From positions 1-64,000 of the IMG/VR virus record IMGVR_UViG_3300045744_000007: a stretch of 64,000 bases of DNA; one strand, given 5' to 3'. Below the pieces are notes generated by a model that was not told where the DNA came from, made no database searches, and was given only the letters and a program-made list of their open reading frames with translations. The stretch's first letter is position 1; each line of letters opens with the position of its first letter. Made by a program: the position numbers and the translations under genes. This DNA comes from a virus. Lineage: Duplodnaviria; Heunggongvirae; Uroviricota; Caudoviricetes. Below, one piece after another: positions 1-64,000 of this stretch.

Positions 1-1
1 C

Positions 2-316
2 GGTCAGGCGCTTAGGTTCTACAACCAGCGGCGCGCTGGGAGGCTGGAGCAGTACCGAGCGTCGAGGGCTCCCGGGGCGAAGACGCTGAACCAGAGCCGG
101 GAACTGGAGGGCAAGGAAGCAAAGATCAGAGCAGGTGCCCGAGCCATGCTCGTGATCGCGCTCCGGAATCTCGTGAGGCACGATCGTGTCGAGGAGAGGA
201 TGGCTCCGGGACCGGGGAGATCTCCCAAGGAGCTTCGGCTCAAGGACCGGAGGCAGACTCCGTGTCCGAACTGTGGGTGCTTCCCGGACGGCTCGAAGCC
301 TGAGAGCGATGTCTGA
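2..316 (+). CDS. partial CDS, 5' end outside the window; Cys-containing hypothetical protein
   Basis: frame-2 open reading frame from window edge to TGA 314-316 with high GC3; CPNCGC motif. Confidence 0.4.
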   Translation, partial: GQALRFYNQRRAGRLEQYRASRAPGAKTLNQSRELEGKEAKIRAGARAMLVIALRNLVRHDRVEERMAPGPGRSPKELRLKDRRQTPCPNCGCFPDGSKPESDV

Positions 317-767
317 GCTTCACGAGGATCGGTGGGTCACATGGGAGGGGCACAACCTCAACTATGTGGCCCCCGAGCCGTTCCTCGTCTCGCTCATCAA
401 GTACCGGAAGCGACGTGACCGGCACATCGCGATGCGGTGGGAGGACGGGAACCTGATCGGGTCCCGGAACTGGTTCGATCGGGGGCAGAGGAGACTCATC
501 CTCGATCTGGACGTCCCGCACGTCTACGTGAAGTCCCCCAACCCGGAGCATGGGCACCTCTTCTTCGATGTGGAGATGTCGTGGTGGAGGTGGGCTCTGG
601 TGTTGGTCGCACTGCGCCTGGCGGGTCTCCTGGAGACCGGGTTCGTGGTCTGGAGTCTCCGGAGGGGTGAGAACTTCGTTCGTCGCCCTGGCGTCCCCAA
701 GGATCGGCCGCTTCCTCCCCCGCAGGAGTACGGCTGGGTGTTTCCGAAACGCCGAAGAAGTAGTTGA
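309..767 (+). CDS. hypothetical protein
   Basis: first ATG of track ORF 186..767; overlaps upstream stop (ATGTCTGA); GC3-rich. Confidence 0.5.
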   Translation: MSELHEDRWVTWEGHNLNYVAPEPFLVSLIKYRKRRDRHIAMRWEDGNLIGSRNWFDRGQRRLILDLDVPHVYVKSPNPEHGHLFFDVEMSWWRWALVLVALRLAGLLETGFVVWSLRRGENFVRRPGVPKDRPLPPPQEYGWVFPKRRRSS

Positions 768-1120
768 CGGTGGTAAACTCTGTCTTCATGTCAGATGTGG
801 AGACAGAGTCCCGCCTGCGGGATTCGTTCGTACCGGTTGAATGGATCAAGTTCGCCCTCGCTCCGGACGATGCCCTTGAGGCACTGACCGTCTTGGAAGT
901 CGTAGCGAGATTGCTGTCGAGAGCCCACCGGCGTCTGGCCGATGAAGCGCCCTCGACGGCAAAGGAACTGGTTCAGGCGTCCGTAGACGAGATCAATCGC
1001 GCCTACTCCGAGCTGATCAGATCGCAGGATCTCAGTGATCACGTCGTGAGTAGGGCGGCCCAACGAGTTGATTCGATCATGCGTGTCGTGAACGAGCGTG
1101 TTGATCGGGAGGGGAGGTAG
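764..1120 (+). CDS. hypothetical protein
   Basis: TTG start overlapping upstream TGA (TTGA); track ORF. Confidence 0.45.
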   Translation: MTVVNSVFMSDVETESRLRDSFVPVEWIKFALAPDDALEALTVLEVVARLLSRAHRRLADEAPSTAKELVQASVDEINRAYSELIRSQDLSDHVVSRAAQRVDSIMRVVNERVDREGR

Positions 1121-1123
1121 GCC

Positions 1124-1453
1124 ATGGGGATGACCGGGGACGGTAGTCAGAAGATCCGGAAGATGCTGCTGGCCGAGCAGCGAGCGGCGATGGACGGCTA
1201 CGACTTCGCGTACGAGTCGGTGGTCAAGGTGTTGGGGACGTACGCGCCCAAGCCGGTGGATGTCCCTCTGATCGCCTCGCATCGGGCGATGTACCGGGAG
1301 AAGTACCCGGCGCTGGAGAGCGTCCCTGAGGAGTACGTGGGGTGGTGTGTGCAGACCCACGGCCGGGTTCTGGGTTCGATCGAGTCTCAGAAGAACGACC
1401 CGCAGGACGTGATGGCTGTCCTCATCGACATGGTCAAGGACTACATCAAGTAG
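1124..1453 (+). CDS. hypothetical protein
   Basis: ATG with RBS GGGAGGGGAGG; GC3-rich. Confidence 0.65.
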   Translation: MGMTGDGSQKIRKMLLAEQRAAMDGYDFAYESVVKVLGTYAPKPVDVPLIASHRAMYREKYPALESVPEEYVGWCVQTHGRVLGSIESQKNDPQDVMAVLIDMVKDYIK

Positions 1454-1472
1454 TTCATGGAGAGGAGGGGAG

Positions 1473-2270
1473 TTGTCGAAGTGTCGATACTGTGGGGCCG
1501 AGATCGTCTGGGCGAAGCGTGACAACGGTGGCTGGTACCCGCCCTACGAGGGCATCGAGCCGCTGGACCTGAAGCTCGCGCCCGATCAGATCCTTCTCGC
1601 TCCATCGGCGGGGACGTACATCAAGATCTTCCACCCCGAGAACCTGGTCGTGGTGAAGGTCCACAACTGCCCTCAGAGGGAGCAGGCGTCTCCGACCAAG
1701 AGAGAAGTGCTCCTCGGTCCTGAGCTTGCTGCCCGGCTCAAGGCAGCACAGACGAGCGTGGTGAAGATCGGACCCGATATCCCGCCCTACTGGCTCAGGG
1801 GTGGACGTCTCTTCTGGTACCGGAACTGGAAGACGCCGACGCGTCTTCAAGTCATGCAGGTTCCGTGCGAGGCGTGCGACGCCCGAATCGGGGAACCGTG
1901 CGTCAGCAAGATGATCAAAACCTCGCGCCAGTACCTCACTGCCCCCCACTGGCAGCGGTCGAAGGCGGTCAAGGAGTGGGCGGTGACGCACGCCGACAAG
2001 GCCGTCAGGGAAGACCTTCAGGACCAGGCGAAGGCTCAGGCGCTCGCGAGCTTCTTCGCTGGTCCGGGGGCCGAACTCTTCGGAGTCGCTCCGTCACTCC
2101 CGGCAAAAGAGGAGCCTTCCGGCGCTCCGGACGAACCGCTCAGCGACGCAGGAGTACAGGCGAACTCAAGTGCAGTGTTTCCTGTACCCGACGGGGTAGA
2201 GACTGCCGAGCGCGAGTCAGGGAGTGGAGAGGGGGACGACGAGTGGTGGAAAGACCTGCTGGGAACCTGA
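1473..2270 (+). CDS. zinc-finger protein (two CxxC pairs)
   Basis: TTG start after RBS GGAGAGGAGGGGA; CRYCG...CEAC motifs. Confidence 0.6.
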   Translation: MSKCRYCGAEIVWAKRDNGGWYPPYEGIEPLDLKLAPDQILLAPSAGTYIKIFHPENLVVVKVHNCPQREQASPTKREVLLGPELAARLKAAQTSVVKIGPDIPPYWLRGGRLFWYRNWKTPTRLQVMQVPCEACDARIGEPCVSKMIKTSRQYLTAPHWQRSKAVKEWAVTHADKAVREDLQDQAKAQALASFFAGPGAELFGVAPSLPAKEEPSGAPDEPLSDAGVQANSSAVFPVPDGVETAERESGSGEGDDEWWKDLLGT

Positions 2271-2296
2271 AGGTTCTGACGAGCTTCGAGACCTTG

Positions 2297-2485
2297 ATGG
2301 AGCTGGCGCACACGGAGGGCCAGATTCGGAAGGCGCTCAAGAGACTGGAGCGCTACGGAGCCGATGCTCAGGTCGCGGCGCTTCGGGAGAAGCTTCAGGC
2401 TGCCGTCGAGGCCCACGAGAACTATCGGCAGCTCTGCCTTCAGTCCGATGGAATGCTGACTGGTTTCCGTGTTGGCGATCTCTGA
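2297..2485 (+). CDS. small coiled-coil protein
   Basis: ATG in frame of track ORF 1865..2485 downstream of previous stop. Confidence 0.4.
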   Translation: MELAHTEGQIRKALKRLERYGADAQVAALREKLQAAVEAHENYRQLCLQSDGMLTGFRVGDL

Positions 2486-2486
2486 G

Positions 2487-2515
2487 TTGACACAGGTCAA
2501 CTTTCGAGGTATCGT
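2487..2515 (+). promoter_or_regulatory. sigma70-like promoter TTGACA-N17-TATCGT (palindromic GTTGACacagGTCAAC at -35)
   Basis: hexamers with exact 17-bp spacer; member of 17-copy family. Confidence 0.6.
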
Positions 2516-2529
2516 GAATACGCCTATGT

Positions 2530-2564
2530 CTAGGCCCGTCCTCCTTCGGGGGTGCCGGGCCTAG
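2530..2564 (+). promoter_or_regulatory. leader hairpin CTAGGCCCG-N17-CGGGCCTAG between promoter and first gene
   Basis: 9-bp perfect stem in 5' UTR. Confidence 0.35.
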
Positions 2565-2588
2565 ACGACGTTCGGGAGGAGGTGGAAG

Positions 2589-3155
2589 TTGGTCAAGAAG
2601 CTGTCACTGGAGGAACTGGCGAATAGGGAGATCAGTATTCTCTACGTCGCTGGGTGCGTGGGAGTCGATGTTCCTGAGCTGGACGGTCTGAGATCGAATG
2701 TGAAGGTCTACTGCCCGTTCGGGGAGCTGTATCACAGTGATGGTGGAGACGAATCCGCACTGCGGCTGTACCCGGACACGAATACCGGGTGGTGCTTCGC
2801 AGAGCAGATGTTCTTCACGCCGACTTCCTTGTATGCCCGAGCAATGAATCTTCCTCGGCAGGAAGCAGCAAGGGAGCTGCTTGATCGGGTGAACTACCGT
2901 CCGCCATCGTTTGTGCACCTGTGGGCGGAGGTCAACGAAGCGAAAGTGGAGATCGACCGAGCTGCGCTCGGTGCGGCGCTACAGGAGTTCTGCGCGAGAG
3001 TTTCTCCAGCGTGGGAGACCAAGCAGTTCGAGGAAGACACGTCGGTAGTTCTGGGGAAGTGCCTGGATCTACTACTCAAGGTCGAGACGACTTCGGACGT
3101 CGAAGCCTGGCTGGGGACCTGTAAAAAGGTCATGGAAATGCAATTGGGAAGGTGA
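2589..3155 (+). CDS. CHC-type zinc-finger protein (DnaG-primase N-terminal-like, tentative)
   Basis: TTG start 5 nt after GGAGGAGG; motif YCPFGELYHSD...GWCF. Confidence 0.5.
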   Translation: MVKKLSLEELANREISILYVAGCVGVDVPELDGLRSNVKVYCPFGELYHSDGGDESALRLYPDTNTGWCFAEQMFFTPTSLYARAMNLPRQEAARELLDRVNYRPPSFVHLWAEVNEAKVEIDRAALGAALQEFCARVSPAWETKQFEEDTSVVLGKCLDLLLKVETTSDVEAWLGTCKKVMEMQLGR

Positions 3156-3160
3156 GGACC

Positions 3161-3445
3161 ATGTCGGTTATCGACAACGCAGTGATCCTGCCGGGGTACA
3201 AGACGGTTCCAGAAGTCGCCGCTCTTCTGGGGATGTCTCGGCAGGCCGTACACAAGAAGATCAACACTGGACGCGACCCCGAGCAGGGCGGTCTTGGGAC
3301 CGAGATCTACAAGATCGTCAACAGCTCGAACGCGCAGGAGGGCATTCTCACGCGGCCGATCTACCTGGTGCCTGAGGGGATCGTCAATCGCGCCATCGCG
3401 TACCAGCAGAGAGGTCGGGACGCCCGCCTCGCGGCCGTGGAGTAA
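3161..3445 (+). CDS. helix-turn-helix DNA-binding protein
   Basis: ATG after RBS GGGAAGGTGAGG; HTH TVPEVAALLGMSRQAVHKKI. Confidence 0.6.
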   Translation: MSVIDNAVILPGYKTVPEVAALLGMSRQAVHKKINTGRDPEQGGLGTEIYKIVNSSNAQEGILTRPIYLVPEGIVNRAIAYQQRGRDARLAAVE

Positions 3446-3455
3446 GCCTCTAGAG

Positions 3456-3484
3456 TTGACATCTGACAACCTTTGTCGTAACCT
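3456..3484 (+). promoter_or_regulatory. promoter TTGACA-N17-TAACCT with flanking inverted repeat ACATCTGA/TCAGATGT
   Basis: family motif; 8-bp inverted repeat brackets the -10. Confidence 0.5.
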
Positions 3485-3517
3485 GGGTTCAGATGTCAGC
3501 GAGAGGGGTGAGACAGC

Positions 3518-4279
3518 ATGGAGACGAAGATCTTGACCCGGGAGCAGGCCCGGCCCGTGGTCGAGTACGTGGAGGGTGAGCTTCGGGAGAAGAACCCCGG
3601 GCTCACCTTCTACGTCGCTGGAGCGTGGCGACGGGGCGCTGAGTTGATCGACTCGCTCCCGGTGGTGATCAAGTGCAAGGGCGTGGCCCTGATCGATGCG
3701 GCCGGTAACCCGACCGTGAATCTGCCTCCGGCTCTGGAGCACTTTCAGGAGTCGGGAGCGGGGATCTGGGAGGCGCACCTCCGGACCCCGTATGGGTTCA
3801 TTCGGGTCGAGTTCGTGATGACGAAGCCCGAGCAGATGGCCGCGACGCTCTGGTGGAAGACGGGGCCCGACGATCTCTGGGAGACGCTCAAGAACGCGGC
3901 GGCGCTGGACGGCTACGTCCTGAATTCGACCGGGCTCTGGATGGGTGGGCAGCAGGTCGATGACGGCTCGTCCGAGTACGCCATCGTTCGGAAGTTCCGG
4001 GACAACCTCTTCCTGGGGGTCGTGGACCCGGCCAAGCGGGAAGCGTGGGAGCCGTACCTCCGTCAGCTTCTCCGGTCGACTCAGCGGATCGCTCGTATCG
4101 AGGAGATCCCGTCGTCCCGGCCGCCGCACACGATCTACCAGGTGTGGGTGGACGGGGACGGTCGTGCCTTCCGGTGCGAGTGCCCGGCCTTCACCTACCG
4201 GGGGATCTGTAGGCACCTGGAGAAGGCTGAGGTCATCAGCGCGAGACTGGGTGCCGTCCCGGTCGAGGACCGGGTCTGA
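3518..4279 (+). CDS. hypothetical protein with C-terminal SWIM-type zinc finger
   Basis: ATG after GAGAGGGGTGAGACAGC; CECPAF...CRH motif. Confidence 0.6.
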   Translation: METKILTREQARPVVEYVEGELREKNPGLTFYVAGAWRRGAELIDSLPVVIKCKGVALIDAAGNPTVNLPPALEHFQESGAGIWEAHLRTPYGFIRVEFVMTKPEQMAATLWWKTGPDDLWETLKNAAALDGYVLNSTGLWMGGQQVDDGSSEYAIVRKFRDNLFLGVVDPAKREAWEPYLRQLLRSTQRIARIEEIPSSRPPHTIYQVWVDGDGRAFRCECPAFTYRGICRHLEKAEVISARLGAVPVEDRV

Positions 4280-4295
4280 GAGTCAGTTCTGGGGC

Positions 4296-4330
4296 GGAGG
4301 AGGGACTCACGGGTCCCTCCTCCCCTCGTA
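4296..4330 (+). terminator. stem-loop terminator GGAGGAGGGAC-loop-GTCCCTCCTCC
   Basis: 11-bp perfect stem after stop codon. Confidence 0.6.
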
Positions 4331-4349
4331 TTCAGGGAGAGGGAGACAG

Positions 4350-4688
4350 GTGGCGAACGAGCCCAAGAAGATGAAGAGCGAGCCCAAGGACAAGCGCTTC
4401 GGGCTGTACGAGTACGAGAAGCCGCTTGGGCCCGGCGAGATCCGGAGGGTGTTGGACGTGTTCCACACCTTGCTCTGGACCGGTCCCCGGGCTCGCTCCC
4501 TGCCTCCTCTCCTCAAGGACCTGACAGAAGAGCAGTTGGCTCAGATCCGGATTGCAGCCTTCCGGCTGTACTCCTCGGCCGACGACATGATCGAAGAGAA
4601 GTCGCGGGCTCGGAAGATTCGAGCGGTCCTGGATGGGAGGAGGAAGAAGAAGCATGACGAACAAGCAGCCGATTCACTGGCTTCCTAG
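4350..4688 (+). CDS. hypothetical protein
   Basis: GTG after AGGGAGAGGGAGACAG; in frame of track ORF 3945..4688. Confidence 0.5.
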   Translation: MANEPKKMKSEPKDKRFGLYEYEKPLGPGEIRRVLDVFHTLLWTGPRARSLPPLLKDLTEEQLAQIRIAAFRLYSSADDMIEEKSRARKIRAVLDGRRKKKHDEQAADSLAS

Positions 4689-4697
4689 GGAGGTGCC

Positions 4698-4913
4698 ATG
4701 GCGATCCAAGACGAGGCCGTGAAGGAGAAGTTCAGGTTCGTCGTGGAACGCGAGATCGACCGTCTCATCAGTGAGCTTGCTCGGTACGAGTCCGAGAGTG
4801 GTCTGTCCTGGAAGGACATCCGGGATGAGCTGAACGCTCTCGGCTATTACGAGCTGTCCGAGATGTGGGAGAACGACTGCTTGGAGAGGGAGGAAGAAGA
4901 TGCGCGCGGATGA
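4698..4913 (+). CDS. hypothetical acidic protein
   Basis: ATG after GGGAGGTG. Confidence 0.6.
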   Translation: MAIQDEAVKEKFRFVVEREIDRLISELARYESESGLSWKDIRDELNALGYYELSEMWENDCLEREEEDARG

Positions 4914-5205
4914 CGAACTGATCAAAGAGATCGACTCGGTGCTGGCGGGTGTGGGGTTCGAGTCCGACCCGGCGTTCATGGATTACGAGACGCCCTCCAA
5001 GGAGGAGCAGATTCGCCGGTCCAGCGAGGCTCTGAACCAGCGTGGTCCCGAGCTTCTGGAGGCGCGCGACTTCCTTTTTCCGCCTGTGCGGGTGGGCGCG
5101 GCAACGAGGTTCGCGCTCGCGAACGGGGGAACCAGCTTCCCTCAGCGGAGAGTCTCGGCCTGGCGGCGCTTCTGGACCCGCATCGGGAACTGGGTCACTG
5201 GCTGA
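4900..5205 (+). CDS. hypothetical protein
   Basis: ATG overlapping upstream gene; RBS GGGAGGAAGAAG. Confidence 0.6.
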   Translation: MRADDELIKEIDSVLAGVGFESDPAFMDYETPSKEEQIRRSSEALNQRGPELLEARDFLFPPVRVGAATRFALANGGTSFPQRRVSAWRRFWTRIGNWVTG

Positions 5206-5234
5206 GGTCGATCGCTGATCCAGTCCGACCGAGA

Positions 5235-5266
5235 GGGAGCCCCATGGGGCTCCCTTTTCATTTTGT
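5235..5266 (+). terminator. rho-independent terminator GGGAGCCCC-AT-GGGGCTCCC + TTTTCATTTT
   Basis: GC stem followed by T-run. Confidence 0.75.
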
Positions 5267-5274
5267 CGCACTGG

Positions 5275-5303
5275 TTGACACCAGTGAACTAGTGAGCTAC
5301 TGT
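5275..5303 (+). promoter_or_regulatory. promoter TTGACA-ccagtgaactagtgagc-TACTGT
   Basis: family motif with conserved spacer AGTGAACTAG. Confidence 0.65.
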
Positions 5304-5341
5304 TCTCGTCAGTAGGAAGAACTCGAACAAGGAGGCAGCGA

Positions 5342-6271
5342 ATGATTGCTCTGGTTTTTCTCGTCCTCGTGACGCTCGCCGTGCTGGGGGTCACCCTGGC
5401 CTCGGCCGTGTTCTACCGGCGGTCGAAGCGGAACTACGGGGAGGGGTCCGACGCCAAGTGGGTCCTGCTCCTGTCGAGCGCGATCGGGATCCCGATCCTG
5501 ATGCTGGCGTGGTTCCTCTCCTCGTTCACGATCGTGAGCGCCTCGGACGTGGGGGTGCCGATCGCCTTCGGGAAGGTTGGCACGGCGCTGGAGTCGGGTC
5601 CGCACTTCATCGCTCCGTGGACCGACGTGGAGACCTACCCCAAGAAGTCGAAGACGGTGGACGAGGTCGTGGAGACGATGGTCTCGACCTCGCAGGCTGG
5701 TTCGGTGAAGGTGAAGATCGCGCCGCGCTGGCACACGGACGAGAAGCACGCCGACGAGACGTGGCGTCAGACCCGGACCAGTGACGACGAGGAGCTGGAG
5801 AAGGGGATTATCCGGCCGACCGCCGTCAGCGCGGCGCAGGACATCATCAACACGAAGACCAACTCCGAGGCTCTGGTCCGGGCGGGCTTCGAGGAGCAGA
5901 TGAAGACGACGATGCAGGAGAAGCTCAGTGGCTTCGGCATCGTGGTGGACGCGGTGTACCTGAGGGGCCTGGAGCCGGGCGACGAGAAGACCAAGCTCTC
6001 AATCGCGGGACTCGCCAGTCAGCAGCAGGCCACGAATCAGGCCGTGGAGGCGGCGAGGACGGCCGAGAAGCTCAAGGAGGTCGCGAAGATCAACGCCGAG
6101 GCGGCCAAGGAGGCGGCGGCCAAGATCCCGCCGAACCTCTCTCCGGCCCAGGTGACGGTCCTCTGTGCCCAGATCTGGGAGCGGGCTGCCGCTGCCGCCG
6201 ACCGGTCCGGGAACGCGCTCTACACGGCTCCGTGTGGCAACACCTCGGGGCTGTTGGTCAACACCAAGTAA
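5342..6271 (+). CDS. SPFH/band-7 (stomatin/prohibitin-like) membrane protein
   Basis: RBS AAGGAGG; N-terminal TM helices then SPFH-like core and Ala/Lys-rich coiled coil. Confidence 0.65.
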   Translation: MIALVFLVLVTLAVLGVTLASAVFYRRSKRNYGEGSDAKWVLLLSSAIGIPILMLAWFLSSFTIVSASDVGVPIAFGKVGTALESGPHFIAPWTDVETYPKKSKTVDEVVETMVSTSQAGSVKVKIAPRWHTDEKHADETWRQTRTSDDEELEKGIIRPTAVSAAQDIINTKTNSEALVRAGFEEQMKTTMQEKLSGFGIVVDAVYLRGLEPGDEKTKLSIAGLASQQQATNQAVEAARTAEKLKEVAKINAEAAKEAAAKIPPNLSPAQVTVLCAQIWERAAAAADRSGNALYTAPCGNTSGLLVNTK

Positions 6272-6285
6272 GTCGTTCTGAGCGA

Positions 6286-6318
6286 GGCCCCTGGCGATCC
6301 CAGGGGCTTTTCGCTTTC
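6286..6318 (+). terminator. rho-independent terminator GCCCCTGG-loop-CCAGGGGC + TTTTCGCTTT
   Basis: stem plus T-run. Confidence 0.75.
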
Positions 6319-6327
6319 TCTAGCTAG

Positions 6328-6356
6328 TTGACACAAGACAACCCAGCCGCTAGGCT
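6328..6356 (+). promoter_or_regulatory. promoter TTGACA-N17-TAGGCT
   Basis: family motif after terminator. Confidence 0.6.
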
Positions 6357-6381
6357 TGTCGTACCGACCAAGGAGGAAGAC

Positions 6382-6603
6382 ATGGATGACACCGAGCGCC
6401 CGTCCCTCGCAGTGGAGATCTTCGAGATCCTTAATCGTTCCGACTCCCGGTTCGAGGCGCGCGACGAGATCGTCAAGCTGGTGGAGCGGGAGTTCGCACT
6501 CGGGGTCTCGGTGGGCCGGGGCCTGGAGCAGTCCGCCCGGCGCGACACCGTCGAGATCCCGACCGACTTCTACAACTTCCCCAACGATGGGGTGACCGAG
6601 TGA
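6382..6603 (+). CDS. hypothetical protein
   Basis: ATG after AAGGAGGAAGAC. Confidence 0.55.
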   Translation: MDDTERPSLAVEIFEILNRSDSRFEARDEIVKLVEREFALGVSVGRGLEQSARRDTVEIPTDFYNFPNDGVTE

Positions 6604-6914
6604 TGGCCGAGCACACCCACACCCTGATCGGGGGACTGTGCCGACTCGCTTGGAATCTCCCGGCCGACGCTGGCGTGGACGATGGGCATTCCGCGCTCTT
6701 CAAGGTCGCCCGGATGGCCGAGAACTCGGCCGAGGTCCGGGAGGAACTGGCGGGGCTCTTCGGGTCCTGGCTGGCGACGGAGCGGGAGTCCATCTCGCCT
6801 ACGCAGCACTGCACGGCTGAGGACTGCTACACGTTCTCGCACACGGCGTCCTACTGTGGCCGTCCTCAGCCTCGGAAGTGTGGCTGTGCCTACGACTACC
6901 CCGAGGAGCGGTGA
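6603..6914 (+). CDS. Cys-rich hypothetical protein
   Basis: ATG overlapping upstream stop (TGATG). Confidence 0.55.
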   Translation: MAEHTHTLIGGLCRLAWNLPADAGVDDGHSALFKVARMAENSAEVREELAGLFGSWLATERESISPTQHCTAEDCYTFSHTASYCGRPQPRKCGCAYDYPEER

Positions 6915-7087
6915 TGACTGGCTACGAGGAGCGCAGGGAGGAGAACGCGGCGGCCCGCGCAGAGTTCTGGGCGATGCTGGAGGGACACCCCTTCGAGCTG
7001 ATCGAGGTGCGGTACGACGACCGACCGCTCGCCTTCACGATCCGCTACGTGCCCGAGGAGGAGAGCGCTGATCCCACGTTCAGATGA
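6914..7087 (+). CDS. hypothetical protein
   Basis: ATG overlapping upstream stop; followed by terminator. Confidence 0.5.
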   Translation: MTGYEERREENAAARAEFWAMLEGHPFELIEVRYDDRPLAFTIRYVPEEESADPTFR

Positions 7088-7098
7088 AAGTTCAAGGA

Positions 7099-7126
7099 AA
7101 GGGCCCCTTTCGAGGGGCCCTCTTCC
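7099..7126 (+). terminator. stem-loop terminator GGGCCCCT-TTCG-AGGGGCCC
   Basis: 8-bp stem after stop. Confidence 0.6.
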
Positions 7127-7138
7127 GCATCTAGGGGT

Positions 7139-7423
7139 GTGGGGACACGGCGGCGAGACCCGAGGTCGGAGCACGACGCGCCTTGGGGGATCGGGTGGGC
7201 GAGTGTGGATGCGTACTGGGATCGGTACCTTCGGTGGTTCGCGTCCATGGACGTCGCCCCGGTGACGACCGGGAGGCACCGGTCCAAGAAGCTGGGACGG
7301 CATCTCTCGGGAGAGCTGGGCAACGTGCTCTTCGAGCGTTTGGCGATCTTCATGGTCGGGATGCTGATCGTCTCCATCTTGGCGTTTCTGTATTTCGGAA
7401 TTCAGGTTCTTCTTTTCCTCTAG
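7139..7423 (+). CDS. membrane protein (C-terminal TM helix)
   Basis: GTG start, GC3-rich; weak RBS. Confidence 0.4.
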   Translation: MGTRRRDPRSEHDAPWGIGWASVDAYWDRYLRWFASMDVAPVTTGRHRSKKLGRHLSGELGNVLFERLAIFMVGMLIVSILAFLYFGIQVLLFL

Positions 7424-7452
7424 TTGACTCACGTCAACCAGCCTGCTACTGT
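7424..7452 (+). promoter_or_regulatory. promoter TTGACT-N17-TACTGT (palindrome GTTGACtcacGTCAAC)
   Basis: family motif. Confidence 0.6.
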
Positions 7453-7488
7453 CTTCCCATCAGATCCACTTGGTGAGGGGAGACAGAG

Positions 7489-8106
7489 ATGCTGTTCAAG
7501 CGCTGGAAGAACGTGCTGGGGATGGTCCTGATCGGTGTCGTGTTCGCGGCGCTGTCCGGGTGTGGGATCGGGGGCGAGCGGTTCGAGCAGTCGTGGACCG
7601 GCGTGAGCGCCACGATCCACACCTACAACGAGAACGGTGCGGTGCTGGACAAGGTCCACGGCCGGTCGATCCGGATCACCCGGGACACCGAGTTCGACCA
7701 GCACGACAAGGACGGGAACGTCACGAAGCCCTCCTCGATGATGAGCATCTCCATCGGGAAGTACGAGATGACCCACGTCGGCTCCACGCTGGTGACGTAC
7801 GAGGACGGCCTCCGGAACGTGATGGACCAGTACGGGGCGACCTTCGACGTGGACAACAAGCAGTTCGGCGTGCCCTGGCTGAACAAGATCAAGTTCCAGT
7901 TCCAGAACTACTTCCTGGGGAAGAGCCGAATCATCGTGGTCCGGAGCCAGAACGGCACCCCGCTCGCGGTGTTCGGGGGGAACTCGGTGCAGAGCTTCTC
8001 GACCGAGGTCCCGAACTCGACCTGGTTCGAGATCGACGGGAAGATGCTGTTCGTCTACCGGGCCGACATGACCGCCTACGACATCCAGTTGATCGAGAGG
8101 GTCTGA
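7489..8106 (+). CDS. lipoprotein
   Basis: RBS GGTGAGGGGAGACAGAG; signal peptide with lipobox LSGC. Confidence 0.7.
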   Translation: MLFKRWKNVLGMVLIGVVFAALSGCGIGGERFEQSWTGVSATIHTYNENGAVLDKVHGRSIRITRDTEFDQHDKDGNVTKPSSMMSISIGKYEMTHVGSTLVTYEDGLRNVMDQYGATFDVDNKQFGVPWLNKIKFQFQNYFLGKSRIIVVRSQNGTPLAVFGGNSVQSFSTEVPNSTWFEIDGKMLFVYRADMTAYDIQLIERV

Positions 8107-8107
8107 G

Positions 8108-8278
8108 ATGGTCATCCCGACCTGGCTGTTCTGGCTGACCATCGTCGCGCTGGGATGTGACGCTCTCGGCCTCGCCTACCGGGCTCTGGCCGACAAGCCG
8201 CTCACTCGAGGGCAGCTTGCCATGGGTGCCCTCGGCTCGCTCTGCATGCTGTTGGCCTTCGGGCTCTTCAGTTGGTGA
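8108..8278 (+). CDS. small membrane protein (56 aa)
   Basis: ATG overlapping upstream stop; hydrophobic; GC3-rich; not in ORF track (<60 aa). Confidence 0.4.
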   Translation: MVIPTWLFWLTIVALGCDALGLAYRALADKPLTRGQLAMGALGSLCMLLAFGLFSW

Positions 8279-8345
8279 CCGGGTCATCGGACGCCCGTGA
8301 GACGCTGAAGGAGATGCTGGAGGCGGGACGGTCTGAGCGCAATGG

Positions 8346-8375
8346 TTGACCGAGGTTAACTCTCTGACTTAACCT
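8346..8375 (+). promoter_or_regulatory. weaker promoter TTGACC-N18-TAACCT
   Basis: partial match to family. Confidence 0.35.
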
Positions 8376-8393
8376 GCGGCCGACAGCCGAAGA

Positions 8394-8428
8394 GAGAGGA
8401 GGGCCTTCGGGTCCTCCTCTTCCTTTGC
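8394..8428 (+). terminator. stem-loop GAGGAGGGCC-TTCG-GGTCCTCCTC + TTCCTTT
   Basis: GC stem, weak T-run. Confidence 0.5.
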
Positions 8429-8444
8429 TCGGAAGGAGCAGTCA

Positions 8445-8717
8445 GTGCGGGAGATTGCGGGTAAGCGTGCGATTGCAGAGCTGCGGAGAGGACAGCAGGT
8501 CGATTTGGTGCTTTGGGGAAATCCGGCTTATCCGCCATTGGAGACCATTTCTGCGGTGTATGACCGAGCCGTCCGGATGAGCACGATCTACCGGCTCGAT
8601 TTTAAGGAGACGGCCACTGGCCGAACCTGGTCCCTGTTTAAACGGGACCGCCGCTGGACGTGGGGCCTGCGCATGGAACCCGTAGCGATCCTCGTAGGTG
8701 ATCTCGAGTACCTCTGA
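8445..8717 (+). CDS. hypothetical protein (atypical, lower GC3)
   Basis: GTG after GGAAGGAG; codon usage differs from neighbours. Confidence 0.5.
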   Translation: MREIAGKRAIAELRRGQQVDLVLWGNPAYPPLETISAVYDRAVRMSTIYRLDFKETATGRTWSLFKRDRRWTWGLRMEPVAILVGDLEYL

Positions 8718-8837
8718 CGCTTACTCAGGTCACGGCCCGATACCGGTTTCCCGCTGTCTACCTGGCTGGTTGTCTTCTGTCGCCCAATTCTGTAACTTGG
8801 AGTCAGGAGATGACAGCAGGCTACCTTGGGACAAACC

Positions 8838-9128
8838 GTGAATTTGACCGCTGGACGGCAGAGGGATTCTAAAACCAAAGAATTGGTCCGCCCCCAGGGG
8901 ACTTTGGCGATTCTCGCGTCGAAGCCAGCCCCTGAAGTTTCACTGGCGAAACTCAGTGATAAAGCCCTGACCCGGGACCAGTTCGCCTCGGGCCTGGTGA
9001 AGGTCGCGGAGACCGATCACTCCCCTCAGGGCTGGGTCGCGATCGGGTTGGTCGGCGCTGCGTTGGCTTCGCCTCTGGCTCTGCCGGTGCTGAACGTCAT
9101 CGGGACCTGGAGTGGGGTGGGCCGGTGA
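8838..9128 (+). CDS. hypothetical protein, start uncertain
   Basis: in-frame GTG of track ORF 8826..9128; 5' part low GC3. Confidence 0.3.
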   Translation: MNLTAGRQRDSKTKELVRPQGTLAILASKPAPEVSLAKLSDKALTRDQFASGLVKVAETDHSPQGWVAIGLVGAALASPLALPVLNVIGTWSGVGR

Positions 9129-9544
9129 GCGCGCCCCTGGAGCCCACGTCGGTCGTGCAGGTCAGCCAGCGGCCGCGCCGGTCGATCAACGCCTCGATGG
9201 TGATCGCGGCTGTGGGGGTTCTCCTCGTAGTCGCCTCCTTTCGTGCACACGAGGCGTCGTTCTTCCTTCGCCTTCCCTCCTTCGTGGGGGGAGCCCTTCT
9301 GGCCGTCGTCGGAGTGCAGAGTCAGCGGAGGGCGAAGCCCGATCAGCTCGGGACGGTGTTCGCTGTCCTGGACTCCGTCCCGACCGGACCGGGGGCGAAG
9401 GCCAACCTCCTGTTCATCGGAGCGGGTGCCTTCCTGGCCGCGCTCTTCCTGGCGCTGTCCGCGCCTGCGTACCTGACCCTGCTCGGGATGATCGCAGCCG
9501 TGCTGTTGATCGGGATGGGTTGGGGGTCGTTGCCTCGTGGCTGA
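9125..9544 (+). CDS. membrane protein
   Basis: GTG overlapping upstream stop (GTGA); multiple TM helices. Confidence 0.55.
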   Translation: MSAPLEPTSVVQVSQRPRRSINASMVIAAVGVLLVVASFRAHEASFFLRLPSFVGGALLAVVGVQSQRRAKPDQLGTVFAVLDSVPTGPGAKANLLFIGAGAFLAALFLALSAPAYLTLLGMIAAVLLIGMGWGSLPRG

Positions 9545-10400
9545 GCGTCCTGCTCTGTGGCCCGGGACGATCATCGCCGGGTCTGCTGGCCTCGCCGTCT
9601 ACTCCGGCTGGGTCGGGATGGGGGAGATGACGGGCTATGGGCCCGTGCACCTCCTCCCGGGGATCCTCCCAGAGTTCGTGGTCAACACGCAGATCTCCCT
9701 CCCCCTTGGGATGGAGGCGTATGGGATGTGGGCCTCCTACGTCTGGCTGCACCCCAAGACTCCGAAGAAGGCTCAGGTCTTCGCCCGGATCTCTGCGTTC
9801 CTCGCGCTGGCGCTGGGCGCACTGGGGCAGGTGGCGTACCACTTGCTCAAGGCCAACGGGTACACCAAGGCCCCCGATGTCGTGGTCGTGTTCGTCTCGG
9901 TGCTGCCAGTGGGCGTGGCCGGTCTCGCGATGATCCTTGTCCACATGGTGATCCATGGGGGCGGTTCTCTGGACGTGGTGATCCCCGGTTGGAGACGGGT
10001 CTTCTCGAAGATCAGGCTGCCCAAGGTCCGCGCTCCCGAGAGTGGCGACCCCGTCGTGGAGGAGAAGACGGAGGAGGCTCTTCCTGAGCCTGTGGAGGAG
10101 CCCAAGCCGTCGCCTGATCCCGTCCACCCCAAGCTGCCGAGGCAGTGGAAGCTTCAGGTGGTCGCTCCGGCTAAGCCGGTGGGTCTGGAGCTGAACCCGA
10201 AGCTGAGCGAGCGCCAGAAGACCCGGGTCCTGGAGCTGTTGCCTCAGGCGAGGCCGATCTGGGCCGCCCTGGAGCGCCCCTCGGCCCGTGCGCTGACTCA
10301 GGCGTTCGGGGGGATGAACTCGGCGGTCGCTTCCGAACTGGCAAGGATTCTGAGAACCGAAAACGAGGCAAGCAGTGCCCGCGAAGACCAAGTCGGCTAG
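9537..10400 (+). CDS. polytopic membrane protein with Pro/Glu-rich C-terminus
   Basis: GTG overlapping upstream gene; TM helices; lies directly upstream of FtsK-like gene. Confidence 0.6.
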   Translation: MAERPALWPGTIIAGSAGLAVYSGWVGMGEMTGYGPVHLLPGILPEFVVNTQISLPLGMEAYGMWASYVWLHPKTPKKAQVFARISAFLALALGALGQVAYHLLKANGYTKAPDVVVVFVSVLPVGVAGLAMILVHMVIHGGGSLDVVIPGWRRVFSKIRLPKVRAPESGDPVVEEKTEEALPEPVEEPKPSPDPVHPKLPRQWKLQVVAPAKPVGLELNPKLSERQKTRVLELLPQARPIWAALERPSARALTQAFGGMNSAVASELARILRTENEASSAREDQVG

Positions 10401-10443
10401 ACCTTCTTCCGTCCGCCTTCCCAACCGGAACGGGAAGCGGTCC

Positions 10444-12579
10444 ATGTTTGACCTCACCAGTGGGGTGTGGGACGAACGACTGGGCCCCTTCCTGCTTGCG
10501 GTGATCGTCGCTGCCCTCGGTCTGTTGTTCTGGGCTCTGTGGGGGAAGGCTCCCTGGGTCTACTACTTCGCCCCGGCGGTGATCCTGTGCGCGCCGATCC
10601 TGGCGCTGACGACGTGGATCCAGTCGAAGGGTCGCTCGACCTTCCAGAGGGGACACAACGCGGCCACGATGGGCCTCGCCATGCTCGGGATCGGGACGTG
10701 GCAGATCCTCGGGCCCGAGAAGACGTGGATCAACGTCTACGCCTTCCTCTCGGTCCTGTTCTGTATGTCCTGGGTTCCGGTGACCTTCGGCTTCGTGATG
10801 GGGCAGGGGGACGACCGGCACGACACGGAGGAGAAGTCCGACCACCCGCTCGACAAGATCATCGACGGGGCCAAGCTGGACGTGAAGAAGATCTCGGAGG
10901 ACGGCCCTCGAAAGGAGTGGTCGGTCGATCACCCCGGGCTGACGTCCAAGGCTGTGCAGGCGGCAGGAGAGACCGTCGCCTCGCTGGCTCGCCTGCCGGT
11001 CGGGGGGTGGAGAGCACGGTCGGACCCGGACGACACCGCGCGGACGATCGTGACGACCGTGAGCGAGGACCAGCTCCGGAAGTCGATCCCGTACCCGGGC
11101 CCGTCCCTGCCGGGGGGCACCTGTGCCGACCCCTGCCGGATCGGGAAGAGGGAGGACGGCTCCTGGCTGACGATCACCCGTCCGGGAAACCCGGCGAAAT
11201 CGCGTCCGTCGTGCTCTGTCCTGATCGGGGGAATGACTGGATCGGGGAAGACGGAAGGCGTTCTGTGCGAAGTCGCGGAATTGATGACGCGGCGGGACGT
11301 GGTGATCTGGTGGATCGACGTCAGGAAGGGTCGTCAGACGGTGCCGGACTTCCTGCCGGGGATCGAGTGGTTCGCGGAGACGGACGAGGAAGCGAAGAAC
11401 ATCGCTCGGGCGCTCCAGCCGGTGATCAAGGAACGAGCAGAGATGCTCGGGGAGCTGGGCTATCGGGAGTGGGTGCCGGAGTGCTGGGAGAAGCACCGCA
11501 TCCCGTACATCATCGTGCACCTGGAAGAGGCCACGACTCTTCTGGAGAGCCTCGGGACGGCATTCACCCGGGGAGCGGAGGCGGTGCGTTCTGCCGGGAT
11601 GAGTCTGTCGAACTCGCTTCAGCGTCCCTCGGCATCGAACATGCCGACCGACCTGAGATCGCAGTTCGGTATCGCCTGGTGCTTTGGGATGAAGACGGAG
11701 ATCGACGCCGGGATGGTTCTGTCGGAACCCACCCTGGAATCGGGAGCAGCTCCGTATGCCTGGACGAACAAGCGACCCGGGTACAACTACCTGGAAGCCA
11801 CTGAGGTGGACGAGTCCGAGTGGGCGATGCCGGGTCGAACGTTCCGGCTCAAGCCGGTCGAGTTGGCATGCGTCACGGCAGAGTTCGCGCGGTGCATGGC
11901 TCGTTCCGACCCTCGTACCGCTGCCGCTGCCGGTCAGGCGTTCCGGGACAAGGTCGTTCCCAACTTCGATGAGTGGCTGAGAGAGGCGCAGGAACGACAC
12001 GGGGACGCTGTTCTCGAAGCAGCCAGGAGAGGCAACGCGAGGTTGGAAGGGATGGCCCCTGAGCCGCCAAGGGTGGAACTGGAGCCTCGGCCCGTTCCGC
12101 CGACCCCGGACGAGGCATGGATGGAGCTGGACGAGGAGGAACTGCTGAGCGAGATGGGACTGGAGCCGGACGAGGTGGATCAGGACTTCGACTTCGAGGA
12201 GCTGGCCGATGCGCCTGACTTCCCGATCGGTCCGCGCCCGGAGCCGGGAGACCGGCGGTACTCCAGTACGGAGCGAGCGGAGGCGTTCATGAGCCTGCTC
12301 GCAGAGCTGTATCGGAAGGGCGAGACGGAGATCGAGGTCGCGAAGATCTCGGAGCTGTTCTCGGAGCGGCCCGAGGGTCGGGTGACGCCGCAGTGGACGT
12401 ACTGGCGTCTCAAGACCATCGAGGAGAGGTACGGCCTGGTGGCCTGTGTGCTGGAGCCGGACGGGAACCCTGCTGACCCCCGGCGCTACACGCTCAAGGA
12501 GGGGCTCGACCAGGTGCCCGCCCCCGACCCGGAGACGGAGTCGGACAGCCCGGCCTACTGGCGTCCTGAAGAGTTCTGA
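10444..12579 (+). CDS. FtsK/SpoIIIE-family DNA translocase ATPase
   Basis: ATG after GGGAAGCGG; N-terminal TM segments; Walker A GMTGSGKTEG; acidic linker; C-terminal wHTH-like region. Confidence 0.8.
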   Translation: MFDLTSGVWDERLGPFLLAVIVAALGLLFWALWGKAPWVYYFAPAVILCAPILALTTWIQSKGRSTFQRGHNAATMGLAMLGIGTWQILGPEKTWINVYAFLSVLFCMSWVPVTFGFVMGQGDDRHDTEEKSDHPLDKIIDGAKLDVKKISEDGPRKEWSVDHPGLTSKAVQAAGETVASLARLPVGGWRARSDPDDTARTIVTTVSEDQLRKSIPYPGPSLPGGTCADPCRIGKREDGSWLTITRPGNPAKSRPSCSVLIGGMTGSGKTEGVLCEVAELMTRRDVVIWWIDVRKGRQTVPDFLPGIEWFAETDEEAKNIARALQPVIKERAEMLGELGYREWVPECWEKHRIPYIIVHLEEATTLLESLGTAFTRGAEAVRSAGMSLSNSLQRPSASNMPTDLRSQFGIAWCFGMKTEIDAGMVLSEPTLESGAAPYAWTNKRPGYNYLEATEVDESEWAMPGRTFRLKPVELACVTAEFARCMARSDPRTAAAAGQAFRDKVVPNFDEWLREAQERHGDAVLEAARRGNARLEGMAPEPPRVELEPRPVPPTPDEAWMELDEEELLSEMGLEPDEVDQDFDFEELADAPDFPIGPRPEPGDRRYSSTERAEAFMSLLAELYRKGETEIEVAKISELFSERPEGRVTPQWTYWRLKTIEERYGLVACVLEPDGNPADPRRYTLKEGLDQVPAPDPETESDSPAYWRPEEF

Positions 12580-12709
12580 ACGACCAGGGCTGCCCGCGCG
12601 TATCCCCCAAGGCAGATACCGGTTTTTGGGTTCCTGAATCGGTCTTACGGGGCCGTCTGAAGCGCGCGTTTACGCACGATCGAGTAAATGGAGAGGGAGA
12701 GTACCTGTA

Positions 12710-13093
12710 GTGGCTAACGTCACGGCCGGTCAGCCGAAGCCGGTCTTCAAGCACCCGGCCGCCTTGCTGGAGATGCTGGAGTCCGGCTCCGGCTTCGTGG
12801 AATGGCTTCGTGTCAACAGAGCGTTTCACCACCAGTACGCGCCCTTCTATGGGGACGCGGCGTCCTTCGTGAAGCTGTGGATGGGGAAGGTCCCGATCCT
12901 GGGACAGAGCCAGGCGTCTGAATCCCAGCAAGCCGCGAACCGGCTGGCTCGGCAGCTCCGCAAGGTCGCACAGGCAGAGATGAACGTGGGATACGCCCTC
13001 AACCGAGCAGGGCGCATCTACGCCGAGAATTGGGGATCTCCGGAGATGCGGAGGAAGAAGACGACTGGTCGGGGATTCAACCCCGACGCCTAG
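12710..13093 (+). CDS. hypothetical protein
   Basis: GTG after GGAGAGGGAGAG. Confidence 0.55.
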   Translation: MANVTAGQPKPVFKHPAALLEMLESGSGFVEWLRVNRAFHHQYAPFYGDAASFVKLWMGKVPILGQSQASESQQAANRLARQLRKVAQAEMNVGYALNRAGRIYAENWGSPEMRRKKTTGRGFNPDA

Positions 13094-13103
13094 GAGGTAA
13101 GCG

Positions 13104-13415
13104 ATGAACGAGACGCGGGAACGAGCTGCATGGGTGGAGATCGGGGAACGACGACCGTTCCTCGTCTCCTTGGTGTTCCCGCGCTCGTCCATCGCCTACC
13201 TGTCGGCTCAGAGAACGATCGGTCGGAAGTGGCCCTACGCGACGCTGTTCGGTTCCCGGCTTCTCGTTCTCGGGATCCTGGGTGCCGTCGTTCTCGGGGT
13301 CTGGCACTGGGGCCTTCCCGTTCCGCTCTGGGAGCTGGAACTGGCCGGGGTGGTTCTGGTGGCCGTCATCGTTCTGGGGTGGGTCTGGAAGAACCGATAC
13401 CGGTGGTTGAGCTGA
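13104..13415 (+). CDS. membrane protein
   Basis: RBS TAGGAGGTAAGCG; TM helices. Confidence 0.6.
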   Translation: MNETRERAAWVEIGERRPFLVSLVFPRSSIAYLSAQRTIGRKWPYATLFGSRLLVLGILGAVVLGVWHWGLPVPLWELELAGVVLVAVIVLGWVWKNRYRWLS

Positions 13416-13421
13416 GGGAGA

Positions 13422-14057
13422 ATGTGTAATCGGCACACGCACCGTGCCGGGGGACTGTTCCTGGGATCGCTGTACGCCCACCAGCTTCCGGTAGTGGCGG
13501 GGATGGGCTCGGGAACGGCAGTGCTCGGGGTGATCGGGGTAGGGCTCTACACCTGCATCACAGCAGGAGGACGCTTCTCCCCGGACATGGACCAGTACCG
13601 GTGGTGGAAGAGGATGCGGGAGAAGCTGTCCTGGCTGGAACACCTCCCGGGGCCCAACCCCCTCTGGCATCGTCGCCTGGCGCACTGGTGGGGGTTCCCG
13701 GCTCTCCTCACCTATGGACTGGTCCGCCTGGTCCTGGGGGTGGGCTGGGGAACGCAGCAGGGGGCGACGCTGCTCTTCGTTCTAGGGGCACCGTTGCTGG
13801 GCTGGTGGAGTCACCTGCTCTACGACTTCATCGTGGGGGCCCGCTACTCGGGGTGGAACGGTCCGCCCCGGGCCCGGCCCAAGGACATGGACCCCCACCG
13901 GAGGGGAGCGGGGATCCCCATTTTCCCCTGGGGGATGAACATCGGGCTGGGCTACAAGAATGGGAGTCTGGTCGAACGAGGATTGTTGGCGTTTTCCCTG
14001 GTGGGAGTGGTCGCCAACGTGTTTCTCACCTGGCAAATGCACGCTGGAGTTGCGTGA
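13422..14057 (+). CDS. membrane-bound metal-dependent hydrolase-like protein (YdjM/DUF457-like, tentative)
   Basis: RBS GAGGGAGAATG; N-terminal HTHRAGG motif and TM helices. Confidence 0.5.
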   Translation: MCNRHTHRAGGLFLGSLYAHQLPVVAGMGSGTAVLGVIGVGLYTCITAGGRFSPDMDQYRWWKRMREKLSWLEHLPGPNPLWHRRLAHWWGFPALLTYGLVRLVLGVGWGTQQGATLLFVLGAPLLGWWSHLLYDFIVGARYSGWNGPPRARPKDMDPHRRGAGIPIFPWGMNIGLGYKNGSLVERGLLAFSLVGVVANVFLTWQMHAGVA

Positions 14058-14142
14058 GGAGAACTTCCTCTTCTACTCTGCATTTGGCGTTGGTGAGGTT
14101 GGACTGACTCGCTGTCTCCCCCCATCCAAGCCCCGACGCTGA

Positions 14143-14190
14143 GCTGAGAGGCCCTGAGCTATCCCCCGTGGCTCAGGGCCTCAGCTATAT
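14143..14190 (+). terminator. long stem-loop GCTGAGAGGCCCTGAGC / GCTCAGGGCCTCAGC
   Basis: 15-bp bulged stem after stop, before promoter. Confidence 0.55.
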
Positions 14191-14200
14191 CTAGGCCCAG

Positions 14201-14229
14201 TTGACACTGGTCAACCAGTGTGCTACTGT
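14201..14229 (+). promoter_or_regulatory. promoter TTGACA-N17-TACTGT (palindrome GTTGACactgGTCAAC)
   Basis: family motif after terminator. Confidence 0.65.
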
Positions 14230-14262
14230 CTTCCCAAGCGAGCCGACCAAGGGGAGACAGAC

Positions 14263-14526
14263 ATGGAACTGACCGATCTGGTCCCGCAGATCACCTATCG
14301 GGGTGAAGTGACGGTGTACTCCACCGGCGTGCCGCCGGTGATCTTGCACTTCACTTCCGACTCGAAGGACGAACTGAAGAAGGGCGTCTTCGAGGTTGCC
14401 GACTACCTGGCGAAGGAGATCGAGAAGAAGACGCCGGTGATCAGCCTCAAGACCCCGCAGAAGCGGTTCTACTTCACCACGTCCCAGATCGCGTACTTCG
14501 AGACGAGTGGGGTCGATCTCTGGTGA
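14263..14526 (+). CDS. hypothetical protein
   Basis: ATG after AAGGGGAGACAGAC, 34 nt downstream of promoter. Confidence 0.6.
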   Translation: MELTDLVPQITYRGEVTVYSTGVPPVILHFTSDSKDELKKGVFEVADYLAKEIEKKTPVISLKTPQKRFYFTTSQIAYFETSGVDLW

Positions 14527-14654
14527 AGACGCTGCGCGAGTGGGCTGCCTTCTACTACGACCACGTCTCTACGAACGGGATCGACAGGATGGGGACGGTC
14601 ATGCTCTTGATCCTCAACGTGGTGGTCGCCGTTGTGGGAATCTGGTGCTGGTGA
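14523..14654 (+). CDS. small membrane protein (43 aa)
   Basis: GTG overlapping stop; hydrophobic; GC3-rich. Confidence 0.4.
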   Translation: MKTLREWAAFYYDHVSTNGIDRMGTVMLLILNVVVAVVGIWCW

Positions 14655-14812
14655 TGGACGGCCTCCTTCTGCTGGTGATCGGCACCGTCCTCCTCCTGAT
14701 CGCGCTGTCCGTCATCGTGATCGTCTGGAGAGGGTTGATCCCGATGCATCGGAGATTCAACGAACTCCGCGACGAGGTTCGCTCCCGTATCGATCGCGAC
14801 TCCGACCGCTGA
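14654..14812 (+). CDS. small membrane protein
   Basis: ATG overlapping stop (TGATG); TM helix; followed by terminator. Confidence 0.5.
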   Translation: MDGLLLLVIGTVLLLIALSVIVIVWRGLIPMHRRFNELRDEVRSRIDRDSDR

Positions 14813-14831
14813 TTCGACGCAGAGCCCCGGC

Positions 14832-14885
14832 CTGACCTTCGGGTTGGGCCGGGGCTCTTGTCGTAGGTGTTTTCGGGCTACGAGC
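14832..14885 (+). terminator. stem-loop AGAGCCCCGGCC-loop-GGCCGGGGCTCT + T-rich tail
   Basis: 12-bp stem. Confidence 0.65.
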
Positions 14886-14920
14886 AGTAGTAACGTTCAG
14901 AGATCGAGGGAGGAGTTCGA

Positions 14921-15205
14921 GTGGCAAGCGTGCGATGCGCGGGGTGTGGCGAGCTGGGCTCCTCCCTGTGCCGGATGAACGCACACATCTCGACCTGTCA
15001 GGCGTACCTCACGCTCTGGAAGACCAGCCCTGAGAGGGCGCTGGGAGCCAGGGAGGAGTACGCCAGGTGGAAGGCCGAGGACCAGAGTCCGGCACAGGTG
15101 GCGATCCGGAGGTCGGATCAGATCGCGCAGAAGTTCGCTGATCTGGACGCTCGGAGAGTCGCGGCAGACGAACGTTGGGCTCCACGCCCGGACCCGTTGG
15201 ATTGA
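14921..15205 (+). CDS. Cys-rich hypothetical protein
   Basis: GTG after GAGGGAGGAG. Confidence 0.55.
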   Translation: MASVRCAGCGELGSSLCRMNAHISTCQAYLTLWKTSPERALGAREEYARWKAEDQSPAQVAIRRSDQIAQKFADLDARRVAADERWAPRPDPLD

Positions 15206-15218
15206 TGAGGAGAGAACT

Positions 15219-15593
15219 GTGACGGTGGAAGTGACCGAGCCCGGCCTCAAGCCCCGTGGTGAGGTGCTGGCAGAGACGCGCCAGAAGAAGATGGACGCCC
15301 TGTTCGGGAACGGCCGGAAGTACAAGGTGGTCAAGGAGGTCCACGTCCCGGAGGGCGAGCCTCGGTTCACCACGCCGCTCGGGAACAAGGGTCTGCATGG
15401 GTTCCACATCCAGCAGATCGACGGTCCGGCCGTCGATGACCCGGAGTTCAAGGATCTCGATCCTCGGGGCTTCATCGTCGGCAAGACGGTGCTCAAGCAG
15501 ATCGCAGATCTCTACCAGGGGGTCGAGCTTCCTCCGACCAAGCGCCGGAAGCGGAAGACGAGCGAGACGGCCGAAGAGACTGCTGCGGAGTAG
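15219..15593 (+). CDS. hypothetical protein
   Basis: GTG after GAGGAGAG; Lys/Arg-rich C-terminus. Confidence 0.6.
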   Translation: MTVEVTEPGLKPRGEVLAETRQKKMDALFGNGRKYKVVKEVHVPEGEPRFTTPLGNKGLHGFHIQQIDGPAVDDPEFKDLDPRGFIVGKTVLKQIADLYQGVELPPTKRRKRKTSETAEETAAE

Positions 15594-15609
15594 TCAGAGG
15601 GGCCGTAAG

Positions 15610-15652
15610 AGGGGCGCTTCCTAGCGACGGGAGCGCCCCTTGGCTTTTGTTG
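15610..15652 (+). terminator. rho-independent terminator AGGGGCGCT-loop-AGCGCCCCT + TGGCTTTTGTTG
   Basis: stem plus T-run. Confidence 0.7.
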
Positions 15653-15655
15653 TAG

Positions 15656-15684
15656 TTGACAAGAATCAACTAAGCTGATACGTT
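15656..15684 (+). promoter_or_regulatory. promoter TTGACA-N17-TACGTT
   Basis: family motif after terminator. Confidence 0.6.
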
Positions 15685-15735
15685 CGCTGTGGACCAGCCC
15701 GGCTTCGGGGAGACAAGCTCAGGGAGACAGCGATC

Positions 15736-16449
15736 GTGAATTTGCCTTCGCGGAGCGAGACCGACTCCGCTGTGAACGCCGCTCCGAAGGACCACGAAGA
15801 GTTCTACCGGCGGTATCGCGCCTACGTCCGGCGCTTGCTTCTGCTTCACGGAATCCCTCTGGGAGAGGTGGACGAGCAGGTCAATGATCTGTTCGCCCGC
15901 TGGATGACGACAGGGATGCTGGGGCGCTTCGATTGGAACTACGAGTCGGAGCGCAACCCGGGGGAGAAGGCTCGGTTCGAGCCGTACCTGAGCCAGCACG
16001 TCAAGCTGGCCGCTCGGGGGCGACGAGAGCAGATCCAGAAGCGCACGTCCCGGGAGCCGGTGATTCTGAATTCTCCGGCTGGGAGCCACGAGAAAACGAC
16101 GTGGGCCGACTTGTTGGACACCGGGACCCACGACCCGCGCTACTTCGATGTGGAGTATCAGCAGTTCGTGACAACGGTCCGCTCCTATTTGGAGACGATT
16201 CCTCGGCGTTCCCCCATGGATGTCCGTGATCTGCCGCTGCTTTTCATGCGAGTGGTGGCTCAGGTCGAGACGCTGGGGCGAATCGATAAGCACCTTCTGA
16301 TGGAAGGTCCCTGGGAACCGCACAAGGAGAGGGGCGAGTGGAAGACCACGATCAGCTCCTCTGTCATCCGGAATTGGCTGGTCGCTCTTCGGGAGTACGT
16401 GAAAGAGGCGATCGAGCTGTTCGACCTGACCAAGAAGGGAGCGTGGTGA
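15736..16449 (+). CDS. putative transcription regulator / sigma-factor-like protein (tentative)
   Basis: GTG after CAGGGAGACAGCGA; region-2-like EFYRRYRAYVRRLLL and C-terminal HTH-like segment. Confidence 0.5.
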   Translation: MNLPSRSETDSAVNAAPKDHEEFYRRYRAYVRRLLLLHGIPLGEVDEQVNDLFARWMTTGMLGRFDWNYESERNPGEKARFEPYLSQHVKLAARGRREQIQKRTSREPVILNSPAGSHEKTTWADLLDTGTHDPRYFDVEYQQFVTTVRSYLETIPRRSPMDVRDLPLLFMRVVAQVETLGRIDKHLLMEGPWEPHKERGEWKTTISSSVIRNWLVALREYVKEAIELFDLTKKGAW

Positions 16450-16450
16450 G

Positions 16451-16615
16451 ATGCAGTACGTGTATCGGCAGTCCGGAGACGAGACTCGGTTGGTGTGTTG
16501 TGACGACGATGGTGTCGATCACCCCGTCGCACTCGACGTTTCCGCGCTGTCCGAATCCGATCGGGAGGGCATTCAAACCGAGTTGAACACCCTCCTGGGA
16601 ATGACGGGATTCTGA
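16451..16615 (+). CDS. small hypothetical protein (54 aa)
   Basis: ATG after AAGGGAGCG; stop overlaps next GTG. Confidence 0.4.
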   Translation: MQYVYRQSGDETRLVCCDDDGVDHPVALDVSALSESDREGIQTELNTLLGMTGF

Positions 16616-17425
16616 GTGGTCTTCGGTCATCAGTTCGTCAGAGCGTCGTTGGAGAGAAACCTCCCACCCGTGACGCTGCTTCGGGGCCCGGTCTCAGTGG
16701 GGAAGTGGACGCTGGGGGAGTACCTCCTCCAGCATCACAAGGCCAAGCCATACGACACCTTGAAGATCGAGCACCTGAGCATCGAGGCCGTGCGAGAGCT
16801 GCATCGCTTCATGTCGAGGGCCCCGTTCGGGGAGTTCAAGTTCGCCTTGGTTCGGTTGGACAAGGCTCCTGAGGCCAGCATGAACGCGCTCCTCAAGTTG
16901 TTGGAGGAGCCGCCTCGGTGGGGGAAGTTCATCCTCGTCAGCTCCGGCCGCCCCCTCGACACGATCACGTCCCGCTCGCAGGTGCATCTTCTCGGCCTGC
17001 TCGAAGGCGAGGACATGGAGAAGGTGTTGGAGTCCCTGGACGTCCCGAAGGACTCCATCCCGGACCTGGTGGCGCTGTCGAGGGGGCAGGTCGCACCGCT
17101 CCTGGCTGTCGGGGGTGTGGACAAGGCCAGGGCCCTGTGCATGACCGTCCTCAAGGCGATCAAGGACGGGGACCAAGAGCTGTTGGACAAGGCTGCCCAG
17201 TCCTGGGATGCGACCGCGCATGAACTCCTGCGCCGATGGTGTGTAGAGGCAACGACAGGGAGATGGGGAGTGTTCGCCGGGACCGAGACCTTCGGTCTGG
17301 TGGAAGGCGATCCCCCCACCTTCCCGGTGAAGTTGCTGGCTGCGCTTCGGGTGGAAGCGAGAGCGAAGTTGGCGCTCAGAGCGTGTGTGGGTCCTCTGGT
17401 GGAAGCGAAGAGAGTGGGTGGGTGA
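16616..17425 (+). CDS. AAA+ clamp-loader subunit, DNA pol III delta'-like
   Basis: LLRGPVSVGKWTLGEYL P-loop-like; ALLKLLEEPP motif typical of HolB/DnaX family. Confidence 0.6.
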   Translation: MVFGHQFVRASLERNLPPVTLLRGPVSVGKWTLGEYLLQHHKAKPYDTLKIEHLSIEAVRELHRFMSRAPFGEFKFALVRLDKAPEASMNALLKLLEEPPRWGKFILVSSGRPLDTITSRSQVHLLGLLEGEDMEKVLESLDVPKDSIPDLVALSRGQVAPLLAVGGVDKARALCMTVLKAIKDGDQELLDKAAQSWDATAHELLRRWCVEATTGRWGVFAGTETFGLVEGDPPTFPVKLLAALRVEARAKLALRACVGPLVEAKRVGG

Positions 17426-17586
17426 TGTCGAAGCTGGTCTCGGTGATCGTCTTCTGCCCGTGCTGCTGTTCGAACATCGATCTGATCGAGGCAGACGGGA
17501 CGGACGTCGAGGTGAGCTGTGAGTGTGGGCAGACCTGGACGATGAAGCTGGACGAGGAGAGGCTCCTCGCCAACGGGATGCACTGA
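17425..17586 (+). CDS. zinc-ribbon protein
   Basis: ATG overlapping stop (GTGATG); CPCC...CEC motifs. Confidence 0.5.
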   Translation: MSKLVSVIVFCPCCCSNIDLIEADGTDVEVSCECGQTWTMKLDEERLLANGMH

Positions 17587-17816
17587 TGGGTCTGTTCGAT
17601 CAAGAGCGGCATCCCTCGGCCGACTGGGATCTGACGACTCGTCCGTTCAAGTCGAAGTTCGGGGGAGGGTCGTGTATCGCTTCGGGGGATCACCCGATCG
17701 AGAGAGGTGACTGGATCGCGATGGGGCGTCCCGTCGATCAGCCGATGTCGCCGCGTCGGGGCCCGCTCTGCGCCGACTGCACTACCCGGATCCAGAAACG
17801 GAAGAAGAGTGGCTAA
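17586..17816 (+). CDS. hypothetical protein
   Basis: ATG overlapping stop (TGATG). Confidence 0.5.
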   Translation: MGLFDQERHPSADWDLTTRPFKSKFGGGSCIASGDHPIERGDWIAMGRPVDQPMSPRRGPLCADCTTRIQKRKKSG

Positions 17817-17862
17817 CTACCATCAGTGGAGACGTGCCGCAGAGGGTGGGACCGTCAAGAGG

Positions 17863-18780
17863 GTGACCTGGGTCTGTGGTGAAGAGCTGGTCCTGGTGCA
17901 GGAGATCCTCGACTTCACCCGAGACACGCTTCAGCCCGCCCCGACAGATCACCTGACGTTCACGGCCGGGTCGACTCCCGATCGGGATATCTGGGCCGCG
18001 TGTGGTGAGTACCCGATGGACACCACCAAGCCCAGGCTGATCACGGTCAAGGAAGCGCAGAAGATCAAGAACTGGGCTCCGCTGATCGAGTGGATGTCGA
18101 ACTTGAGGTTGTTGCCGACGACCTACCTCCTCTTCATCAGTTCGGAGGAGGACTTCGCCTATACGAAGAAGCGGTCGAAGGACACCCCTTCGGAGATGGC
18201 CCCGCATCTGGTGGCGATCAAGTCGAAGGGCACGATCGTGCGCTGTGCTCCGCCATCGGAGGAGGACACGATCTCGTGGATGAAGCGGCAGCTTCCGGTG
18301 AACGACGACCTGGCGACGTACATCCTCACGCGGGCCGGGGGCGATCTCGGGATCGCGTTGAACATCGCGAGGAAGGCGAGAGTCTTTCAGGGTCGCCTCA
18401 CGCCGGAGATCGTGGATCTCCTGTGCTCGGGCCGGGCCAGTGACAGCTTCGTGGACTACCTGATCTTCCAGAAGAAGCCGGAGGCGTTCAAGGCCCTGGC
18501 CCTGCTGCCGGAGAAGGAGAACCTGAGAACGATCGGTCTCCTGGACTCGCGGTTGGACACGCTGGCCAAGCTGTACGAAGGAGTGAGGAAGGGTCAGGGG
18601 ATTCGAGAGCTGGCGATCAATGGGGTTCCGCCGTTCCTGGCGAAGTTCCTGATGCCGATCGCCAAGTTCTACGACCCTGGGACAGTGGCGTCCCGGAGAG
18701 GTGTTCTTGCCGCCGTTGACCATGAGGTCAGGCGTGGAGCCCGGGGAGGGACGATGGAAAGTCTGGTGGCGCTGTGGTAG
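17863..18780 (+). CDS. clamp-loader delta-like subunit (HolA-like, tentative)
   Basis: in-frame GTG after previous stop; position between delta' and replication genes; weak similarity pattern only. Confidence 0.45.
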   Translation: MTWVCGEELVLVQEILDFTRDTLQPAPTDHLTFTAGSTPDRDIWAACGEYPMDTTKPRLITVKEAQKIKNWAPLIEWMSNLRLLPTTYLLFISSEEDFAYTKKRSKDTPSEMAPHLVAIKSKGTIVRCAPPSEEDTISWMKRQLPVNDDLATYILTRAGGDLGIALNIARKARVFQGRLTPEIVDLLCSGRASDSFVDYLIFQKKPEAFKALALLPEKENLRTIGLLDSRLDTLAKLYEGVRKGQGIRELAINGVPPFLAKFLMPIAKFYDPGTVASRRGVLAAVDHEVRRGARGGTMESLVALW

Positions 18781-19241
18781 CCGATCAGGGGGCAATCAGT
18801 GCCCGGCGGGACGAGGTCGCGGCGCTGCCCCGTCCTTCGGTGTCGGAGGGTGCTCTCGACCTCAAGGAGGCCGTCGAGAGCGTCCGGGAGCTGGACGACC
18901 TCTGGAACGTCTACGCCCGGGAGTGGGTGTGGGTCTGGACGTCGACCAAGGTGGGGGAGGAGGGACGGGAGCAGTGCCTGTCCCACTTCGCAGACACCTA
19001 CGAGGGCCGGGTGGTCTACCCGGACGAGGTAAAGGTGATCCCGTCCTCGGAGGCTCACCCGGACCAGTGGCCCTGGAGGCTTGCGCTCCTGCTGCCCACG
19101 CTCAAGAGCGTGCACAAGCTCCGGTCGCAGGCTGAGGCACACGCCGTCGAGGAGGGGTTCGAGGACCCGAAGATCGTTTCCCGTAACTCGAAAGAGGATT
19201 TCGCGATCCGCAACTACGGGAAGAAGAAGCTCCTGCGGTAG
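18774..19241 (+). CDS. hypothetical protein
   Basis: GTG overlapping upstream stop. Confidence 0.5.
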   Translation: MVADQGAISARRDEVAALPRPSVSEGALDLKEAVESVRELDDLWNVYAREWVWVWTSTKVGEEGREQCLSHFADTYEGRVVYPDEVKVIPSSEAHPDQWPWRLALLLPTLKSVHKLRSQAEAHAVEEGFEDPKIVSRNSKEDFAIRNYGKKKLLR

Positions 19242-19292
19242 GGCAAGGCAGGGTTAGGAAGGGCGCGGCCAGGCTTGGCACGGCATGGAGAG
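19242..19292 (+). repeat. GG-periodic degenerate repeat tract (GGCAAGGC/AGGTTAGG-type units) ending GGCATGG
   Basis: GG dinucleotides every 4-5 nt on + strand. Confidence 0.5.
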
Positions 19293-19301
19293 GAGGAATC
19301 G

Positions 19302-19790
19302 ATGCTGGAGAGTGAGCTTCACTCGATCCGGACGGAGAAGGCGAAGCTGTTGGCGACGCGGCGTCGGGGCGTCCTCGTGAACACGAAAGGAGCGGGTGGT
19401 CTGGGTGTCGTTGCTCAGGCCGGTGTTCTGCTCGCCGGGGAGACCGGGAGAAGCGTGACGGTCTTCGGAGCCCCGGGGAGGCTCGAAGCCTGGGCGATGC
19501 ACTTCCCGACAGGAGCGGTCCGTCTCGTCTCAGCGGTGGCCCACGCCCGCCGACCTGAACTCCTGAGCCTGGACGATGTCCTTCTCGTGGACGGGGAAGG
19601 GCTCAGCACGAGCCGGGACTCTGCCTCTTGGCGGCACCTTGCTCCGGTGCTCCGGAACGTGGAGAACTGCCTTCTCTACCTCCTGAGTAGCTCCTGGCCG
19701 GGCTGCCTGCCGTTGGTCGAGCTGGTCACTCCGTTCGATCAGGTGGTGCTCATGGAGCACCAGCAGGCAACTCCGATCCTGAACTCGTAG
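19302..19790 (+). CDS. hypothetical protein
   Basis: ATG after GGAGAGGAGG. Confidence 0.55.
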   Translation: MLESELHSIRTEKAKLLATRRRGVLVNTKGAGGLGVVAQAGVLLAGETGRSVTVFGAPGRLEAWAMHFPTGAVRLVSAVAHARRPELLSLDDVLLVDGEGLSTSRDSASWRHLAPVLRNVENCLLYLLSSSWPGCLPLVELVTPFDQVVLMEHQQATPILNS

Positions 19791-19804
19791 ATACTTCTCG
19801 CCAG

Positions 19805-19909
19805 GTGAGGCAAGGCGAGGTATGCAAAGGCACGGTGTGGTCCGGCTCGGTGGGCTATGGCCTGCTCAGGCGTGGACAGGCATGGTCAGGCGTGGCGAGG
19901 TAGGGCATG
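19805..19909 (+). repeat. GG-periodic degenerate repeat tract ending GGGCATGG (start codon of next gene)
   Basis: units such as GGCAAGGC, GAGGTATG, CAGGCATGG. Confidence 0.5.
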
Positions 19910-20092
19910 GTTTCCAAGAAGCGACTGACCGCCCGAGAGGTGGTCCGTTGCGCTCGATGTGGCCGCCTGGCTGAACGACGATCTGCAATGCAATACGAGG
20001 GCCGTTGGTACGGCTCGAACTGTGTGCTAAAGGCACTGGCGACATCGAATGTGGACTTCGATAAGGAGTCCCAGGGAGGAGACAGCGAATGA
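19907..20092 (+). CDS. zinc-ribbon protein
   Basis: ATG at end of GG-repeat tract; CxxC...C motif. Confidence 0.5.
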   Translation: MVSKKRLTAREVVRCARCGRLAERRSAMQYEGRWYGSNCVLKALATSNVDFDKESQGGDSE

Positions 20093-20715
20093 CTGCGATT
20101 AGCAATGCTGCGAACACGGCTGAGGGCGCGATTTCCACGCAGATGCCTTGGGTGGTCGAGGTCGACATTCAGGGCACTTCCGATCTTCTGTTCCACCGGT
20201 ACTCCGTCGAGGCCGTGGCTGAGAAGGCCGCCGCCGCGAAGAACTCCGCCGCGAAGAAGACCGACGACACCGAGTCGTACCTGTACCGGGACGACGACGG
20301 CATCGTCTGCCTTCCTGGGGAGTACCTCCGGGGCGCGATCTGCTCCCCGGGTGGGGCCGCGAAGTACCGTCAGGACCCTCGGAGCCCGCGTAAGAGCGCG
20401 CTGGACCTCTACAAGGCCGGTGTGATCGCCCTGACGAACCTCGCCCCGATCGTGACGAGTGACGGGGAGCTGGCGAAGGACGCCGACTACATGGACCGGC
20501 GTCGGGTGGTCGTGCAGCGCAACGCTGTCTCCCGTGTCCGCCCGGCTTTCCACACGGGCTGGACGACGACGGTGCAGTTCCAGATCAACACCCCCGAGTA
20601 CATCTCGGACAAGGACTTCAAGGACGTGCTCGATCTCGCTGGTCGTCTCGTCGGGGTCGGGGACTTCCGTCCGACCTTCGGTCGGTTCACGGTCATGCGG
20701 TTCGAGATCATCTGA
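20089..20715 (+). CDS. hypothetical protein
   Basis: RBS GGGAGGAGACAGCGA; ATG overlapping stop. Confidence 0.6.
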   Translation: MTAISNAANTAEGAISTQMPWVVEVDIQGTSDLLFHRYSVEAVAEKAAAAKNSAAKKTDDTESYLYRDDDGIVCLPGEYLRGAICSPGGAAKYRQDPRSPRKSALDLYKAGVIALTNLAPIVTSDGELAKDADYMDRRRVVVQRNAVSRVRPAFHTGWTTTVQFQINTPEYISDKDFKDVLDLAGRLVGVGDFRPTFGRFTVMRFEII

Positions 20716-21070
20716 GCTTCGAGGCGCGGTAAGGCCGGGAACGGTGGGGCGTGCTTAGGCGGGGCACGGCTAGGAGCGGTGCGGTTCGGTTCGCCGGGGC
20801 GTGGCAAGGGCCGGGAACGGCGTGCCTAGGCGAGGTATGGCCGGGCGTGGACTGGAACGGCGAGGCAAGGAAGCAAGACGGCGGGGAGTGCGCTCACAGA
20901 TCGGCTCCCCGCCACGACCCGTGGTTAGGCCGGGCACGGCCAGGCTAGGTCTGGTGGGGTACGGCCTGGCGAGGAGCGGTGCGGTATGGGTTCGCCATGA
21001 CAAGGCGTGGTCAGGTTGGGCCGGGAAAGGCATGGCAGGGCAAGGTCTGGCAGGGCATGGATTTCAATAG
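20716..21070 (+). repeat. 355-bp GG-periodic degenerate repeat tract with embedded hairpin GGCGGGGAG...CTCCCCGCC, upstream of DNA polymerase gene
   Basis: dozens of NGGN units; ends GGCATGGATTTC. Confidence 0.55.
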
Positions 21071-21079
21071 GGAGACAGC

Positions 21080-23608
21080 GTGGCTGCTAAGAATTACGGT
21101 GCTATTCGAGACGAAGCTCAACTGGCCGCGCTGGTAGATAAGATCCTGGAATCCGGAGAGATCTTCGGGTTCGACATTGAAACTGGATACGATGGGCCCG
21201 ATCGGGATGGGGGATCTCTTCACCCCGATTGGCCGAAATGCAAAGTAGTCGGTATCTCGTTCACCAACTCCCTGGAGTGGGCGAGGTACGTCCCCCTGGC
21301 CCACGACTCAGGCCCCAACCTCGACCCGGTACGAGTGGCCGAGATCTTCTGGCCGTTGCTCAAGTCCGGTCGAGGCGTCGCGCACAACGCGAAGTTCGAG
21401 AGACGGCACCTGTCCCGGTTCTTCCGGGAGTTCCTGCCGGACAACGAAGAGGTCATCTCCGCAAACGGGTACTTCCCGGTCTTCTCCGACACGATGATCG
21501 AGGCGTACCTGGTCGCGGAATGGGAGAAGGTCGGTCTCAAGCCGATGACCAAGGCCCTCTTCGGGCACGACCAGGCTGAGTTGATCTCGCTCTTCCCCGG
21601 GATGAAGAAGGGGAAGAGCAAGGCTCTGAGGTTCAACGCGCTGGATCTGACCCCCGAGGTCATCAACTACGCCTGTGAGGACGCTCTCTGGGCGCTGGCG
21701 ATCCACCGGAAGCTCTACCCCCGGGTGAAGGACATGTTCCTTTACAAGGTGGAGATGGAAATCATGGAAGTCCTCTGCGAGATGGAGGACTTCGGGATCA
21801 AGTACGACTGGGCCGCGATGCGGGCCAAGCTGTCGGAGGCGGAGGCGTTCCTTCGGGCGATCGACGCCGAGATCCAGTCCGATCTCTCGGAGTGGGCAGG
21901 TAAGCCCGTCCTCATCAACTTGGGTTCTCCCAAGCAGGTGGGCGACATCCTGTATGGAACCCTGAACCTTCCGGTGGCGCAGTACACCGACTCAGGGGCT
22001 CCGAGTACCGGAGAAACGGCGCTCAAGAAGCTGGCTGACCAGTATCCGGTGGTCAAGCGCATCCTCGAATGGCGGGAAATCAAGACCCTCATCACGAGGT
22101 ACCTGGGGAAGTACGAGGACGACTACGCCTATGCCCCGGATGGGATGGTTCACCCGAACCACATGCAGGCGCTGGTCCCTTCGGGACGGTTCGCGGTCAA
22201 CGATTCTCCGTACCAGCAGACCCCGAAGGACTACTACTACGAGCTGCGTTCGGCTCAGATGATTACCGACGCTCACAAGGAAGCCCACCCCGACGTGGAT
22301 GGGAAGCCGTGCAAGTGCGAGGAGTGGGAGTCCAAGTACGAGCCCGGGTCGAGGTTCTTCCTGAACTTCCGGGACATGATCGTTGCTCCGAAGGGCTACT
22401 ACATCCTGGGCTACGACTACAGCCAGGTCGAGCTTCGGGTGATGGCCGGAGAGTCGGGGGAGCCGTCGCTTCTGGAGGCATTCAACTCCGGGGGAGATCC
22501 GCACACCACGACGGCATCCCTGATGCTGAACATCCCTCTCTCGAAGGTCTCCAAGGCCGAGCGCGCCATCGGGAAGACGATGAACTTCGCCCTCCTCTAT
22601 GGGATGGGAGTCAACTCGCTGGCTCAGCGGTTGGGCATCTCGAAGCAGGAGGGGCAGGAGCTGTACGACAAATACTTCTCCTCCTTCTCGTGCATCGATA
22701 CCTGGTCGAAGCGCTCGAAGGAGAGTGGCGTCGCCAAGGGCTACACCATCTCGAAGTTCGGTCGGAAGTTCACGATCTGGGACCTTCGGTCGGAGAGGGA
22801 CTGGCAGAGAGCCAAGGGCGAGCGGCTGTGCGTGAACGGCCCGATTCAGGGCGGCGCGGCTGACTACATGAAGATCTCTATGGTCCGGGCCCGGCGAGCC
22901 CTCAAGGCTGCTGGTCTGGCCGATCGGGTCCACCTGAACATGAACATCCACGACGCCCTGGAGTTCCTGGTCGAGGAGTCGGTGACGCCGGAGGAGGTCA
23001 TCCGAGTTCTGGCCCCGGCGGTCACCTTCGCGGTTCCCGGCTGGCCGAAGATCGAGGCCGACTGGCACATCGGGAGACGGTGGGGAACGCTGACCGACCT
23101 GATCGTGGACGAGCACGGCCACGTTCGGGCCAAGGGCCAGCACGCCAAGCCGAGCGCGCCGGAGATCTCGGAGGACGGTGAGCTGGAGGAGGTCGATCCG
23201 GACGCCGCTCTGGCCCGGGAGGCACTCCAGAAAGAGCGGTACGCCCCCGACAACAAGGAAGCCGTCATCGAGCACCAGGCGGCCGGTCTGGCGCTGAAAG
23301 AGCGGTACTACGACAAGGTCGAGGACGACGCTGCAGCAGCTCAGGCGCTCGCCAAGACGCTGATCGTGGAGCTGGGGGAGATGCCCCTGGAGAACGAGTT
23401 CGAGCGCTTCCGGGAGATGTCCTTCGCCAAGAACGGGTCCAACCGGCTCATCCTGCGCACGCCGGAGGGTGAGGCCGAGCTGAACTGGACGACGGGGCTG
23501 TCCCCCGACGACCGAGCTGAGATCAGCATGTTGTTCTCTGGGGCGAACGTGTATTGGTCTCCGGATTCAGTGGATGTGAAATCGATGCTCGGAGGGCTCG
23601 AGCTGTGA
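21080..23608 (+). CDS. polA: DNA polymerase I (family A) with 3'-5' exonuclease domain
   Basis: GTG after AGGGAGACAGC; motif A DYSQVELR, motif B/C region; N-terminal exo domain. Confidence 0.85.
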   Translation: MAAKNYGAIRDEAQLAALVDKILESGEIFGFDIETGYDGPDRDGGSLHPDWPKCKVVGISFTNSLEWARYVPLAHDSGPNLDPVRVAEIFWPLLKSGRGVAHNAKFERRHLSRFFREFLPDNEEVISANGYFPVFSDTMIEAYLVAEWEKVGLKPMTKALFGHDQAELISLFPGMKKGKSKALRFNALDLTPEVINYACEDALWALAIHRKLYPRVKDMFLYKVEMEIMEVLCEMEDFGIKYDWAAMRAKLSEAEAFLRAIDAEIQSDLSEWAGKPVLINLGSPKQVGDILYGTLNLPVAQYTDSGAPSTGETALKKLADQYPVVKRILEWREIKTLITRYLGKYEDDYAYAPDGMVHPNHMQALVPSGRFAVNDSPYQQTPKDYYYELRSAQMITDAHKEAHPDVDGKPCKCEEWESKYEPGSRFFLNFRDMIVAPKGYYILGYDYSQVELRVMAGESGEPSLLEAFNSGGDPHTTTASLMLNIPLSKVSKAERAIGKTMNFALLYGMGVNSLAQRLGISKQEGQELYDKYFSSFSCIDTWSKRSKESGVAKGYTISKFGRKFTIWDLRSERDWQRAKGERLCVNGPIQGGAADYMKISMVRARRALKAAGLADRVHLNMNIHDALEFLVEESVTPEEVIRVLAPAVTFAVPGWPKIEADWHIGRRWGTLTDLIVDEHGHVRAKGQHAKPSAPEISEDGELEEVDPDAALAREALQKERYAPDNKEAVIEHQAAGLALKERYYDKVEDDAAAAQALAKTLIVELGEMPLENEFERFREMSFAKNGSNRLILRTPEGEAELNWTTGLSPDDRAEISMLFSGANVYWSPDSVDVKSMLGGLEL

Positions 23609-23621
23609 GAGGGGAGACAAC

Positions 23622-23948
23622 TTGAGGGTCATGCTCGGGGACACGATCGAGAAGGTCGTGGGCACAGAGAAGCACTGGGTCAAGGTCGAGGTCGAGCTGG
23701 ACGAGACGGACCTGACTCGGTTGCTGGTCGAGGCGGGCTACGACAGGGGAATGAATCTCGGCCTGGCGCTGGAGGGGATCTCGTCTCGGGACGTCTTCAA
23801 CCTGTTGGTGACCGAGACGGAGATCCTCGTCGGTGCGGCCCTGGTGATGCAGAACGGGATCACTCCGGCTGAGTACCAGGAGGCCAGGGCGCGCCTGGAG
23901 GCCCGGAAGGAAAAGGCGCTCGCCAAGATCAAGTCGAAGCATGGATGA
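23622..23948 (+). CDS. hypothetical protein
   Basis: TTG/ATG after GAGAGGGGAGACAAC. Confidence 0.55.
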   Translation: MRVMLGDTIEKVVGTEKHWVKVEVELDETDLTRLLVEAGYDRGMNLGLALEGISSRDVFNLLVTETEILVGAALVMQNGITPAEYQEARARLEARKEKALAKIKSKHG

Positions 23949-24429
23949 GCCGCCTCTGAGCGCGCTGGAAGAGAAGCTGGCCGAGTGGATCGGGGAGGCG
24001 TTGGAGCTTCGCCACTCGGGTGAGGATCCGCCCTCGATCGGTTCGGACCCCCAAGACGTCCTGGACTCTCTTCTGCGGGTGCGAAAGCGCCTGGACCGGG
24101 TCGAGGGAATCCTCGCCGCAGTCGAGCGAGCCAAGGGGAGAGTGGCGAGGTCGCTGGCGGTGGCGAACTTCTCGAGTCAGGTGGCCTGGGACGAGGCGCT
24201 CAAGAACGTGAGACAGCGGGAGTACCAGGGCTCGAAGGAGCGGTACGCGGAGGCGAACCTGGCCTCGCTCGTGGAGAGGCGCAACGCGCACCAGATGGAG
24301 GTGCTCTTCGAGAGTGCCAGGACGGCTGCGGTGGTCGTCAGGGATGCCCACCGTGGCCTGAACGGGGTGCGGGAGGATCACCTGGCGATTCTTCGGGCGA
24401 TGAACATCGGGACGAGGCTGGAAACGTGA
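23941..24429 (+). CDS. hypothetical protein
   Basis: ATG overlapping stop (ATGGATGA). Confidence 0.55.
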   Translation: MDEPPLSALEEKLAEWIGEALELRHSGEDPPSIGSDPQDVLDSLLRVRKRLDRVEGILAAVERAKGRVARSLAVANFSSQVAWDEALKNVRQREYQGSKERYAEANLASLVERRNAHQMEVLFESARTAAVVVRDAHRGLNGVREDHLAILRAMNIGTRLET

Positions 24430-25067
24430 AGTGCCACGACTGTAAGAAGGTCTTCAACGCTGGCTCCGACTGGGAGCGACGGATCGAGATCTACCGGCAG
24501 ACGGACGGGACGTCGGTCGAGGTCGGGTTTGATCGGGAAGTGCGGGAGAAGCCAGCCGGTGCTCGTCTGCTCTGGATCGAGCACTACAAGTGCTTCCTGA
24601 TCCGGGTGAAGAAAGAGTCGCGGGCCGATGTGTCGAGGAAGCAGCACGTCGCCTCCTGGGACCAGGTGGACGACGACGTGCCTGGCACCCGGGCCCTGGC
24701 CGCCAAGATGGCCGAGACGCGCCAGATGGAGTTGGAAGCTGGCTACGGGAAGACGAGCTGGTCGGAGCTGGAGAAGGCTCGGGCGGCTGAGCATGGTGGG
24801 CCCTACGACCATGAGCACCCTCGGTTCGTCGCGCACTACCAGCTCGCCGCGCACCTGTACCACGCGCATGGAATCGAGCCGAACATCGACATGGCTCGGC
24901 AGAGAGTTCAGCATGACGAGTCCCACGCGGCGTTGTCACTGGCTCGTACGAGGGCGGCACGGGAGGCCGACCCCGGCCATGTCGAGAGAGGGCTCGGGAC
25001 GTCGGACTGGAGGGACCAAGAGGTGTGGGACGTTCAGGATCTGCCTGCTCCGGAGGAGCTTCAGTAG
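24426..25067 (+). CDS. Cys/His-containing hypothetical protein
   Basis: GTG overlapping stop (GTGA). Confidence 0.55.
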   Translation: MKCHDCKKVFNAGSDWERRIEIYRQTDGTSVEVGFDREVREKPAGARLLWIEHYKCFLIRVKKESRADVSRKQHVASWDQVDDDVPGTRALAAKMAETRQMELEAGYGKTSWSELEKARAAEHGGPYDHEHPRFVAHYQLAAHLYHAHGIEPNIDMARQRVQHDESHAALSLARTRAAREADPGHVERGLGTSDWRDQEVWDVQDLPAPEELQ

Positions 25068-25145
25068 GACTTCTGACCAGCCAAAGTCGTAGTTCTCTAT
25101 GGCCTAGCAAGGCCCGACAACACGAGAGACAAGCGAGCGAAACTG

Positions 25146-26135
25146 ATGGGTAGAACTGCGTTCCGGTCCGCCAACAAGGCTCCCTCGACGGGGACGAACA
25201 CCAGCGACATCCCGAAGCTTCGGCTGGTGAAGGACGAGAAGGCCAGGATCGTTCTCCTCGAAGACCCGGTGACCGTCTGGTACCACCGACTGCGCGCCCC
25301 CAAGGTGATCAATGGGGTCGTTCAGAAGGTCGAGAAGGAGTCGCGCAAAGGTGGTACCTACAGCGACTACGAGTGGGAGTTCATCTCCGCCCCCCGGTGC
25401 CTGGGTGACTCCGACACCCTCCAGAGAGACGGCTCCGACTCCGAGCACTGCCCGATGTGCGCGGCGGCCCGGGACGGGATCGTGGATGCGCCGAAGCGCC
25501 GCCACGCGATGACGATCGTGAAGTACGGCACGAAGAAGAACGGGGACGTCATCACGCCGTTCTCGGCCAGCGTGGTGGCCTGGGTCTTCGCGGATCAGCA
25601 GTTCGACCGGATCGTGAGCATCGCTGAGGAGCTGAAGAGCGGGGAAGACCTGCGGCGTCGGGACCTGGTCCTGGGGCCCTGTTCCGACGAGACGTTCCAG
25701 AAGTTCGACATCACGGCATCCGAGCGGTGCGCCTACCTGGAGCTGGGTCAGGCCCAGTACGTCACGGACCTCTTCGAGAACAACAAGTTCGAGGAGAAGG
25801 ATCTGCTCAACCTCGCCGCCTGGGAGTCCAGCCGGATGAAGGTCAACGACGACCTCGAGAAGATCCGTGACCGGTGGAACGTGGTGAACGGGGCCAGCCG
25901 TCCCGAGTCCAGCTCGGCCGCCGATTCCATGGCGCAGAACGACACCTCGCTCCAGTCGGATCTCTCCTCGCTCCTGGACACGCAGACCGGTGGCGTCGGC
26001 AAGAACGATGCCTGGAGCGAGCCTGCCGCCGCGAACGGGGGCTACGAGCCCTCGGGCATCGATGAGTTCGCGCCCAAGGAGACCGAGAAGAGTGAGTCGT
26101 CGGGGGCCATGTCCTTCGATGACCTGCTGGCGTGA
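25146..26135 (+). CDS. gp32-like single-stranded DNA-binding protein
   Basis: zinc motif H..CPMC, OB-fold-like core, acidic C-terminal tail ...FDDLLA as in T4 gp32. Confidence 0.55.
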   Translation: MGRTAFRSANKAPSTGTNTSDIPKLRLVKDEKARIVLLEDPVTVWYHRLRAPKVINGVVQKVEKESRKGGTYSDYEWEFISAPRCLGDSDTLQRDGSDSEHCPMCAAARDGIVDAPKRRHAMTIVKYGTKKNGDVITPFSASVVAWVFADQQFDRIVSIAEELKSGEDLRRRDLVLGPCSDETFQKFDITASERCAYLELGQAQYVTDLFENNKFEEKDLLNLAAWESSRMKVNDDLEKIRDRWNVVNGASRPESSSAADSMAQNDTSLQSDLSSLLDTQTGGVGKNDAWSEPAAANGGYEPSGIDEFAPKETEKSESSGAMSFDDLLA

Positions 26136-26722
26136 TCGTCACAGCAATCGACCTGGCGGCCCGGTTCTCAGCGTCCTGCACGCTGGGGCCGGGCCTCCGG
26201 CTGTTGGATTTCGGCGCTCCGTTGATGAACTCGCATGTCGAGTGGTTGGACGACGTGGTCGATAGCGTGGTCGTTCGCTCGATTGCGGGGGAGGACGTCT
26301 TCCTCGTCGTGGAGGACGTTCCTCTGTCTCTGCCCTTCACGGCGAAGCTGAAGGCCGCTCTCCAACTACAGGGCGAGATCGCGCACCAGATGCGGATTCG
26401 GAGTCTGCTCGATCGGGTCTACTTCGTTCAGCCGATGACGTGGCAGCGGCACTTCGAGGGGGTCTGGAGGGGCAAGGAGGCGGGCGCTCTGGCTGCGGCC
26501 GAGAAGCTGGGCTTCGCCCCACCTGACTACCTCAAGGAGTACGAGAGCCTCTTCGCCCACCTCAAGGGGAAGGAGAGGCAGGACATCAGGAACGCGCTCA
26601 AGAAGCAGGCGTCCGACGTGGTCGATGCCTTCCTGATGGCCGTCTGGGCACACGAGACCTACGCAGAGCACGGCACGCTCGAAATCAAGAACGTGATCAA
26701 GTACCTGGGGCAGTGGAACTAG
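26132..26722 (+). CDS. RuvC-like Holliday-junction resolvase
   Basis: N-terminal IVTAIDLA, central acidic residues, C-terminal DVVDAFLMAVWA resembling RuvC catalytic motifs. Confidence 0.55.
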   Translation: MIVTAIDLAARFSASCTLGPGLRLLDFGAPLMNSHVEWLDDVVDSVVVRSIAGEDVFLVVEDVPLSLPFTAKLKAALQLQGEIAHQMRIRSLLDRVYFVQPMTWQRHFEGVWRGKEAGALAAAEKLGFAPPDYLKEYESLFAHLKGKERQDIRNALKKQASDVVDAFLMAVWAHETYAEHGTLEIKNVIKYLGQWN

Positions 26723-26730
26723 GGGAGACA

Positions 26731-28002
26731 GTGGCAGCGAAAGAAGAACCGAAGAAGAAGCTCAGTGTCAGTGATGTGCTCAAGAAGGCGTCGAAGGACT
26801 ATGGCCTGAGGGTCGGTTCCCTCAACGACGTGGTGGAAGACGTGAAAGCCTTCAGCTCGGGGAACCTGGGGATCGACACGATCCTGGGTGTGGGAGGCAT
26901 TCCGCAGGGCCGGATGATCGAGGTGTTCGGTCCCCCGTCGTCGGGGAAGACCACGACGGCACTTCAGGCCGCCGTTCAGATGCAGAGAATCATCAAGGCC
27001 GGTGGGGATCCTCGTCTCGGTATCGCCCCCGACGACGTGATCCTGTACCTGGACTACGAGAACTCGATGGACCCGGTGTACGTGGCGAATTTGGGTCTGG
27101 ACGTCGAGCACCCGAGCTTCCTGATTACGCAGCCTGACACGCTGGAGGTGGGAGCCGATCTCGGGGCCGATCTCACCTCCACGGGGAAGTGTCGGCTCTC
27201 GATCTGGGACTCCGTCGCCTCGATGTCTCCCTCCAAGGCGCTGGAGGCCGAGTCCGGTCGGCAGGCCGTGGCTGAGCAGGCTCGCCTCATGAGCCAGTTC
27301 CTTCGGAAGTTCAACCCGATCCTGGCGAACAACAACTCCACTGCGATCTTCGTGAACCACCTCATGACGGAGATCCCGATGGGGCAGGGGGGACGTCCGG
27401 GGGTCAAGAAGGACACGACCCCGGGTGGGATGGCCCTTAAATACTTCTCCAGCGTGCGCCTCAAGTACCAGCAGATCGAGGTCGTGAAGGGGAAGATCGA
27501 GGACGAGCTGACCGGGGACGACTTCGAGGCTCCAGTGGCAACGAACGTCAAGGTGAGCGTCGTCAAGAACAAGGTCGGTCCGCCCTTCCGCTCCACGGTT
27601 GTCCGGGTTCGGTACGGGAAGGGCTTCGACAACTTCTGGACCGCGATGCAGGTGCTGACGGCTCGGAAGGTGATCCCGACGTCGCAGGGCTACTGGTACT
27701 TCGAGAAGCAGCCAGCCCTCGTCCACGAGGACATGGGGACGTCGAGCACCGGTCGGAGATACATCCGGGGGATGGAGACGCTCTTCGAGTTCGCAGACTC
27801 TCACCTGGACTGGAGAGAGGCCGTGATCAAGGAGGCGACGGCTCTGATCGGGGGCCAGACCGTTGTGCCTGAGCTGGCGACCGAAGAAACTCCTGAGCCG
27901 GACGCCCGGGAAGAGGAGCCGAACGCCGCTGACCTGGTCGAACTGCTCGAAGGACCAGCGGTCGAGGAGCCGAAGCCGGAGGAGCCGGACTACCTGGCTT
28001 AG
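26731..28002 (+). CDS. RecA/UvsX-family recombinase
   Basis: GTG after AGGGGAGACA; Walker A GPPSSGKTT; RecA core; acidic C-terminus. Confidence 0.8.
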   Translation: MAAKEEPKKKLSVSDVLKKASKDYGLRVGSLNDVVEDVKAFSSGNLGIDTILGVGGIPQGRMIEVFGPPSSGKTTTALQAAVQMQRIIKAGGDPRLGIAPDDVILYLDYENSMDPVYVANLGLDVEHPSFLITQPDTLEVGADLGADLTSTGKCRLSIWDSVASMSPSKALEAESGRQAVAEQARLMSQFLRKFNPILANNNSTAIFVNHLMTEIPMGQGGRPGVKKDTTPGGMALKYFSSVRLKYQQIEVVKGKIEDELTGDDFEAPVATNVKVSVVKNKVGPPFRSTVVRVRYGKGFDNFWTAMQVLTARKVIPTSQGYWYFEKQPALVHEDMGTSSTGRRYIRGMETLFEFADSHLDWREAVIKEATALIGGQTVVPELATEETPEPDAREEEPNAADLVELLEGPAVEEPKPEEPDYLA

Positions 28003-28010
28003 GAGGTTCC

Positions 28011-28208
28011 GTGACCGCCAGGGATGTGTTGGTGCTTCTCGTGGGGACGCAGGAGGCGGTCATCGCGCACCAGGAAGTGTGTGAGACCTGTCCTGAGGAT
28101 CTCTGCGCGTTCGGGGAGAGGCTGGCCCTGGGGCTGGCAGAGGCCCACCTTGTCGCCCTGGCCTACCTGGACCAGGTCCCCCCTCCGGTACTTCCCCTGG
28201 CGTCTTAG
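28011..28208 (+). CDS. small Cys-containing protein
   Basis: GTG after AGGAGG. Confidence 0.45.
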   Translation: MTARDVLVLLVGTQEAVIAHQEVCETCPEDLCAFGERLALGLAEAHLVALAYLDQVPPPVLPLAS

Positions 28209-28589
28209 ATGGCGATGGGGACTGACTGCGCCGTCCACAAGCACCGGGAGTGGGTGCCGCTGGAGGTGCATCACATCTGGCCCAAGGGTTATGGGGGGCC
28301 GGACACCAAGGAGAACAAGATCTCCATCTGTGCGAACGCGCACTCAGCAACCCACCTGCTGATGGAGAAGATGTTCCGGGGTCCGGTCCCTCCTGACTAC
28401 CTCAAGCACTTCGGGAGGGACGTGATCAACCTCGCTGAGCGAGGCTATCGAGACGTCCACGCCCACGCCCGTGCCCTGGCGTTGGAGTCCGAAGCTACCT
28501 CTGCCGGTGAAACGCGCTCGAACTCTGTAGAGAACGAGACGTCACGCGAGGGAGGAGACGACGACTATGCATACGCCGCTGACGATTGA
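28209..28589 (+). CDS. HNH endonuclease
   Basis: HHIWPKGYGG...N...H HNH motif with flanking Cys. Confidence 0.75.
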   Translation: MAMGTDCAVHKHREWVPLEVHHIWPKGYGGPDTKENKISICANAHSATHLLMEKMFRGPVPPDYLKHFGRDVINLAERGYRDVHAHARALALESEATSAGETRSNSVENETSREGGDDDYAYAADD

Positions 28590-29685
28590 CGATGTCCGGG
28601 ACCGGATGATCAGCCTGCCGAAGCTGGAGGAGGCCCTGGGGGCTACCGAGCCGGTGCAGGCGCTGCCCTTCAACGTCGGTCCGACCGTGAAGTTCGAGGT
28701 CGAGGAGAACTGGAACGCGCACCTGGAAGAGATGGACGATCAGGCCCCCGTGGGGGCCATGATCTCGGTCGGGAGCCAGGAGCTTCAGTTCAGCAAGGCC
28801 GCGTTCCTGGAGGCGACGAGCGCCTTCGGGATGCCCAAGGGTCTGGCTCAGCGGACGCCGGGCGATCTCCTGACCAGCCAGCTCAACTACTGGTTCGGGG
28901 AGGGTGAGGGCTTCGAGGGGCGGGAGTACAAGGTCCTTCGGATGAACGACCAGGCTCGTGCCTTCACGAAGGCCAGCCTGGTTCCGTTCTCCAACCTCAA
29001 GCTCCTGGAGGCGGGGGTCAACGCGCTGAGGTCGAAGTACGGCTCCGACGCCGAGATCGTGGCCGACTACAAGTTCGTGCACACGCTGCATCAGACCGAC
29101 TTCCGGCTGATCGTGCCCGAGTACGTGCGGGCGATCGACTCGGCCCACTCCACCCCGGAGACTCCGGACAACTGGAGTACGGGTCTGGCGATCCGGAACT
29201 CGCTGTCCGGTGTCGGTCCGACCGAGCTGTCGGGCTACCTCTTCCGGTACTGGTGCACGAACGGGGCGATCGACACCCTGACCGAGTCGGGGAAGTGGTC
29301 GCGGAGAGGCCGTCATCAGGATCCGGACGACGTCTACTCCTGGGCAGAGACGGTCGTGAACGAGGTTCTCGGTGGCCTGGAGCACTCCCTGGACAAGGTC
29401 AACGACCTGACGAAGATCACCCTGGAAGGCAACCTGGGTCAGGTGCGGGAGGCCCTTCGGGATGTCTTCACCCGCAACCGGATCACCGGCGCGCTTCAGG
29501 ACCGGATCACCATGAACATGGCGGACGAGTCCGACCTGTCGATGTACGCGGTGATGAACGCGATCACGGCGGTGGCGAACGATCCCGAGCTGTCGTACGG
29601 CCACGTTCAGCAGCTCATGGCTGCGGGTGGGGAGCTGGCTCACCTGGCCCACGACCGGTGTGGGAGCTGTCACCGCCTGATGTGA
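28567..29685 (+). CDS. hypothetical protein
   Basis: ATG after GGGAGGAGACGACGAC; 372-aa track ORF. Confidence 0.55.
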   Translation: MHTPLTIDDVRDRMISLPKLEEALGATEPVQALPFNVGPTVKFEVEENWNAHLEEMDDQAPVGAMISVGSQELQFSKAAFLEATSAFGMPKGLAQRTPGDLLTSQLNYWFGEGEGFEGREYKVLRMNDQARAFTKASLVPFSNLKLLEAGVNALRSKYGSDAEIVADYKFVHTLHQTDFRLIVPEYVRAIDSAHSTPETPDNWSTGLAIRNSLSGVGPTELSGYLFRYWCTNGAIDTLTESGKWSRRGRHQDPDDVYSWAETVVNEVLGGLEHSLDKVNDLTKITLEGNLGQVREALRDVFTRNRITGALQDRITMNMADESDLSMYAVMNAITAVANDPELSYGHVQQLMAAGGELAHLAHDRCGSCHRLM

Positions 29686-29692
29686 TGTCTGG

Positions 29693-29721
29693 TTGACGAG
29701 AGGCAACCCTCCTGGTATTGT
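29693..29721 (+). promoter_or_regulatory. promoter TTGACG-N17-TATTGT
   Basis: family motif. Confidence 0.55.
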
Positions 29722-29757
29722 TGATGTCAGTTGTCAACCGACCAGGAGGGAAGTCTC

Positions 29758-29865
29758 ATGGCTTCGCAGGCAGACATCGTCGCGCTCGCCAAGGCGGCCA
29801 AAAAGGCGGGGAACATCGCTCACGCGATGTTGCTGCTCGCAGTCGGCGGGAAGATGAGCAAGTAG
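29758..29865 (+). CDS. small protein (35 aa)
   Basis: ATG after CCAGGAGGGAAG downstream of promoter. Confidence 0.35.
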   Translation: MASQADIVALAKAAKKAGNIAHAMLLLAVGGKMSK

Positions 29866-30059
29866 TGGAGACCATCAGCAAGAGAGCGTTCTGGCTCACG
29901 TTCCTTCTGGCTGCCCTGTTCGTCGTGCTCATCGGGATCGTGTGCTGGAACAAGTACGCGCAGGACTCCGACTACTACCAGAAGATCGTGGACTGTGTGA
30001 AGGCTGGTCAGAAGGCCGAGGAGTGCGCTCGCGCCATGGACAGCCCGTACTCGCGCTGA
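29865..30059 (+). CDS. small membrane protein
   Basis: GTG overlapping stop; TM helix. Confidence 0.45.
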   Translation: METISKRAFWLTFLLAALFVVLIGIVCWNKYAQDSDYYQKIVDCVKAGQKAEECARAMDSPYSR

Positions 30060-30126
30060 CCATCTGAGAGGGCTGCTCTGCTTCGGTGGAGTGGCCCTCT
30101 GTCATTTCCGAGAGGAGGAAGACCCT

Positions 30127-30429
30127 GTGCCCAATCTTTCAGAGGAGCAACTAGATCTCTTTTTTGGCACTAATCCGAAGCAGAGGATTCAGTGGAGAAT
30201 CCCCTACTCGCAGCTCGGCAGTGGGTTCAAGTGGGACTGGACCATCCCTCACCGCCAGGTGCCCGTCCTGATCGACGGAATCATGGGAGAAGAGATTCTG
30301 ATCCGTCTGACCGACGTCGGCTTCGAGCAGAGCTGGGGATCGAAGCAAGAGATCGTGCTGAACTTCGAAGTCGTGTCCCAGGGGCCGCCGGTCACGGTCG
30401 CTCGCCTCATGCAGATCTTGGGGTCCTGA
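30127..30429 (+). CDS. hypothetical protein
   Basis: GTG after GAGAGGAGGAAG. Confidence 0.55.
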   Translation: MPNLSEEQLDLFFGTNPKQRIQWRIPYSQLGSGFKWDWTIPHRQVPVLIDGIMGEEILIRLTDVGFEQSWGSKQEIVLNFEVVSQGPPVTVARLMQILGS

Positions 30430-30569
30430 TGGCGAAGCAGCGTACGTTCCACGTTCACACTCTGCGTCCGTGTCGTCTTCACCCCGGCGACCTGACGTGT
30501 ATGGACGAGGACTGTGACTTCCAGTGTGGGCAGTGCGTGGCCGAGTACGAGGAGGCAACCTGGGACTAG
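30429..30569 (+). CDS. small Cys-rich protein
   Basis: ATG overlapping stop. Confidence 0.45.
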   Translation: MAKQRTFHVHTLRPCRLHPGDLTCMDEDCDFQCGQCVAEYEEATWD

Positions 30570-30598
30570 TTGACAGAAGTGAACCAGTGAGCTAAGCT
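30570..30598 (+). promoter_or_regulatory. promoter TTGACA-gaagtgaaccagtgagc-TAAGCT
   Basis: family motif; near-identical to 31712 copy. Confidence 0.65.
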
Positions 30599-30639
30599 TC
30601 TCTTCAAGCGAGTCAGACAAACTCAACTGGAGACAAGCC

Positions 30640-31554
30640 ATGTGGATCATGACCCCGTTCGGAATCCTGATGCCCGCCGTCCGCCCGGCCGACACGATCG
30701 AGCCCGGTGACGAGATGACGATGCAGGTCCGGTCCCGGCGCAAGAAGGATCTGGAGATCCTTCGGGACAAGTACATGGGCGACAAGCTCGGCCCGATCAT
30801 GCACACCCCGAAGTTCGACTACAACTACCGGGCCTACTGCCGTCCGGCCGACTTCGCCGCCGCCACTTCGCAGATGGTGCTCGACGTCGACTACCTGAAG
30901 TTCAAGCCGACGACGGAGTCCAAGTACGGGGACAAGAGCCTGCACGACGTCTACAACTCGATCTGGGGCACCGTGTGCCGTCTGGGCACCCCCTACGAGG
31001 GCCTGTACGGGAAGGGCACGTACGGGAGCAAGAAGTACAAGGGTCGCTACGGTGGCTCGTACACCTGGACCGAGTCCCTGGACGAGGTCGGTCGTCAGGT
31101 CGGTTCCACCCGGCGGGGGAAGTACATCAAGACCACCGCCCAGGACGGGTCGGAGAAGTGGATCTGGCACTCGTACGTGGAGGGTGACCGGGACGAGTAC
31201 GTGGACGACGAGTACGACATCGACTACGTGCCCGGTGGGGAGTCCGACGAGGTCGACGTCGATGCTGAGATCTCGGCGCTCGTGGACGAGTACCCCTCGC
31301 TCGCGGACGCGATCCGGGGCCTGGCCGCCGATCTCGACTCCGGGACGATCAAGGATCTCCACGATGAGCTGATCGACAAGGCCAAGGAAGACGCTCTTGC
31401 CGACATGGCCGAGGTGGGTCTGGACTGGCACTACGACGAGAGTGCCGACGAGTGGAGCCCGGAGGCCGTGAACGACAAGGCCAACCACCGGACCAAGAAG
31501 GGGAAGAAGAAGGCGGCCCGGAAGATGGAGCCGGAGTTCCTGGGTCCGCAGTGA
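30640..31554 (+). CDS. acidic hypothetical protein (N-terminal domain paralogous to 31794..32258)
   Basis: ATG after GGAGACAAGCC 40 nt downstream of promoter; MWIMTPFGILMP / DVDYLKFKP shared with paralog. Confidence 0.65.
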   Translation: MWIMTPFGILMPAVRPADTIEPGDEMTMQVRSRRKKDLEILRDKYMGDKLGPIMHTPKFDYNYRAYCRPADFAAATSQMVLDVDYLKFKPTTESKYGDKSLHDVYNSIWGTVCRLGTPYEGLYGKGTYGSKKYKGRYGGSYTWTESLDEVGRQVGSTRRGKYIKTTAQDGSEKWIWHSYVEGDRDEYVDDEYDIDYVPGGESDEVDVDAEISALVDEYPSLADAIRGLAADLDSGTIKDLHDELIDKAKEDALADMAEVGLDWHYDESADEWSPEAVNDKANHRTKKGKKKAARKMEPEFLGPQ

Positions 31555-31595
31555 GCTTCCACCAGTACAGCTACCACTTCACTCACAAGGGAGCG

Positions 31596-31715
31596 ATGTG
31601 GTGGGCGACGAGACAGGCCCGGCGAACCGGGTGGCGGTACCAGGTGAGATGCGTCCGACCGATCAATCCTCGGTACCCCAAGTCGAAGTTCGTGGTCAGG
31701 CCAGCAAGTAGTTGA
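31596..31715 (+). CDS. small basic protein (tentative)
   Basis: ATG after AAGGGAGCG. Confidence 0.3.
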   Translation: MWWATRQARRTGWRYQVRCVRPINPRYPKSKFVVRPASS

Positions 31716-31740
31716 CAGAAGTGAACCAGAGGGGTATCGT
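31712..31740 (+). promoter_or_regulatory. promoter TTGACA-gaagtgaaccagagggg-TATCGT
   Basis: family motif. Confidence 0.65.
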
Positions 31741-31793
31741 TCTTCTCAGCGAAGAGGAGGGCGATACCCCTCTCGGACTACTGGGAGACAGCG

Positions 31794-32258
31794 ATGTGGA
31801 TTTTCACCCCGGACGGCATCTTGATGCCGAGCCTCGTTCCGGAAGAGTTCGTCCGGGACGGTCTGGAACTGGCCGTGCGCTCGCGGCGTAGACGCGACTT
31901 AGAGAAGTTCCGGGAGCGGTACATGATAGACGCTCCGATGAGTCCCATCTACGAGATCGCCGGTACGGACTACGACTTCCGGTTTGACACCACCCGTGAG
32001 GCGTTCGCCAACGCTGCCGCTGCGCTCATGCGGGACATCGACTACATCAAGTTCAAGCCCGAGACGGAGAACGCCAAGAAGGGGCGTCACGACCGGGAGC
32101 TGCACCTGGTCTACAACCGGATCTGGCACATCGTGGCCCCCCTGGGGATGCCGTACGGACGTCCGTACCGGCGCTCGTTCGGGGAGAAGGTCTGGCTGTG
32201 GCAGGAGAACACCGAGCGGGCGTTCCGGCGTCTGAGGAGCAAGCTGAGCCGGGGGTAG
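31794..32258 (+). CDS. hypothetical protein (paralog of N-terminal domain of 30640..31554)
   Basis: ATG after GGGAGACAGCG, downstream of near-identical promoter. Confidence 0.65.
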   Translation: MWIFTPDGILMPSLVPEEFVRDGLELAVRSRRRRDLEKFRERYMIDAPMSPIYEIAGTDYDFRFDTTREAFANAAAALMRDIDYIKFKPETENAKKGRHDRELHLVYNRIWHIVAPLGMPYGRPYRRSFGEKVWLWQENTERAFRRLRSKLSRG

Positions 32259-32260
32259 GT

Positions 32261-32423
32261 AGTGCATTCCGGAGAGAGCAGTAGGGCGGCCAGGGCCCGA
32301 ACGATCGGTGCCCTGGCTCTCCTGTTCCTGGGAATTATCGGGTGCTTCATGGGGACGGCGTGGGGCCTTCTCGCGCTCCTGGGAGCCCTGGTCTGGGCAG
32401 TCAGTCAAGGAGGGAGACAGTAG
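32261..32423 (+). CDS. small membrane protein (tentative)
   Basis: GTG; hydrophobic; GC3-rich; not in track (<60 aa). Confidence 0.35.
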
Positions 32424-32807
32424 ATGACAGGTACGTATCAAGCCAGGGACGGTCGTGTGTTCACCGATGGCTACGTGCTGATCGATGGGTATGTGCGTGA
32501 TGCTCGGCGTGTCGAATACCCCGATGGGTCTGTAGTGATCGAAGACTTTGACCTGAGGGCTCTCTCTGACGATGTGGCCGAGACGTTCGGGGAGTTCCAG
32601 CCCAAGCGGAACCGCCCGCAGCCGCGACGGCCTGAGGTCGCGCGTTACCAGCTCACGTTGGAGATCGAGCGGGATCCCGACAACGAAGCTGATGCCTGGG
32701 CCCCGACTACCTTCGCGGTGGCACATGAGCTGGCAGAGCGGCTGGCAGGGAAAGACCTCGGCACCGGTTGGCGAGTCGCGGCCGTCGTGCACGGGGGTGC
32801 GGCGTGA
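32424..32807 (+). CDS. hypothetical protein
   Basis: ATG after CAAGGAGGGAGACAG. Confidence 0.6.
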   Translation: MTGTYQARDGRVFTDGYVLIDGYVRDARRVEYPDGSVVIEDFDLRALSDDVAETFGEFQPKRNRPQPRRPEVARYQLTLEIERDPDNEADAWAPTTFAVAHELAERLAGKDLGTGWRVAAVVHGGAA

Positions 32808-33067
32808 GTAATCTGCGCATCCCCTACGGGCCGACGATCCGGTTCTACTTCGATCCGAAGACCTTCCTCAACATCTCTTGGTACACGTACCTGGAGAACC
32901 TGAACGGGGTTCAGCGGTTCCTCTCCATCAAGTTCGTCCTCCTGTGCTTCGTCCTGGAGCCGGTCTTCTGCCTGGGCCAGACCAAGGAGTACAAGGAGGA
33001 GAGGGCCAGGTTCGAGAACGCGCTCAAGAAGAGGAAGGCGTACCTCAAGGAGACCGAGGAGGTCTAG
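32804..33067 (+). CDS. membrane protein
   Basis: GTG overlapping stop (GTGA). Confidence 0.5.
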   Translation: MSNLRIPYGPTIRFYFDPKTFLNISWYTYLENLNGVQRFLSIKFVLLCFVLEPVFCLGQTKEYKEERARFENALKKRKAYLKETEEV

Positions 33068-33264
33068 TGGCCCGCCACGACCAGAAGAAGAGCGAGAAGC
33101 TCTTCATCTGTGATCAGTGTAGGTACAACGCCTGCCCTCTTTGCCCGGACGTCCTCCTCGCCGCCATCGGACGTCCCGGTATCCGGTGCTTGTGTCGGAG
33201 AGAGCGCCACGCCAAGACGCTGGCTGACGCCTGGGTGAAGGGAGGGAAGTATCACCGTGGCTGA
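33067..33264 (+). CDS. zinc-ribbon protein
   Basis: GTG overlapping stop; CDQC...CPLC motifs. Confidence 0.45.
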   Translation: MARHDQKKSEKLFICDQCRYNACPLCPDVLLAAIGRPGIRCLCRRERHAKTLADAWVKGGKYHRG

Positions 33265-33553
33265 CATCGAACTGGGTTCGTGCGACGTGTGTAGGAAGGA
33301 GCCAGCGGTGGGCGTGGCCGCTGTTCCAGCGGTCCCGATCTCCGTCGCGTACGGCCGAGCCTGTCTGCAAGCCAACGCGCATCCGTACTTCGTCATCGTC
33401 GCGAACACCGCCAACATCGGGGGCCTCGACCAGGCGGCCGACTTCTGGGTGGCGATGGTGGAGGACACCCTCAAGCATCTGGAGATCCCCCGAGAGAAGT
33501 TCGACGCCGACGTGGAGCAGGCGATCCGAGAGGAGATGGAGCGGTATGGCTGA
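33257..33553 (+). CDS. hypothetical protein
   Basis: GTGGCTGACATC start, same start context as next gene. Confidence 0.5.
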   Translation: MADIELGSCDVCRKEPAVGVAAVPAVPISVAYGRACLQANAHPYFVIVANTANIGGLDQAADFWVAMVEDTLKHLEIPREKFDADVEQAIREEMERYG

Positions 33554-33737
33554 CATCAGTGCCCTCGAAGACATCCTGGGGGAGGGCTTTCACACCGCCT
33601 TCCGGAAGGCTGCTTACTCGGAAGAGGCGTCGAAGATCTGGAAGCTGATCGATCAGCTTCCAGAGGGAGAGTGGGACGCGGTGATCGAGTTCGTCGCCGC
33701 CTTTCTGAGGAGAGCCGACCTCGTGAAGACGTCCTGA
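33546..33737 (+). CDS. hypothetical protein
   Basis: ATGGCTGACATC start overlapping stop. Confidence 0.5.
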   Translation: MADISALEDILGEGFHTAFRKAAYSEEASKIWKLIDQLPEGEWDAVIEFVAAFLRRADLVKTS

Positions 33738-33751
33738 CCGAAGTACAGGCT

Positions 33752-34015
33752 GTGAACTGGTGGCGTCCCATCGACAAGATCGCGGACTGGCTCGTGGAAG
33801 AGCTGGATGCGCGGGCTCAGCTTCGAGGGGGCGTCATCATCTTTTTGGCGTCGTTCGTCTTCTACGCCTACATGCCGTTCAGTGGTGAGCCTCCGGTCAT
33901 CTACTTCATGAGCGGTCTGGCGCTGACTCTCACAGGCATCGGGATCGTCCTGAACGGGGAGATCCTGGAGAAGCAGGAGCGCCAGGAGCAGGCTCTTGAG
34001 GACCCAGAGGCGTAG
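33752..34015 (+). CDS. membrane protein, start uncertain
   Basis: in-frame GTG; TM helices. Confidence 0.4.
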   Translation: MNWWRPIDKIADWLVEELDARAQLRGGVIIFLASFVFYAYMPFSGEPPVIYFMSGLALTLTGIGIVLNGEILEKQERQEQALEDPEA

Positions 34016-34024
34016 GTTGTCTCC

Positions 34025-34270
34025 ATGCCGAGAGCGACCGACTCCGACCTGAATCGTGAGTCCGATGGGTTCATCGTCCTGGCACAGTTCGTGGACTGTG
34101 AGGAGTGTGGGGCGACGATCGAGGTTCGCTTCCAGACTCCGGCCCAGGATGAGGACGGCCTGGCAGATCTCGAACCAGGAGATTTGACTCAGGAAGTCGA
34201 ATGCACGAATTGTGGTCACGTCTTCGAAGCCGCCTACGATGGCTGGCTCATGCACGGCGAAGCTGGATGA
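34025..34270 (+). CDS. zinc-ribbon protein (two CxxC)
   Basis: CEEC...CTNC motifs. Confidence 0.5.
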   Translation: MPRATDSDLNRESDGFIVLAQFVDCEECGATIEVRFQTPAQDEDGLADLEPGDLTQEVECTNCGHVFEAAYDGWLMHGEAG

Positions 34271-34295
34271 CATCAGTCAACTAGTGTGATAGAGT
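34267..34295 (+). promoter_or_regulatory. promoter ATGACA-N17-TAGAGT
   Basis: family motif (-35 variant). Confidence 0.5.
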
Positions 34296-34301
34296 AGGCG
34301 C

Positions 34302-34496
34302 ATGACTAGAGACACGTTCATCTCGCTTGTGCGGCGTCGCGTTGCTCGGACGGGAGAGCGCTGGGGACAGGCCGCCTTCAACGCTCTCGCTGAGCTGGAT
34401 CCCGTGTTGGCCGAAGAGGTCAGATCCACTCGATTCGACCCCTTCTACGACAACAGTCGTGTGGCCGACATGCTCGATCATGTCGGGATCCTCTGA
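34302..34496 (+). CDS. hypothetical protein
   Basis: ATG 7 nt after promoter -10; short leader. Confidence 0.5.
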   Translation: MTRDTFISLVRRRVARTGERWGQAAFNALAELDPVLAEEVRSTRFDPFYDNSRVADMLDHVGIL

Positions 34497-34990
34497 TGGG
34501 TACCCGCATCGTCACGTACACCTTGCAGTTCAAGGTCGAGGTGGACGACTCCTTTGAGGGAGAAGAGCCCTGGGACGACATCCCGCAGTTTGAGGACGTC
34601 CAAGACCTGATCATGAAGAAGCTCGTGGAGTCTTCCCGGCCGAACCTGGCTGAGGAGAAGTACCGCTTCGTCTGGGACACCGTGTCCCCTACCGAGCAGG
34701 TCCGCTCGTTCGAGCACGGGCAGTGCCTGGAGTGTGCCAAGTACGTGCTACGGCGTCACCAGTCTGGCCGGGCCCGTCTGCATCGGCGGGAGATCCTGAC
34801 GGCTGAGGGTAGGCCGACCGGCCAGTTCGAGTGGTGCCCCGGGAGCAACAAGGACGTGAGGGAGCCGTCTCTGCGGGAGCGCTGCCGCGCCGGGGGCCAC
34901 CGCCCCGGTAGGGAGACGGAGTCCGGCACCCGGACCTGTGCCTGCCAGACGGTCGAGTACGACGAGGACGGGACGGTGATCACCGTATGA
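34496..34990 (+). CDS. Cys-rich hypothetical protein
   Basis: ATG overlapping stop (TGATG). Confidence 0.55.
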   Translation: MGTRIVTYTLQFKVEVDDSFEGEEPWDDIPQFEDVQDLIMKKLVESSRPNLAEEKYRFVWDTVSPTEQVRSFEHGQCLECAKYVLRRHQSGRARLHRREILTAEGRPTGQFEWCPGSNKDVREPSLRERCRAGGHRPGRETESGTRTCACQTVEYDEDGTVITV

Positions 34991-35130
34991 GTGAGCGAAT
35001 CCTTTGCCACGTCTGCTGCAACCTTCACATTCGGCCGTACTGCTGGCCGACGATGGTGACCGCACCGAATCGCTGGCGCTATTTGCAGGACTGGTATTGG
35101 TGGGTCCGCGTCGGGGGGTGGAGGAAGTGA
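34987..35130 (+). CDS. small Cys/Trp-rich protein (tentative)
   Basis: ATGA overlap; GC3 moderate. Confidence 0.3.
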   Translation: MSERILCHVCCNLHIRPYCWPTMVTAPNRWRYLQDWYWWVRVGGWRK

Positions 35131-35203
35131 TGACGGGCCTACTCAGGCCATAGCCACCTGAAGTGGGAGGGTCCCACGCTCAGGGGCGGCCGGGGAGGAA
35201 CCG

Positions 35204-35488
35204 GTGTCCCGTACCGACAAGACGAAGCCCTGGTGGGTCAGGGTTCGTGACCATCATCCACAGGTTGTTCATAACCATGTGGATGGAGCCTGCGATCTGC
35301 CTGACGACTTCAGGGAAGCACTGAACAACTTCCGTGGGTGCCACATTCGGGACTGGAAACTGACCTACCCCGGCAATTGCTGCTGGGGTTGTGGCTGCGA
35401 TCTGTGCACCGACCAGGAAGGCCGGAAGGCGAAGCGGCGCAAGGAGCGCCGCGAAACGAAGGTCCGACTTCGGAAGACTGTCTGGTAA
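35204..35488 (+). CDS. Cys-rich protein (paralog of 45682..46017)
   Basis: GTG after GGGGAGGAACC; both paralogs begin MSRTDKT. Confidence 0.55.
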   Translation: MSRTDKTKPWWVRVRDHHPQVVHNHVDGACDLPDDFREALNNFRGCHIRDWKLTYPGNCCWGCGCDLCTDQEGRKAKRRKERRETKVRLRKTVW

Positions 35489-35507
35489 GGCATCCTCCGA
35501 ACGGCTG

Positions 35508-35969
35508 ATGAGATCAACTGCCGAAGGATCTGGTGTGTCTGAGATCCTGCCCGTTCCTCTGAGCGAGGCAACCGACCGCCAGATCCTTTTGGCTGTCAGT
35601 AGGAACCAGGCCACGCTCATGTCGCTGGTTGAGGAGTTGACTCTCAGGATGGCCGATCTCGAAGCCGCAGTGGGGAACCTGACCACTGCCGTTCAGGGGG
35701 TGGCAGACCGGGTGAACGCAGCCCTGGAGCCGCTTCGTACCGCGCTGTCTGCGGCTCAGCAGCAGCTCACCGATTTTCAGGCCGCTGACGCGACCGAGGA
35801 CGCTGACTACCAGAACCAGATCTCGACCCTGGGGACGAACCTCCAGTCCGAGCTGGACAAGGCCAGTGCAGCGGCCGACCAGATCAACGCCGAGGTCGAC
35901 TCGCTGAACCAGATCGCAGCCGCTCCGGTTCAGCCCGAGCCGCAGCCAGAGCCTCCGGTGGAGCCGTAA
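35508..35969 (+). CDS. coiled-coil protein
   Basis: ATG in frame of track ORF; Ala/Gln-rich heptads; followed by terminator. Confidence 0.5.
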   Translation: MRSTAEGSGVSEILPVPLSEATDRQILLAVSRNQATLMSLVEELTLRMADLEAAVGNLTTAVQGVADRVNAALEPLRTALSAAQQQLTDFQAADATEDADYQNQISTLGTNLQSELDKASAAADQINAEVDSLNQIAAAPVQPEPQPEPPVEP

Positions 35970-35988
35970 GGCCCCGCCGCACGAAGCA

Positions 35989-36032
35989 GGGAGGCTCTGG
36001 TCCCGAAAGGGATCGGGGCCTCCTTCGTTTTC
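35989..36032 (+). terminator. terminator GGAGGC...GCCTCC + TTCGTTTT before tRNA-array promoter
   Basis: nested hairpins plus T-run. Confidence 0.6.
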
Positions 36033-36047
36033 CCAGGTCAGACAGGG

Positions 36048-36076
36048 GTTGACACAGGACATCCACTGCGATAGTG
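36048..36076 (+). promoter_or_regulatory. promoter TTGACA-N17-TAGTGT at head of tRNA array
   Basis: family motif after terminator. Confidence 0.6.
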
Positions 36077-36650
36077 TTCTTCTCGTCAGGCCGACCGGGA
36101 AACCGGTTGGAGGCTCAGATCGGTAGGTCTAGAGTCTGGAGGCACCGAGCAAGACCAGGAACAGCGAGCTGGTGAGCGCACGGGATGCGAGACCCGGATT
36201 CCAAACCCGGGTGAGTTGGGTTCGACTCCTACCACCAGTGCTGGGCGAAAGCCCAATAGCAAGGGGTCTCTACGGGGACTCACCTGAATCTTGATAAAAG
36301 AACAGTGTGCCGAATACCGGGGTACAGCCGTGTATAGCGTTCGCGCTAGAAGCGCCCGGTCCGTCGTGGGGAAGCCTTATACAAGACTCGCGACCCAACA
36401 GGACGCCTCAGTGCTCCTGTTGATACTGGAGGTGGGAGGACAAAGCCCTGCTTTCTCGGTCCCCGCAGAGAGTCGTGGGACTGAGTGGTGCCGAGTTGAG
36501 AGCCACACAAAGAGGTGCGAGTCCTCGCTCCAGGGCGGCTGGTCGTCGTACCGCAGCCTTAGAGCAGTGCGCCGGTGTGAGATTTCGATCTCCCCTTGTC
36601 GGAGAGGGAACCGAGTGAAGTCCGACGTACGACGACCAGCCCAATCTCTT

Positions 36651-36724
36651 CCGGATGTAGCTCAGCTTGGCAGAGCATCCGCTTTGGGAGCGGAGGGCCG
36701 CAGGTTCAAATCCTGCTATCCGGA
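36651..36724 (+). tRNA. tRNA-Pro (anticodon TGG)
   Basis: cloverleaf: acceptor CCGGATG/TATCCGG, D-arm TAGCTCAGCTTGG, anticodon loop TTTGGGA, T-arm GCAGGTTCAAATCCTGC. Confidence 0.8.
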
Positions 36725-36844
36725 CGTGTGTGGTGACACTACAGTGTCGGCCGTAGAGCGGCTAAGCCCTGAAAGAAAAGACATGGGTGTGCGCCTGGAA
36801 ACAGGAATCGGAATCGTACTCCGAGGCTTCCACACAGTAAGCAG

Positions 36845-36985
36845 GATCTGGTGTAATAGGAGAGGGTTACTTCACATTCGGAGTGAGAGGTCGCAGGTTC
36901 GAATCCTGCCCACCCGACTTCATCGGGTGGTAGCTCAGGTGGAAGAGCGCTAAACGTCACCTTCCCCGCCCTGGATATCAGATCC
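36845..36985 (+). ncRNA. chimeric tRNA-like RNA, family member A (141 nt; carries Arg-TCG anticodon arm, canonical T-arm, then 67-nt insert with a tRNA 5'-half-like segment)
   Basis: termini GATCTGGTGT / ATATCAGATC form 10-bp stem; conserved 5' motif GGTGTAATAGGAGAGGGTTACTTC and 3' motif CCTTCCCCGCCCTGGATATC. Confidence 0.5.
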
Positions 36986-36990
36986 TTCTC

Positions 36991-37062
36991 GCGTACGTGG
37001 TGTAGTTGGTAACACTTCAGACTTCCAATCTGACATCGCAGGTTCGAGTCCTGTCGTACGCT
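36991..37062 (+). tRNA. tRNA-Gly (TCC)
   Basis: acceptor GCGTACG/CGTACGC; anticodon loop CTTCCAA; T-arm GCAGGTTCGAGTCCTGT. Confidence 0.8.
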
Positions 37063-37065
37063 CTG

Positions 37066-37184
37066 TCCTCGGTGTAAAGAAGTGGGCTACTTCGGAAAAA
37101 ACTGATCACTCAGGAGATGGTTCAACCCCATCAACAGGGACTCATAATCCCTGCGTCGCCTGCTTCGACTTGGATATCGAGGAT
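37066..37184 (+). ncRNA. chimeric tRNA-like RNA, family member E (119 nt; T-arm-like hairpin then CAT anticodon arm)
   Basis: termini TCCTCGGTGT / ATATCGAGGA; motifs GGTGTAAAGAAGTGGGCTACTTC and CTTCGACTTGGATATC. Confidence 0.45.
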
Positions 37185-37270
37185 CCTTAGTGGATCTCCC
37201 CGGAGACGGTCACCGGGGACCCGGGCGATAAGTGGGGACACCGGGGCCCTGAGAGGGTGACCTCCTCTGC

Positions 37271-37343
37271 GCCTTCGTAGCTCATCTGGTAGAGCATTCC
37301 CCTCGTAAGGGAAAGGTGCTCGGTTCGAGTCCGAGCGAAGGCT
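37271..37343 (+). tRNA. tRNA-Thr (CGT)
   Basis: acceptor GCCTTCG/CGAAGGC; anticodon loop CTCGTAA; T-loop TTCGAGT. Confidence 0.8.
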
Positions 37344-37479
37344 CTGGGAAGAGGACCGGCTCCAACGTGGGTAGCGCCCGCACCGGAGATATGCCGGGTC
37401 AGGGGTAGATGGGTCCTAGGCAACCCAAGCTGCCGTGGATAATAGCCCGGGAATGGCTGACACTGTTCCTCTTCCTTCT

Positions 37480-37552
37480 GCCCGAGAAGCTCATGAGGAT
37501 GAGCGCCGACTTGGTAGGTCGGAGGTAGCGAGTTCGAATCTCGCCTGGGGCT
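37480..37552 (+). tRNA. tRNA-Thr (GGT)
   Basis: anticodon arm CCGAC-TTGGTAG-GTCGG; T-arm GCGAGTTCGAATCTCGC; one acceptor mismatch. Confidence 0.7.
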
Positions 37553-37555
37553 CTG

Positions 37556-37667
37556 GTCGTGGTGTAATAGGTGAGGGATACTTCTGACTCTTAATCAGAC
37601 GATCCGGTTCGACTCCGGCTAGGGCGTGGGCCTAGTCGTCTCCTTCGCCGCCTTGGATATCACGACT
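37556..37667 (+). ncRNA. chimeric tRNA-like RNA, family member B (112 nt; Lys-CTT anticodon arm, T-arm, extra hairpin)
   Basis: termini GTCGTGGTGT / ATATCACGAC; motifs GGTGTAATAGGTGAGGGATACTTC and CCTTCGCCGCCTTGGATATC. Confidence 0.5.
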
Positions 37668-37671
37668 TCTT

Positions 37672-37744
37672 TGCTCGCTAGGGTAATTGGCATCCCGGCT
37701 GATTCTGGGTCAGTAGATTCCAGGTTCGAATCCTGGGCGAGCAG
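37672..37744 (+). tRNA. tRNA-Gln (CTG)
   Basis: acceptor TGCTCGC/GCGAGCA; anticodon loop TTCTGGG; T-loop TTCGAAT. Confidence 0.75.
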
Positions 37745-37749
37745 CACTA

Positions 37750-37831
37750 GGGCCTAGGAACTAAGGGCCGTGAAGCCAACGGGTGCCTACGGGAGCGCGC
37801 TTCACGTCGGGTTCGACTCCCGATAGGTCCA
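37750..37831 (+). ncRNA. atypical tRNA-like element (acceptor + long hairpin + T-arm; no recognisable D/anticodon arms)
   Basis: acceptor GGGCCTA/TAGGTCC, T-arm TCGGGTTCGACTCCCGA, internal 8-bp stem CGTGAAGC/GCTTCACG. Confidence 0.35.
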
Positions 37832-37839
37832 CGTATCAT

Positions 37840-37912
37840 TGGCGAATGGGGTAATTGGTAGCCCGGTGGATTTTGGTTCCATACGATTCAGGTTCGAGTC
37901 CTGATTCGCCAG
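37840..37912 (+). tRNA. tRNA-Gln (TTG)
   Basis: acceptor TGGCGAA/TTCGCCA; anticodon loop TTTTGGT; T-arm TCAGGTTCGAGTCCTGA. Confidence 0.75.
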
Positions 37913-37915
37913 CCA

Positions 37916-37989
37916 GGAGCGGTGTAATTGACGAGGGTTACTTCTCAGCGGATGAAAACAACACCTTCGTCGCTTTGGATATCGCTCCC
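37916..37989 (+). ncRNA. chimeric tRNA-like RNA, family member C (74 nt minimal unit, no canonical T-loop)
   Basis: termini GGAGCGGTGT / ATATCGCTCC; motifs GGTGTAATTGACGAGGGTTACTTC and CCTTCGTCGCTTTGGATATC. Confidence 0.45.
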
Positions 37990-38154
37990 CAATCTTCCAT
38001 GGCAGACGGTAGAACAATAGTCTGCCCGTGTCGGGGCCCTGGCCTTCACAAAGGGCGCTCGACGGGACCAGGAGGGAAGTGAAGGCTCTCCTGGGGGCCG
38101 TGGTATACCGGAGAGCGATCTAGACGCTCAGGCGGACACTGGACGGCCCATCCT

Positions 38155-38227
38155 GCGGTTGTAGCTCAGTCGGTAGAGCGTCACCTTCCCAAGGTGAATG
38201 TCGCCGGTTCGATCCCGGTCAACCGCT
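38155..38227 (+). tRNA. tRNA-Gly (CCC)
   Basis: acceptor GCGGTTG/CAACCGC; anticodon loop TTCCCAA; T-loop TTCGATC. Confidence 0.8.
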
Positions 38228-38399
38228 CGTGGGCCCTCATAAGCCCAAGATGGGTCATCTTGACCGTTCTGGACCCCGAACTAACTAGAACGCTCTCAAG
38301 AATCCTCGTCGGCCGACGAGGTAGACGTACAGTGAGGTCAGTGTGCTCTCGAAAGCACGGCGGTTGGCTATCCGCCCGAACACCGCTCCTGTGCGTCGT

Positions 38400-38472
38400 G
38401 CGATTGAAGCTCAGTCGGTTGAGCGCCTGCTTGCCAAGTAGGAGGTCGGGGGTTCGAGTCCCCCCAGTCGCT
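38400..38472 (+). tRNA. tRNA-Gly (GCC)
   Basis: acceptor GCGATTG/CAGTCGC; anticodon loop TTGCCAA; T-arm GGGGGTTCGAGTCCCCC. Confidence 0.8.
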
Positions 38473-38534
38473 CTGGATCTGGTGGGCGTAATCGAAACCT
38501 CGGTCTCCGAGGGAGTAGGTCTGCCGGGTCCCCT

Positions 38535-38608
38535 GGCTTCCAAGCTCAGGCTGGGAGAGCGCCCGTCTGAAAAGCGGGAGGTTCAGGGTTCGACCCCCTG
38601 GGGAGCCA
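38535..38608 (+). tRNA. tRNA-Phe (GAA)
   Basis: acceptor GGCTTCC/GGGAGCC; anticodon loop CTGAAAA; T-loop TTCGACC. Confidence 0.8.
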
Positions 38609-38698
38609 CAACCCACCGACTTGACGCCTGGGCCCAGGCGTAAGCGGCCCGCAGCTTGAGTGGGAGTGCCGGTATGGTGTGCGGGTATCCGGCGTTAA

Positions 38699-38772
38699 CC
38701 GCTACAGTCCATCTGGTTGGTGGAACCTGCCTGATAAGCAGGTCGCGCGAGGTTCAACTCCTCGGTAGCGGA
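38699..38772 (+). tRNA. tRNA-Ile (GAT)
   Basis: acceptor CCGCTAC/GTAGCGG; anticodon arm CCTGC-CTGATAA-GCAGG; T-loop TTCAACT. Confidence 0.7.
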
Positions 38773-38834
38773 CTCCTCGCCCCCATCTCGGGCCGCGAGA
38801 AAGCACGGGGGTGGGTCTAGCACCTCCGTGCACT

Positions 38835-38907
38835 GGCCTCGTGTCTGCTGGCATGGCAACCCGGGTTTTCACCCCGGGGCGCAGGGGTTCGATTCCCCTC
38901 GAGGTCA
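38835..38907 (+). tRNA. tRNA-Glu (TTC)
   Basis: acceptor GGCCTCG/CGAGGTC; anticodon arm CCGGG-TTTTCAC-CCCGG; T-loop TTCGATT. Confidence 0.75.
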
Positions 38908-38988
38908 CGCAAGGAAAGACCCCTTGCAGTGCTGGTGACGGTGCGGGGTCAGGGCATCACTGGATCTGGTGCCCTCCCCATCATGGGG

Positions 38989-39017
38989 TTGACCCGGGAC
39001 ACCTCATGAGGTAGTCT
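38989..39017 (+). promoter_or_regulatory. internal tRNA-array promoter TTGACC-N17-TAGTCT (within GTTGAC...GTCAAC inverted repeat)
   Basis: family motif. Confidence 0.5.
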
Positions 39018-39071
39018 GGTGTCAACCCGGTCGGGGATCTGGGAACCAGCCCCGGAGCTGCCGACCGGTAC

Positions 39072-39144
39072 AAGGGCCATAACGGTGATTCGACGGAGTA
39101 GGACCGCATGTCGGAACTCCTTCGGACGAGGGTTCGACTCCCTC
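39072..39144 (+). ncRNA. atypical tRNA-like element (acceptor GGGCCAT/ATGGTCC + T-arm, arms not canonical)
   Basis: T-arm GAGGGTTCGACTCCCTC followed by ATGGTCCA; 5' arm assignment uncertain. Confidence 0.3.
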
Positions 39145-39355
39145 ATGGTCCACGCAAGATCCGACCAAGTAAGGGAGTAAGTGAACGTGCTCTACGCACT
39201 CTTCTCGACCTTCGGCTTCTCCTGGGAGGCTCCGTACCTCGCTGGGAGCCGCTGGGGATGATGAGTCTCTTCGAGGCTCTCATCTGGGGTCTCATCAAGG
39301 CTCCCAGCGGTAACAGTTGGGAGTAGCAGTACCGGGAGCAATGGCGCTCCCTCCT

Positions 39356-39430
39356 GGTCCCTTGGTCTTGTCTGGAGTAGACGCCGGGTTCTCAGCTCGG
39401 AGATCGTGGGTTCGAATCCCGCAGGGACTA
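39356..39430 (+). tRNA. tRNA-Glu (CTC)
   Basis: acceptor GGTCCCT/AGGGACT; D-arm GTCTTGTCTGGAGTAGAC; anticodon loop TTCTCAG; T-loop TTCGAAT. Confidence 0.75.
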
Positions 39431-39518
39431 CTTCGAGGCTCTGGGTGGTACGTGGGCAAGCTGGCTCTTCGGAGGCTGTCCAGCTTGGACGTCAGAGTGT
39501 AAGTTAAACCACCGACGA

Positions 39519-39593
39519 CGCGGAGTAGGGGAGTTCGGTGTCCCCGCTGGGCTCATAACCCAGAGATCGCGGGTTCAAATCCCGTCTCCGCTA
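39519..39593 (+). tRNA. initiator tRNA-fMet (CAT)
   Basis: C1:T72 unpaired end, anticodon stem with three G-C pairs (CTGGG/CCCAG), loop CTCATAA; T-loop TTCAAAT. Confidence 0.75.
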
Positions 39594-39594
39594 C

Positions 39595-39660
39595 GCCGAA
39601 CATCGGAAATCGTGCGAGTCTCATAAGCTTGCTGGCCTGGTTCGATTCCAGGGTTCGGTA
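39595..39660 (+). ncRNA. truncated tRNA-like with CAT anticodon loop immediately after tRNA-fMet (possible Met/Ile2 tRNA with reduced D-arm or pseudogene)
   Basis: acceptor GCCGAAC/GTTCGGT, anticodon arm CGAGT-CTCATAA-GCTTG, T-arm CCTGGTTCGATTCCAGG; D-arm only ~10 nt. Confidence 0.35.
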
Positions 39661-39784
39661 CGAAATCCAGGGTGACCGTATCCGTCCATTAATCCGGCCG
39701 GTAAGTGGGGAGAGGTTCCTGGTAGGTGGTGCAGACAGCATCTCTAAAAGGCGGGGTCGCTCCCTTACCCTCTGTCTGCGTTAC

Positions 39785-39857
39785 ACCCCTCTAGCTCAGT
39801 TGGTAGAGCAGCTGACTCTTAATCAGCGAGTCGTGGGTTCGAGTCCCTCGGGGGGTA
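39785..39857 (+). tRNA. tRNA-Lys (CTT)
   Basis: anticodon arm GCTGA-CTCTTAA-TCAGC; D-arm TAGCTCAGTTGGTAGAGCA; T-loop TTCGAGT. Confidence 0.75.
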
Positions 39858-39871
39858 CGCAAGAAGTTCAT

Positions 39872-39943
39872 TGCTCAGTAGCACAACGGCAGTGCGGCTC
39901 CCTGTTAAGGAGATGGTTACAGGTTCGAATCCTGTCTGAGCAG
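39872..39943 (+). tRNA. tRNA-Asn (GTT)
   Basis: acceptor TGCTCAG/CTGAGCA; anticodon loop CTGTTAA; T-arm ACAGGTTCGAATCCTGT. Confidence 0.75.
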
Positions 39944-39947
39944 CGCA

Positions 39948-40114
39948 AGTGCGGTGTAGAGTGAGAGGGTTACTTCTGCCAACCAGTAGGCCGTGGGTTC
40001 GAGTCCCACCGCGCAGGCCCTCGGGACTGGTGTAGCTCAGAGGAAGAGCGACTGGAATCTACCGGATCAGGCGAGAGCCCCCGGGTCTCCTTCTCCGAAT
40101 TGGATATCGCACTT
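39948..40114 (+). ncRNA. chimeric tRNA-like RNA, family member D (167 nt; T-arm plus tRNA 5'-half-like segment)
   Basis: termini AGTGCGGTGT / ATATCGCACT; motifs GGTGTAGAGTGAGAGGGTTACTTC and CCTTCTCCGAATTGGATATC. Confidence 0.45.
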
Positions 40115-40118
40115 ACAT

Positions 40119-40192
40119 GGGGATGTAGCTCCAATTGGTAGAGCAACTGCTTTGCAAGCAGACGGTTGCCGGTTCGAATCCGGCCATCTCCA
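40119..40192 (+). tRNA. tRNA-Ala (TGC)
   Basis: acceptor GGGGATG/CATCTCC; anticodon loop TTTGCAA; T-arm GCCGGTTCGAATCCGGC. Confidence 0.8.
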
Positions 40193-40316
40193 CTGGATTC
40201 CTATCTGATCGCGACAGACCCTAGAGTTGCTGGAAACGCTGCGCATGAGAGGCGTCTTGTGTGTGGGGTGGGCCAGACTCTTCGAGGTGGCGGCCCCAAG
40301 CTGCTAGGAATCCAGC
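40192..40316 (+). repeat. long-range inverted repeat CTGGATTCCTA ... TAGGAATCCAG enclosing ~100 nt
   Basis: 11-bp arms between tRNA-Ala and tRNA-Asp. Confidence 0.4.
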
Positions 40317-40319
40317 CAT

Positions 40320-40394
40320 GCCGACGTAACTCAGTCTGGTTAGAGTGCCACCCTGTCAAGGTGGAAGTCGCGGGTTCGAGTCCCGTCGTTGGCG
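40320..40394 (+). tRNA. tRNA-Asp (GTC)
   Basis: acceptor GCCGACG/CGTTGGC; anticodon arm CCACC-CTGTCAA-GGTGG; T-loop TTCGAGT. Confidence 0.8.
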
Positions 40395-40446
40395 CTGGAG
40401 GGATCGGTACGGCCAGGAGAGGTTCGATTCCTCTCGTCCCTCCTCT

Positions 40447-40518
40447 TGCCCGGTTAGCTCAGCGGGAGAGCACTGGTTTCACACACCAGGTGTCGGAGGT
40501 TCGACTCCTCCACTGGGT
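40447..40518 (+). tRNA. tRNA-Val (CAC)
   Basis: anticodon arm CTGGT-TTCACAC-ACCAG; T-arm GGAGGTTCGACTCCTCC. Confidence 0.75.
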
Positions 40519-40943
40519 ACTCCGTCCGGGGAGTGGACGGGTTGCGTGAAGGTAGCAAGAACGGTCGGGGTTTACGGGTCTCCGCTCGAAGGCTGGTCAT
40601 GATCTCCTCTGCTGAAACACGGGAGGGAGCCAGACCTGCCTCGACCGCATGGAAGTGCTCCCATTGGCGTGGGAACCGGTCCCGAAAACCGGAGCGGGTA
40701 ACACCGTTGGGGGTTCGAATCCCTCCGCTTCCGCAAGCTGACGTTCCGCGGTTCGATTCCGTGGGGACTGGTTCGAATCCAGTGAGTCGGTTGCTCCCGA
40801 CGTTCCGGATGGCCCGGGGAGGTTCCAACGTCAGCCTTAGTTGTAGCCCGAAAGGCCCCGGGAACGGCCTGGAGGGTGAAAGGTGTCCAGTGCTGCCACC
40901 AGGGCCGTTAGCCCGTCGTGGGTTCCTCAGTGAGTGGCACCGA

Positions 40944-41016
40944 GCCGTCTTAGCCCAATGGCAGAGGCACAGTCTTGAGGAGGCTGACAGTGTGGGTTCG
41001 AATCCCACAGACGGTA
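40944..41016 (+). tRNA. class-I-shaped tRNA with Leu anticodon GAG (atypical: short variable arm)
   Basis: D-arm GCCCAATGGCAGAGGC; anticodon loop TTGAGGA; 5-nt variable loop; T-arm GTGGGTTCGAATCCCAC; A73. Confidence 0.55.
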
Positions 41017-41115
41017 CTCGCCGGTGTCAACGGGGTCAGACTGAGCGATCGTGAACCCCGAAGGCTGCTCATGATCCAGTCTTCCAGTGGGGAGGTAGAC
41101 CTGCATCGGCGTACT

Positions 41116-41187
41116 GCCTCCGTAGCTCAGAGGAAGAGCAGCGAGCTTTTAACTCGCGGGTCGGGATGTCGGAATTCCCCGGGGGCA
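41116..41187 (+). tRNA. tRNA-Lys (TTT) with non-canonical T-loop
   Basis: anticodon arm GCGAG-CTTTTAA-CTCGC; T-loop GTCGGAA lacks TTC. Confidence 0.5.
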
Positions 41188-41192
41188 CATGC

Positions 41193-41265
41193 GGCGCTCT
41201 AGCCCAATGGCAGAGGCGACGGTCTCAAAAGCCGTTCAGTGAGGGTTCGAATCCCTCGGGCGCTA
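41193..41265 (+). tRNA. class-I-shaped tRNA with Leu anticodon CAA (atypical)
   Basis: same D-arm GCCCAATGGCAGAGGC; anticodon loop CTCAAAA; 5-nt variable loop; A73. Confidence 0.55.
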
Positions 41266-41395
41266 CTGACTCTCTCCAGTCGCGAGGAGAGAGGTGGGAA
41301 CAGCTTCGAGCTGATTCGGTGGGACGGGGCAGGCAATCCCGTCCAGTAGACGGAGACGCGCCGCCGCCTTGCCTGAATAGACAGGCTCCAGTCGT

Positions 41396-41479
41396 GGAAG
41401 GTATCCGAACTGGCGAGGAGCCTCGTTGGAAGCGAGGTGCGGAGCAATCCGTTGTGGGTTCGAGCCCCACACCTTCCGC
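41396..41479 (+). tRNA. tRNA-Ser (GGA), class II
   Basis: anticodon arm CCTCG-TTGGAAG-CGAGG; long variable arm; T-arm GTGGGTTCGAGCCCCAC. Confidence 0.75.
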
Positions 41480-41581
41480 AACCGGTTGTCCGGGACTGCC
41501 GTGCGATGGTCAGGCTGAGATGACTGCCGATCGCGTGGAAGGGCTCTGACCGTCTCAGCGGTCAACACCCATCCCGGAATT

Positions 41582-41664
41582 GGAAGCGTGGCAGAGTGGT
41601 AATGCAGCGCCCTGCTAAGGCGTAACGGGTAACACCGTCGCAGGTTCGATCCCTGCCGCTTCCG
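41582..41664 (+). tRNA. tRNA-Ser (GCT), class II
   Basis: acceptor GGAAGCG/CGCTTCC; anticodon loop CTGCTAA; long variable arm; T-loop TTCGATC. Confidence 0.8.
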
Positions 41665-41764
41665 CGCGCTGGAGATCCGGCTTTCCTAAGCTGACGCCAG
41701 CCGGACCCTGGCTACAGGGAAGAGTCAGAGAGAACGAGGAAAATACAAAACCTGTAGTCGCTAG

Positions 41765-41839
41765 CCGACTTAGCCCAATCTGGTAGAGGCGTCCGGTTCA
41801 GGGCCGGAATGTTGAGAGTTCGAATCTCTCAGTCGGTAC
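41765..41839 (+). tRNA. class-I-shaped tRNA with Leu anticodon CAG (atypical)
   Basis: D-arm GCCCAATCTGGTAGAGGC; anticodon arm TCCGG-TTCAGGG-CCGGA; 5-nt variable loop; A73. Confidence 0.55.
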
Positions 41840-41897
41840 GTGAGGCTCAAGAAGCGGGCCCACACCCTCAGATGTCATGAACACAGAAGGGTGACAA

Positions 41898-42320
41898 TTG
41901 AAGCTTCGTATGATTGCTGCGCTCTCCGCAGCGCTGATCGGTATCGGGGTCGCCTCCGCTCCGGCTCAGGCCACCGTCACGAACTACCGATCCACCGGGA
42001 CCTGCACGCTGGCCGGGACGGTTTGGAACCTCACGGATCTGTACCACCGTGACTCCGCGACCGGGAACGTCCAGTCCTTCGGCTTCGCCTTCTCCCGGAA
42101 GTCCGGGACGGGGAAGATCTCGGAGTTGCAGATCACCTGGTCCGGCTCCTCGCCCTCGACCCTGTGGTACGGGATCTGGCCGACCGGGATCACGTCCATC
42201 GGTGACACCTCGTTCACCGCGACTCCGTCGTGGCAGGCCAGCCAGTCGGTCTACTACAACATCACCTCCCCGAGTTCCTCGGGGAACCAGACGACCACCT
42301 GTGCGGTGAACGTCACCTGA
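41898..42320 (+). CDS. secreted protein (signal peptide), paralog A
   Basis: TTG after AGAAGGGTGACAA; signal peptide ...ASAPAQA; YRSTGTC..VGTVWN..LYHRDS core shared with next gene. Confidence 0.65.
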   Translation: MKLRMIAALSAALIGIGVASAPAQATVTNYRSTGTCTLAGTVWNLTDLYHRDSATGNVQSFGFAFSRKSGTGKISELQITWSGSSPSTLWYGIWPTGITSIGDTSFTATPSWQASQSVYYNITSPSSSGNQTTTCAVNVT

Positions 42321-42760
42321 TGCGATTCTCGAAGCTCCGTCTGGGCATCGCCGCGTTTCTGGCCGCGCTCGTCGCTCTGCCCGTCCTCACTGCCGACGCT
42401 GAGGCGGCAGTGGTGGACTACCGATCCACCGGGACCTGCTCGGTCGTGGGGACCGTCTGGAACATGACGAGTCTCTACCACCGTGACTCGACCACCGGGA
42501 GCGTGAAGTCCTACGGCTTCAACGTCTCCCGGAAGTCCGGCACCGGGACGCTCCGGTCGGTCTACGTCGACTGGTACAACCATGGGATCCTCGGGGAGTA
42601 CCTCTATCCGGAGACCGGTTCGTCCAACACGAACACTGGCGACCAGATCTATGGCTGGGCCACCCCGGACTGGGAGGCGTCTCAGCAGCTCATCTTCAAG
42701 ATCTCGTCCCCGAGTTCGGGCGGCACCCGGACGTCGACCTGTCTGATGACGATCACCTGA
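42320..42760 (+). CDS. secreted protein (signal peptide), paralog B
   Basis: ATG overlapping stop; signal peptide ...TADAEAA; same conserved core. Confidence 0.65.
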   Translation: MRFSKLRLGIAAFLAALVALPVLTADAEAAVVDYRSTGTCSVVGTVWNMTSLYHRDSTTGSVKSYGFNVSRKSGTGTLRSVYVDWYNHGILGEYLYPETGSSNTNTGDQIYGWATPDWEASQQLIFKISSPSSGGTRTSTCLMTIT

Positions 42761-42850
42761 CGTCTCTGAATGCGCGGCGCTTCTCTTGCCCTCCTGTTTA
42801 GAGAAGCCCGGCTACTGGGGTGGGCCCGCCCAGGCGCAACACGGGCCATC

Positions 42851-42924
42851 CGGAATGTGGCGCAGCTTGGTAGCGCACTCGGTTCGGGACCGAGAGGCCG
42901 CAGGTTCAAATCCTGCCATTCCGA
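42851..42924 (+). tRNA. tRNA-Pro (CGG)
   Basis: acceptor CGGAATG/CATTCCG; anticodon loop TTCGGGA; T-arm GCAGGTTCAAATCCTGC. Confidence 0.8.
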
Positions 42925-42974
42925 CTGTTCTCTGGGAGGTCCGCAGCTTCCCCGTAGTGGCTCCCAGAGAACTT

Positions 42975-43046
42975 GCCTGGTTAGCTCAGCGGAAGAGCGC
43001 CTGTATGACATACAGGAGGTCCGGGGTTCGACACCCTGACTAGGCA
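42975..43046 (+). tRNA. tRNA-Val (GAC)
   Basis: anticodon arm CCTGT-ATGACAT-ACAGG; T-loop TTCGACA. Confidence 0.75.
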
Positions 43047-43048
43047 CT

Positions 43049-43122
43049 GTGTCTGAAGCTGAAGTGGTCGAAGCGCCGGGATGTGGCCCCGGAGGTAGGG
43101 AGTTCGAGTCTCCTCAGACACC
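43049..43122 (+). tRNA. tRNA-His (GTG)
   Basis: acceptor GTGTCTG/CAGACAC; anticodon arm CCGGG-ATGTGGC-CCCGG; T-loop TTCGAGT. Confidence 0.75.
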
Positions 43123-43126
43123 CCAC

Positions 43127-43155
43127 TTGACTAGTTGACACGAGTGAACTAGACT
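43127..43155 (+). promoter_or_regulatory. promoter TTGACT-agttgacacgagtgaac-TAGACT driving leaderless gene
   Basis: family motif; ATG 7 nt downstream. Confidence 0.6.
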
Positions 43156-43162
43156 CTCCTGC

Positions 43163-43423
43163 ATGAGAGACACAGTCCACTACAAGGTCATCTTCGAGGT
43201 GCGCGAGAAGTACAACATGACTCAGGATCTGGCCCAGGTGGGCTGGGCGAAGTTCGGCAACTTCAACCGGCTCTCGGCCAGAACGTACGAGGTTTCCGGA
43301 ACGAGATGTCTCGACCCGAACCTCTGGCAGTTTCCTGAGGTGCTCATGCACTACGTGCAGTCCGTCTTCAGCGAGATCAAGATCGACATCCTCGAGTTCT
43401 CGATGAAGGTCGAGATCGACTAA
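43163..43423 (+). CDS. hypothetical protein (leaderless)
   Basis: ATG 7 nt downstream of -10 TAGACT. Confidence 0.55.
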   Translation: MRDTVHYKVIFEVREKYNMTQDLAQVGWAKFGNFNRLSARTYEVSGTRCLDPNLWQFPEVLMHYVQSVFSEIKIDILEFSMKVEID

Positions 43424-43701
43424 TGGACACCAAGAAGATCCGATACAGGGCCGTCTTCAAGACCACTCGGCCGCTGGAGCAGGACGAGGCCAAGGCGCTC
43501 TGGGAGCGCTTCGGGGACTTCCATCGAGTCAGCGCCAACAAGTACGCAGTCTCCTCGGAGAGCCTCGCTCCTAGTTGGGCCGTGTTGTCGGTCCTGGCCC
43601 ACGACGTTTGGGTGCGGGTTCTCGATGTCATCGGGCACGTCGCTTTCAAGAACGTGTCGATCCTGGTGGAAGAGGTCGAGGAGGATGACGTTTCAGTCTG
43701 A
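43423..43701 (+). CDS. hypothetical protein (paralog of 43163..43423)
   Basis: ATG overlapping TAA; shared Y.VIF...R..W..FG.F.R.S pattern. Confidence 0.55.
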   Translation: MDTKKIRYRAVFKTTRPLEQDEAKALWERFGDFHRVSANKYAVSSESLAPSWAVLSVLAHDVWVRVLDVIGHVAFKNVSILVEEVEEDDVSV

Positions 43702-43885
43702 GGACGTGTTCACCTTCTGCTTCACGATCGGTGTGGCGCTGTCCCGGCCGCCCCAGGTGGACGAGTACCGGAAGGTCATCCTCACGGCTCCGAACGAGCT
43801 GGAAGCCTGGCAGACCGCTTGCCTGATGGCATCAGCAGGAGCGGTCATGCCGGTGTCCTCGGTGCTGGAGTACGTTGAATTCTGA
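43685..43885 (+). CDS. small protein, start uncertain
   Basis: ATG in frame of track ORF 43625..43885. Confidence 0.35.
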   Translation: MTFQSEDVFTFCFTIGVALSRPPQVDEYRKVILTAPNELEAWQTACLMASAGAVMPVSSVLEYVEF

Positions 43886-44000
43886 GAGAAAGCTGACGGG
43901 TGTGACGAGCCTGGCAGAGCTGTGGACGAGGAGCACGGGACGTCGCCTAACTCTTCTCGTCGCGACAGCACAAGCAGTTGCAGGATGTTGCGGTGCCTGC

Positions 44001-44042
44001 AATGGCTATGGACGAGGGGCTACGCCCCCGGGCCCTCGTCCA
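44001..44042 (+). repeat. 14-bp perfect inverted repeat GCTATGGACGAGGG ... CCCTCGTCCATAGC
   Basis: strong hairpin upstream of tRNA-Tyr. Confidence 0.5.
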
Positions 44043-44047
44043 TAGCC

Positions 44048-44130
44048 GCTCGCGTGGAAACAACCTGGTGGTTGAGGCGGTCTGTAAAACCGTTGCTACG
44101 GCACGGCAGGTTCGATCCCTGCTCCACGCA
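44048..44130 (+). tRNA. tRNA-Tyr (GTA), class II
   Basis: acceptor GCGTGGA/TCCACGC; anticodon loop CTGTAAA; 12-nt variable arm; T-loop TTCGATC. Confidence 0.7.
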
Positions 44131-44303
44131 CGTCAAGGGCACTAGCTCTTGGAAGTGGGACTGGTAGGCGTCCGGAAGGTCGCTGAGCCAGGTTCCTGCG
44201 GGATGCGACCTCCTGTCGGTGGAGGCTTTCGGATGCCAGTACGAGGCTGAGTGGTTGCACCCGCTCAGTAGCGCCGGTCGAGACGGCAATCTCGACCGGA
44301 CAC

Positions 44304-44375
44304 CGCACTGTGGGAGAACGGCGATCCAGCAGACTGCAAATCTGTTCCATGCCGGTTCGAGTCCGGCCAGTGCGT
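44304..44375 (+). tRNA. tRNA-Cys (GCA)
   Basis: acceptor CGCACTG/CAGTGCG; anticodon loop CTGCAAA; T-arm GCCGGTTCGAGTCCGGC. Confidence 0.75.
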
Positions 44376-44388
44376 CTCAGAGCACTAG

Positions 44389-44417
44389 TTGACAAGAAGC
44401 AACCAGGCTGCTAGAGT
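44389..44417 (+). promoter_or_regulatory. promoter TTGACA-N17-TAGAGT driving leaderless gene
   Basis: family motif; ATG 7 nt downstream. Confidence 0.6.
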
Positions 44418-44424
44418 TCTGGTC

Positions 44425-44736
44425 ATGGGAGACAACGAGAACAGCCAGAGCGGCGGGGCCCTCCAGAACAACGTGGTCTACGCCTTTGCAGTCGGTGACA
44501 AGCTGATCGGGTCCTTCGTCCGGACCGGTGAGCCGATGAACCGGACCTATCACGTCAGCAACGGGGACGGGGAGGAGATCGGGCACGTCACGCGGTACCG
44601 GTACGTTGAGGCCATCCTCATGGTCCTGCTCCGGGACGCGATGATCGACACGGTGGTGGAAGAGGTCGAGGCCCCCAAGCTCATCGCGGATCTGGAGAAG
44701 TTCCTCGCCAACCCCATGGAGGGCTCCGATGGGTGA
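44425..44736 (+). CDS. hypothetical protein (leaderless)
   Basis: ATG 7 nt downstream of -10 TAGAGT. Confidence 0.5.
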   Translation: MGDNENSQSGGALQNNVVYAFAVGDKLIGSFVRTGEPMNRTYHVSNGDGEEIGHVTRYRYVEAILMVLLRDAMIDTVVEEVEAPKLIADLEKFLANPMEGSDG

Positions 44737-45250
44737 GGTGATCCGGAAGGACTTCTACAACGATCCCGACGCTCCGGTGGTGACCGACAAGAAGATCGGC
44801 TACGCCGCGAACGTGTACGTCCGGCATGGTCACTACGTCCTGGTCCAGCAACGGTCGGACAACGGCCAGTGGGCCCTCCCGGGGGGAATGCAGGACCCGG
44901 GCGAGTCCATCACCGAGACGGCGGTCAGGGAGTGTTTCGAGGAGACGGGGATCGAGGTCGAGATCAAGAGGCTGATCGGGGTCTACTCGGACCCGAAGCA
45001 CATCGTCGCCTACTACCGGGACGGTGAACTGCTCGGGGCGAGCCAGGAGGCTTCCATGCTCTTCTACGCGTACCCGATCGGGTCGCTGGAGACGAGGGCC
45101 AGTTCCGAGTCTTCGATCGTGGGCTGGTGTCCTGAGGAGCTGGTTCTCGACCTGGACATGGCTCCTTCGATGAAGAGGAGAATCGAGGACGCACTGAGTC
45201 CCCGCTGGCACAACGTTCCGATTCTTTTCCCGCCGGTAGGTGCATCGTGA
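44729..45250 (+). CDS. NUDIX hydrolase
   Basis: Nudix box GGMQDPGESITETAVRECFEETGIEVE. Confidence 0.75.
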   Translation: MGEVIRKDFYNDPDAPVVTDKKIGYAANVYVRHGHYVLVQQRSDNGQWALPGGMQDPGESITETAVRECFEETGIEVEIKRLIGVYSDPKHIVAYYRDGELLGASQEASMLFYAYPIGSLETRASSESSIVGWCPEELVLDLDMAPSMKRRIEDALSPRWHNVPILFPPVGAS

Positions 45251-45438
45251 AGACTTGGGTTTCGTTGGTGCTGATCCTCGTCGGAGCTACGGTCTTCGTG
45301 TTCGGTGGGGCGTACTTGGGTGTGAAGTGGCAGACGAAGCAGGACGAGCAGACTTGTTCTGCCCTTCACGGAGAGCGCATCAAGTACGTGAAGTCTCGCG
45401 CGCTCTGCCTGGATTCGGAAGGCCGAATTCTCAACTGA
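45247..45438 (+). CDS. small membrane protein
   Basis: GTG overlapping stop; TM helix; followed by hairpin. Confidence 0.5.
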   Translation: MKTWVSLVLILVGATVFVFGGAYLGVKWQTKQDEQTCSALHGERIKYVKSRALCLDSEGRILN

Positions 45439-45447
45439 AAGACCGGG

Positions 45448-45466
45448 CCGAAAGGCCCGTAACTCC
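45448..45466 (+). terminator. small hairpin GGGCCGAAAGGCCC after gene
   Basis: 5-bp GC stem, GAAA loop. Confidence 0.4.
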
Positions 45467-45536
45467 GCTTAGCTCAGTTGGAGAGAGCGCCACGCTACGA
45501 ACGTGGAGGCCGGGGGTTCGAGTCCCTCAGCGGAGG
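45462..45536 (+). tRNA. tRNA-Arg (ACG)
   Basis: acceptor CTCCGCT/AGCGGAG; anticodon arm CCACG-CTACGAA-CGTGG; T-loop TTCGAGT. Confidence 0.8.
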
Positions 45537-45537
45537 C

Positions 45538-45606
45538 TCAAGGCAAGGTTGGCTTAGGCGCGGCCAGGCAAGGTCTGGCTGGGTGCGGTTAGGTAGGGCA
45601 TGGGTT
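45538..45606 (+). repeat. GG-periodic repeat tract ending GGCATGGG
   Basis: same unit family. Confidence 0.5.
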
Positions 45607-45681
45607 CCACTGGAAAATAGAGAAAGGAGCGCGTCGTGCTATAGGCGCGAACCGTTCGCGCTGAGAGGAGATCTCAGCGAA

Positions 45682-46017
45682 ATGAGCCGAACTGACAAGA
45701 CCAGCCCTAGTTTCGTCAAGGCGTTGCGGCGCGAGGGCGCGACGATTAGCCACGACCACCGGGACGGGGTCTGCAACCTGGGAGTTCACTCCTGGTGGGG
45801 ACCGCGTCGGGATGCCGACTGGGGCTATCACTGCGACATCTACGTCGATGCGTACTCCTACCCGGGAAGCAAGGAGTGGCCGCGCCCCCGGTCGGTGAAG
45901 TGGGAGACGAAGAAGTGGCACCGTGCCGCCCGTAGATCGGCGAACGTCGAGCTGGCGAGGGGCGAGGAGCCTGAGCCGCTCAGGACCCGGAGGCGTGTGC
46001 TCTGGGACACCTACTGA
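45682..46017 (+). CDS. Cys/His-rich protein (paralog of 35204..35488)
   Basis: ATG; begins MSRTDKT. Confidence 0.55.
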   Translation: MSRTDKTSPSFVKALRREGATISHDHRDGVCNLGVHSWWGPRRDADWGYHCDIYVDAYSYPGSKEWPRPRSVKWETKKWHRAARRSANVELARGEEPEPLRTRRRVLWDTY

Positions 46018-46026
46018 AAGTAAGTA

Positions 46027-46099
46027 CGGCCTGTAGCTCAGAGGAAGAGCTGCGCTTTCCTAAAGCGCGAGTCGGAGGTTCGAATCCTCTCAGGCCGAC
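46027..46099 (+). tRNA. tRNA-Arg (CCT)
   Basis: acceptor CGGCCTG/CAGGCCG; anticodon loop TTCCTAA; T-loop TTCGAAT. Confidence 0.8.
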
Positions 46100-46186
46100 G
46101 CAAGGCAAGGTCGGGCTCGGTGAGGTCCGGCTAGGCGTGGCGCGCTACGGTGGGGCGCGGTATGGAATGGCGAGGCATGGGTTTCA
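46100..46186 (+). repeat. GG-periodic repeat tract ending GGCATGGG
   Basis: same unit family, between tRNAs. Confidence 0.5.
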
Positions 46187-46259
46187 CGGCCACTGGTCCA
46201 ATGGATAGGGCACCTGGCTTCTACCCAGGATGGTGGGGGTTCGAATCCCTCGTGGCCGA
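46187..46259 (+). tRNA. tRNA-Arg (TCT)
   Basis: acceptor CGGCCAC/GTGGCCG; anticodon arm CCTGG-CTTCTAC-CCAGG; T-loop TTCGAAT. Confidence 0.8.
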
Positions 46260-46261
46260 CG

Positions 46262-46362
46262 TGAGTGGTATGGCGGGGCTAGGTTAGGCACGGCCTGGTC
46301 GGGAGTGGCCCGGTATGGCTAGGTTAGGTCTGGCGTGGAGGGGCGCGGTATGGAACACCCCG
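46262..46362 (+). repeat. GG-periodic repeat tract ending GGTATGGAACAC
   Basis: same unit family. Confidence 0.5.
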
Positions 46363-46372
46363 GAGGTTGACG

Positions 46373-46600
46373 TTGGACTGCACGGTCGAGAAGCGTCGTC
46401 GTCCGGTCGGGGGAAACTGGGCTTACGCTCAGCCCTGGCGAGTTGTCTGCCCTGAGTGTGCTCAGCACATCAAGGGGAAGGATTTCCATAGCCCGCCACC
46501 AGGCTTCAGTTTTCACACCGTCTTCCACACCCGGAAGCAAGCAAAGGACGCCCTCCACGCGCACTACGTGGAGGTTCACGGCGGGCCCCGGAAGGCGTAA
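46373..46600 (+). CDS. Cys/His-containing small protein
   Basis: TTG 9 nt after GGAGG; CPECAQH motif. Confidence 0.45.
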   Translation: MDCTVEKRRRPVGGNWAYAQPWRVVCPECAQHIKGKDFHSPPPGFSFHTVFHTRKQAKDALHAHYVEVHGGPRKA

Positions 46601-46721
46601 GCCTGGGAGATCGGACCTGGCTCGGGCATAGGCTGCGCACCGCTCACGAATGCGATCGGTCGGCTGACGTGCGCTGGCGAGCTAAGGCCGGGGAGGTTCG
46701 ACTCCTTCCCCCGCCACACAG

Positions 46722-46750
46722 TTGACAAGAGTGAACTAGCGAGCTAGTAT
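46722..46750 (+). promoter_or_regulatory. promoter TTGACA-agagtgaactagcgagc-TAGTAT driving leaderless gene
   Basis: family motif; ATG 7 nt downstream. Confidence 0.6.
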
Positions 46751-46757
46751 TTCACTC

Positions 46758-46979
46758 ATGGAAACCACGCCGAACCTGCTCCAGCAGGCCAAGGGACAGG
46801 CCGCGAAGGCTGTCTCCAAGCAAGTGTGTGTCGAGGGCGAGGACGTCTACTTCCTGGAGGACACCAAGGCCAGGAAGCCCGGACACATCTACTCCCGGGC
46901 CGGTCTTCGGGAGTACGGAACCAGTGGTTGTTGTGAGTACCACTTCGATCTGTTCTTCGGGGAACCCGAGGAAGAGTAA
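46758..46979 (+). CDS. hypothetical protein (leaderless)
   Basis: ATG 7 nt downstream of -10 TAGTAT. Confidence 0.5.
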   Translation: METTPNLLQQAKGQAAKAVSKQVCVEGEDVYFLEDTKARKPGHIYSRAGLREYGTSGCCEYHFDLFFGEPEEE

Positions 46980-46981
46980 GG

Positions 46982-47040
46982 CGGGGCTTGGCTAGGTCGG
47001 GTAGGCCAGGGTTGGGCATTGGAACGGCATGGCATGGAAG
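46982..47040 (+). repeat. GG-periodic repeat tract ending GGCATGGAAG
   Basis: same unit family. Confidence 0.5.
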
Positions 47041-47044
47041 TCAT

Positions 47045-47119
47045 CTCCTCGTAGCGCAGTACGGATAGCGCGTCCCCCTCCGGAGGGGAAGGTCGCAGGT
47101 TCAAATCCTGCCGAGGAGG
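47045..47119 (+). tRNA. tRNA-Arg (CCG)
   Basis: acceptor CTCCTCG/CGAGGAG; anticodon loop CTCCGGA; T-arm GCAGGTTCAAATCCTGC. Confidence 0.8.
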
Positions 47120-47121
47120 CT

Positions 47122-47200
47122 TGCGGTGAGGCACGCCTAGGCAAGCTCAGGTAAGGCATGGCCGGGAACGGCTAGGCAAGGTTGGGCGAGGCATGGAATT
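47122..47200 (+). repeat. GG-periodic repeat tract ending GGCATGGAATTC upstream of rsr
   Basis: same unit family. Confidence 0.5.
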
Positions 47201-47270
47201 CGGTGCACTGTTCTAGATAATTACACCGCCCGGTGTAAAAGCATTGTGGATATCGGGAGGAGACACAGAA

Positions 47271-48896
47271 ATGGCAAAGATCAACGTCAAGAAGACCACG
47301 GCCCCGCTGAGAGGTCCGATCCGTTCCCTGAGCACGTTCCCGGACACGGCGACCTTCGAGGGTGCGAACGCCTATAGGCGTGACGCGAAGTCCGACCTGT
47401 TCCTGCTCGGAGCCTCGCTGTTCTCGGGTGAGGGCTCGTTCTACGAGACGGCAGAGGTTCGGGACGAGCGGTTCGTCACGCTCGTGAGAGAGGTCGCATC
47501 CCAGGACCCGGTGTGGATCGGGAAGTTCCTGGAGTGGCTGCGGTCGGTGGGCAACATCCGGACCGCCTCCATCATCGGGGCGATCGAGGCTGGTCGTGTG
47601 ATCAGCAAGATGTTCGCCAACGGTCAGGCGACCACCGAGGTCTCGGCGCGTTCCGTGCTGGCTTCGGTGTTGCAGAGGGCCGATGAGCCAGGTGAGGCCG
47701 TCGCCTACTGGAACGCCCACTACAGCGACGAGAAGCGGCCGAAGTGGTTCCGGCGTGCTCTGGGCGACGGTGCGGCGAAGCTCTACAGTGAGTACAGCGT
47801 CCTCAAGTACGACACCGACGCGTACAGCGTCCGGTTCGCGGACGTGCTGGCCGTGGCTGAGCCGGTGGGCGAGAAGGACCGGCCGCTCTACCTGTGGATC
47901 ATGAACCGGGGCAAGAAGGCCAACCGGCACCCGGAGCACGGACTGTTCTCCAACCCTCGGGTGGGGGACTTCTCCGAGGCTCTGCCGATGGCCGTGTTCG
48001 CTGAGCGGTTGAACAAGATGCCGAAGGACGAGGCTCGGGCGCTGTTGCTCAGTGGTCGGGAGTCGGAAGTTGCCAAGAAGGGCGGCCTCACCTGGGAGCA
48101 GTTGTCGGGCTTCGGGGCGATGGACAAGGCTGCCTGGGAGGCCGTGATTCCGAACATGGGATTCATGGGCCTGTTGAGGAACCTGCGGAACTTCGACCGG
48201 GCCGGGATCTCGAAGGCGAGCCAGGACTACGTGATCAACTACCTGACCGACCCGGCCAAGGTGGCGAAGTCGCGTCAGCTCCCGTTCCGGTTCCTGTCGG
48301 CGTACCTCGCTGCCGGGGACTCGGACACCTGGCGGGCTCCGTTGGGCGAGGCGCTGGACCTGGCGACGTCGAACATCCCGGACGAGCTGGGGGGTTCGAC
48401 CTTCATCGTCCTGGACACCAGTGCCTCGATGTTGGATCCGTTGTCCGAGAAGGGCTCGGTGTCGATGCACATGGCGGGGGCGGTCTTCGCCGCTGCGCTG
48501 GCGAAGAAGGCGAAGGGAGCGGTCCGGTTCGTGGAGTTCGCCACCACGGCCAAGGAGATCAAGCTGTCTCCGACCGCTTCGGTGCTCAAGCTGGCGTCTG
48601 ACTCCGTCGCTCGGAGTGGGCATGTGGGGCACGGAACCGACCTGGCCGGGGCGCTGCGGCTCTACCAGGGGGAGTCGAGAGTGATCATCTTCAGCGACTT
48701 TCAGACCAGCAGCTACGTCTACACCTCGAAGATCACGGCTCCGACGTATGGGTTCAATCTGGCAGGCTACGAGCCGACGATCGTGCCTGGTGGGAACTCG
48801 AACTGGGTCGAGCTGGGTGGCTTGTCCGACAGCACCTTCAAGATCATCCCGATCTTGGAGGAGCGCAAGCAGGGCAAGTGGCCGTGGGAGGCGTAG
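47271..48896 (+). CDS. rsr: Ro60/Rsr-like RNA-binding protein (TROVE-like helical domain + vWA domain)
   Basis: ATG after GGGAGGAGACACAG; ~540 aa, N-terminal alpha-helical region and C-terminal vWA with MIDAS DTSAS (FIVLDTSASM); architecture and size match bacterial Rsr. Confidence 0.55.
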   Translation: MAKINVKKTTAPLRGPIRSLSTFPDTATFEGANAYRRDAKSDLFLLGASLFSGEGSFYETAEVRDERFVTLVREVASQDPVWIGKFLEWLRSVGNIRTASIIGAIEAGRVISKMFANGQATTEVSARSVLASVLQRADEPGEAVAYWNAHYSDEKRPKWFRRALGDGAAKLYSEYSVLKYDTDAYSVRFADVLAVAEPVGEKDRPLYLWIMNRGKKANRHPEHGLFSNPRVGDFSEALPMAVFAERLNKMPKDEARALLLSGRESEVAKKGGLTWEQLSGFGAMDKAAWEAVIPNMGFMGLLRNLRNFDRAGISKASQDYVINYLTDPAKVAKSRQLPFRFLSAYLAAGDSDTWRAPLGEALDLATSNIPDELGGSTFIVLDTSASMLDPLSEKGSVSMHMAGAVFAAALAKKAKGAVRFVEFATTAKEIKLSPTASVLKLASDSVARSGHVGHGTDLAGALRLYQGESRVIIFSDFQTSSYVYTSKITAPTYGFNLAGYEPTIVPGGNSNWVELGGLSDSTFKIIPILEERKQGKWPWEA

Positions 48897-48899
48897 GTA

Positions 48900-49012
48900 C
48901 TCACTGAAAGGCACGGCCTGCTGTGGTGTGGCCTGCTGAGGTACGCCTCGGCGTGGTTCGGTATGCCCAGGCTCGGTCCGGTCTGGCTCGCTCGGGTAAG
49001 GCATGGGATAGA
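48900..49012 (+). repeat. GG-periodic repeat tract ending GGCATGGGATAGACC downstream of rsr
   Basis: same unit family. Confidence 0.5.
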
Positions 49013-49077
49013 CCTACGGGCCTGCTCTTCGGAGTGGGCCCGTAGGCGTTTTGTCACTCAGACCCGTATGTACTCCT

Positions 49078-50013
49078 ATGGCCTTGCGACGAGTGGCGAT
49101 CAGGAACTTTCAGAGCTTGGTCGAGGCCGATCTGGAGCTGGGCCGCTTCACTGTCGTCGTAGGCCCGTCCAGTTCGGGGAAGAGCGCCTTCATCCGGGCA
49201 CTCCGGACGTTGGCGACGAATCCTCGGGGCTCTTCCTTCGTGACGCAGGGAGCCAAGAGCGCGTCGATCGGGGTCGACACGGAGGATGGTGAAGTCTCCT
49301 GGTCGAGGTCGGGGAACTCAGTCACCTACAGGGTGAACGACGAGGCGTACTCGAAGCTGAATGGTGACGTCCCGGAGTCCGTCCTCGGGATGCTGGGGAT
49401 CACGGACCCGGAGCTGCATATAGCGGGACAGTTCGATCGGCCCTACCTGCTCAGTGCGTCAGCGGGTGAGATCGCTCGGACGCTCGGGGCGCTGACGAAC
49501 GTCTCGACCATCCTCGAAGCGGCCCGAGAAGCCGCTCGGAGAGGACGAGAAGTCTCCGGCGTCCTCAGGACACGGCGACTGGACCTGGAGCGCCTCAAGG
49601 AGGAGCTGACCGAGTTCGTCGGCTTCAAGGAGAGGCTGGCGGCACAGGACGAGGCGGAGGCCGTGCTGGCGCGAGCCAAGGCCGTCCAAGCGAAGTTGGA
49701 CCGGCTGTCTCAGCTTCGGGGTGAGCTGGAGAGGGCAGAGACGGCACTGGCGGTAGCCAAGTCTCGGTTGTTCGACCTGCCGGATGCCACGAGGGCGCGG
49801 AGTCTCGTAGAGACTTACCAGCGGCTCTCAGGAATCAAGATCGATCTGAAGAGGCTCAGTGTAACTGCCGCCAAGGCCGGGGGCGAGGCGGAGCAGTTGA
49901 GTCTAGACATCAAGAACATCGAGCAAGAACGATTGGATCTCCTACACGAGCTGGGGACTTGTCCGGTCTGTGGGAGCGATACGAAGGAGCTGATGCATGA
50001 AGTACAGAGTTGA
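49078..50013 (+). CDS. SbcC/Rad50-like ATPase, N-terminal half (Walker A + coiled coil + CPVC zinc hook)
   Basis: VVVGPSSSGKSAF Walker A; long coiled coil; terminal CPVCGSD hook motif. Confidence 0.6.
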   Translation: MALRRVAIRNFQSLVEADLELGRFTVVVGPSSSGKSAFIRALRTLATNPRGSSFVTQGAKSASIGVDTEDGEVSWSRSGNSVTYRVNDEAYSKLNGDVPESVLGMLGITDPELHIAGQFDRPYLLSASAGEIARTLGALTNVSTILEAAREAARRGREVSGVLRTRRLDLERLKEELTEFVGFKERLAAQDEAEAVLARAKAVQAKLDRLSQLRGELERAETALAVAKSRLFDLPDATRARSLVETYQRLSGIKIDLKRLSVTAAKAGGEAEQLSLDIKNIEQERLDLLHELGTCPVCGSDTKELMHEVQS

Positions 50014-50033
50014 GCGCGAGGTGGTCAAGAGTC

Positions 50034-50300
50034 GTGAGCGCTGAGCTGACGGCCGAGGACTGCGAGAAGCTCTACCTGACGAACCGGAGAGGTAAGACGC
50101 ATCTGTACTGGCCGAACGCCACGTACCCATCGCAGTTCAAGGTCGCACTGTGTGGAACCGTGCCGGAGTGGGGGAAGGACTGGCTCGGCCTGAACTCCGA
50201 GAAGGAGAAGAACGTCGCGCTGTCCCGCCGGATCTGTGGGGGCTGTGAGCGGTCTCTCAGGAAGATCAATCGTGATAGGGGGATCAGTGGAACGTCCTGA
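50034..50300 (+). CDS. Cys-rich small protein
   Basis: in-frame GTG after GAGGTGG. Confidence 0.45.
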   Translation: MSAELTAEDCEKLYLTNRRGKTHLYWPNATYPSQFKVALCGTVPEWGKDWLGLNSEKEKNVALSRRICGGCERSLRKINRDRGISGTS

Positions 50301-50553
50301 GTGGACCAAGGGTGCGTTGACGGTCGGGAATCTCAAGAAGCGCCTGGAGAACGCAGACGACTCCTGGGTCATTGCCTTTCCGATCGACGCTGAAGGCAAT
50401 GACTTCAAGTACGTGGTCTGTACTTCTACCGGCCACCTCTATCGCTACCCGGATGGGGACTTCACGGCACCTGACGTGGACGACGAAGACGAGGACTGGG
50501 ACGAGGACGACCCGGAGGTTGTCCCAGTGCTGTTCATGGAGCCGTACAACTGA
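50287..50553 (+). CDS. hypothetical protein with acidic C-terminus
   Basis: GTG after AGGGGGATCA. Confidence 0.45.
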   Translation: MERPEWTKGALTVGNLKKRLENADDSWVIAFPIDAEGNDFKYVVCTSTGHLYRYPDGDFTAPDVDDEDEDWDEDDPEVVPVLFMEPYN

Positions 50554-50708
50554 TGATGGATTGGTTCCAGCCGCCACTTCCTCTGAAAGAGAGTTGGCCT
50601 GAGCCCTTTGAGCCGGTGGAGTGGGAGGTTTTTCTTCGTGCCCGCGAGATAGCTCTCAAGGCTCAGCAGTGGAGCTGGATTACCTGGTGGCCTGGTCCCG
50701 ACTACTGA
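50553..50708 (+). CDS. small Trp-rich protein (tentative)
   Basis: ATG overlapping stop; not in track (<60 aa). Confidence 0.3.
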   Translation: MMDWFQPPLPLKESWPEPFEPVEWEVFLRAREIALKAQQWSWITWWPGPDY

Positions 50709-50724
50709 AGAGAAGGAGGAGAGC

Positions 50725-51744
50725 TTGAGTAGGTATCTCCTCGTTGGCGATATTCATCTGAGTGACCGGCCGCCCTCGGCGTGCACAGACACCTACCTGG
50801 ACGACCTCTTCGCCATCCTGGAGCACACGGTCCGGTTGGAGTCCGAGCTGGACGTGGCCGGGGTGATCTGGTCGGGAGACGTCTTCCACCACAAGCAGCC
50901 GTCCCGGACGTCGCACCGAACTGTGCAGCGCGCCATGGAGCTGGTGCAGGCGTACAAGCGGCTCTGGATCGTGCCGGGGAACCACGACATGCTCCACGAC
51001 CGGTTCGACTCTGTGGAGGCCACGCAGCCGCTCGGGGTCTTGCTCCGGGCCGGGGCCGAACTCCTGAACGGGTGGGAGAAGACGGGAGAGCACCCCATCT
51101 ATGGGGTTCCGTGGCTTCAGGAGTGGACCGAGGCGGCCGTCACCGAGGCGACCCGTGACTGGCACAAGAGACTCTTGGCTGAGGGTTGGCGGCAGATCAA
51201 GGAAGTTCCTGCGCCGTTCCTTCTTGTGTCGCACGCTCCGCTCTATCCCCCGTCGCTGGAGCTGCCTTACGAGTATTACCCGCTCCGAGACGAAGCGGAA
51301 GGAGACAACAAGTACGCCCGTCTCGGCTGGTCACGCCTGATGGGGAACCAGGGGTTCTGCTACTACGGTCACGTTCATGACGCGCATGGGACCTACGAGG
51401 TCGATGGCGTGATCTACTGCAACCAAGGCGCGATCACGCGAGGCTCTCTCGCAGAGTCGGACAAGAAGCGCGCCATCGCTGTGACGACCTGGAGTCCAGA
51501 GGAAGGCTTCGTTCGGGTCGACGTGCCGCATAAGCCTGCGGACGAGATCTATCGGGTCATGGAGATCCGAGCCAAGGAAGAGCAGCAGATTGCTCTCGAC
51601 TCCTTCCTGGACTCGATCGGCCAGACCCGGGTTGAGGTCACGTCGATCGAGGACGTGATCGAGCAGATCAGAGGCATGGGGCTGGGGGACGAGTTGGTCA
51701 CCCTGGTCACCGAACTGTTGGAGGAAGCTCGCGTTGGGCATTGA
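50725..51744 (+). CDS. sbcD: SbcD/Mre11-family nuclease (calcineurin-like phosphoesterase)
   Basis: TTG after GAAGGAGGAGAG; motifs GDIHL, GNHD, H..GH..D of metallophosphoesterases. Confidence 0.8.
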   Translation: MSRYLLVGDIHLSDRPPSACTDTYLDDLFAILEHTVRLESELDVAGVIWSGDVFHHKQPSRTSHRTVQRAMELVQAYKRLWIVPGNHDMLHDRFDSVEATQPLGVLLRAGAELLNGWEKTGEHPIYGVPWLQEWTEAAVTEATRDWHKRLLAEGWRQIKEVPAPFLLVSHAPLYPPSLELPYEYYPLRDEAEGDNKYARLGWSRLMGNQGFCYYGHVHDAHGTYEVDGVIYCNQGAITRGSLAESDKKRAIAVTTWSPEEGFVRVDVPHKPADEIYRVMEIRAKEEQQIALDSFLDSIGQTRVEVTSIEDVIEQIRGMGLGDELVTLVTELLEEARVGH

Positions 51745-51745
51745 G

Positions 51746-52195
51746 ATGATCTGCCTCGGCTGTTTGGACAAGCCGGTTCATCTACATGAGCCGAACAATC
51801 AGGGCGTGGTTCTGGTCGACGCTTCTCTTTTGTTGGGCCAGACCATCTATGGGGACAGCGCTCCGGGAGTGGTGGAGCTGACCGAAATGCTTTACGTCCT
51901 GGGACCGGTTCACGTCATCGGGACGTCAGCCTTCCCATTCTCTGAGTGGAAGAAGACCGTTCGCTTCCTGGGGGAGCAGAGGATCAAGGTAGATGCCCTG
52001 ATCCTTCCCAAGGAGAGCGACGACCCGTCAAGCTTCAAGGCTCTCTACGTCGAAGAACTGAAGGAGCGTGGCGTTTCGGTGCGCTTCGCTCTGGATGGAG
52101 ATCCGGCCGCCTACGAGAGCTACCAAGAACTCGGGGTGCCCTGTTCTCTGATTCGGCGTGCTCCGATTCTTCAGCCGGTAGGAGTTGCTGGGTGA
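51746..52195 (+). CDS. hypothetical protein
   Basis: ATG overlapping stop. Confidence 0.45.
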   Translation: MICLGCLDKPVHLHEPNNQGVVLVDASLLLGQTIYGDSAPGVVELTEMLYVLGPVHVIGTSAFPFSEWKKTVRFLGEQRIKVDALILPKESDDPSSFKALYVEELKERGVSVRFALDGDPAAYESYQELGVPCSLIRRAPILQPVGVAG

Positions 52196-53058
52196 CGTTC
52201 GACTCGAAGCTGTCCCTGAGCTGGTCAGGGCTCCGGGCGTTCGAGGAGTGCCACAACCGCTCCCGTCTCATCCGGGCAGGGAAGCGCGCGAAGCTGCAAG
52301 ATGTGCGGGGTTTCTTCCATGGCACGGTGGTCGACCGTGTGATGCGGGAGTGGCTGGAGGATCCAGACCTTCCCGCTGGCGCGATGAAGAAGCTCGTTCC
52401 AGAGATCTTGGAGCGCGAAGAGCAGGCAGCCAAGGACAACGGGGACGGGGTCGTGCGGTGGAAGTACGCCGACGACAAGGCTGAGGTGACGGCCTGGTGC
52501 ATCGAGCTGGTGACGCGCCTGGAGCCGATCCTGCACCAGTACGTGACGCCGTACGACTACGAACCGGCCAGGAGGTTCAAGACGCCGCTGACGATCCCGG
52601 GCTTGTATGGGAGCCCGGTGGTCGTGTGGTTGGTCGGGGAGACCGACCTGCTGGTCCGGCCGGACAAGTACGAGGTCTTCGACCTCAAGGGGACGGCCGA
52701 CGAGAACTACTGGCGCAAGACGTTGGGTCAGCTCGTGTTCTACGACCTCGATATCGAGGCCGAGTTCGGGGAGCCGTGCTCGCGGGTCGGGCTGATTCAG
52801 CCGATGTGCAAGGAGATGGTGAAGACCTGGACCGTCACCGAGCAGCAACGGCGGGAGATGGTTCAGCGGATCACCGCCTTCGCTCATGGGGTCTGGAAGA
52901 AGGACGCCACCTACGCGGAGGACCGGGAGGCGTGCAAGTTCTGCCCGACCAAGCACGCCTGTGACCGGTTCAAGCCGCGCTTCGTGACGCCGGAGCGCCG
53001 GTTGTCGATCGAGGCCATGAGAGCTGCCGTGCAGTCTCCGCCAGTGCCAGAGTCGTAG
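52192..53058 (+). CDS. PD-(D/E)XK nuclease with C-terminal Cys cluster (Cas4/RecB-like)
   Basis: GTG overlapping stop; ECHNRSR..., D..D..EVFDLKG motif pattern; CKFCP..C cluster. Confidence 0.6.
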   Translation: MTFDSKLSLSWSGLRAFEECHNRSRLIRAGKRAKLQDVRGFFHGTVVDRVMREWLEDPDLPAGAMKKLVPEILEREEQAAKDNGDGVVRWKYADDKAEVTAWCIELVTRLEPILHQYVTPYDYEPARRFKTPLTIPGLYGSPVVVWLVGETDLLVRPDKYEVFDLKGTADENYWRKTLGQLVFYDLDIEAEFGEPCSRVGLIQPMCKEMVKTWTVTEQQRREMVQRITAFAHGVWKKDATYAEDREACKFCPTKHACDRFKPRFVTPERRLSIEAMRAAVQSPPVPES

Positions 53059-53066
53059 GTATCTGG

Positions 53067-53315
53067 GTGGGAGACGCACTGAGCCGGTTGACTGACCTAG
53101 AGAACCGGATTGAAGTCTTGCGCGCTGAGCAGGCGAAGGCGCGGGCTGTTCAAGAGGCAGCGCAGGCCCGTCGTGATGAGGTCTGGAATCAGCTCGGTAG
53201 CGAGTTCCAGATCCTTGACGAGGCCGCCCTGGAGGCGCGAGTCGTGTCGTTGGAGTCCGAGTTGAACGCTGAGCTGGACTCCGTCCAAGAAGCTTTGAGG
53301 AGGAGCATTGGCTGA
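53067..53315 (+). CDS. coiled-coil protein
   Basis: GTG; heptad-rich. Confidence 0.45.
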   Translation: MGDALSRLTDLENRIEVLRAEQAKARAVQEAAQARRDEVWNQLGSEFQILDEAALEARVVSLESELNAELDSVQEALRRSIG

Positions 53316-54528
53316 GGGATCGGTTCTGGACGGTCTGGCCCCGATCGAGGTGGAGGAGGTTGGCCCGAAGACGGAGGTCGATCCGGACGCCGGGGATGTG
53401 ATTCTCGAGTTCACGATCAAGCGCTTCCTGGCTGCTGGCCTCTTCAGCAAGGCTGCGTCGGTGGTGCCGAGCAAGGAACTGATGCCCGTTCTCAAGAACT
53501 TCTGGGTTGAGGCCGACGAGGATTCCCTGCGGGTGGTGGCGACCGACCTGGAGCTGAGCATCATCTCCTCGACGCAGATGGTCACGATCCTGAAGCCGGG
53601 CTCGGCCATCTTCCCGGCCGACAAGATCCGGGACATCGTTCGTGAGTGCGCCGATGACGAGATGCAGTTCACCGTGCGCTCCAGTGAGGGGAAGCCTTCG
53701 GCCACGATCCGGGTGGGGAAGGCGAGCTGGGTCCTGCGGTTGTCTCCCTCGGATGACTTCCCGGCACTGTCGGAGGTCGGGGACGTCGAGCTGGAGAAGG
53801 TCAACCGGTTGGACTTCCTGAACGCCCTGTTGGGAGTGCGGTACGCCGCTTCCCGGGACGCCAACCGGACCAACCTTCAGATGATTCAGATCAAGGACGA
53901 GAAGGTCACGGCCAGCGACGGGACGCGGATCCAGCAGGTGCGTCTCAAGGGCTTCACGAGGCACCTTCAGATCCCGATCGGGGCAGTGGACGACCTGGTG
54001 AAGCTCCTCCAGACCACGGAGCTGGAGACGATCGGGATCGGGGAGACCGACTCCTTCCTGGTGTTCGCGGTGGGGAACGACTTCTTCTTGGCGAACACGC
54101 TCTCCGACGACTTCCCGGAGAACATGGAGTCACTGATCCTCAAGAGCCTGATGAACAACACGCAGAAGCTCGTGGTCGACCACGAGGAGCTGTGGGACGC
54201 GGTGCGGCGGGTGAGGATCAACGCCGACCCGGAGACCAGTGCGGTCGTCTTGGACATCAAGCCGGGCTCGGTGACGGTCCGGAGTCGGGACAAGCTCGGG
54301 AACACCTCGACCGAGAAGATCAACGCAGGCTGGGATGGTCCGGAGCGTCGAGTCGCGGTGAACCACAAGTTCCTGGGTGAGCTGATCTCGATGTCGGACG
54401 CTAAGGCGTGTGAGTTCTACCTGTCTTCCGACCTGAAGGCCAAGAAGTCCTCGCTCATGATCAAGGACGAAGCGAGGGGTAGTTTCGGTTCGATCAATCA
54501 GATGCACCCTGACTTGGCCGGGATGTGA
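53308..54528 (+). CDS. dnaN: DNA polymerase III beta sliding clamp-like protein
   Basis: TTG after GAGGAGG; ~400 aa; N-terminal LEFTIKRFLAAGL...TDLELSII resembles DnaN domain I. Confidence 0.6.
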   Translation: MAEGSVLDGLAPIEVEEVGPKTEVDPDAGDVILEFTIKRFLAAGLFSKAASVVPSKELMPVLKNFWVEADEDSLRVVATDLELSIISSTQMVTILKPGSAIFPADKIRDIVRECADDEMQFTVRSSEGKPSATIRVGKASWVLRLSPSDDFPALSEVGDVELEKVNRLDFLNALLGVRYAASRDANRTNLQMIQIKDEKVTASDGTRIQQVRLKGFTRHLQIPIGAVDDLVKLLQTTELETIGIGETDSFLVFAVGNDFFLANTLSDDFPENMESLILKSLMNNTQKLVVDHEELWDAVRRVRINADPETSAVVLDIKPGSVTVRSRDKLGNTSTEKINAGWDGPERRVAVNHKFLGELISMSDAKACEFYLSSDLKAKKSSLMIKDEARGSFGSINQMHPDLAGM

Positions 54529-54531
54529 GTC

Positions 54532-54840
54532 ATGAGCGAGTTCTGCCAGCACACGGATCGAACGGGGAAGCGATGCGTCCTGGGGAAGCATTCCAATTCC
54601 AACCACGAGATGCAGCCAGCTTCCTCGTCGTCGGTAAGGACGATCGTGAGGCAAGAGGAGTTGGAGCGACGCCTGACAGACTCTCCGGTGGAGAAGGTGG
54701 TGAAGGCCCTGGACGAGGTGACCGGGAATGCCCCTGCTCCGGACTCCTCTGCGTCGAGAACCGAGATGTGGGCGACGGAGAGACGGACCGGTGTGGAGAC
54801 TGTGGACGTGAGTGCCTCGGAGACTTCCACGAAGCCCTGA
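54532..54840 (+). CDS. hypothetical protein
   Basis: ATG 4 nt after stop. Confidence 0.5.
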   Translation: MSEFCQHTDRTGKRCVLGKHSNSNHEMQPASSSSVRTIVRQEELERRLTDSPVEKVVKALDEVTGNAPAPDSSASRTEMWATERRTGVETVDVSASETSTKP

Positions 54841-54850
54841 GAGAGACGCT

Positions 54851-55504
54851 GTGACCCTGGCTCGCCTCAAGGAGCTGGAGTCGGGGGTCAAGGACGCAAG
54901 GCGCGCACTGGACCAGTTGCAGGGCCGAGCCTCGGCACTGGGACAGGCTGGTAAGCGAGTGGAGTCCGAGATCTCCGACCTGGAGATGAAAGCAGTAAAC
55001 CTGGAGAAGGCGACGGCGCTTCTCACGAAGATCGGAGAAGACCGGCAGTCCGCCGCTCAGGAGCAGGTCGAGACGCTGGTGACCAGAGGATTGCAGACGA
55101 TCTTCGGTGAGGATCTGAGCTTTCATCTGGTCACCGCGCCGCGAGGCAAGACCGCCGGGACGGAATTCGTCGTCCGGACGACTCTTTCTGACGGCTCCAC
55201 GATCGACACTCCGGTGCTGGAGGCCAGAGGGGGTGGTCTCGCCGCAACGGTGGGCTTTCTACTTCGACTCGTGGTCATCCTTCTGAGCGAGTCGAAATCC
55301 TCCCTGTTGGTCCTGGACGAGACCTTCGCGATGGTCTCGGACGAGTATCTGGGGAGACTCTCGGAGTTCATCCGGGAGATCGTGGACAGCACTGGAGTGC
55401 AGATAGTCATGGTGACGCACCAGCCAGCGTTCACCGAGCACGGAGACGTGGTCTATCGATTCGGGCTCAAGGACGGTAAGACCGTCGTGAGCCGAGAAGG
55501 CTGA
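54851..55504 (+). CDS. SbcC/Rad50-like ATPase, C-terminal half (Walker B, D-loop, H-loop)
   Basis: GTG after GAGAGAG; coiled coil then LLVLDETFAMVSDE and VMVTHQ motifs. Confidence 0.6.
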   Translation: MTLARLKELESGVKDARRALDQLQGRASALGQAGKRVESEISDLEMKAVNLEKATALLTKIGEDRQSAAQEQVETLVTRGLQTIFGEDLSFHLVTAPRGKTAGTEFVVRTTLSDGSTIDTPVLEARGGGLAATVGFLLRLVVILLSESKSSLLVLDETFAMVSDEYLGRLSEFIREIVDSTGVQIVMVTHQPAFTEHGDVVYRFGLKDGKTVVSREG

Positions 55505-55558
55505 ACCGAGCCAGGGCCCAGCTCAAAGAAGAGGGTCCACCGAACGAGGGAGACATCG

Positions 55559-58500
55559 ATGGCGAATCGAACGCCGACCTTCATTGACGAGTTCGTCCGA
55601 GCGAACCAGCATCGCTTCGATATGCCGGTCCAGTACCTCGGGGACGAGCCGAACTCGTATCGGAAGGACTGGGATACCTCGACCGTCCGAGCCCTGCTCG
55701 CCGCCTCCTGGCCGTATCAGGCGGCAGCCGGGAACCAGTCGATCCCAGCGGTCTACAAGGCGATCAACATCGGTGAGAGCGTGAGGGGAGGTAGGCCGTT
55801 CCTGTGCGATCGGTACTACCTCCCCGCCACCCCTCGTGACCTCAAGACGTTCGAGCGCGAGGGCGTGCCGGTCTTCGGGATCGAGTCCAAGCACCAGATG
55901 CGGGACTTCGACGTGGTGATGACCTCGATCTCCTACCCGGTGCTGAGCCTGAGCTTCGTCAAGCTGCTCAAGATGAGCGACATGCCGGTTCGTCGGCGTG
56001 AGCGGGTGGTGCGTGAGGACTACCCGATGGTCATGGTCGGGGGACAGAGCTATGGGGCACCAGAAGTCCTGGCTCCGATCATCGACTGCTTCTGGCTGGG
56101 GGAGGTCGAGGAGGAGCCCGACAACCCTGGGATCGGGACGGTGTTCGCGAGGATCGAGCAGTTCAAGATGGAGGGCCGGTGGCAAACCGACCGGTTGGGA
56201 TGTTACCGAGATCTGGCTCGCGAATTCAATTTCCTGTATTTCCCTGAGTTCGTTGACGTCCAGTACGAATACGAGGACCGGTCGGCCTTCGGTGTCGGGG
56301 TGGAGATCGACTCCCGGGGCCAGAAAGGCATCGGCCTCAACGAGGACGGATCGGTTCGTCTGTCCAAGCAGGTCTACTCGTTCAAGTCGAACCTGACCGG
56401 GCTTCGGATGCCGTTCCTCAAGCGGATCGTGAAGGACTTCAACAAGGTCGAGCCGCTCACCAACCCGCCGCTTCTGTACTCCGACCCTGGGATGGGAGCC
56501 GGTGACCTGGAGGTGGCACGAGGCTGCCCGGCATGGTGCACCTTCTGTGCGCTGACCTACCGGACCAAGCCCTACCGGGAGCGGGATGTCGCCTTCATGG
56601 CGAAGTACGCGCAGGACTTCATCAAGAACATGGGGTCCACGCACCTGACGCCCTTCAGCCCGGACCTGCCGATGTACCCGCGTCGGAAGGAACTGATCAA
56701 GACGCTGCTGGAGCAGGCGTCCGACGAGGTCGACGCGGGCGCGATGCGAGTGGACGACTTCATTGCCGACTCGGACTTCATCACCTTGCAGGTCTATGGG
56801 GGGATGGACGGGGTCACGCTCGGGGTCGAGGGCAACTCCCAGCGGATGCGCGACCTGGTGGGCAAGGGGACGTCGGACAAGGACGTGGAGGAGGCCGTCG
56901 CTCGGGCCATCCATGCAGGGGTCAAGAAGATCAAGCTGTTCATGATCTCGAACCTGCCGGGTGAGAACGAGGGCGACGTGATGAGGGTGTTGCAGCTCGC
57001 TCGGAACCTGGCCGACATCAGGGACCAGTCGGGGCAGCCCAACGTCCGGATCCAGTTCTCCTGGACGCCTCTGATGATCGAGGCCAACACGCCGTTCCAG
57101 TGGTTCCCGGCCCCGTCGAGTACGCGTGCTCTGGGAGATGTGTGGGAGGAGTTCCGCGCTCTCAAGATCGCGTTCAAGCTCGGGGGCAAGAGTGAGAAGA
57201 ACAAGTCCACGTTCTTCCAGCTCTGCCAGCGGGCGTCGCGGGAGGTCGGTGAGGCCCTGGTCGACGCCATGATTGAGCTGGACACCGCGTGCTGGGGAGG
57301 GGTCCCCAAGACGAGCGAGAACAAGCTCGGGATGCACGACACGATCCTGCTCAAGCTGGCCGAGCATGGTTTCCTGAACGGCCTGGAGGACTGCTTCGAT
57401 GAGCGGACCAAGTCCGACATGTTCGGGTGGGAGTTCATCGATCAGGGGATCAGCCCGGAGCTTCTGTGGGTGACGTACCAGCAGATGTTGGAGTTCGTGG
57501 AGAACACCGACGCGCACACCTACGACGAGAACTTCGATGACTCGTATCACGGCAGTGAGTGGATCGCCCGGTGCGATACGCAGTGCATGGGGAAGACCTG
57601 TGGGGTGTGCGACCACAAGGACCTGAAGCTGCGCCGGGAGTACATCGTCGCGAGCCGGAACGACTACCAGGTGACGCCGTCCGATCTTCGACCGATCGAC
57701 CAGCGGTCGGAGGTCATGAGGATCCGGGCCAAGCTGGTGAAGTCCGACCGGTACCGGCAGATCATGAACGATCACTGGCGGTTCAATCTGCGGCGCGCAG
57801 CGAACCAGGCGTTCGACGCCCTGGGGTTCCCTGGCTTCCTTTCCAAGAGGTCGATCCGGTTCGTCTCCGACGACATCAAGTACCGGGACTGGACCAGTGG
57901 TGTGGACTACGTCGAGTTCGCGCTGACCAGAAAGATGTCTGTCCCTGAGGTGAAGGCTCTGCTGGACGAGATGAACGCTCGCCTGCTCGCCGTGCCGGGG
58001 GAGGAGGAGACCCGCTGGTTCAAGATCACGGACTGGCAGAGGTTCTCGGCTTCCGCCCCGAACATGAGGACGGACATCGACTACTCCCTCTGGGAGCTGG
58101 AGCTGAACGACGACCCGGGGAAGGTGTTGGGGAAGCTGGCGATCTGGGACGAAGCCGAGGAAGTGAGTATGACCCTCAAGCAGGAGGGTGGTTACTACTC
58201 GGCTGGTCCTGAGGTGGTCAACGCCAAGGAGTACGTCAAGGACATGTGGCTGGTGAAGGACGGCCATCGGCTGTTCCTTCGGATGCTTCTCAAGGGACGA
58301 CCGAGTCCCTACAACATCTATGCCGCACTGATGCAGAAAGCGTCGTGGTTGGAGGCTGCCGCCATCCCGGCGCGTCGGATCGATGCGTTCGTGGAGATGG
58401 ACGAGGACCAGTACGACTTCTTCCGGGTGGCGTGCGAATCGTGTGAGAAGGTCATCCCGGTCAACGTCCTGGACAAGCCGTACGACCTGAACTACTGCCC

Positions 58501-58561
58501 GGTGTGTAAGGACCGAGTCGAGGGAAAGACCCTCGCTCCCTTGGAGATGGCGAGTCGGTGA
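55559..58561 (+). CDS. radical SAM enzyme, large (1000 aa), B12-binding-type
   Basis: RBS GAGGGAGACATCG; CPAWCTFC CxxxCxxC cluster near residue 320; N-terminal region resembling B12-binding Rossmann. Confidence 0.7.
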   Translation: MANRTPTFIDEFVRANQHRFDMPVQYLGDEPNSYRKDWDTSTVRALLAASWPYQAAAGNQSIPAVYKAINIGESVRGGRPFLCDRYYLPATPRDLKTFEREGVPVFGIESKHQMRDFDVVMTSISYPVLSLSFVKLLKMSDMPVRRRERVVREDYPMVMVGGQSYGAPEVLAPIIDCFWLGEVEEEPDNPGIGTVFARIEQFKMEGRWQTDRLGCYRDLAREFNFLYFPEFVDVQYEYEDRSAFGVGVEIDSRGQKGIGLNEDGSVRLSKQVYSFKSNLTGLRMPFLKRIVKDFNKVEPLTNPPLLYSDPGMGAGDLEVARGCPAWCTFCALTYRTKPYRERDVAFMAKYAQDFIKNMGSTHLTPFSPDLPMYPRRKELIKTLLEQASDEVDAGAMRVDDFIADSDFITLQVYGGMDGVTLGVEGNSQRMRDLVGKGTSDKDVEEAVARAIHAGVKKIKLFMISNLPGENEGDVMRVLQLARNLADIRDQSGQPNVRIQFSWTPLMIEANTPFQWFPAPSSTRALGDVWEEFRALKIAFKLGGKSEKNKSTFFQLCQRASREVGEALVDAMIELDTACWGGVPKTSENKLGMHDTILLKLAEHGFLNGLEDCFDERTKSDMFGWEFIDQGISPELLWVTYQQMLEFVENTDAHTYDENFDDSYHGSEWIARCDTQCMGKTCGVCDHKDLKLRREYIVASRNDYQVTPSDLRPIDQRSEVMRIRAKLVKSDRYRQIMNDHWRFNLRRAANQAFDALGFPGFLSKRSIRFVSDDIKYRDWTSGVDYVEFALTRKMSVPEVKALLDEMNARLLAVPGEEETRWFKITDWQRFSASAPNMRTDIDYSLWELELNDDPGKVLGKLAIWDEAEEVSMTLKQEGGYYSAGPEVVNAKEYVKDMWLVKDGHRLFLRMLLKGRPSPYNIYAALMQKASWLEAAAIPARRIDAFVEMDEDQYDFFRVACESCEKVIPVNVLDKPYDLNYCPVCKDRVEGKTLAPLEMASR

Positions 58562-59247
58562 CGAGAAATCTGCGGGTGATCGTTCCAACGAGGGAACGAC
58601 CAAGGAATGCAGCTCGCCTGCTCAAGGCGTTCGAGAGCACGATCGGGGATGACACCAGGGTCATCTTCGCGGTGGACGAGGACGACCCCAAGCTGGGGGA
58701 CTACCTGCGGTTGGACGCGGAGGTCAGGGTTCGTCCGACCAAGACGATGGTCGACGCCTTGAACCGGACCGCCCTGGAGATTGCGGGTGTCTACTTCGCG
58801 CTCGGGTTTATGGGGGACGACCATCTCCCCCGTACGAAGAGCTGGGACGTGGCCTATCTGGACTACCTGGAGGAGGTGGGGGTCGGGATCGTCTATGGGA
58901 ACGACCTTCTTCAGGGCGATGCGTTGCCGACGCAGTGCGCGATGACGGCCAACATCGTGACCGTCCTGGGGCAGATGGCTCCGCCTCAGCTCTCGCATCT
59001 CTACGTGGATGACTACTGGCTCGCTCTCGGAACTCGCACCGGCTGTATCTGTTATATGCAGGGAGTCCAGATCGAGCACATGCATCCTGGAGCAGGAAAG
59101 GCAGTTCCTGATTCTGGTTACGCGAGAGTGAATGGCTTCGACGTGACCGATAAGGCGGCCTGGTCGCAGTACCAGGAAGAGGGTCGTCTGGACGCTGACG
59201 TGCTTCAGGTGAAGATGCTTCAGAAGTTCCGGGAGCCGGGCGAGTGA
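58558..59247 (+). CDS. GT-A fold glycosyltransferase
   Basis: VIVPTRERP N-terminus and AVDEDD DxD-like motif. Confidence 0.55.
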   Translation: MTRNLRVIVPTRERPRNAARLLKAFESTIGDDTRVIFAVDEDDPKLGDYLRLDAEVRVRPTKTMVDALNRTALEIAGVYFALGFMGDDHLPRTKSWDVAYLDYLEEVGVGIVYGNDLLQGDALPTQCAMTANIVTVLGQMAPPQLSHLYVDDYWLALGTRTGCICYMQGVQIEHMHPGAGKAVPDSGYARVNGFDVTDKAAWSQYQEEGRLDADVLQVKMLQKFREPGE

Positions 59248-60119
59248 GGCAGACTGCGCTCGTGACCGGATCGAGTGGGTTCCTCGGTCGGCACTTCTCT
59301 GACGAGCTTCGGAGTCGCGATTTCAACGTGGTCGAGTGCGACACGGCCGTGGGGGTCAACGCTCTCGACCTGTTCCGGCGAGACGTCGAGCCCAACCGCT
59401 ACGACCTGGTTGTCCACTGTGCCGCCGTCGAGCCGCATCGAGCCGCCATCGACTCTCTCCCGGACCACCTGGCCGCCAACCTCCAACTGGACTCGGCCAT
59501 GTTCCGGTGGGCGCTCAGGACGCGTCAGCGTCGGGTGCTCTACATCTCCAGCTCGGCCGTGTACCCGGTGCGCTACCAGCAGTGGGTGTCTCACGCCAAG
59601 CTCCGGGAAGAGCACACCGACGCTGACGAGGTGCCGTTCGATGACTACGGTTGGCTAAAGCTGACCGGGGAGCGGATGGCGAAGATGCTGAACGGGGCAG
59701 GAGTGCCCGTGCACGTCGTGAGGCCGTTCTCCGGCTATGGGGAGGACCAGAGCACCAACTTCCCGTTCGGTGCCTTCAGGGAGCGAGCCAAGGCCCGGCA
59801 GGACCCCTTCGAGATCTGGGGAGACGCGACTCAGGTACGGGACTGGATCCATGTCTCCGACGTGGTGAAGGGGGCTCTGGCAATCGTGGATGCCGACGAG
59901 AGGCGGCCGGTGAACCTCTGTACCGGCACCGGGACCAGCATGCTCGGCCTGTCGGATCTGTTCACCCGAGCGGCTGGGTACCAGCCTGAGGTCAAGGTGC
60001 TCAAGAACAAGCCGATGGGTGTCTCCTATCGAGTGGGAAACCCCTACCGGATGCTTCGGCACTATGTGCCGGAAGTGTCCATCGAGGCAGGGGTCGAGAG
60101 GGCGATGAGTAGTGCTTGA
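59244..60119 (+). CDS. NAD-dependent epimerase/dehydratase (SDR family)
   Basis: VTGSSGFLGRHF Rossmann motif; Y..K catalytic pattern. Confidence 0.75.
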   Translation: MRQTALVTGSSGFLGRHFSDELRSRDFNVVECDTAVGVNALDLFRRDVEPNRYDLVVHCAAVEPHRAAIDSLPDHLAANLQLDSAMFRWALRTRQRRVLYISSSAVYPVRYQQWVSHAKLREEHTDADEVPFDDYGWLKLTGERMAKMLNGAGVPVHVVRPFSGYGEDQSTNFPFGAFRERAKARQDPFEIWGDATQVRDWIHVSDVVKGALAIVDADERRPVNLCTGTGTSMLGLSDLFTRAAGYQPEVKVLKNKPMGVSYRVGNPYRMLRHYVPEVSIEAGVERAMSSA

Positions 60120-60441
60120 TCTCGACACGGTCGACGTGGCCGAACTCCGGGACTGTGAGGACCGGGAGTGTCTGGAGGAGAACGGTCCGAAGACGGCCGA
60201 ACCCGAGCAAGACGGAGACCACAAATACTGGGCCTGCACGGTCTGTGGGTTCGAGTTCGGGTGGGTGAAGATCGATAGTCAGCCCATCTCGGCCAGTGCC
60301 GAAGGACACTGCGCGGTGGGTGTCCCGGCTGAGCTGAGACGTGCAGCGAGTGGGGTTGCGGAGGGAGCCGCAGCGAAGCTGGAGAGAGGCTCCACCAAGG
60401 TTCCGCTGGGTCTCACGATCAAGAAGAGGCCCGGCCTCTAG
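60112..60441 (+). CDS. Cys-rich hypothetical protein
   Basis: GTG overlapping stop; CEDREC...CTVCG motifs. Confidence 0.5.
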   Translation: MLDLDTVDVAELRDCEDRECLEENGPKTAEPEQDGDHKYWACTVCGFEFGWVKIDSQPISASAEGHCAVGVPAELRRAASGVAEGAAAKLERGSTKVPLGLTIKKRPGL

Positions 60442-60460
60442 CTTCCGTGGAGGTTCGGCC

Positions 60461-61396
60461 TTGTCGTTCCTGGATTACCCCACACGCCTTCGGCCGTCTC
60501 CTCCGGCACAGCCCCATCTCAGACTGGTAGACCACCTTCAGACGCGCCGTCCGTTCGCTCAGACGGTCGACTATCTGACCGGGGTCACGTACCCGATGTA
60601 CGACAACGACAAGATCGGGGATTGTGGGCTCGCGGCACCAGGGCATCAGATTCAGTCCTGGAGCTTCTTCGGTAACGGGAACCTCTTCACCCCGGAGCCA
60701 GAAGCCATTATCGAGGCGTACAGCGCAGTAAGTGGTTATGACCCCAAGACGGGGGCGAACGACACTGGCGTTGTCTTGCAGGACGTCTTGTCGTACTGGA
60801 GGAAGACCGGGATCGGTGGCAACACCATCACCGTGTTCGCCTCTGTGGACGTGTCGCAGCCCGACGAGATCGACGCGGCGATCGAGGCGTTCGGGTCACT
60901 GTTGGTGGGAGTGAACCTCCCCAAGACGGCGGCGAAGCAGTTGGACGATGGGCAGCCCTGGGACTACGTGAGAGGGAGTGGTGACGGCGCACCTGGTTCC
61001 TGGGGTGGGCACGCGATCCACGTCGGGGCGTTCGATCGTGTCCATGGTGTGAGGGCGTGTACGACCTGGGGCGCGATCCAGCTCATGAGCGACTCGTTCT
61101 GGAAGCACTACGCCTTCGAGGCGTGGGTGGCCGTGAGCACGCTCTGGGTGGACACGAACAAGGACGGGATCGGGGCTATCGACCTTCGCTCGCTGGGTCA
61201 GGCGTTCGTTGACTTGGTGCCCGGAGCGAGCAACCCATTCCCGGACGTGCCGAACCCGGTAGTTGACATGAAGGCAAAGACAGAGGCGGACCTGCTGCCC
61301 GAGGCTCAGGCGTGGGTGGGCAGGAAGTGGCACACGACCTCGGCCAACAGGAGTCTTCGGGCCGTACTGGAGCCGTGGATCGGCGCGCGTATCTGA
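60461..61396 (+). CDS. putative Cys-His peptidase (NlpC/P60- or papain-like, tentative)
   Basis: TTG 7 nt after GGAGG; GDCGLAA...GGHAIHVG Cys/His pattern. Confidence 0.4.
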   Translation: MSFLDYPTRLRPSPPAQPHLRLVDHLQTRRPFAQTVDYLTGVTYPMYDNDKIGDCGLAAPGHQIQSWSFFGNGNLFTPEPEAIIEAYSAVSGYDPKTGANDTGVVLQDVLSYWRKTGIGGNTITVFASVDVSQPDEIDAAIEAFGSLLVGVNLPKTAAKQLDDGQPWDYVRGSGDGAPGSWGGHAIHVGAFDRVHGVRACTTWGAIQLMSDSFWKHYAFEAWVAVSTLWVDTNKDGIGAIDLRSLGQAFVDLVPGASNPFPDVPNPVVDMKAKTEADLLPEAQAWVGRKWHTTSANRSLRAVLEPWIGARI

Positions 61397-61412
61397 ATAG
61401 GGAGAGACAGCG

Positions 61413-61676
61413 ATGGCGGTGAGTCGGAAGTACGGGAAGGTCACCTTCGAGCGGGGGACGATCGAGGAGGCCGAGCCCGTCTTCGTGGTGAGGGCAAGAG
61501 ATCTGGCTGGTCCTTCGGTGGTCCGGCAGTACAAGTGGCTGTGCGAGGCGCTCAAGTCGCCCGACTCCCACCTGTACGACCTGGACGCACTCCGGACCGA
61601 GATGTGGGCGTGGCAGGCGAAGCACGCACGTAAGATCCCCGGCCTCCCTCTGGTGGGGGAGGGCGAGAGTGCCTGA
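61413..61676 (+). CDS. hypothetical protein
   Basis: RBS AGGGAGAGACAGCG. Confidence 0.55.
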   Translation: MAVSRKYGKVTFERGTIEEAEPVFVVRARDLAGPSVVRQYKWLCEALKSPDSHLYDLDALRTEMWAWQAKHARKIPGLPLVGEGESA

Positions 61677-62802
61677 GATGTTGGCGCTCAAGTACCGTCC
61701 CAAGACCTTCCGGGACGTGGTGGGGCAGAAGGTCACACGGGTCACGCTCGAAGCGATGGTGAGGAAGGAGCAGGTCCCGACCGGCCTGCTCTTCTCCGGT
61801 ATCCGGGGCGCTGGCAAGACGACGATGGGCCGGATCCTGGCCGCCGCCCTGAACTGTGAGCACGAGGACCCCGGAGTCCGTCCCTGCCTGGAGTGTGACG
61901 CCTGTGAGGCTGTCCACTCCGGTTCGTCCATGGCCGTGATCGAGCTGGACGCAGCCTCGAACGGGAACGTGGGGGCGATCCGGGACCTCACGCAGTCTCT
62001 GCGGTACAGCGTGAACGGGAAGACCCGGGTGGTGCTGCTGGACGAGGCGCACTCCATGTCGACGGAGGCGAACAACGCTCTGCTCAAGACGCTGGAGGAG
62101 CCTCCGCCGGACACGGTGTTCGTGCTGTTGACCACGGAGCCCGGCCGGATCCTGGGGACGGTGGTGTCCCGGCTCATGGAGTTCGACTTCGTGAGGATCG
62201 GGATTGATGACGTGGTCGGGCGACTGACCTACATCTGCCAGCAGGAGAAGTTCGACCTCGACCCTGAGCTGCTGGTCCTGATCGCAGAGCGGGCTCAGGG
62301 TGGACTCCGGAACGCGATCATGTCGCTGGACCAGATCAGCCGTGTCGGGATCACGACAGTGGAGGAGTACCGGGAGTTCGTCGGTGACCTCGACTTCGCG
62401 CCCGACCTGGCCCGAGCGATGATCTCCGGCTCGGTTTCGGAGTCTCTCGGGATCCTGGATCGGGTGCTGTCCCGGGTGGGCGACATCAGTGACGTCTCGG
62501 GGCAGATCATCCGGTGCTTCACGGACCTGATGCAGCTCAAGGAGGGTGGAGAGCTGTCCTGGCAGGGCGTTGCCCTGGAGTCGAGGAAGAGCCTCGTGGG
62601 GCGGGTCGAGGTGGAGAAGCTCTTCGCCACCCTTCAGGTCTTTTGGGCCTTCAAGACTCAGATCCGGGTGGGTGAGGACCAGCGGGCGGCTCTGGAGTTG
62701 GCTGTGGTGATGGGGATCAAGGCGCTGGGTGGGGTCACGTCGAAGCCTGCCGCTGTTGCTCCTCGGAGGATGTCCATCAGGGAGCTGGCAGCCGCTCAAT
62801 GA
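61669..62802 (+). CDS. clamp-loader ATPase, DNA pol III tau/gamma-like (DnaX family)
   Basis: LKYRPKTF..., Walker A GIRGAGKTT, zinc module CEHE..C..CDAC, Walker B LLDEAH, sensor motifs. Confidence 0.7.
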   Translation: MPEMLALKYRPKTFRDVVGQKVTRVTLEAMVRKEQVPTGLLFSGIRGAGKTTMGRILAAALNCEHEDPGVRPCLECDACEAVHSGSSMAVIELDAASNGNVGAIRDLTQSLRYSVNGKTRVVLLDEAHSMSTEANNALLKTLEEPPPDTVFVLLTTEPGRILGTVVSRLMEFDFVRIGIDDVVGRLTYICQQEKFDLDPELLVLIAERAQGGLRNAIMSLDQISRVGITTVEEYREFVGDLDFAPDLARAMISGSVSESLGILDRVLSRVGDISDVSGQIIRCFTDLMQLKEGGELSWQGVALESRKSLVGRVEVEKLFATLQVFWAFKTQIRVGEDQRAALELAVVMGIKALGGVTSKPAAVAPRRMSIRELAAAQ

Positions 62803-63539
62803 AGCTTGTGATTACGGCCTTTCAGCGGCCCGGCTACTTCGAGCGTGTCTTGAAGAGCTGGGCCGCTGCGAGAGGTCTACACCGCCTGTCGGGGATCGAG
62901 ATCGCCTTGGAGCCCTCGCATCACCTGAACGAGATGACCTATCTGGCGAACTCGATCATCCCCGAGGCCAACGTCCATCTGAACCCGACGCGGCTCGGTG
63001 TTCTGGAGAACCCGTATCAGGCGTTCCACCGTGCATTCCTTGGCGAACCGGACGACTCCTTCGTGATCCTGGGAGAGGACGACTGTGTCGTCTCCACAGA
63101 CGTGATCGAGTATTTCGAGTGGGCGTCGAGGCGATTCGCGGGGGACCCGTCCGTGCTGGGGGTGTGCGCGTTCTCCTGGAGTCAGCCGGTCCGTGCCGCT
63201 CGGTACGTGAAGCTGGAGTCCGGCTTCTGCCCGATCGTGTGGGGGACGTGGAAGAACCGGTGGGAGACGGTGCTCGGCCCCACCTGGGACCACGACTACT
63301 CGACAGGGAACCCTCCTGGCTTTCAGGCCGGGTGGGACTGGAACATCAACCTTCGGGTGATGGGGGATCGGAAGTTTGTCTGGCCGGTGCAGTCGAGGTC
63401 GAACCACATCGGTAAGTGGGGAGGGACGCACACGCAGCCGGACACCTTCCCCTCGTCCCAGGCTCCGAGCTTCAAGGAAGTTGTGCCGATTCAGGACTAT
63501 GCCGTGACGGAGGCTCAGAACTACAAAGTGACGCAGTAA
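62799..63539 (+). CDS. GT-A fold glycosyltransferase-like protein
   Basis: ATGA overlap; VILGEDDCVVSTD DxD-like region. Confidence 0.5.
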   Translation: MKLVITAFQRPGYFERVLKSWAAARGLHRLSGIEIALEPSHHLNEMTYLANSIIPEANVHLNPTRLGVLENPYQAFHRAFLGEPDDSFVILGEDDCVVSTDVIEYFEWASRRFAGDPSVLGVCAFSWSQPVRAARYVKLESGFCPIVWGTWKNRWETVLGPTWDHDYSTGNPPGFQAGWDWNINLRVMGDRKFVWPVQSRSNHIGKWGGTHTQPDTFPSSQAPSFKEVVPIQDYAVTEAQNYKVTQ

Positions 63540-63568
63540 CCTGCGTGAGCCGTGACGCGATCCCGCCT

Positions 63569-63997
63569 ATGGATGATCTGGACGCCGCGTTCACGCTGCC
63601 AGAGACGGTTGCTGATCCTGGCTTGCGGCGTCTCTACGAAGTGCTGATCACGAGGATGCGGAGAGAGTGCGCGCACCTCCCGCAGACCACGTTGACGACG
63701 CTGCTGATCGAGCGAATTGCGTATAACTACATCGTGCTTCGGTGGAAGGAATCGAGGCCGATGGGTGACGCTGAAGGATTCGCGCACTCGACTGCCCAGA
63801 AGGAATACAACACTTTCTGGTTGGCGATGACTCAGGAGCTGAACAAGGTCGCACGCCAGACGGATAAGGCATTCCGGGACGAATTGGTTGGTGTGCTTTC
63901 CTCGGCAGTGTTTAGGGCCCTGTCGGACGAGGAACCTGAGGTCAGTAAGAGAGTCAGGGCGCGGGTCGCCGCGAGCCTGGAGAACGCCGGTTTCTGA
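63569..63997 (+). CDS. hypothetical protein
   Basis: ATG in frame of track ORF 63416..63997, downstream of previous stop. Confidence 0.4.
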   Translation: MDDLDAAFTLPETVADPGLRRLYEVLITRMRRECAHLPQTTLTTLLIERIAYNYIVLRWKESRPMGDAEGFAHSTAQKEYNTFWLAMTQELNKVARQTDKAFRDELVGVLSSAVFRALSDEEPEVSKRVRARVAASLENAGF

Positions 63998-64000
63998 GAG

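Follow-up and report, generated by a model that had tools for sequence, protein, structure and literature searches.

Within the window (the whole stretch of 64,000 nucleotides that was analysed), a 1,000-residue radical SAM protein (rSAM), two glycosyltransferases (GT1 and GT2) and an epimerase-type enzyme (SDR) lie among replisome genes. Do these genes form one pathway? An earlier note had proposed that they do, for hypermodification of DNA or tRNA or for virion glycosylation. Upon re-reading of the open reading frames, all four genes were found on the plus strand where the note had placed them (Table 1), and the sugar genes are indeed interleaved with the clamp-loader gene tau, which lies between SDR and GT2. 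Direct reading of the junctions showed 4-bp overlaps at rSAM/GT1 (GTGA, 58558-58561), GT1/SDR (GTGA, 59244-59247) and tau/GT2 (ATGA, 62799-62802). GGAG-type ribosome-binding sites precede every start at the rSAM, GT1, SDR and GT2 junctions, with GAGGGAG 6 nt ahead of the rSAM ATG. Between 54 and 64 kb, no promoter-like sites were detected, and shuffled sequence had terminator-like sites at least as often as the real one. Together, these features make co-transcription and translational coupling plausible for the three overlapping pairs. The four genes are not a single conserved module.

Table 1. Features of the rSAM-GT2 interval (window coordinates)
Feature	Position	Strand	Length	Match or basis
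rSAM, phage branch of the TIGR03960 + DUF2344 fusion family	55559-58561	+	1000 aa	PF19864 + PF04055
Rossmann/flavodoxin-like ("B12-binding-like") N-terminal domain of rSAM, residues ~1-230	55559-56250	+		PF19864, Foldseek
Radical SAM cluster motif, C323-P-A-W-C327-T-F-C330	56525-56548	+		Homologue alignment
Second Cys motif, C672-x3-C676-x4-C681-x2-C684, in linker before C-terminal domain	57572-57610	+		Invariant in phage family
DUF2344-like domain, pseudouridine-synthase (TruA/Pus1/Pus10) fold, residues ~715-945	57701-58393	+
C-terminal zinc-ribbon-like motif, C959-x2-C962 ... C980-x2-C983	58433-58507	+		Kept in phage homologues
GT1, accessory glycosyltransferase, probably GT-A/GT2-like	58558-59247	+	229 aa	phrog_14945 "glycosyltransferase", E 9e-51
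SDR, accessory extended-SDR nucleotide-sugar epimerase/reductase	59244-60119	+	291 aa	PF01370, E 2e-32
Small Cys-rich protein	60112-60441	+		Zinc-ribbon or rubredoxin-knuckle-like
phrog_19005 protein (function-less label)	60341-61396	+		phrog_19005, E 1.4e-22
tau, clamp-loader tau/gamma-like AAA+ subunit	61669-62802	+	377 aa	PF13177, E 6e-33; phrog_5846, E 1e-62
GT2, GT13-like GT-A glycosyltransferase	62799-63539	+	246 aa	23-homologue profile

About 20 related loci were compared, from a lineage of metagenomic, high-GC phages of ~125 to 150 kb that are rich in tRNA genes. The position of rSAM was constant in the order SbcC-N, SbcD, beta clamp, SbcC-C, rSAM, small Cys-rich protein, tau; SbcC is split, and rSAM is kept between its C-terminal half and the clamp loader. 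The small Cys-rich protein is the lineage's conserved gene directly after rSAM, with tblastn matches in 19 of 22 loci, mostly immediately 3′ of rSAM, and conserved CxxC/Cx5C ... AEPEQDG..Y..CxxCG.xFG ... C.xG motifs. The phrog_19005 gene that follows probably starts 3′ of 60441; at this position, relatives carry a gene with a weak papain-like Peptidase_C1 match (L001 gene 13357-14091, PF00112). The conservation of rSAM exceeds that of the replisome genes: best-HSP identities across the related loci were 44 to 63% for rSAM, compared with 39 to 52% for tau and 30 to 45% for the beta clamp. Large insertions were present in 28 of the 120 best rSAM homologues, and canonical HN|C/S/T intein junctions occurred at at least six sites. 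Some inteins take C323 or C327 of the cluster motif as the +1 residue, and the P0073 homologue has a site at T680, in the second Cys motif. Inteins are typical of DNA-metabolism proteins. These comparisons indicate that rSAM, probably together with the small Cys-rich protein, is a core, strongly constrained gene of the lineage; because the loci were ascertained through rSAM, "core" here refers to presence in every sampled copy of this block.

The sugar genes behave differently. GT1, SDR and GT2 or their counterparts are downstream of tau in 13 of 20 loci and absent from the other 7, and only in this window do GT1 and SDR abut rSAM. GT1 was found in 5 of ~22 loci, after tau, and SDR has a single weak homologue (26% identity), also after tau. 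GT2, which follows tau in ~12 of 20 loci, is the commonest member of a variable glycan island. The islands of relatives also hold SDR, sugar C-methyltransferase, FdtA-like cupin, GT17-like and GT2-like glycosyltransferase and FkbM methyltransferase genes, an enzyme set that implies multi-step oligosaccharide assembly. By gene content, GT1, SDR and GT2 are accessory and swappable. Homologues of GT1 were also identified in 71 records of isolated phages, mostly Streptomyces phages, that lack such an rSAM.

Since the synteny of rSAM is constant while the sugar genes are absent or lie beyond tau, and since GT1 occurs in rSAM-less phages, we favor a reading in which an rSAM unit and a sugar-gene unit are functionally independent and adjacent in this genome only (probability roughly 0.55). 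The earlier proposal that rSAM, the epimerase and both glycosyltransferases jointly build a sugar-bearing hypermodified base on phage DNA is very improbable. The 4-bp overlaps tying rSAM, GT1 and SDR together and the setting among replisome genes do speak for it, but rSAM is retained without any glycosyltransferase in 7 of 20 loci and the adjacency itself is peculiar to this genome. DNA glycosyl-hypermodification requires a hydroxymethylase or a TET-type enzyme, and no hydroxymethylase, TET/JBP or DNA-kinase gene was found among the ~50 window ORFs scanned. What survives of the proposal is divided between the two units, with tRNA modification and virion glycosylation as the best guesses for the respective halves; the idea of a single shared pathway does not.

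To consider the rSAM unit, the structure prediction called for in the earlier note was made with AF2 (pLDDT 83.8, pTM 0.85). The order of domains is a Rossmann domain, a radical-SAM barrel with the CX3CX2C motif, a helical region, a four-Cys site, a pseudouridine-synthase fold and a phage-only zinc ribbon. Residues 318 to 480 match PF04055 (E 2e-15), and C323, C327 and C330 did not vary in 30 phage homologues, which bears out the assignment as a CxxxCxxC radical SAM protein; cellular homologues keep the motif as CxRGCRFC. Residues 81 to 186 match PF19864 Radical_SAM_N2 (E 3e-21). In a Foldseek search, the N-terminal two-thirds matched MgmA, OxsB, AprD4 and MiaB/MtaB (E 3e-11 to 1e-5), all of which have a Rossmann-type N-domain ahead of the barrel. 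PF02310 (B12-binding) gave no match; the N-terminus, previously described as B12-like, is so at the level of fold and family name only. Sugar- or nucleotide-acting enzymes such as AprD4 and OxsB among these neighbors might be taken to favor the single sugar-bearing pathway, but the similarity is one of generic class-B architecture. MiaB and MtaB, also among the class-B-type enzymes that resemble this region, are tRNA methylthiotransferases. The remark that rSAM is unusually large for a phage was upheld: the best match in a 50,697-record collection of isolated phages was partial and at most 26% identical, and BFVD held no full-length structural analogue.

The C-terminal third of rSAM bears on its substrate. 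The C672-C684 motif may be an auxiliary Fe-S or Zn site, and cellular fusions have a four-Cys motif at the equivalent position; the low pLDDT of the phage motif is expected because a metal site was modelled without its metal. The domain that follows has strong structural neighbors that are all RNA enzymes, and it contains many invariant Arg and Lys residues. Its likeness to pseudouridine synthases is one of fold only, as no sequence similarity to any of them was detected and the catalytic Asp motif was not evident in alignments, which leaves room for a ligand other than RNA.

The top NCBIfam match of rSAM was TIGR03960, at 184.6 bits (below the curated cutoff of 462). Aligned with cellular TIGR03960 + DUF2344 fusions, rSAM gave an hhalign probability of 100% (E 2.3e-62, 830 columns), and on this profile evidence it is a distant end-to-end homologue of that uncharacterized bacterial fusion. 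The bacterial gene is directly 5′ of RNase E/G in four of five cellular loci (from ~3 lineages; one lacks the linkage), and genes for L21, L27 and Obg follow in two. In the searchable literature, no substrate was found for any TIGR03960/DUF2344 family member. The window contains 33 tRNA genes and a Ro60/TROVE-like gene, 6.7 to 19 kb upstream of rSAM, and relatives of this phage have tRNA arrays too. In the phage itself, rSAM lies among genes for DNA replication and repair and not among RNA genes.

Since the bacterial homologue is linked to RNase E/G and the C-terminal domain has a pseudouridine-synthase fold, rSAM points to RNA rather than sugar chemistry, and the best reading of sequence and model is that it would be an RNA-directed radical enzyme rather than a sugar enzyme. 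The occurrence of such homologues in ordinary bacterial genomes is a further argument against the one-pathway proposal. Alternatively, and with no part for the sugar genes, rSAM could have DNA as its substrate, in base modification or radical repair within a replication/repair module; for example, a T/U-directed enzyme might rely on the pseudouridine-synthase-like domain for flipping a pyrimidine out of the DNA. That rSAM is found in every locus between genes for SbcCD-like proteins, the beta clamp and the clamp loader fits such a role, as do a very high conservation and abundance of inteins typical of phage DNA-metabolism genes and the zinc ribbon added onto the family scaffold. We nevertheless consider it unlikely: the strong structural neighbors of the C-terminal domain act on RNA, the genes to which the cellular homologues are tied are those for RNase E/G, L21, L27 and Obg and not DNA genes, and phage gene order often mirrors expression timing rather than common function. 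RimO is a radical-SAM methylthiotransferase that acts on a ribosomal protein, and rSAM might likewise modify a protein or a small molecule such as a cofactor, with DUF2344 as a non-RNA-binding adaptor. L21, L27 and Obg would suit a ribosomal-protein or ribosome-assembly target equally, the lack of a detectable pseudouridine-synthase catalytic motif agrees with this, and class-B-like enzymes have many substrate classes (MgmA acts on a protein glutamine). A fold known essentially only from RNA-binding enzymes and the domain's basic invariant residues argue the other way, leaving this option with a rather low probability. For an RNA-directed rSAM, the pseudouridine-synthase-fold domain would dock a structured RNA (tRNA or rRNA) and offer a single nucleotide to the radical-SAM active site, where a 5′-deoxyadenosyl radical would initiate C-H functionalization, e.g., C-methylation if the N-domain binds cobalamin. 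Likely clients would be the 33 tRNAs that the phage encodes, RNAs of host translation, or both.

As for the second unit, the three sugar enzymes largely match what had been claimed. GT1 has no Pfam match and a marginal PDB profile match to the GT2-family enzyme PglI (E 0.019); it stands as a glycosyltransferase, and its GT-A fold is likely, the fold class depending mainly on the PHROG label. In SDR, the TGxxGxxG and YxxxK motifs are readable, and the best PDB matches were MoeE5/UDP-GlcA 4-epimerase, GDP-mannose 3,5-epimerase and GDP-fucose synthase. The single GT2 sequence matched nothing in Pfam or PHROG. A profile of 23 GT2 sequences matched POMGnT1 (E 4e-10) and GnT-I (E 1e-5), both of the GT13 family, and E93-D94-D95 forms a conserved motif in which E93 and D95 are invariant. 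By profile, GT2 resembles GT13 glycoprotein GlcNAc-transferases; its family of 38 proteins is confined to this phage lineage.

The most likely role of GT1, SDR and GT2 would be glycosylation of virion or envelope glycans. They would be a minimal form of the variable glycan-building island that is normally 3′ of the clamp-loader gene. SDR would modify a nucleotide-sugar supplied by the host, and both GT-A enzymes would attach sugars to a glycan, either protein-linked or in the envelope. It is well known that phages can encode glycosyltransferases which change the surface polysaccharides of the host, and a less likely alternative to a virion target is that the sugar genes remodel the host envelope, for receptor masking or superinfection exclusion, or glycosylate DNA. 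In line with this, the genes around them are replication genes of early/middle type and not structural ones, and a distant GT1-like protein in L011 has a sub-threshold match (E 0.021) to a TET-associated DNA glycosyltransferase family. GT1 itself has no such match, and the GT13- and GT17-like families and methyl-deoxysugar genes of relatives suggest oligosaccharide elongation and not single-sugar decoration of DNA. The present data do not separate envelope from virion targets. The structural genes of the phage lie outside the window.

Among known systems, the closest to rSAM is the bacterial fusion of TIGR03960 ("B12-binding radical SAM") and TIGR03936/DUF2344 ("radical SAM-linked"), e.g., in Geotalea uraniireducens Rf4. 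The two share PF19864, CX3CX2C, the four-Cys linker and the C-terminal domain at ~20% identity, but the phage protein is ~130 to 150 residues longer, has the extra C-terminal zinc ribbon, is often intein invaded and is encoded in a replisome block rather than beside RNase E/G. Where the bacterial DUF2344 has its signature, YSQGFHPHP ... VG.E..EY.D, the phage protein reads KRSIRFASD ... DWTxGxDYVEF. TruA, Pus1 and Pus10 are only 8 to 14% identical to the C-terminal domain, in which RTDxGVH, with the catalytic Asp, is unrecognizable; because the fold is here appended to a radical SAM enzyme, it is likelier to bind substrate than to act as an isomerase. MgmA and OxsB are cobalamin-dependent class B enzymes, AprD4 is B12-like but cobalamin free, and MiaB/MtaB are methylthiotransferases. 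These enzymes are 11 to 14% identical to rSAM, which lacks PF02310 and TRAM, has its cluster or metal site after rather than before the barrel and ends in a different C-terminal fold; MiaB/MtaB do share a C-terminal RNA-binding domain and an auxiliary cluster, both putative in rSAM.

For the sugar genes, Stanwilliamsviridae Streptomyces phages (Coruscant, Jay2Jay and Blueeyedbeauty) encode a glycosyltransferase 40 to 45% identical to GT1. Unlike here, its partners are a cytidylyl- or nucleotidyl-transferase and additional glycosyltransferases, and these phages carry no TIGR03960-type radical SAM gene. In mycobacteriophages Che8 and Rita, phage glycosyltransferases glycosylate the virion (Freeman et al. 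2023, as cited in PMC11256854). Those cassettes resemble the present one in having at least two glycosyltransferases in an actinophage-type genome, with sugar-tailoring enzymes added in relatives; here the putative cassette lies in the replication region beside the clamp loader and includes a lineage-restricted GT13-like family. By analogy with these mycobacteriophages, virion proteins would be the most likely glycan target.

The four genes that the earlier note had read as a single translationally coupled module for hypermodification or glycosylation, encoding a radical SAM protein (rSAM), two glycosyltransferases (GT1 and GT2) and an SDR, are real open reading frames (ORFs) bounded as it had placed them. 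Domain searches also agreed with it on the radical SAM, SDR and tau/gamma clamp-loader gene types. Start and stop codons overlap as GTGA at the rSAM/GT1 and GT1/SDR junctions and as ATGA at the tau/GT2 junction, and each of these three overlaps has a GGAG-type ribosome-binding site 5′ of the start. No promoter-like sites were found around the genes of the interval, and terminator-like sites there occurred no more often than after shuffling. The G+C content of the window is 62%, and almost every plausible gene lies on the plus strand.

Coordinates of features in the window and, in the last three lines, of sugar islands in related phage loci
Feature	Coordinates	Strand	Remarks
Band-7/SPFH protein	5342-6271
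DUF5052 protein	7489-8106		Extreme GC3, 0.98
FtsK/SpoIIIE-like ATPase	10375-12579		734 aa; phrog_24831
delta′-like clamp-loader subunit	16616-17425
Pol I-type (family A) DNA polymerase	21080-23608
RecA/UvsX-like recombinase	26713-28002
33-tRNA-gene array	36651-47120	+	ARAGORN
tRNA within the array	41116-41187		Rfam; missed by ARAGORN
NUDIX hydrolase gene	44729-45250		Inside the tRNA array
Ro60/TROVE-like RNA-binding protein gene	47244-48896		Directly 3′ of the tRNA array
SbcC/Rad50-like ATPase, N-terminal half	49051-50013		Ends in CPVCG zinc hook
SbcD/Mre11-like phosphoesterase	50725-51744
PD-(D/E)XK nuclease	about 52200-53058
Beta clamp	53308-54528		Bacterial type
SbcC, C-terminal half	54812-55504		phrog_77/phrog_15167
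rSAM, 1000 aa	55559-58561	+	ORF; PF19864 + PF04055, C323x3C327x2C330
GT1, 229 aa	58558-59247	+	ORF; PHROGs glycosyltransferase, E 9e-51
SDR, 291 aa	59244-60119	+	ORF; PF01370, extended-SDR nucleotide-sugar epimerase/reductase
Small Cys-rich protein	60112-60441
phrog_19005 protein	60341-61396
tau/gamma-type AAA+ clamp loader	61669-62802	+	PF13177
GT2, 246 aa	62799-63539	+	ORF; GT13 match by homologue profile only
Larger island downstream of tau, locus L011	15286-20629		SDR, sugar C-methyltransferase (PF08421/PF08484), FdtA-type (ketoisomerase-like) cupin, two GT13-like, GT2-like, GT17-like
Larger island downstream of tau, locus L010	6138-10797
Larger island downstream of tau, locus L017	15241-17272		Adds FkbM methyltransferase

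A database search returned 369 homologues of rSAM, of which the best 120 show 50-67% identity over their full length. All were on metagenomic or IMG/VR contigs, often 120-150 kb in length. The 8-kb interval had no megablast match among 50,697 phage records, and tblastn found no full-length rSAM in isolated phages, with partial matches at ≤26% identity. BFVD contains no full-length analogue; the radical SAM half alone found matches there. By the megablast result, the phage has no close relative among isolates. A scan of 185,579 species-representative genomes found rSAM neither in prophages nor in cellular DNA and so yields no host assignment.

Synteny was compared by tblastn across 22 related loci, 20 of which had enough flanking sequence. 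The gene order SbcC-N, SbcD, beta clamp, SbcC-C, rSAM, small Cys-rich protein and tau was kept throughout the loci compared, and best-HSP identity in the same loci was higher for rSAM (44-63%) than for tau (39-52%) or the beta clamp (30-45%). By its place and conservation in these loci, rSAM is a core gene of the lineage and not part of a sugar operon. The small Cys-rich protein is encoded immediately 3′ of rSAM in 19 of 22 loci; its motifs are CxxC/Cx5C ... AEPEQDG..Y..CxxCG.xFG ... C.xG(V/I). It had no family match and is possibly a partner of rSAM, of a zinc-ribbon or rubredoxin-like type. In about half of the loci a phrog_19005 protein lies between it and tau, and the gene at this position in the related phage locus L001 gave a weak papain-like (Peptidase_C1) match. 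The true start of the window's phrog_19005 gene is probably later than annotated, since the present annotation places its first 100 nt inside the gene before it.

The two halves of SbcC lie 4.8 kb apart and enclose SbcD, the PD-(D/E)XK nuclease and the beta clamp, a split kept in about 20 related loci. A family A polymerase together with a beta clamp of bacterial type and both a tau-like and a delta′-like clamp-loader subunit makes an unusual mix for a phage replisome. The tRNA array covers 19 amino acids, with no tRNA-Trp found by ARAGORN; Rfam confirmed 30 tRNAs, and its gathering scan of the window returned tRNAs only, with no Y RNA or riboswitch near the genes of the interval. A Ro60 gene likewise follows the tRNA array in Microbacterium phage Magritte (gene 118) and in L001. 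Because Magritte is the closest isolate by polymerase (36.5% identity) and has the Pol I, RecA, tRNA-array and Ro order in common with the window, the host is likely actinobacterial. The phage is not a simple relative of Magritte, in which the entire block of SbcCD, clamp, rSAM and tau is missing. Magritte too has a Band-7/SPFH protein, and most of the large ORFs in the first 32 kb of the window, other than those in the table, have no Pfam match.

The domain searches linked rSAM to a large bacterial family. The PF04055 check that the earlier note had proposed gave a match with an E value of 1.8e-15, and C323, C327 and C330 are invariant and align with the CX3CX2C motif of cellular homologues. 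PF19864 (Radical_SAM_N2) matched the N-terminal part of rSAM (E, 3.1e-21; 75.8 bits, with the cutoff at 29) and all 30 of 30 homologues. The top NCBIfam match was TIGR03960 (“B12-binding radical SAM protein”), whose equivalog cutoff of 462.3 bits is far higher than the 184.6 bits reached by rSAM; by this curated membership score, rSAM is a homologue of TIGR03960 and not an equivalog. Pfam gave no PF10105 (DUF2344) match in the window's rSAM and weak ones in 9 of the 30 homologues, the best at an E value of 6.5e-5. When a profile of rSAM was compared with a profile built from 16 bona fide bacterial TIGR03960 + DUF2344 fusions, the two aligned with a probability of 100% (E, 2.3e-62) over 830 columns, spanning rSAM residues 17-919 and running through the DUF2344 region. 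An exhaustive search showed the phage clade grading continuously into thousands of bacterial proteins, the family numbering 8,360 cluster representatives at E ≤ 1e-3 and 825 at E ≤ 1e-30.

In the alignment, phage and bacterial proteins have in common the CX3CX2C motif and, in the linker, a motif of four Cys residues. The phage proteins depart from the bacterial fusions in the signature of the DUF2344 core and in an added C-terminal CxxC...CxxC ribbon, and no RNase E/G gene lies near rSAM in the window or in the related phage loci. rSAM is homologous to the TIGR03960/DUF2344 family and works like its members; since the membership score and the genomic linkage fail and the C terminus is remodelled, it is best described as a divergent variant of that family. 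The literature searched contained no functional paper on TIGR03960, DUF2344 or “radical SAM-linked protein.”

Large insertions of about 300 to 650 residues each interrupt 28 of the 120 best rSAM homologues, and LAGLIDADG or intein Pfam domains were detected in 12 of these 28. The 28 have one or two insertions per protein, and P0159, at 2062 aa, has three; homologues with insertions include P0015, P0018, P0057, P0073, P0120 and P0159. Their junctions follow the canonical pattern of HN before C, S or T and fall at six or more distinct sites, corresponding to about residues 181, 314, 323, 327, 332, 545 and 680 of the window's rSAM, which itself has no intein. The insertions at C323 and C327 interrupt the first and second Cys of CxxxCxxC, and T680 lies inside the second Cys motif. 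Since intein homing targets the most highly constrained positions in important genes, this pattern independently marks both Cys motifs of rSAM as functional. That the divergent phage copy is more constrained than the phage's own sliding clamp and has been repeatedly invaded by inteins argues that the enzyme is important and portable.

An AlphaFold2 model of rSAM was confident (pLDDT, 83.8; pTM, 0.85). The N-terminal two-thirds of the model resembles enzymes that combine a Rossmann domain with a radical SAM barrel, namely MgmA, OxsB, AprD4 and the tRNA methylthiotransferases MiaB and MtaB. The earlier note had called the protein “B12-type” and its N terminus “B12-like,” descriptions that hold as labels of fold and family: PF02310 (B12 binding) matched neither the window's rSAM nor 30 homologues, and in the model the likeness to MgmA and OxsB is one of fold only. 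AprD4, which is also a top structural match, has the same N-terminal domain and does not use cobalamin. Anaerobic RNR activase, QueE, viperin-like proteins and spore-photoproduct lyase were rejected as identities for rSAM; they were absent from the sequence and top structural matches and differ in size and architecture.

The C-terminal domain of rSAM is predicted to adopt the TruA-type catalytic-domain fold of pseudouridine synthases (PUS). Here the fold search alone was informative: the C-terminal profile gave no meaningful match among PDB sequences, and none to any PUS, and a catalytic-Asp motif of the RTDxGVH type was not recognisable in the rSAM alignments. On the bacterial side, the TIGR03960/DUF2344 gene lies immediately upstream of RNase E/G in four of five loci examined (L026, L027, L030 and L032). 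In two of those loci the genes that come next encode L21, L27 and Obg, and in two others PBP2 and RodA precede the TIGR03960/DUF2344 gene.

The best-supported mechanism is that rSAM would carry out a radical SAM modification of a structured RNA, with both the chemistry, methylation or another reaction, and the site being inferred. Four observations suggest such a substrate: the C-terminal domain has a PUS fold, the protein as a whole is laid out like MiaB, the bacterial homologues lie in a neighborhood of RNA processing and ribosomal genes, and this phage has 33 tRNAs and a Ro60 gene. The PUS fold points to RNA as a concrete substrate hypothesis that can be tested. DNA is alive as a rival substrate, consistent with the position of the rSAM gene in a block for replication and repair and with the intein load of its family. 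On either substrate, rSAM might be the founding example, and one open to experiment, of a new nucleic-acid-modifying class, in which a radical SAM core joined to a substrate-presenting PUS-fold module would write an undescribed modification in RNA (tRNA or rRNA) or on a DNA pyrimidine, a tentative reading to which we give a probability of about 0.3. If it is true, a whole lineage of large, tRNA-rich phages would depend on the modification, and solving rSAM would also give a function to the widespread bacterial gene beside RNase E/G. The TIGR03960/DUF2344 family is very large, and its members are often flanked by cell-shape genes on one side and by RNase G, L21, L27 and obg on the other. For this orphan family, the rSAM-PUS-fold enzyme, an intein-ridden core gene of its phage lineage, offers a handle.

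The sugar genes have a different history. Among the related loci, GT1 homologues occur in 5, an SDR in 1 (26% identity) and GT2 in about 12, all downstream of tau, and 7 of the 20 loci with enough flank have no glycosyltransferase. Only in the window, among the loci compared, are GT1 and the SDR wedged between rSAM and the small Cys-rich protein gene. Homologues of GT1 at 40-45% identity were present in 71 phage records (63 Streptomyces, 4 Arthrobacter, 2 Actinoplanes and 2 Pelagibacter), none of which (0 of 71) carries rSAM; in the Streptomyces phages inspected, GT1 adjoins a nucleotidyltransferase. Since synteny and the occurrence of GT1 apart from rSAM indicate that rSAM and the sugar genes are evolutionarily independent, the earlier interpretation is upheld in part only: its gene types and coordinates are right, and its single module is not. 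The annotation is corrected accordingly, and the sugar-gene neighbors should not serve to infer the function of rSAM.

Both transferases had also been labeled GT-A. This is borne out for GT2: a profile of 23 homologues matched GT13 enzymes (POMGnT1 5ggf, E 4e-10; GnT-I 1fo8/2am3, E 1e-5), and E93-D94-D95 forms a conserved acidic DxD-type motif. A single-sequence search with GT2 found no match, and Pfam GNT-I (PF03071) scored 14.9 bits, under its gathering cutoff of 25.4. By profile, then, GT2 is GT13-like, in a family of 38 proteins restricted to this phage lineage. For GT1 the GT-A label is one of fold and family; its profile gave only a marginal PDB match, to PglI (E, 0.019), and showed no significant relation to the GT2 profile (probability, 29%). 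The SDR is closest to UDP-GlcA 4-epimerases (MoeE5), GDP-mannose 3,5-epimerase and GDP-fucose synthase. Three relatives carry larger islands downstream of tau, in which one GT2-like protein gave a sub-threshold match to the TET-associated glycosyltransferase (PF20691; E, 0.021). From their predicted gene content, these islands resemble an assembly line for oligosaccharides with tailored deoxysugars and not a single-sugar DNA decoration.

Glycosylation of the virion is the preferred, putative role of the sugar genes. The structural genes of the phage lie outside the window. Remodelling of the host envelope by the same enzymes is a rival explanation that fits the same data. The sugar genes are better treated as new members of familiar kinds, forming a separate and variable glycosylation island. 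Phage DNA hypermodification systems (glucosyl-hmC or thymidine) pair a base-activating enzyme with their transferases; in contrast, none was found in the window, beyond which the contig extends for roughly 33 kb and in which Pfam or PHROGs scans of about 50 ORFs detected no dNMP hydroxymethylase, TET/JBP or 5-hmdU DNA kinase. In mycobacteriophages Che8 and Rita, phage-encoded glycosyltransferases glycosylate capsid proteins (Freeman et al. 2023, as cited in PMC11256854). In gene content, the window resembles such an actinophage virion-glycosylation cassette, with at least two glycosyltransferases, GT1 and GT2, and the SDR as a tailoring enzyme.
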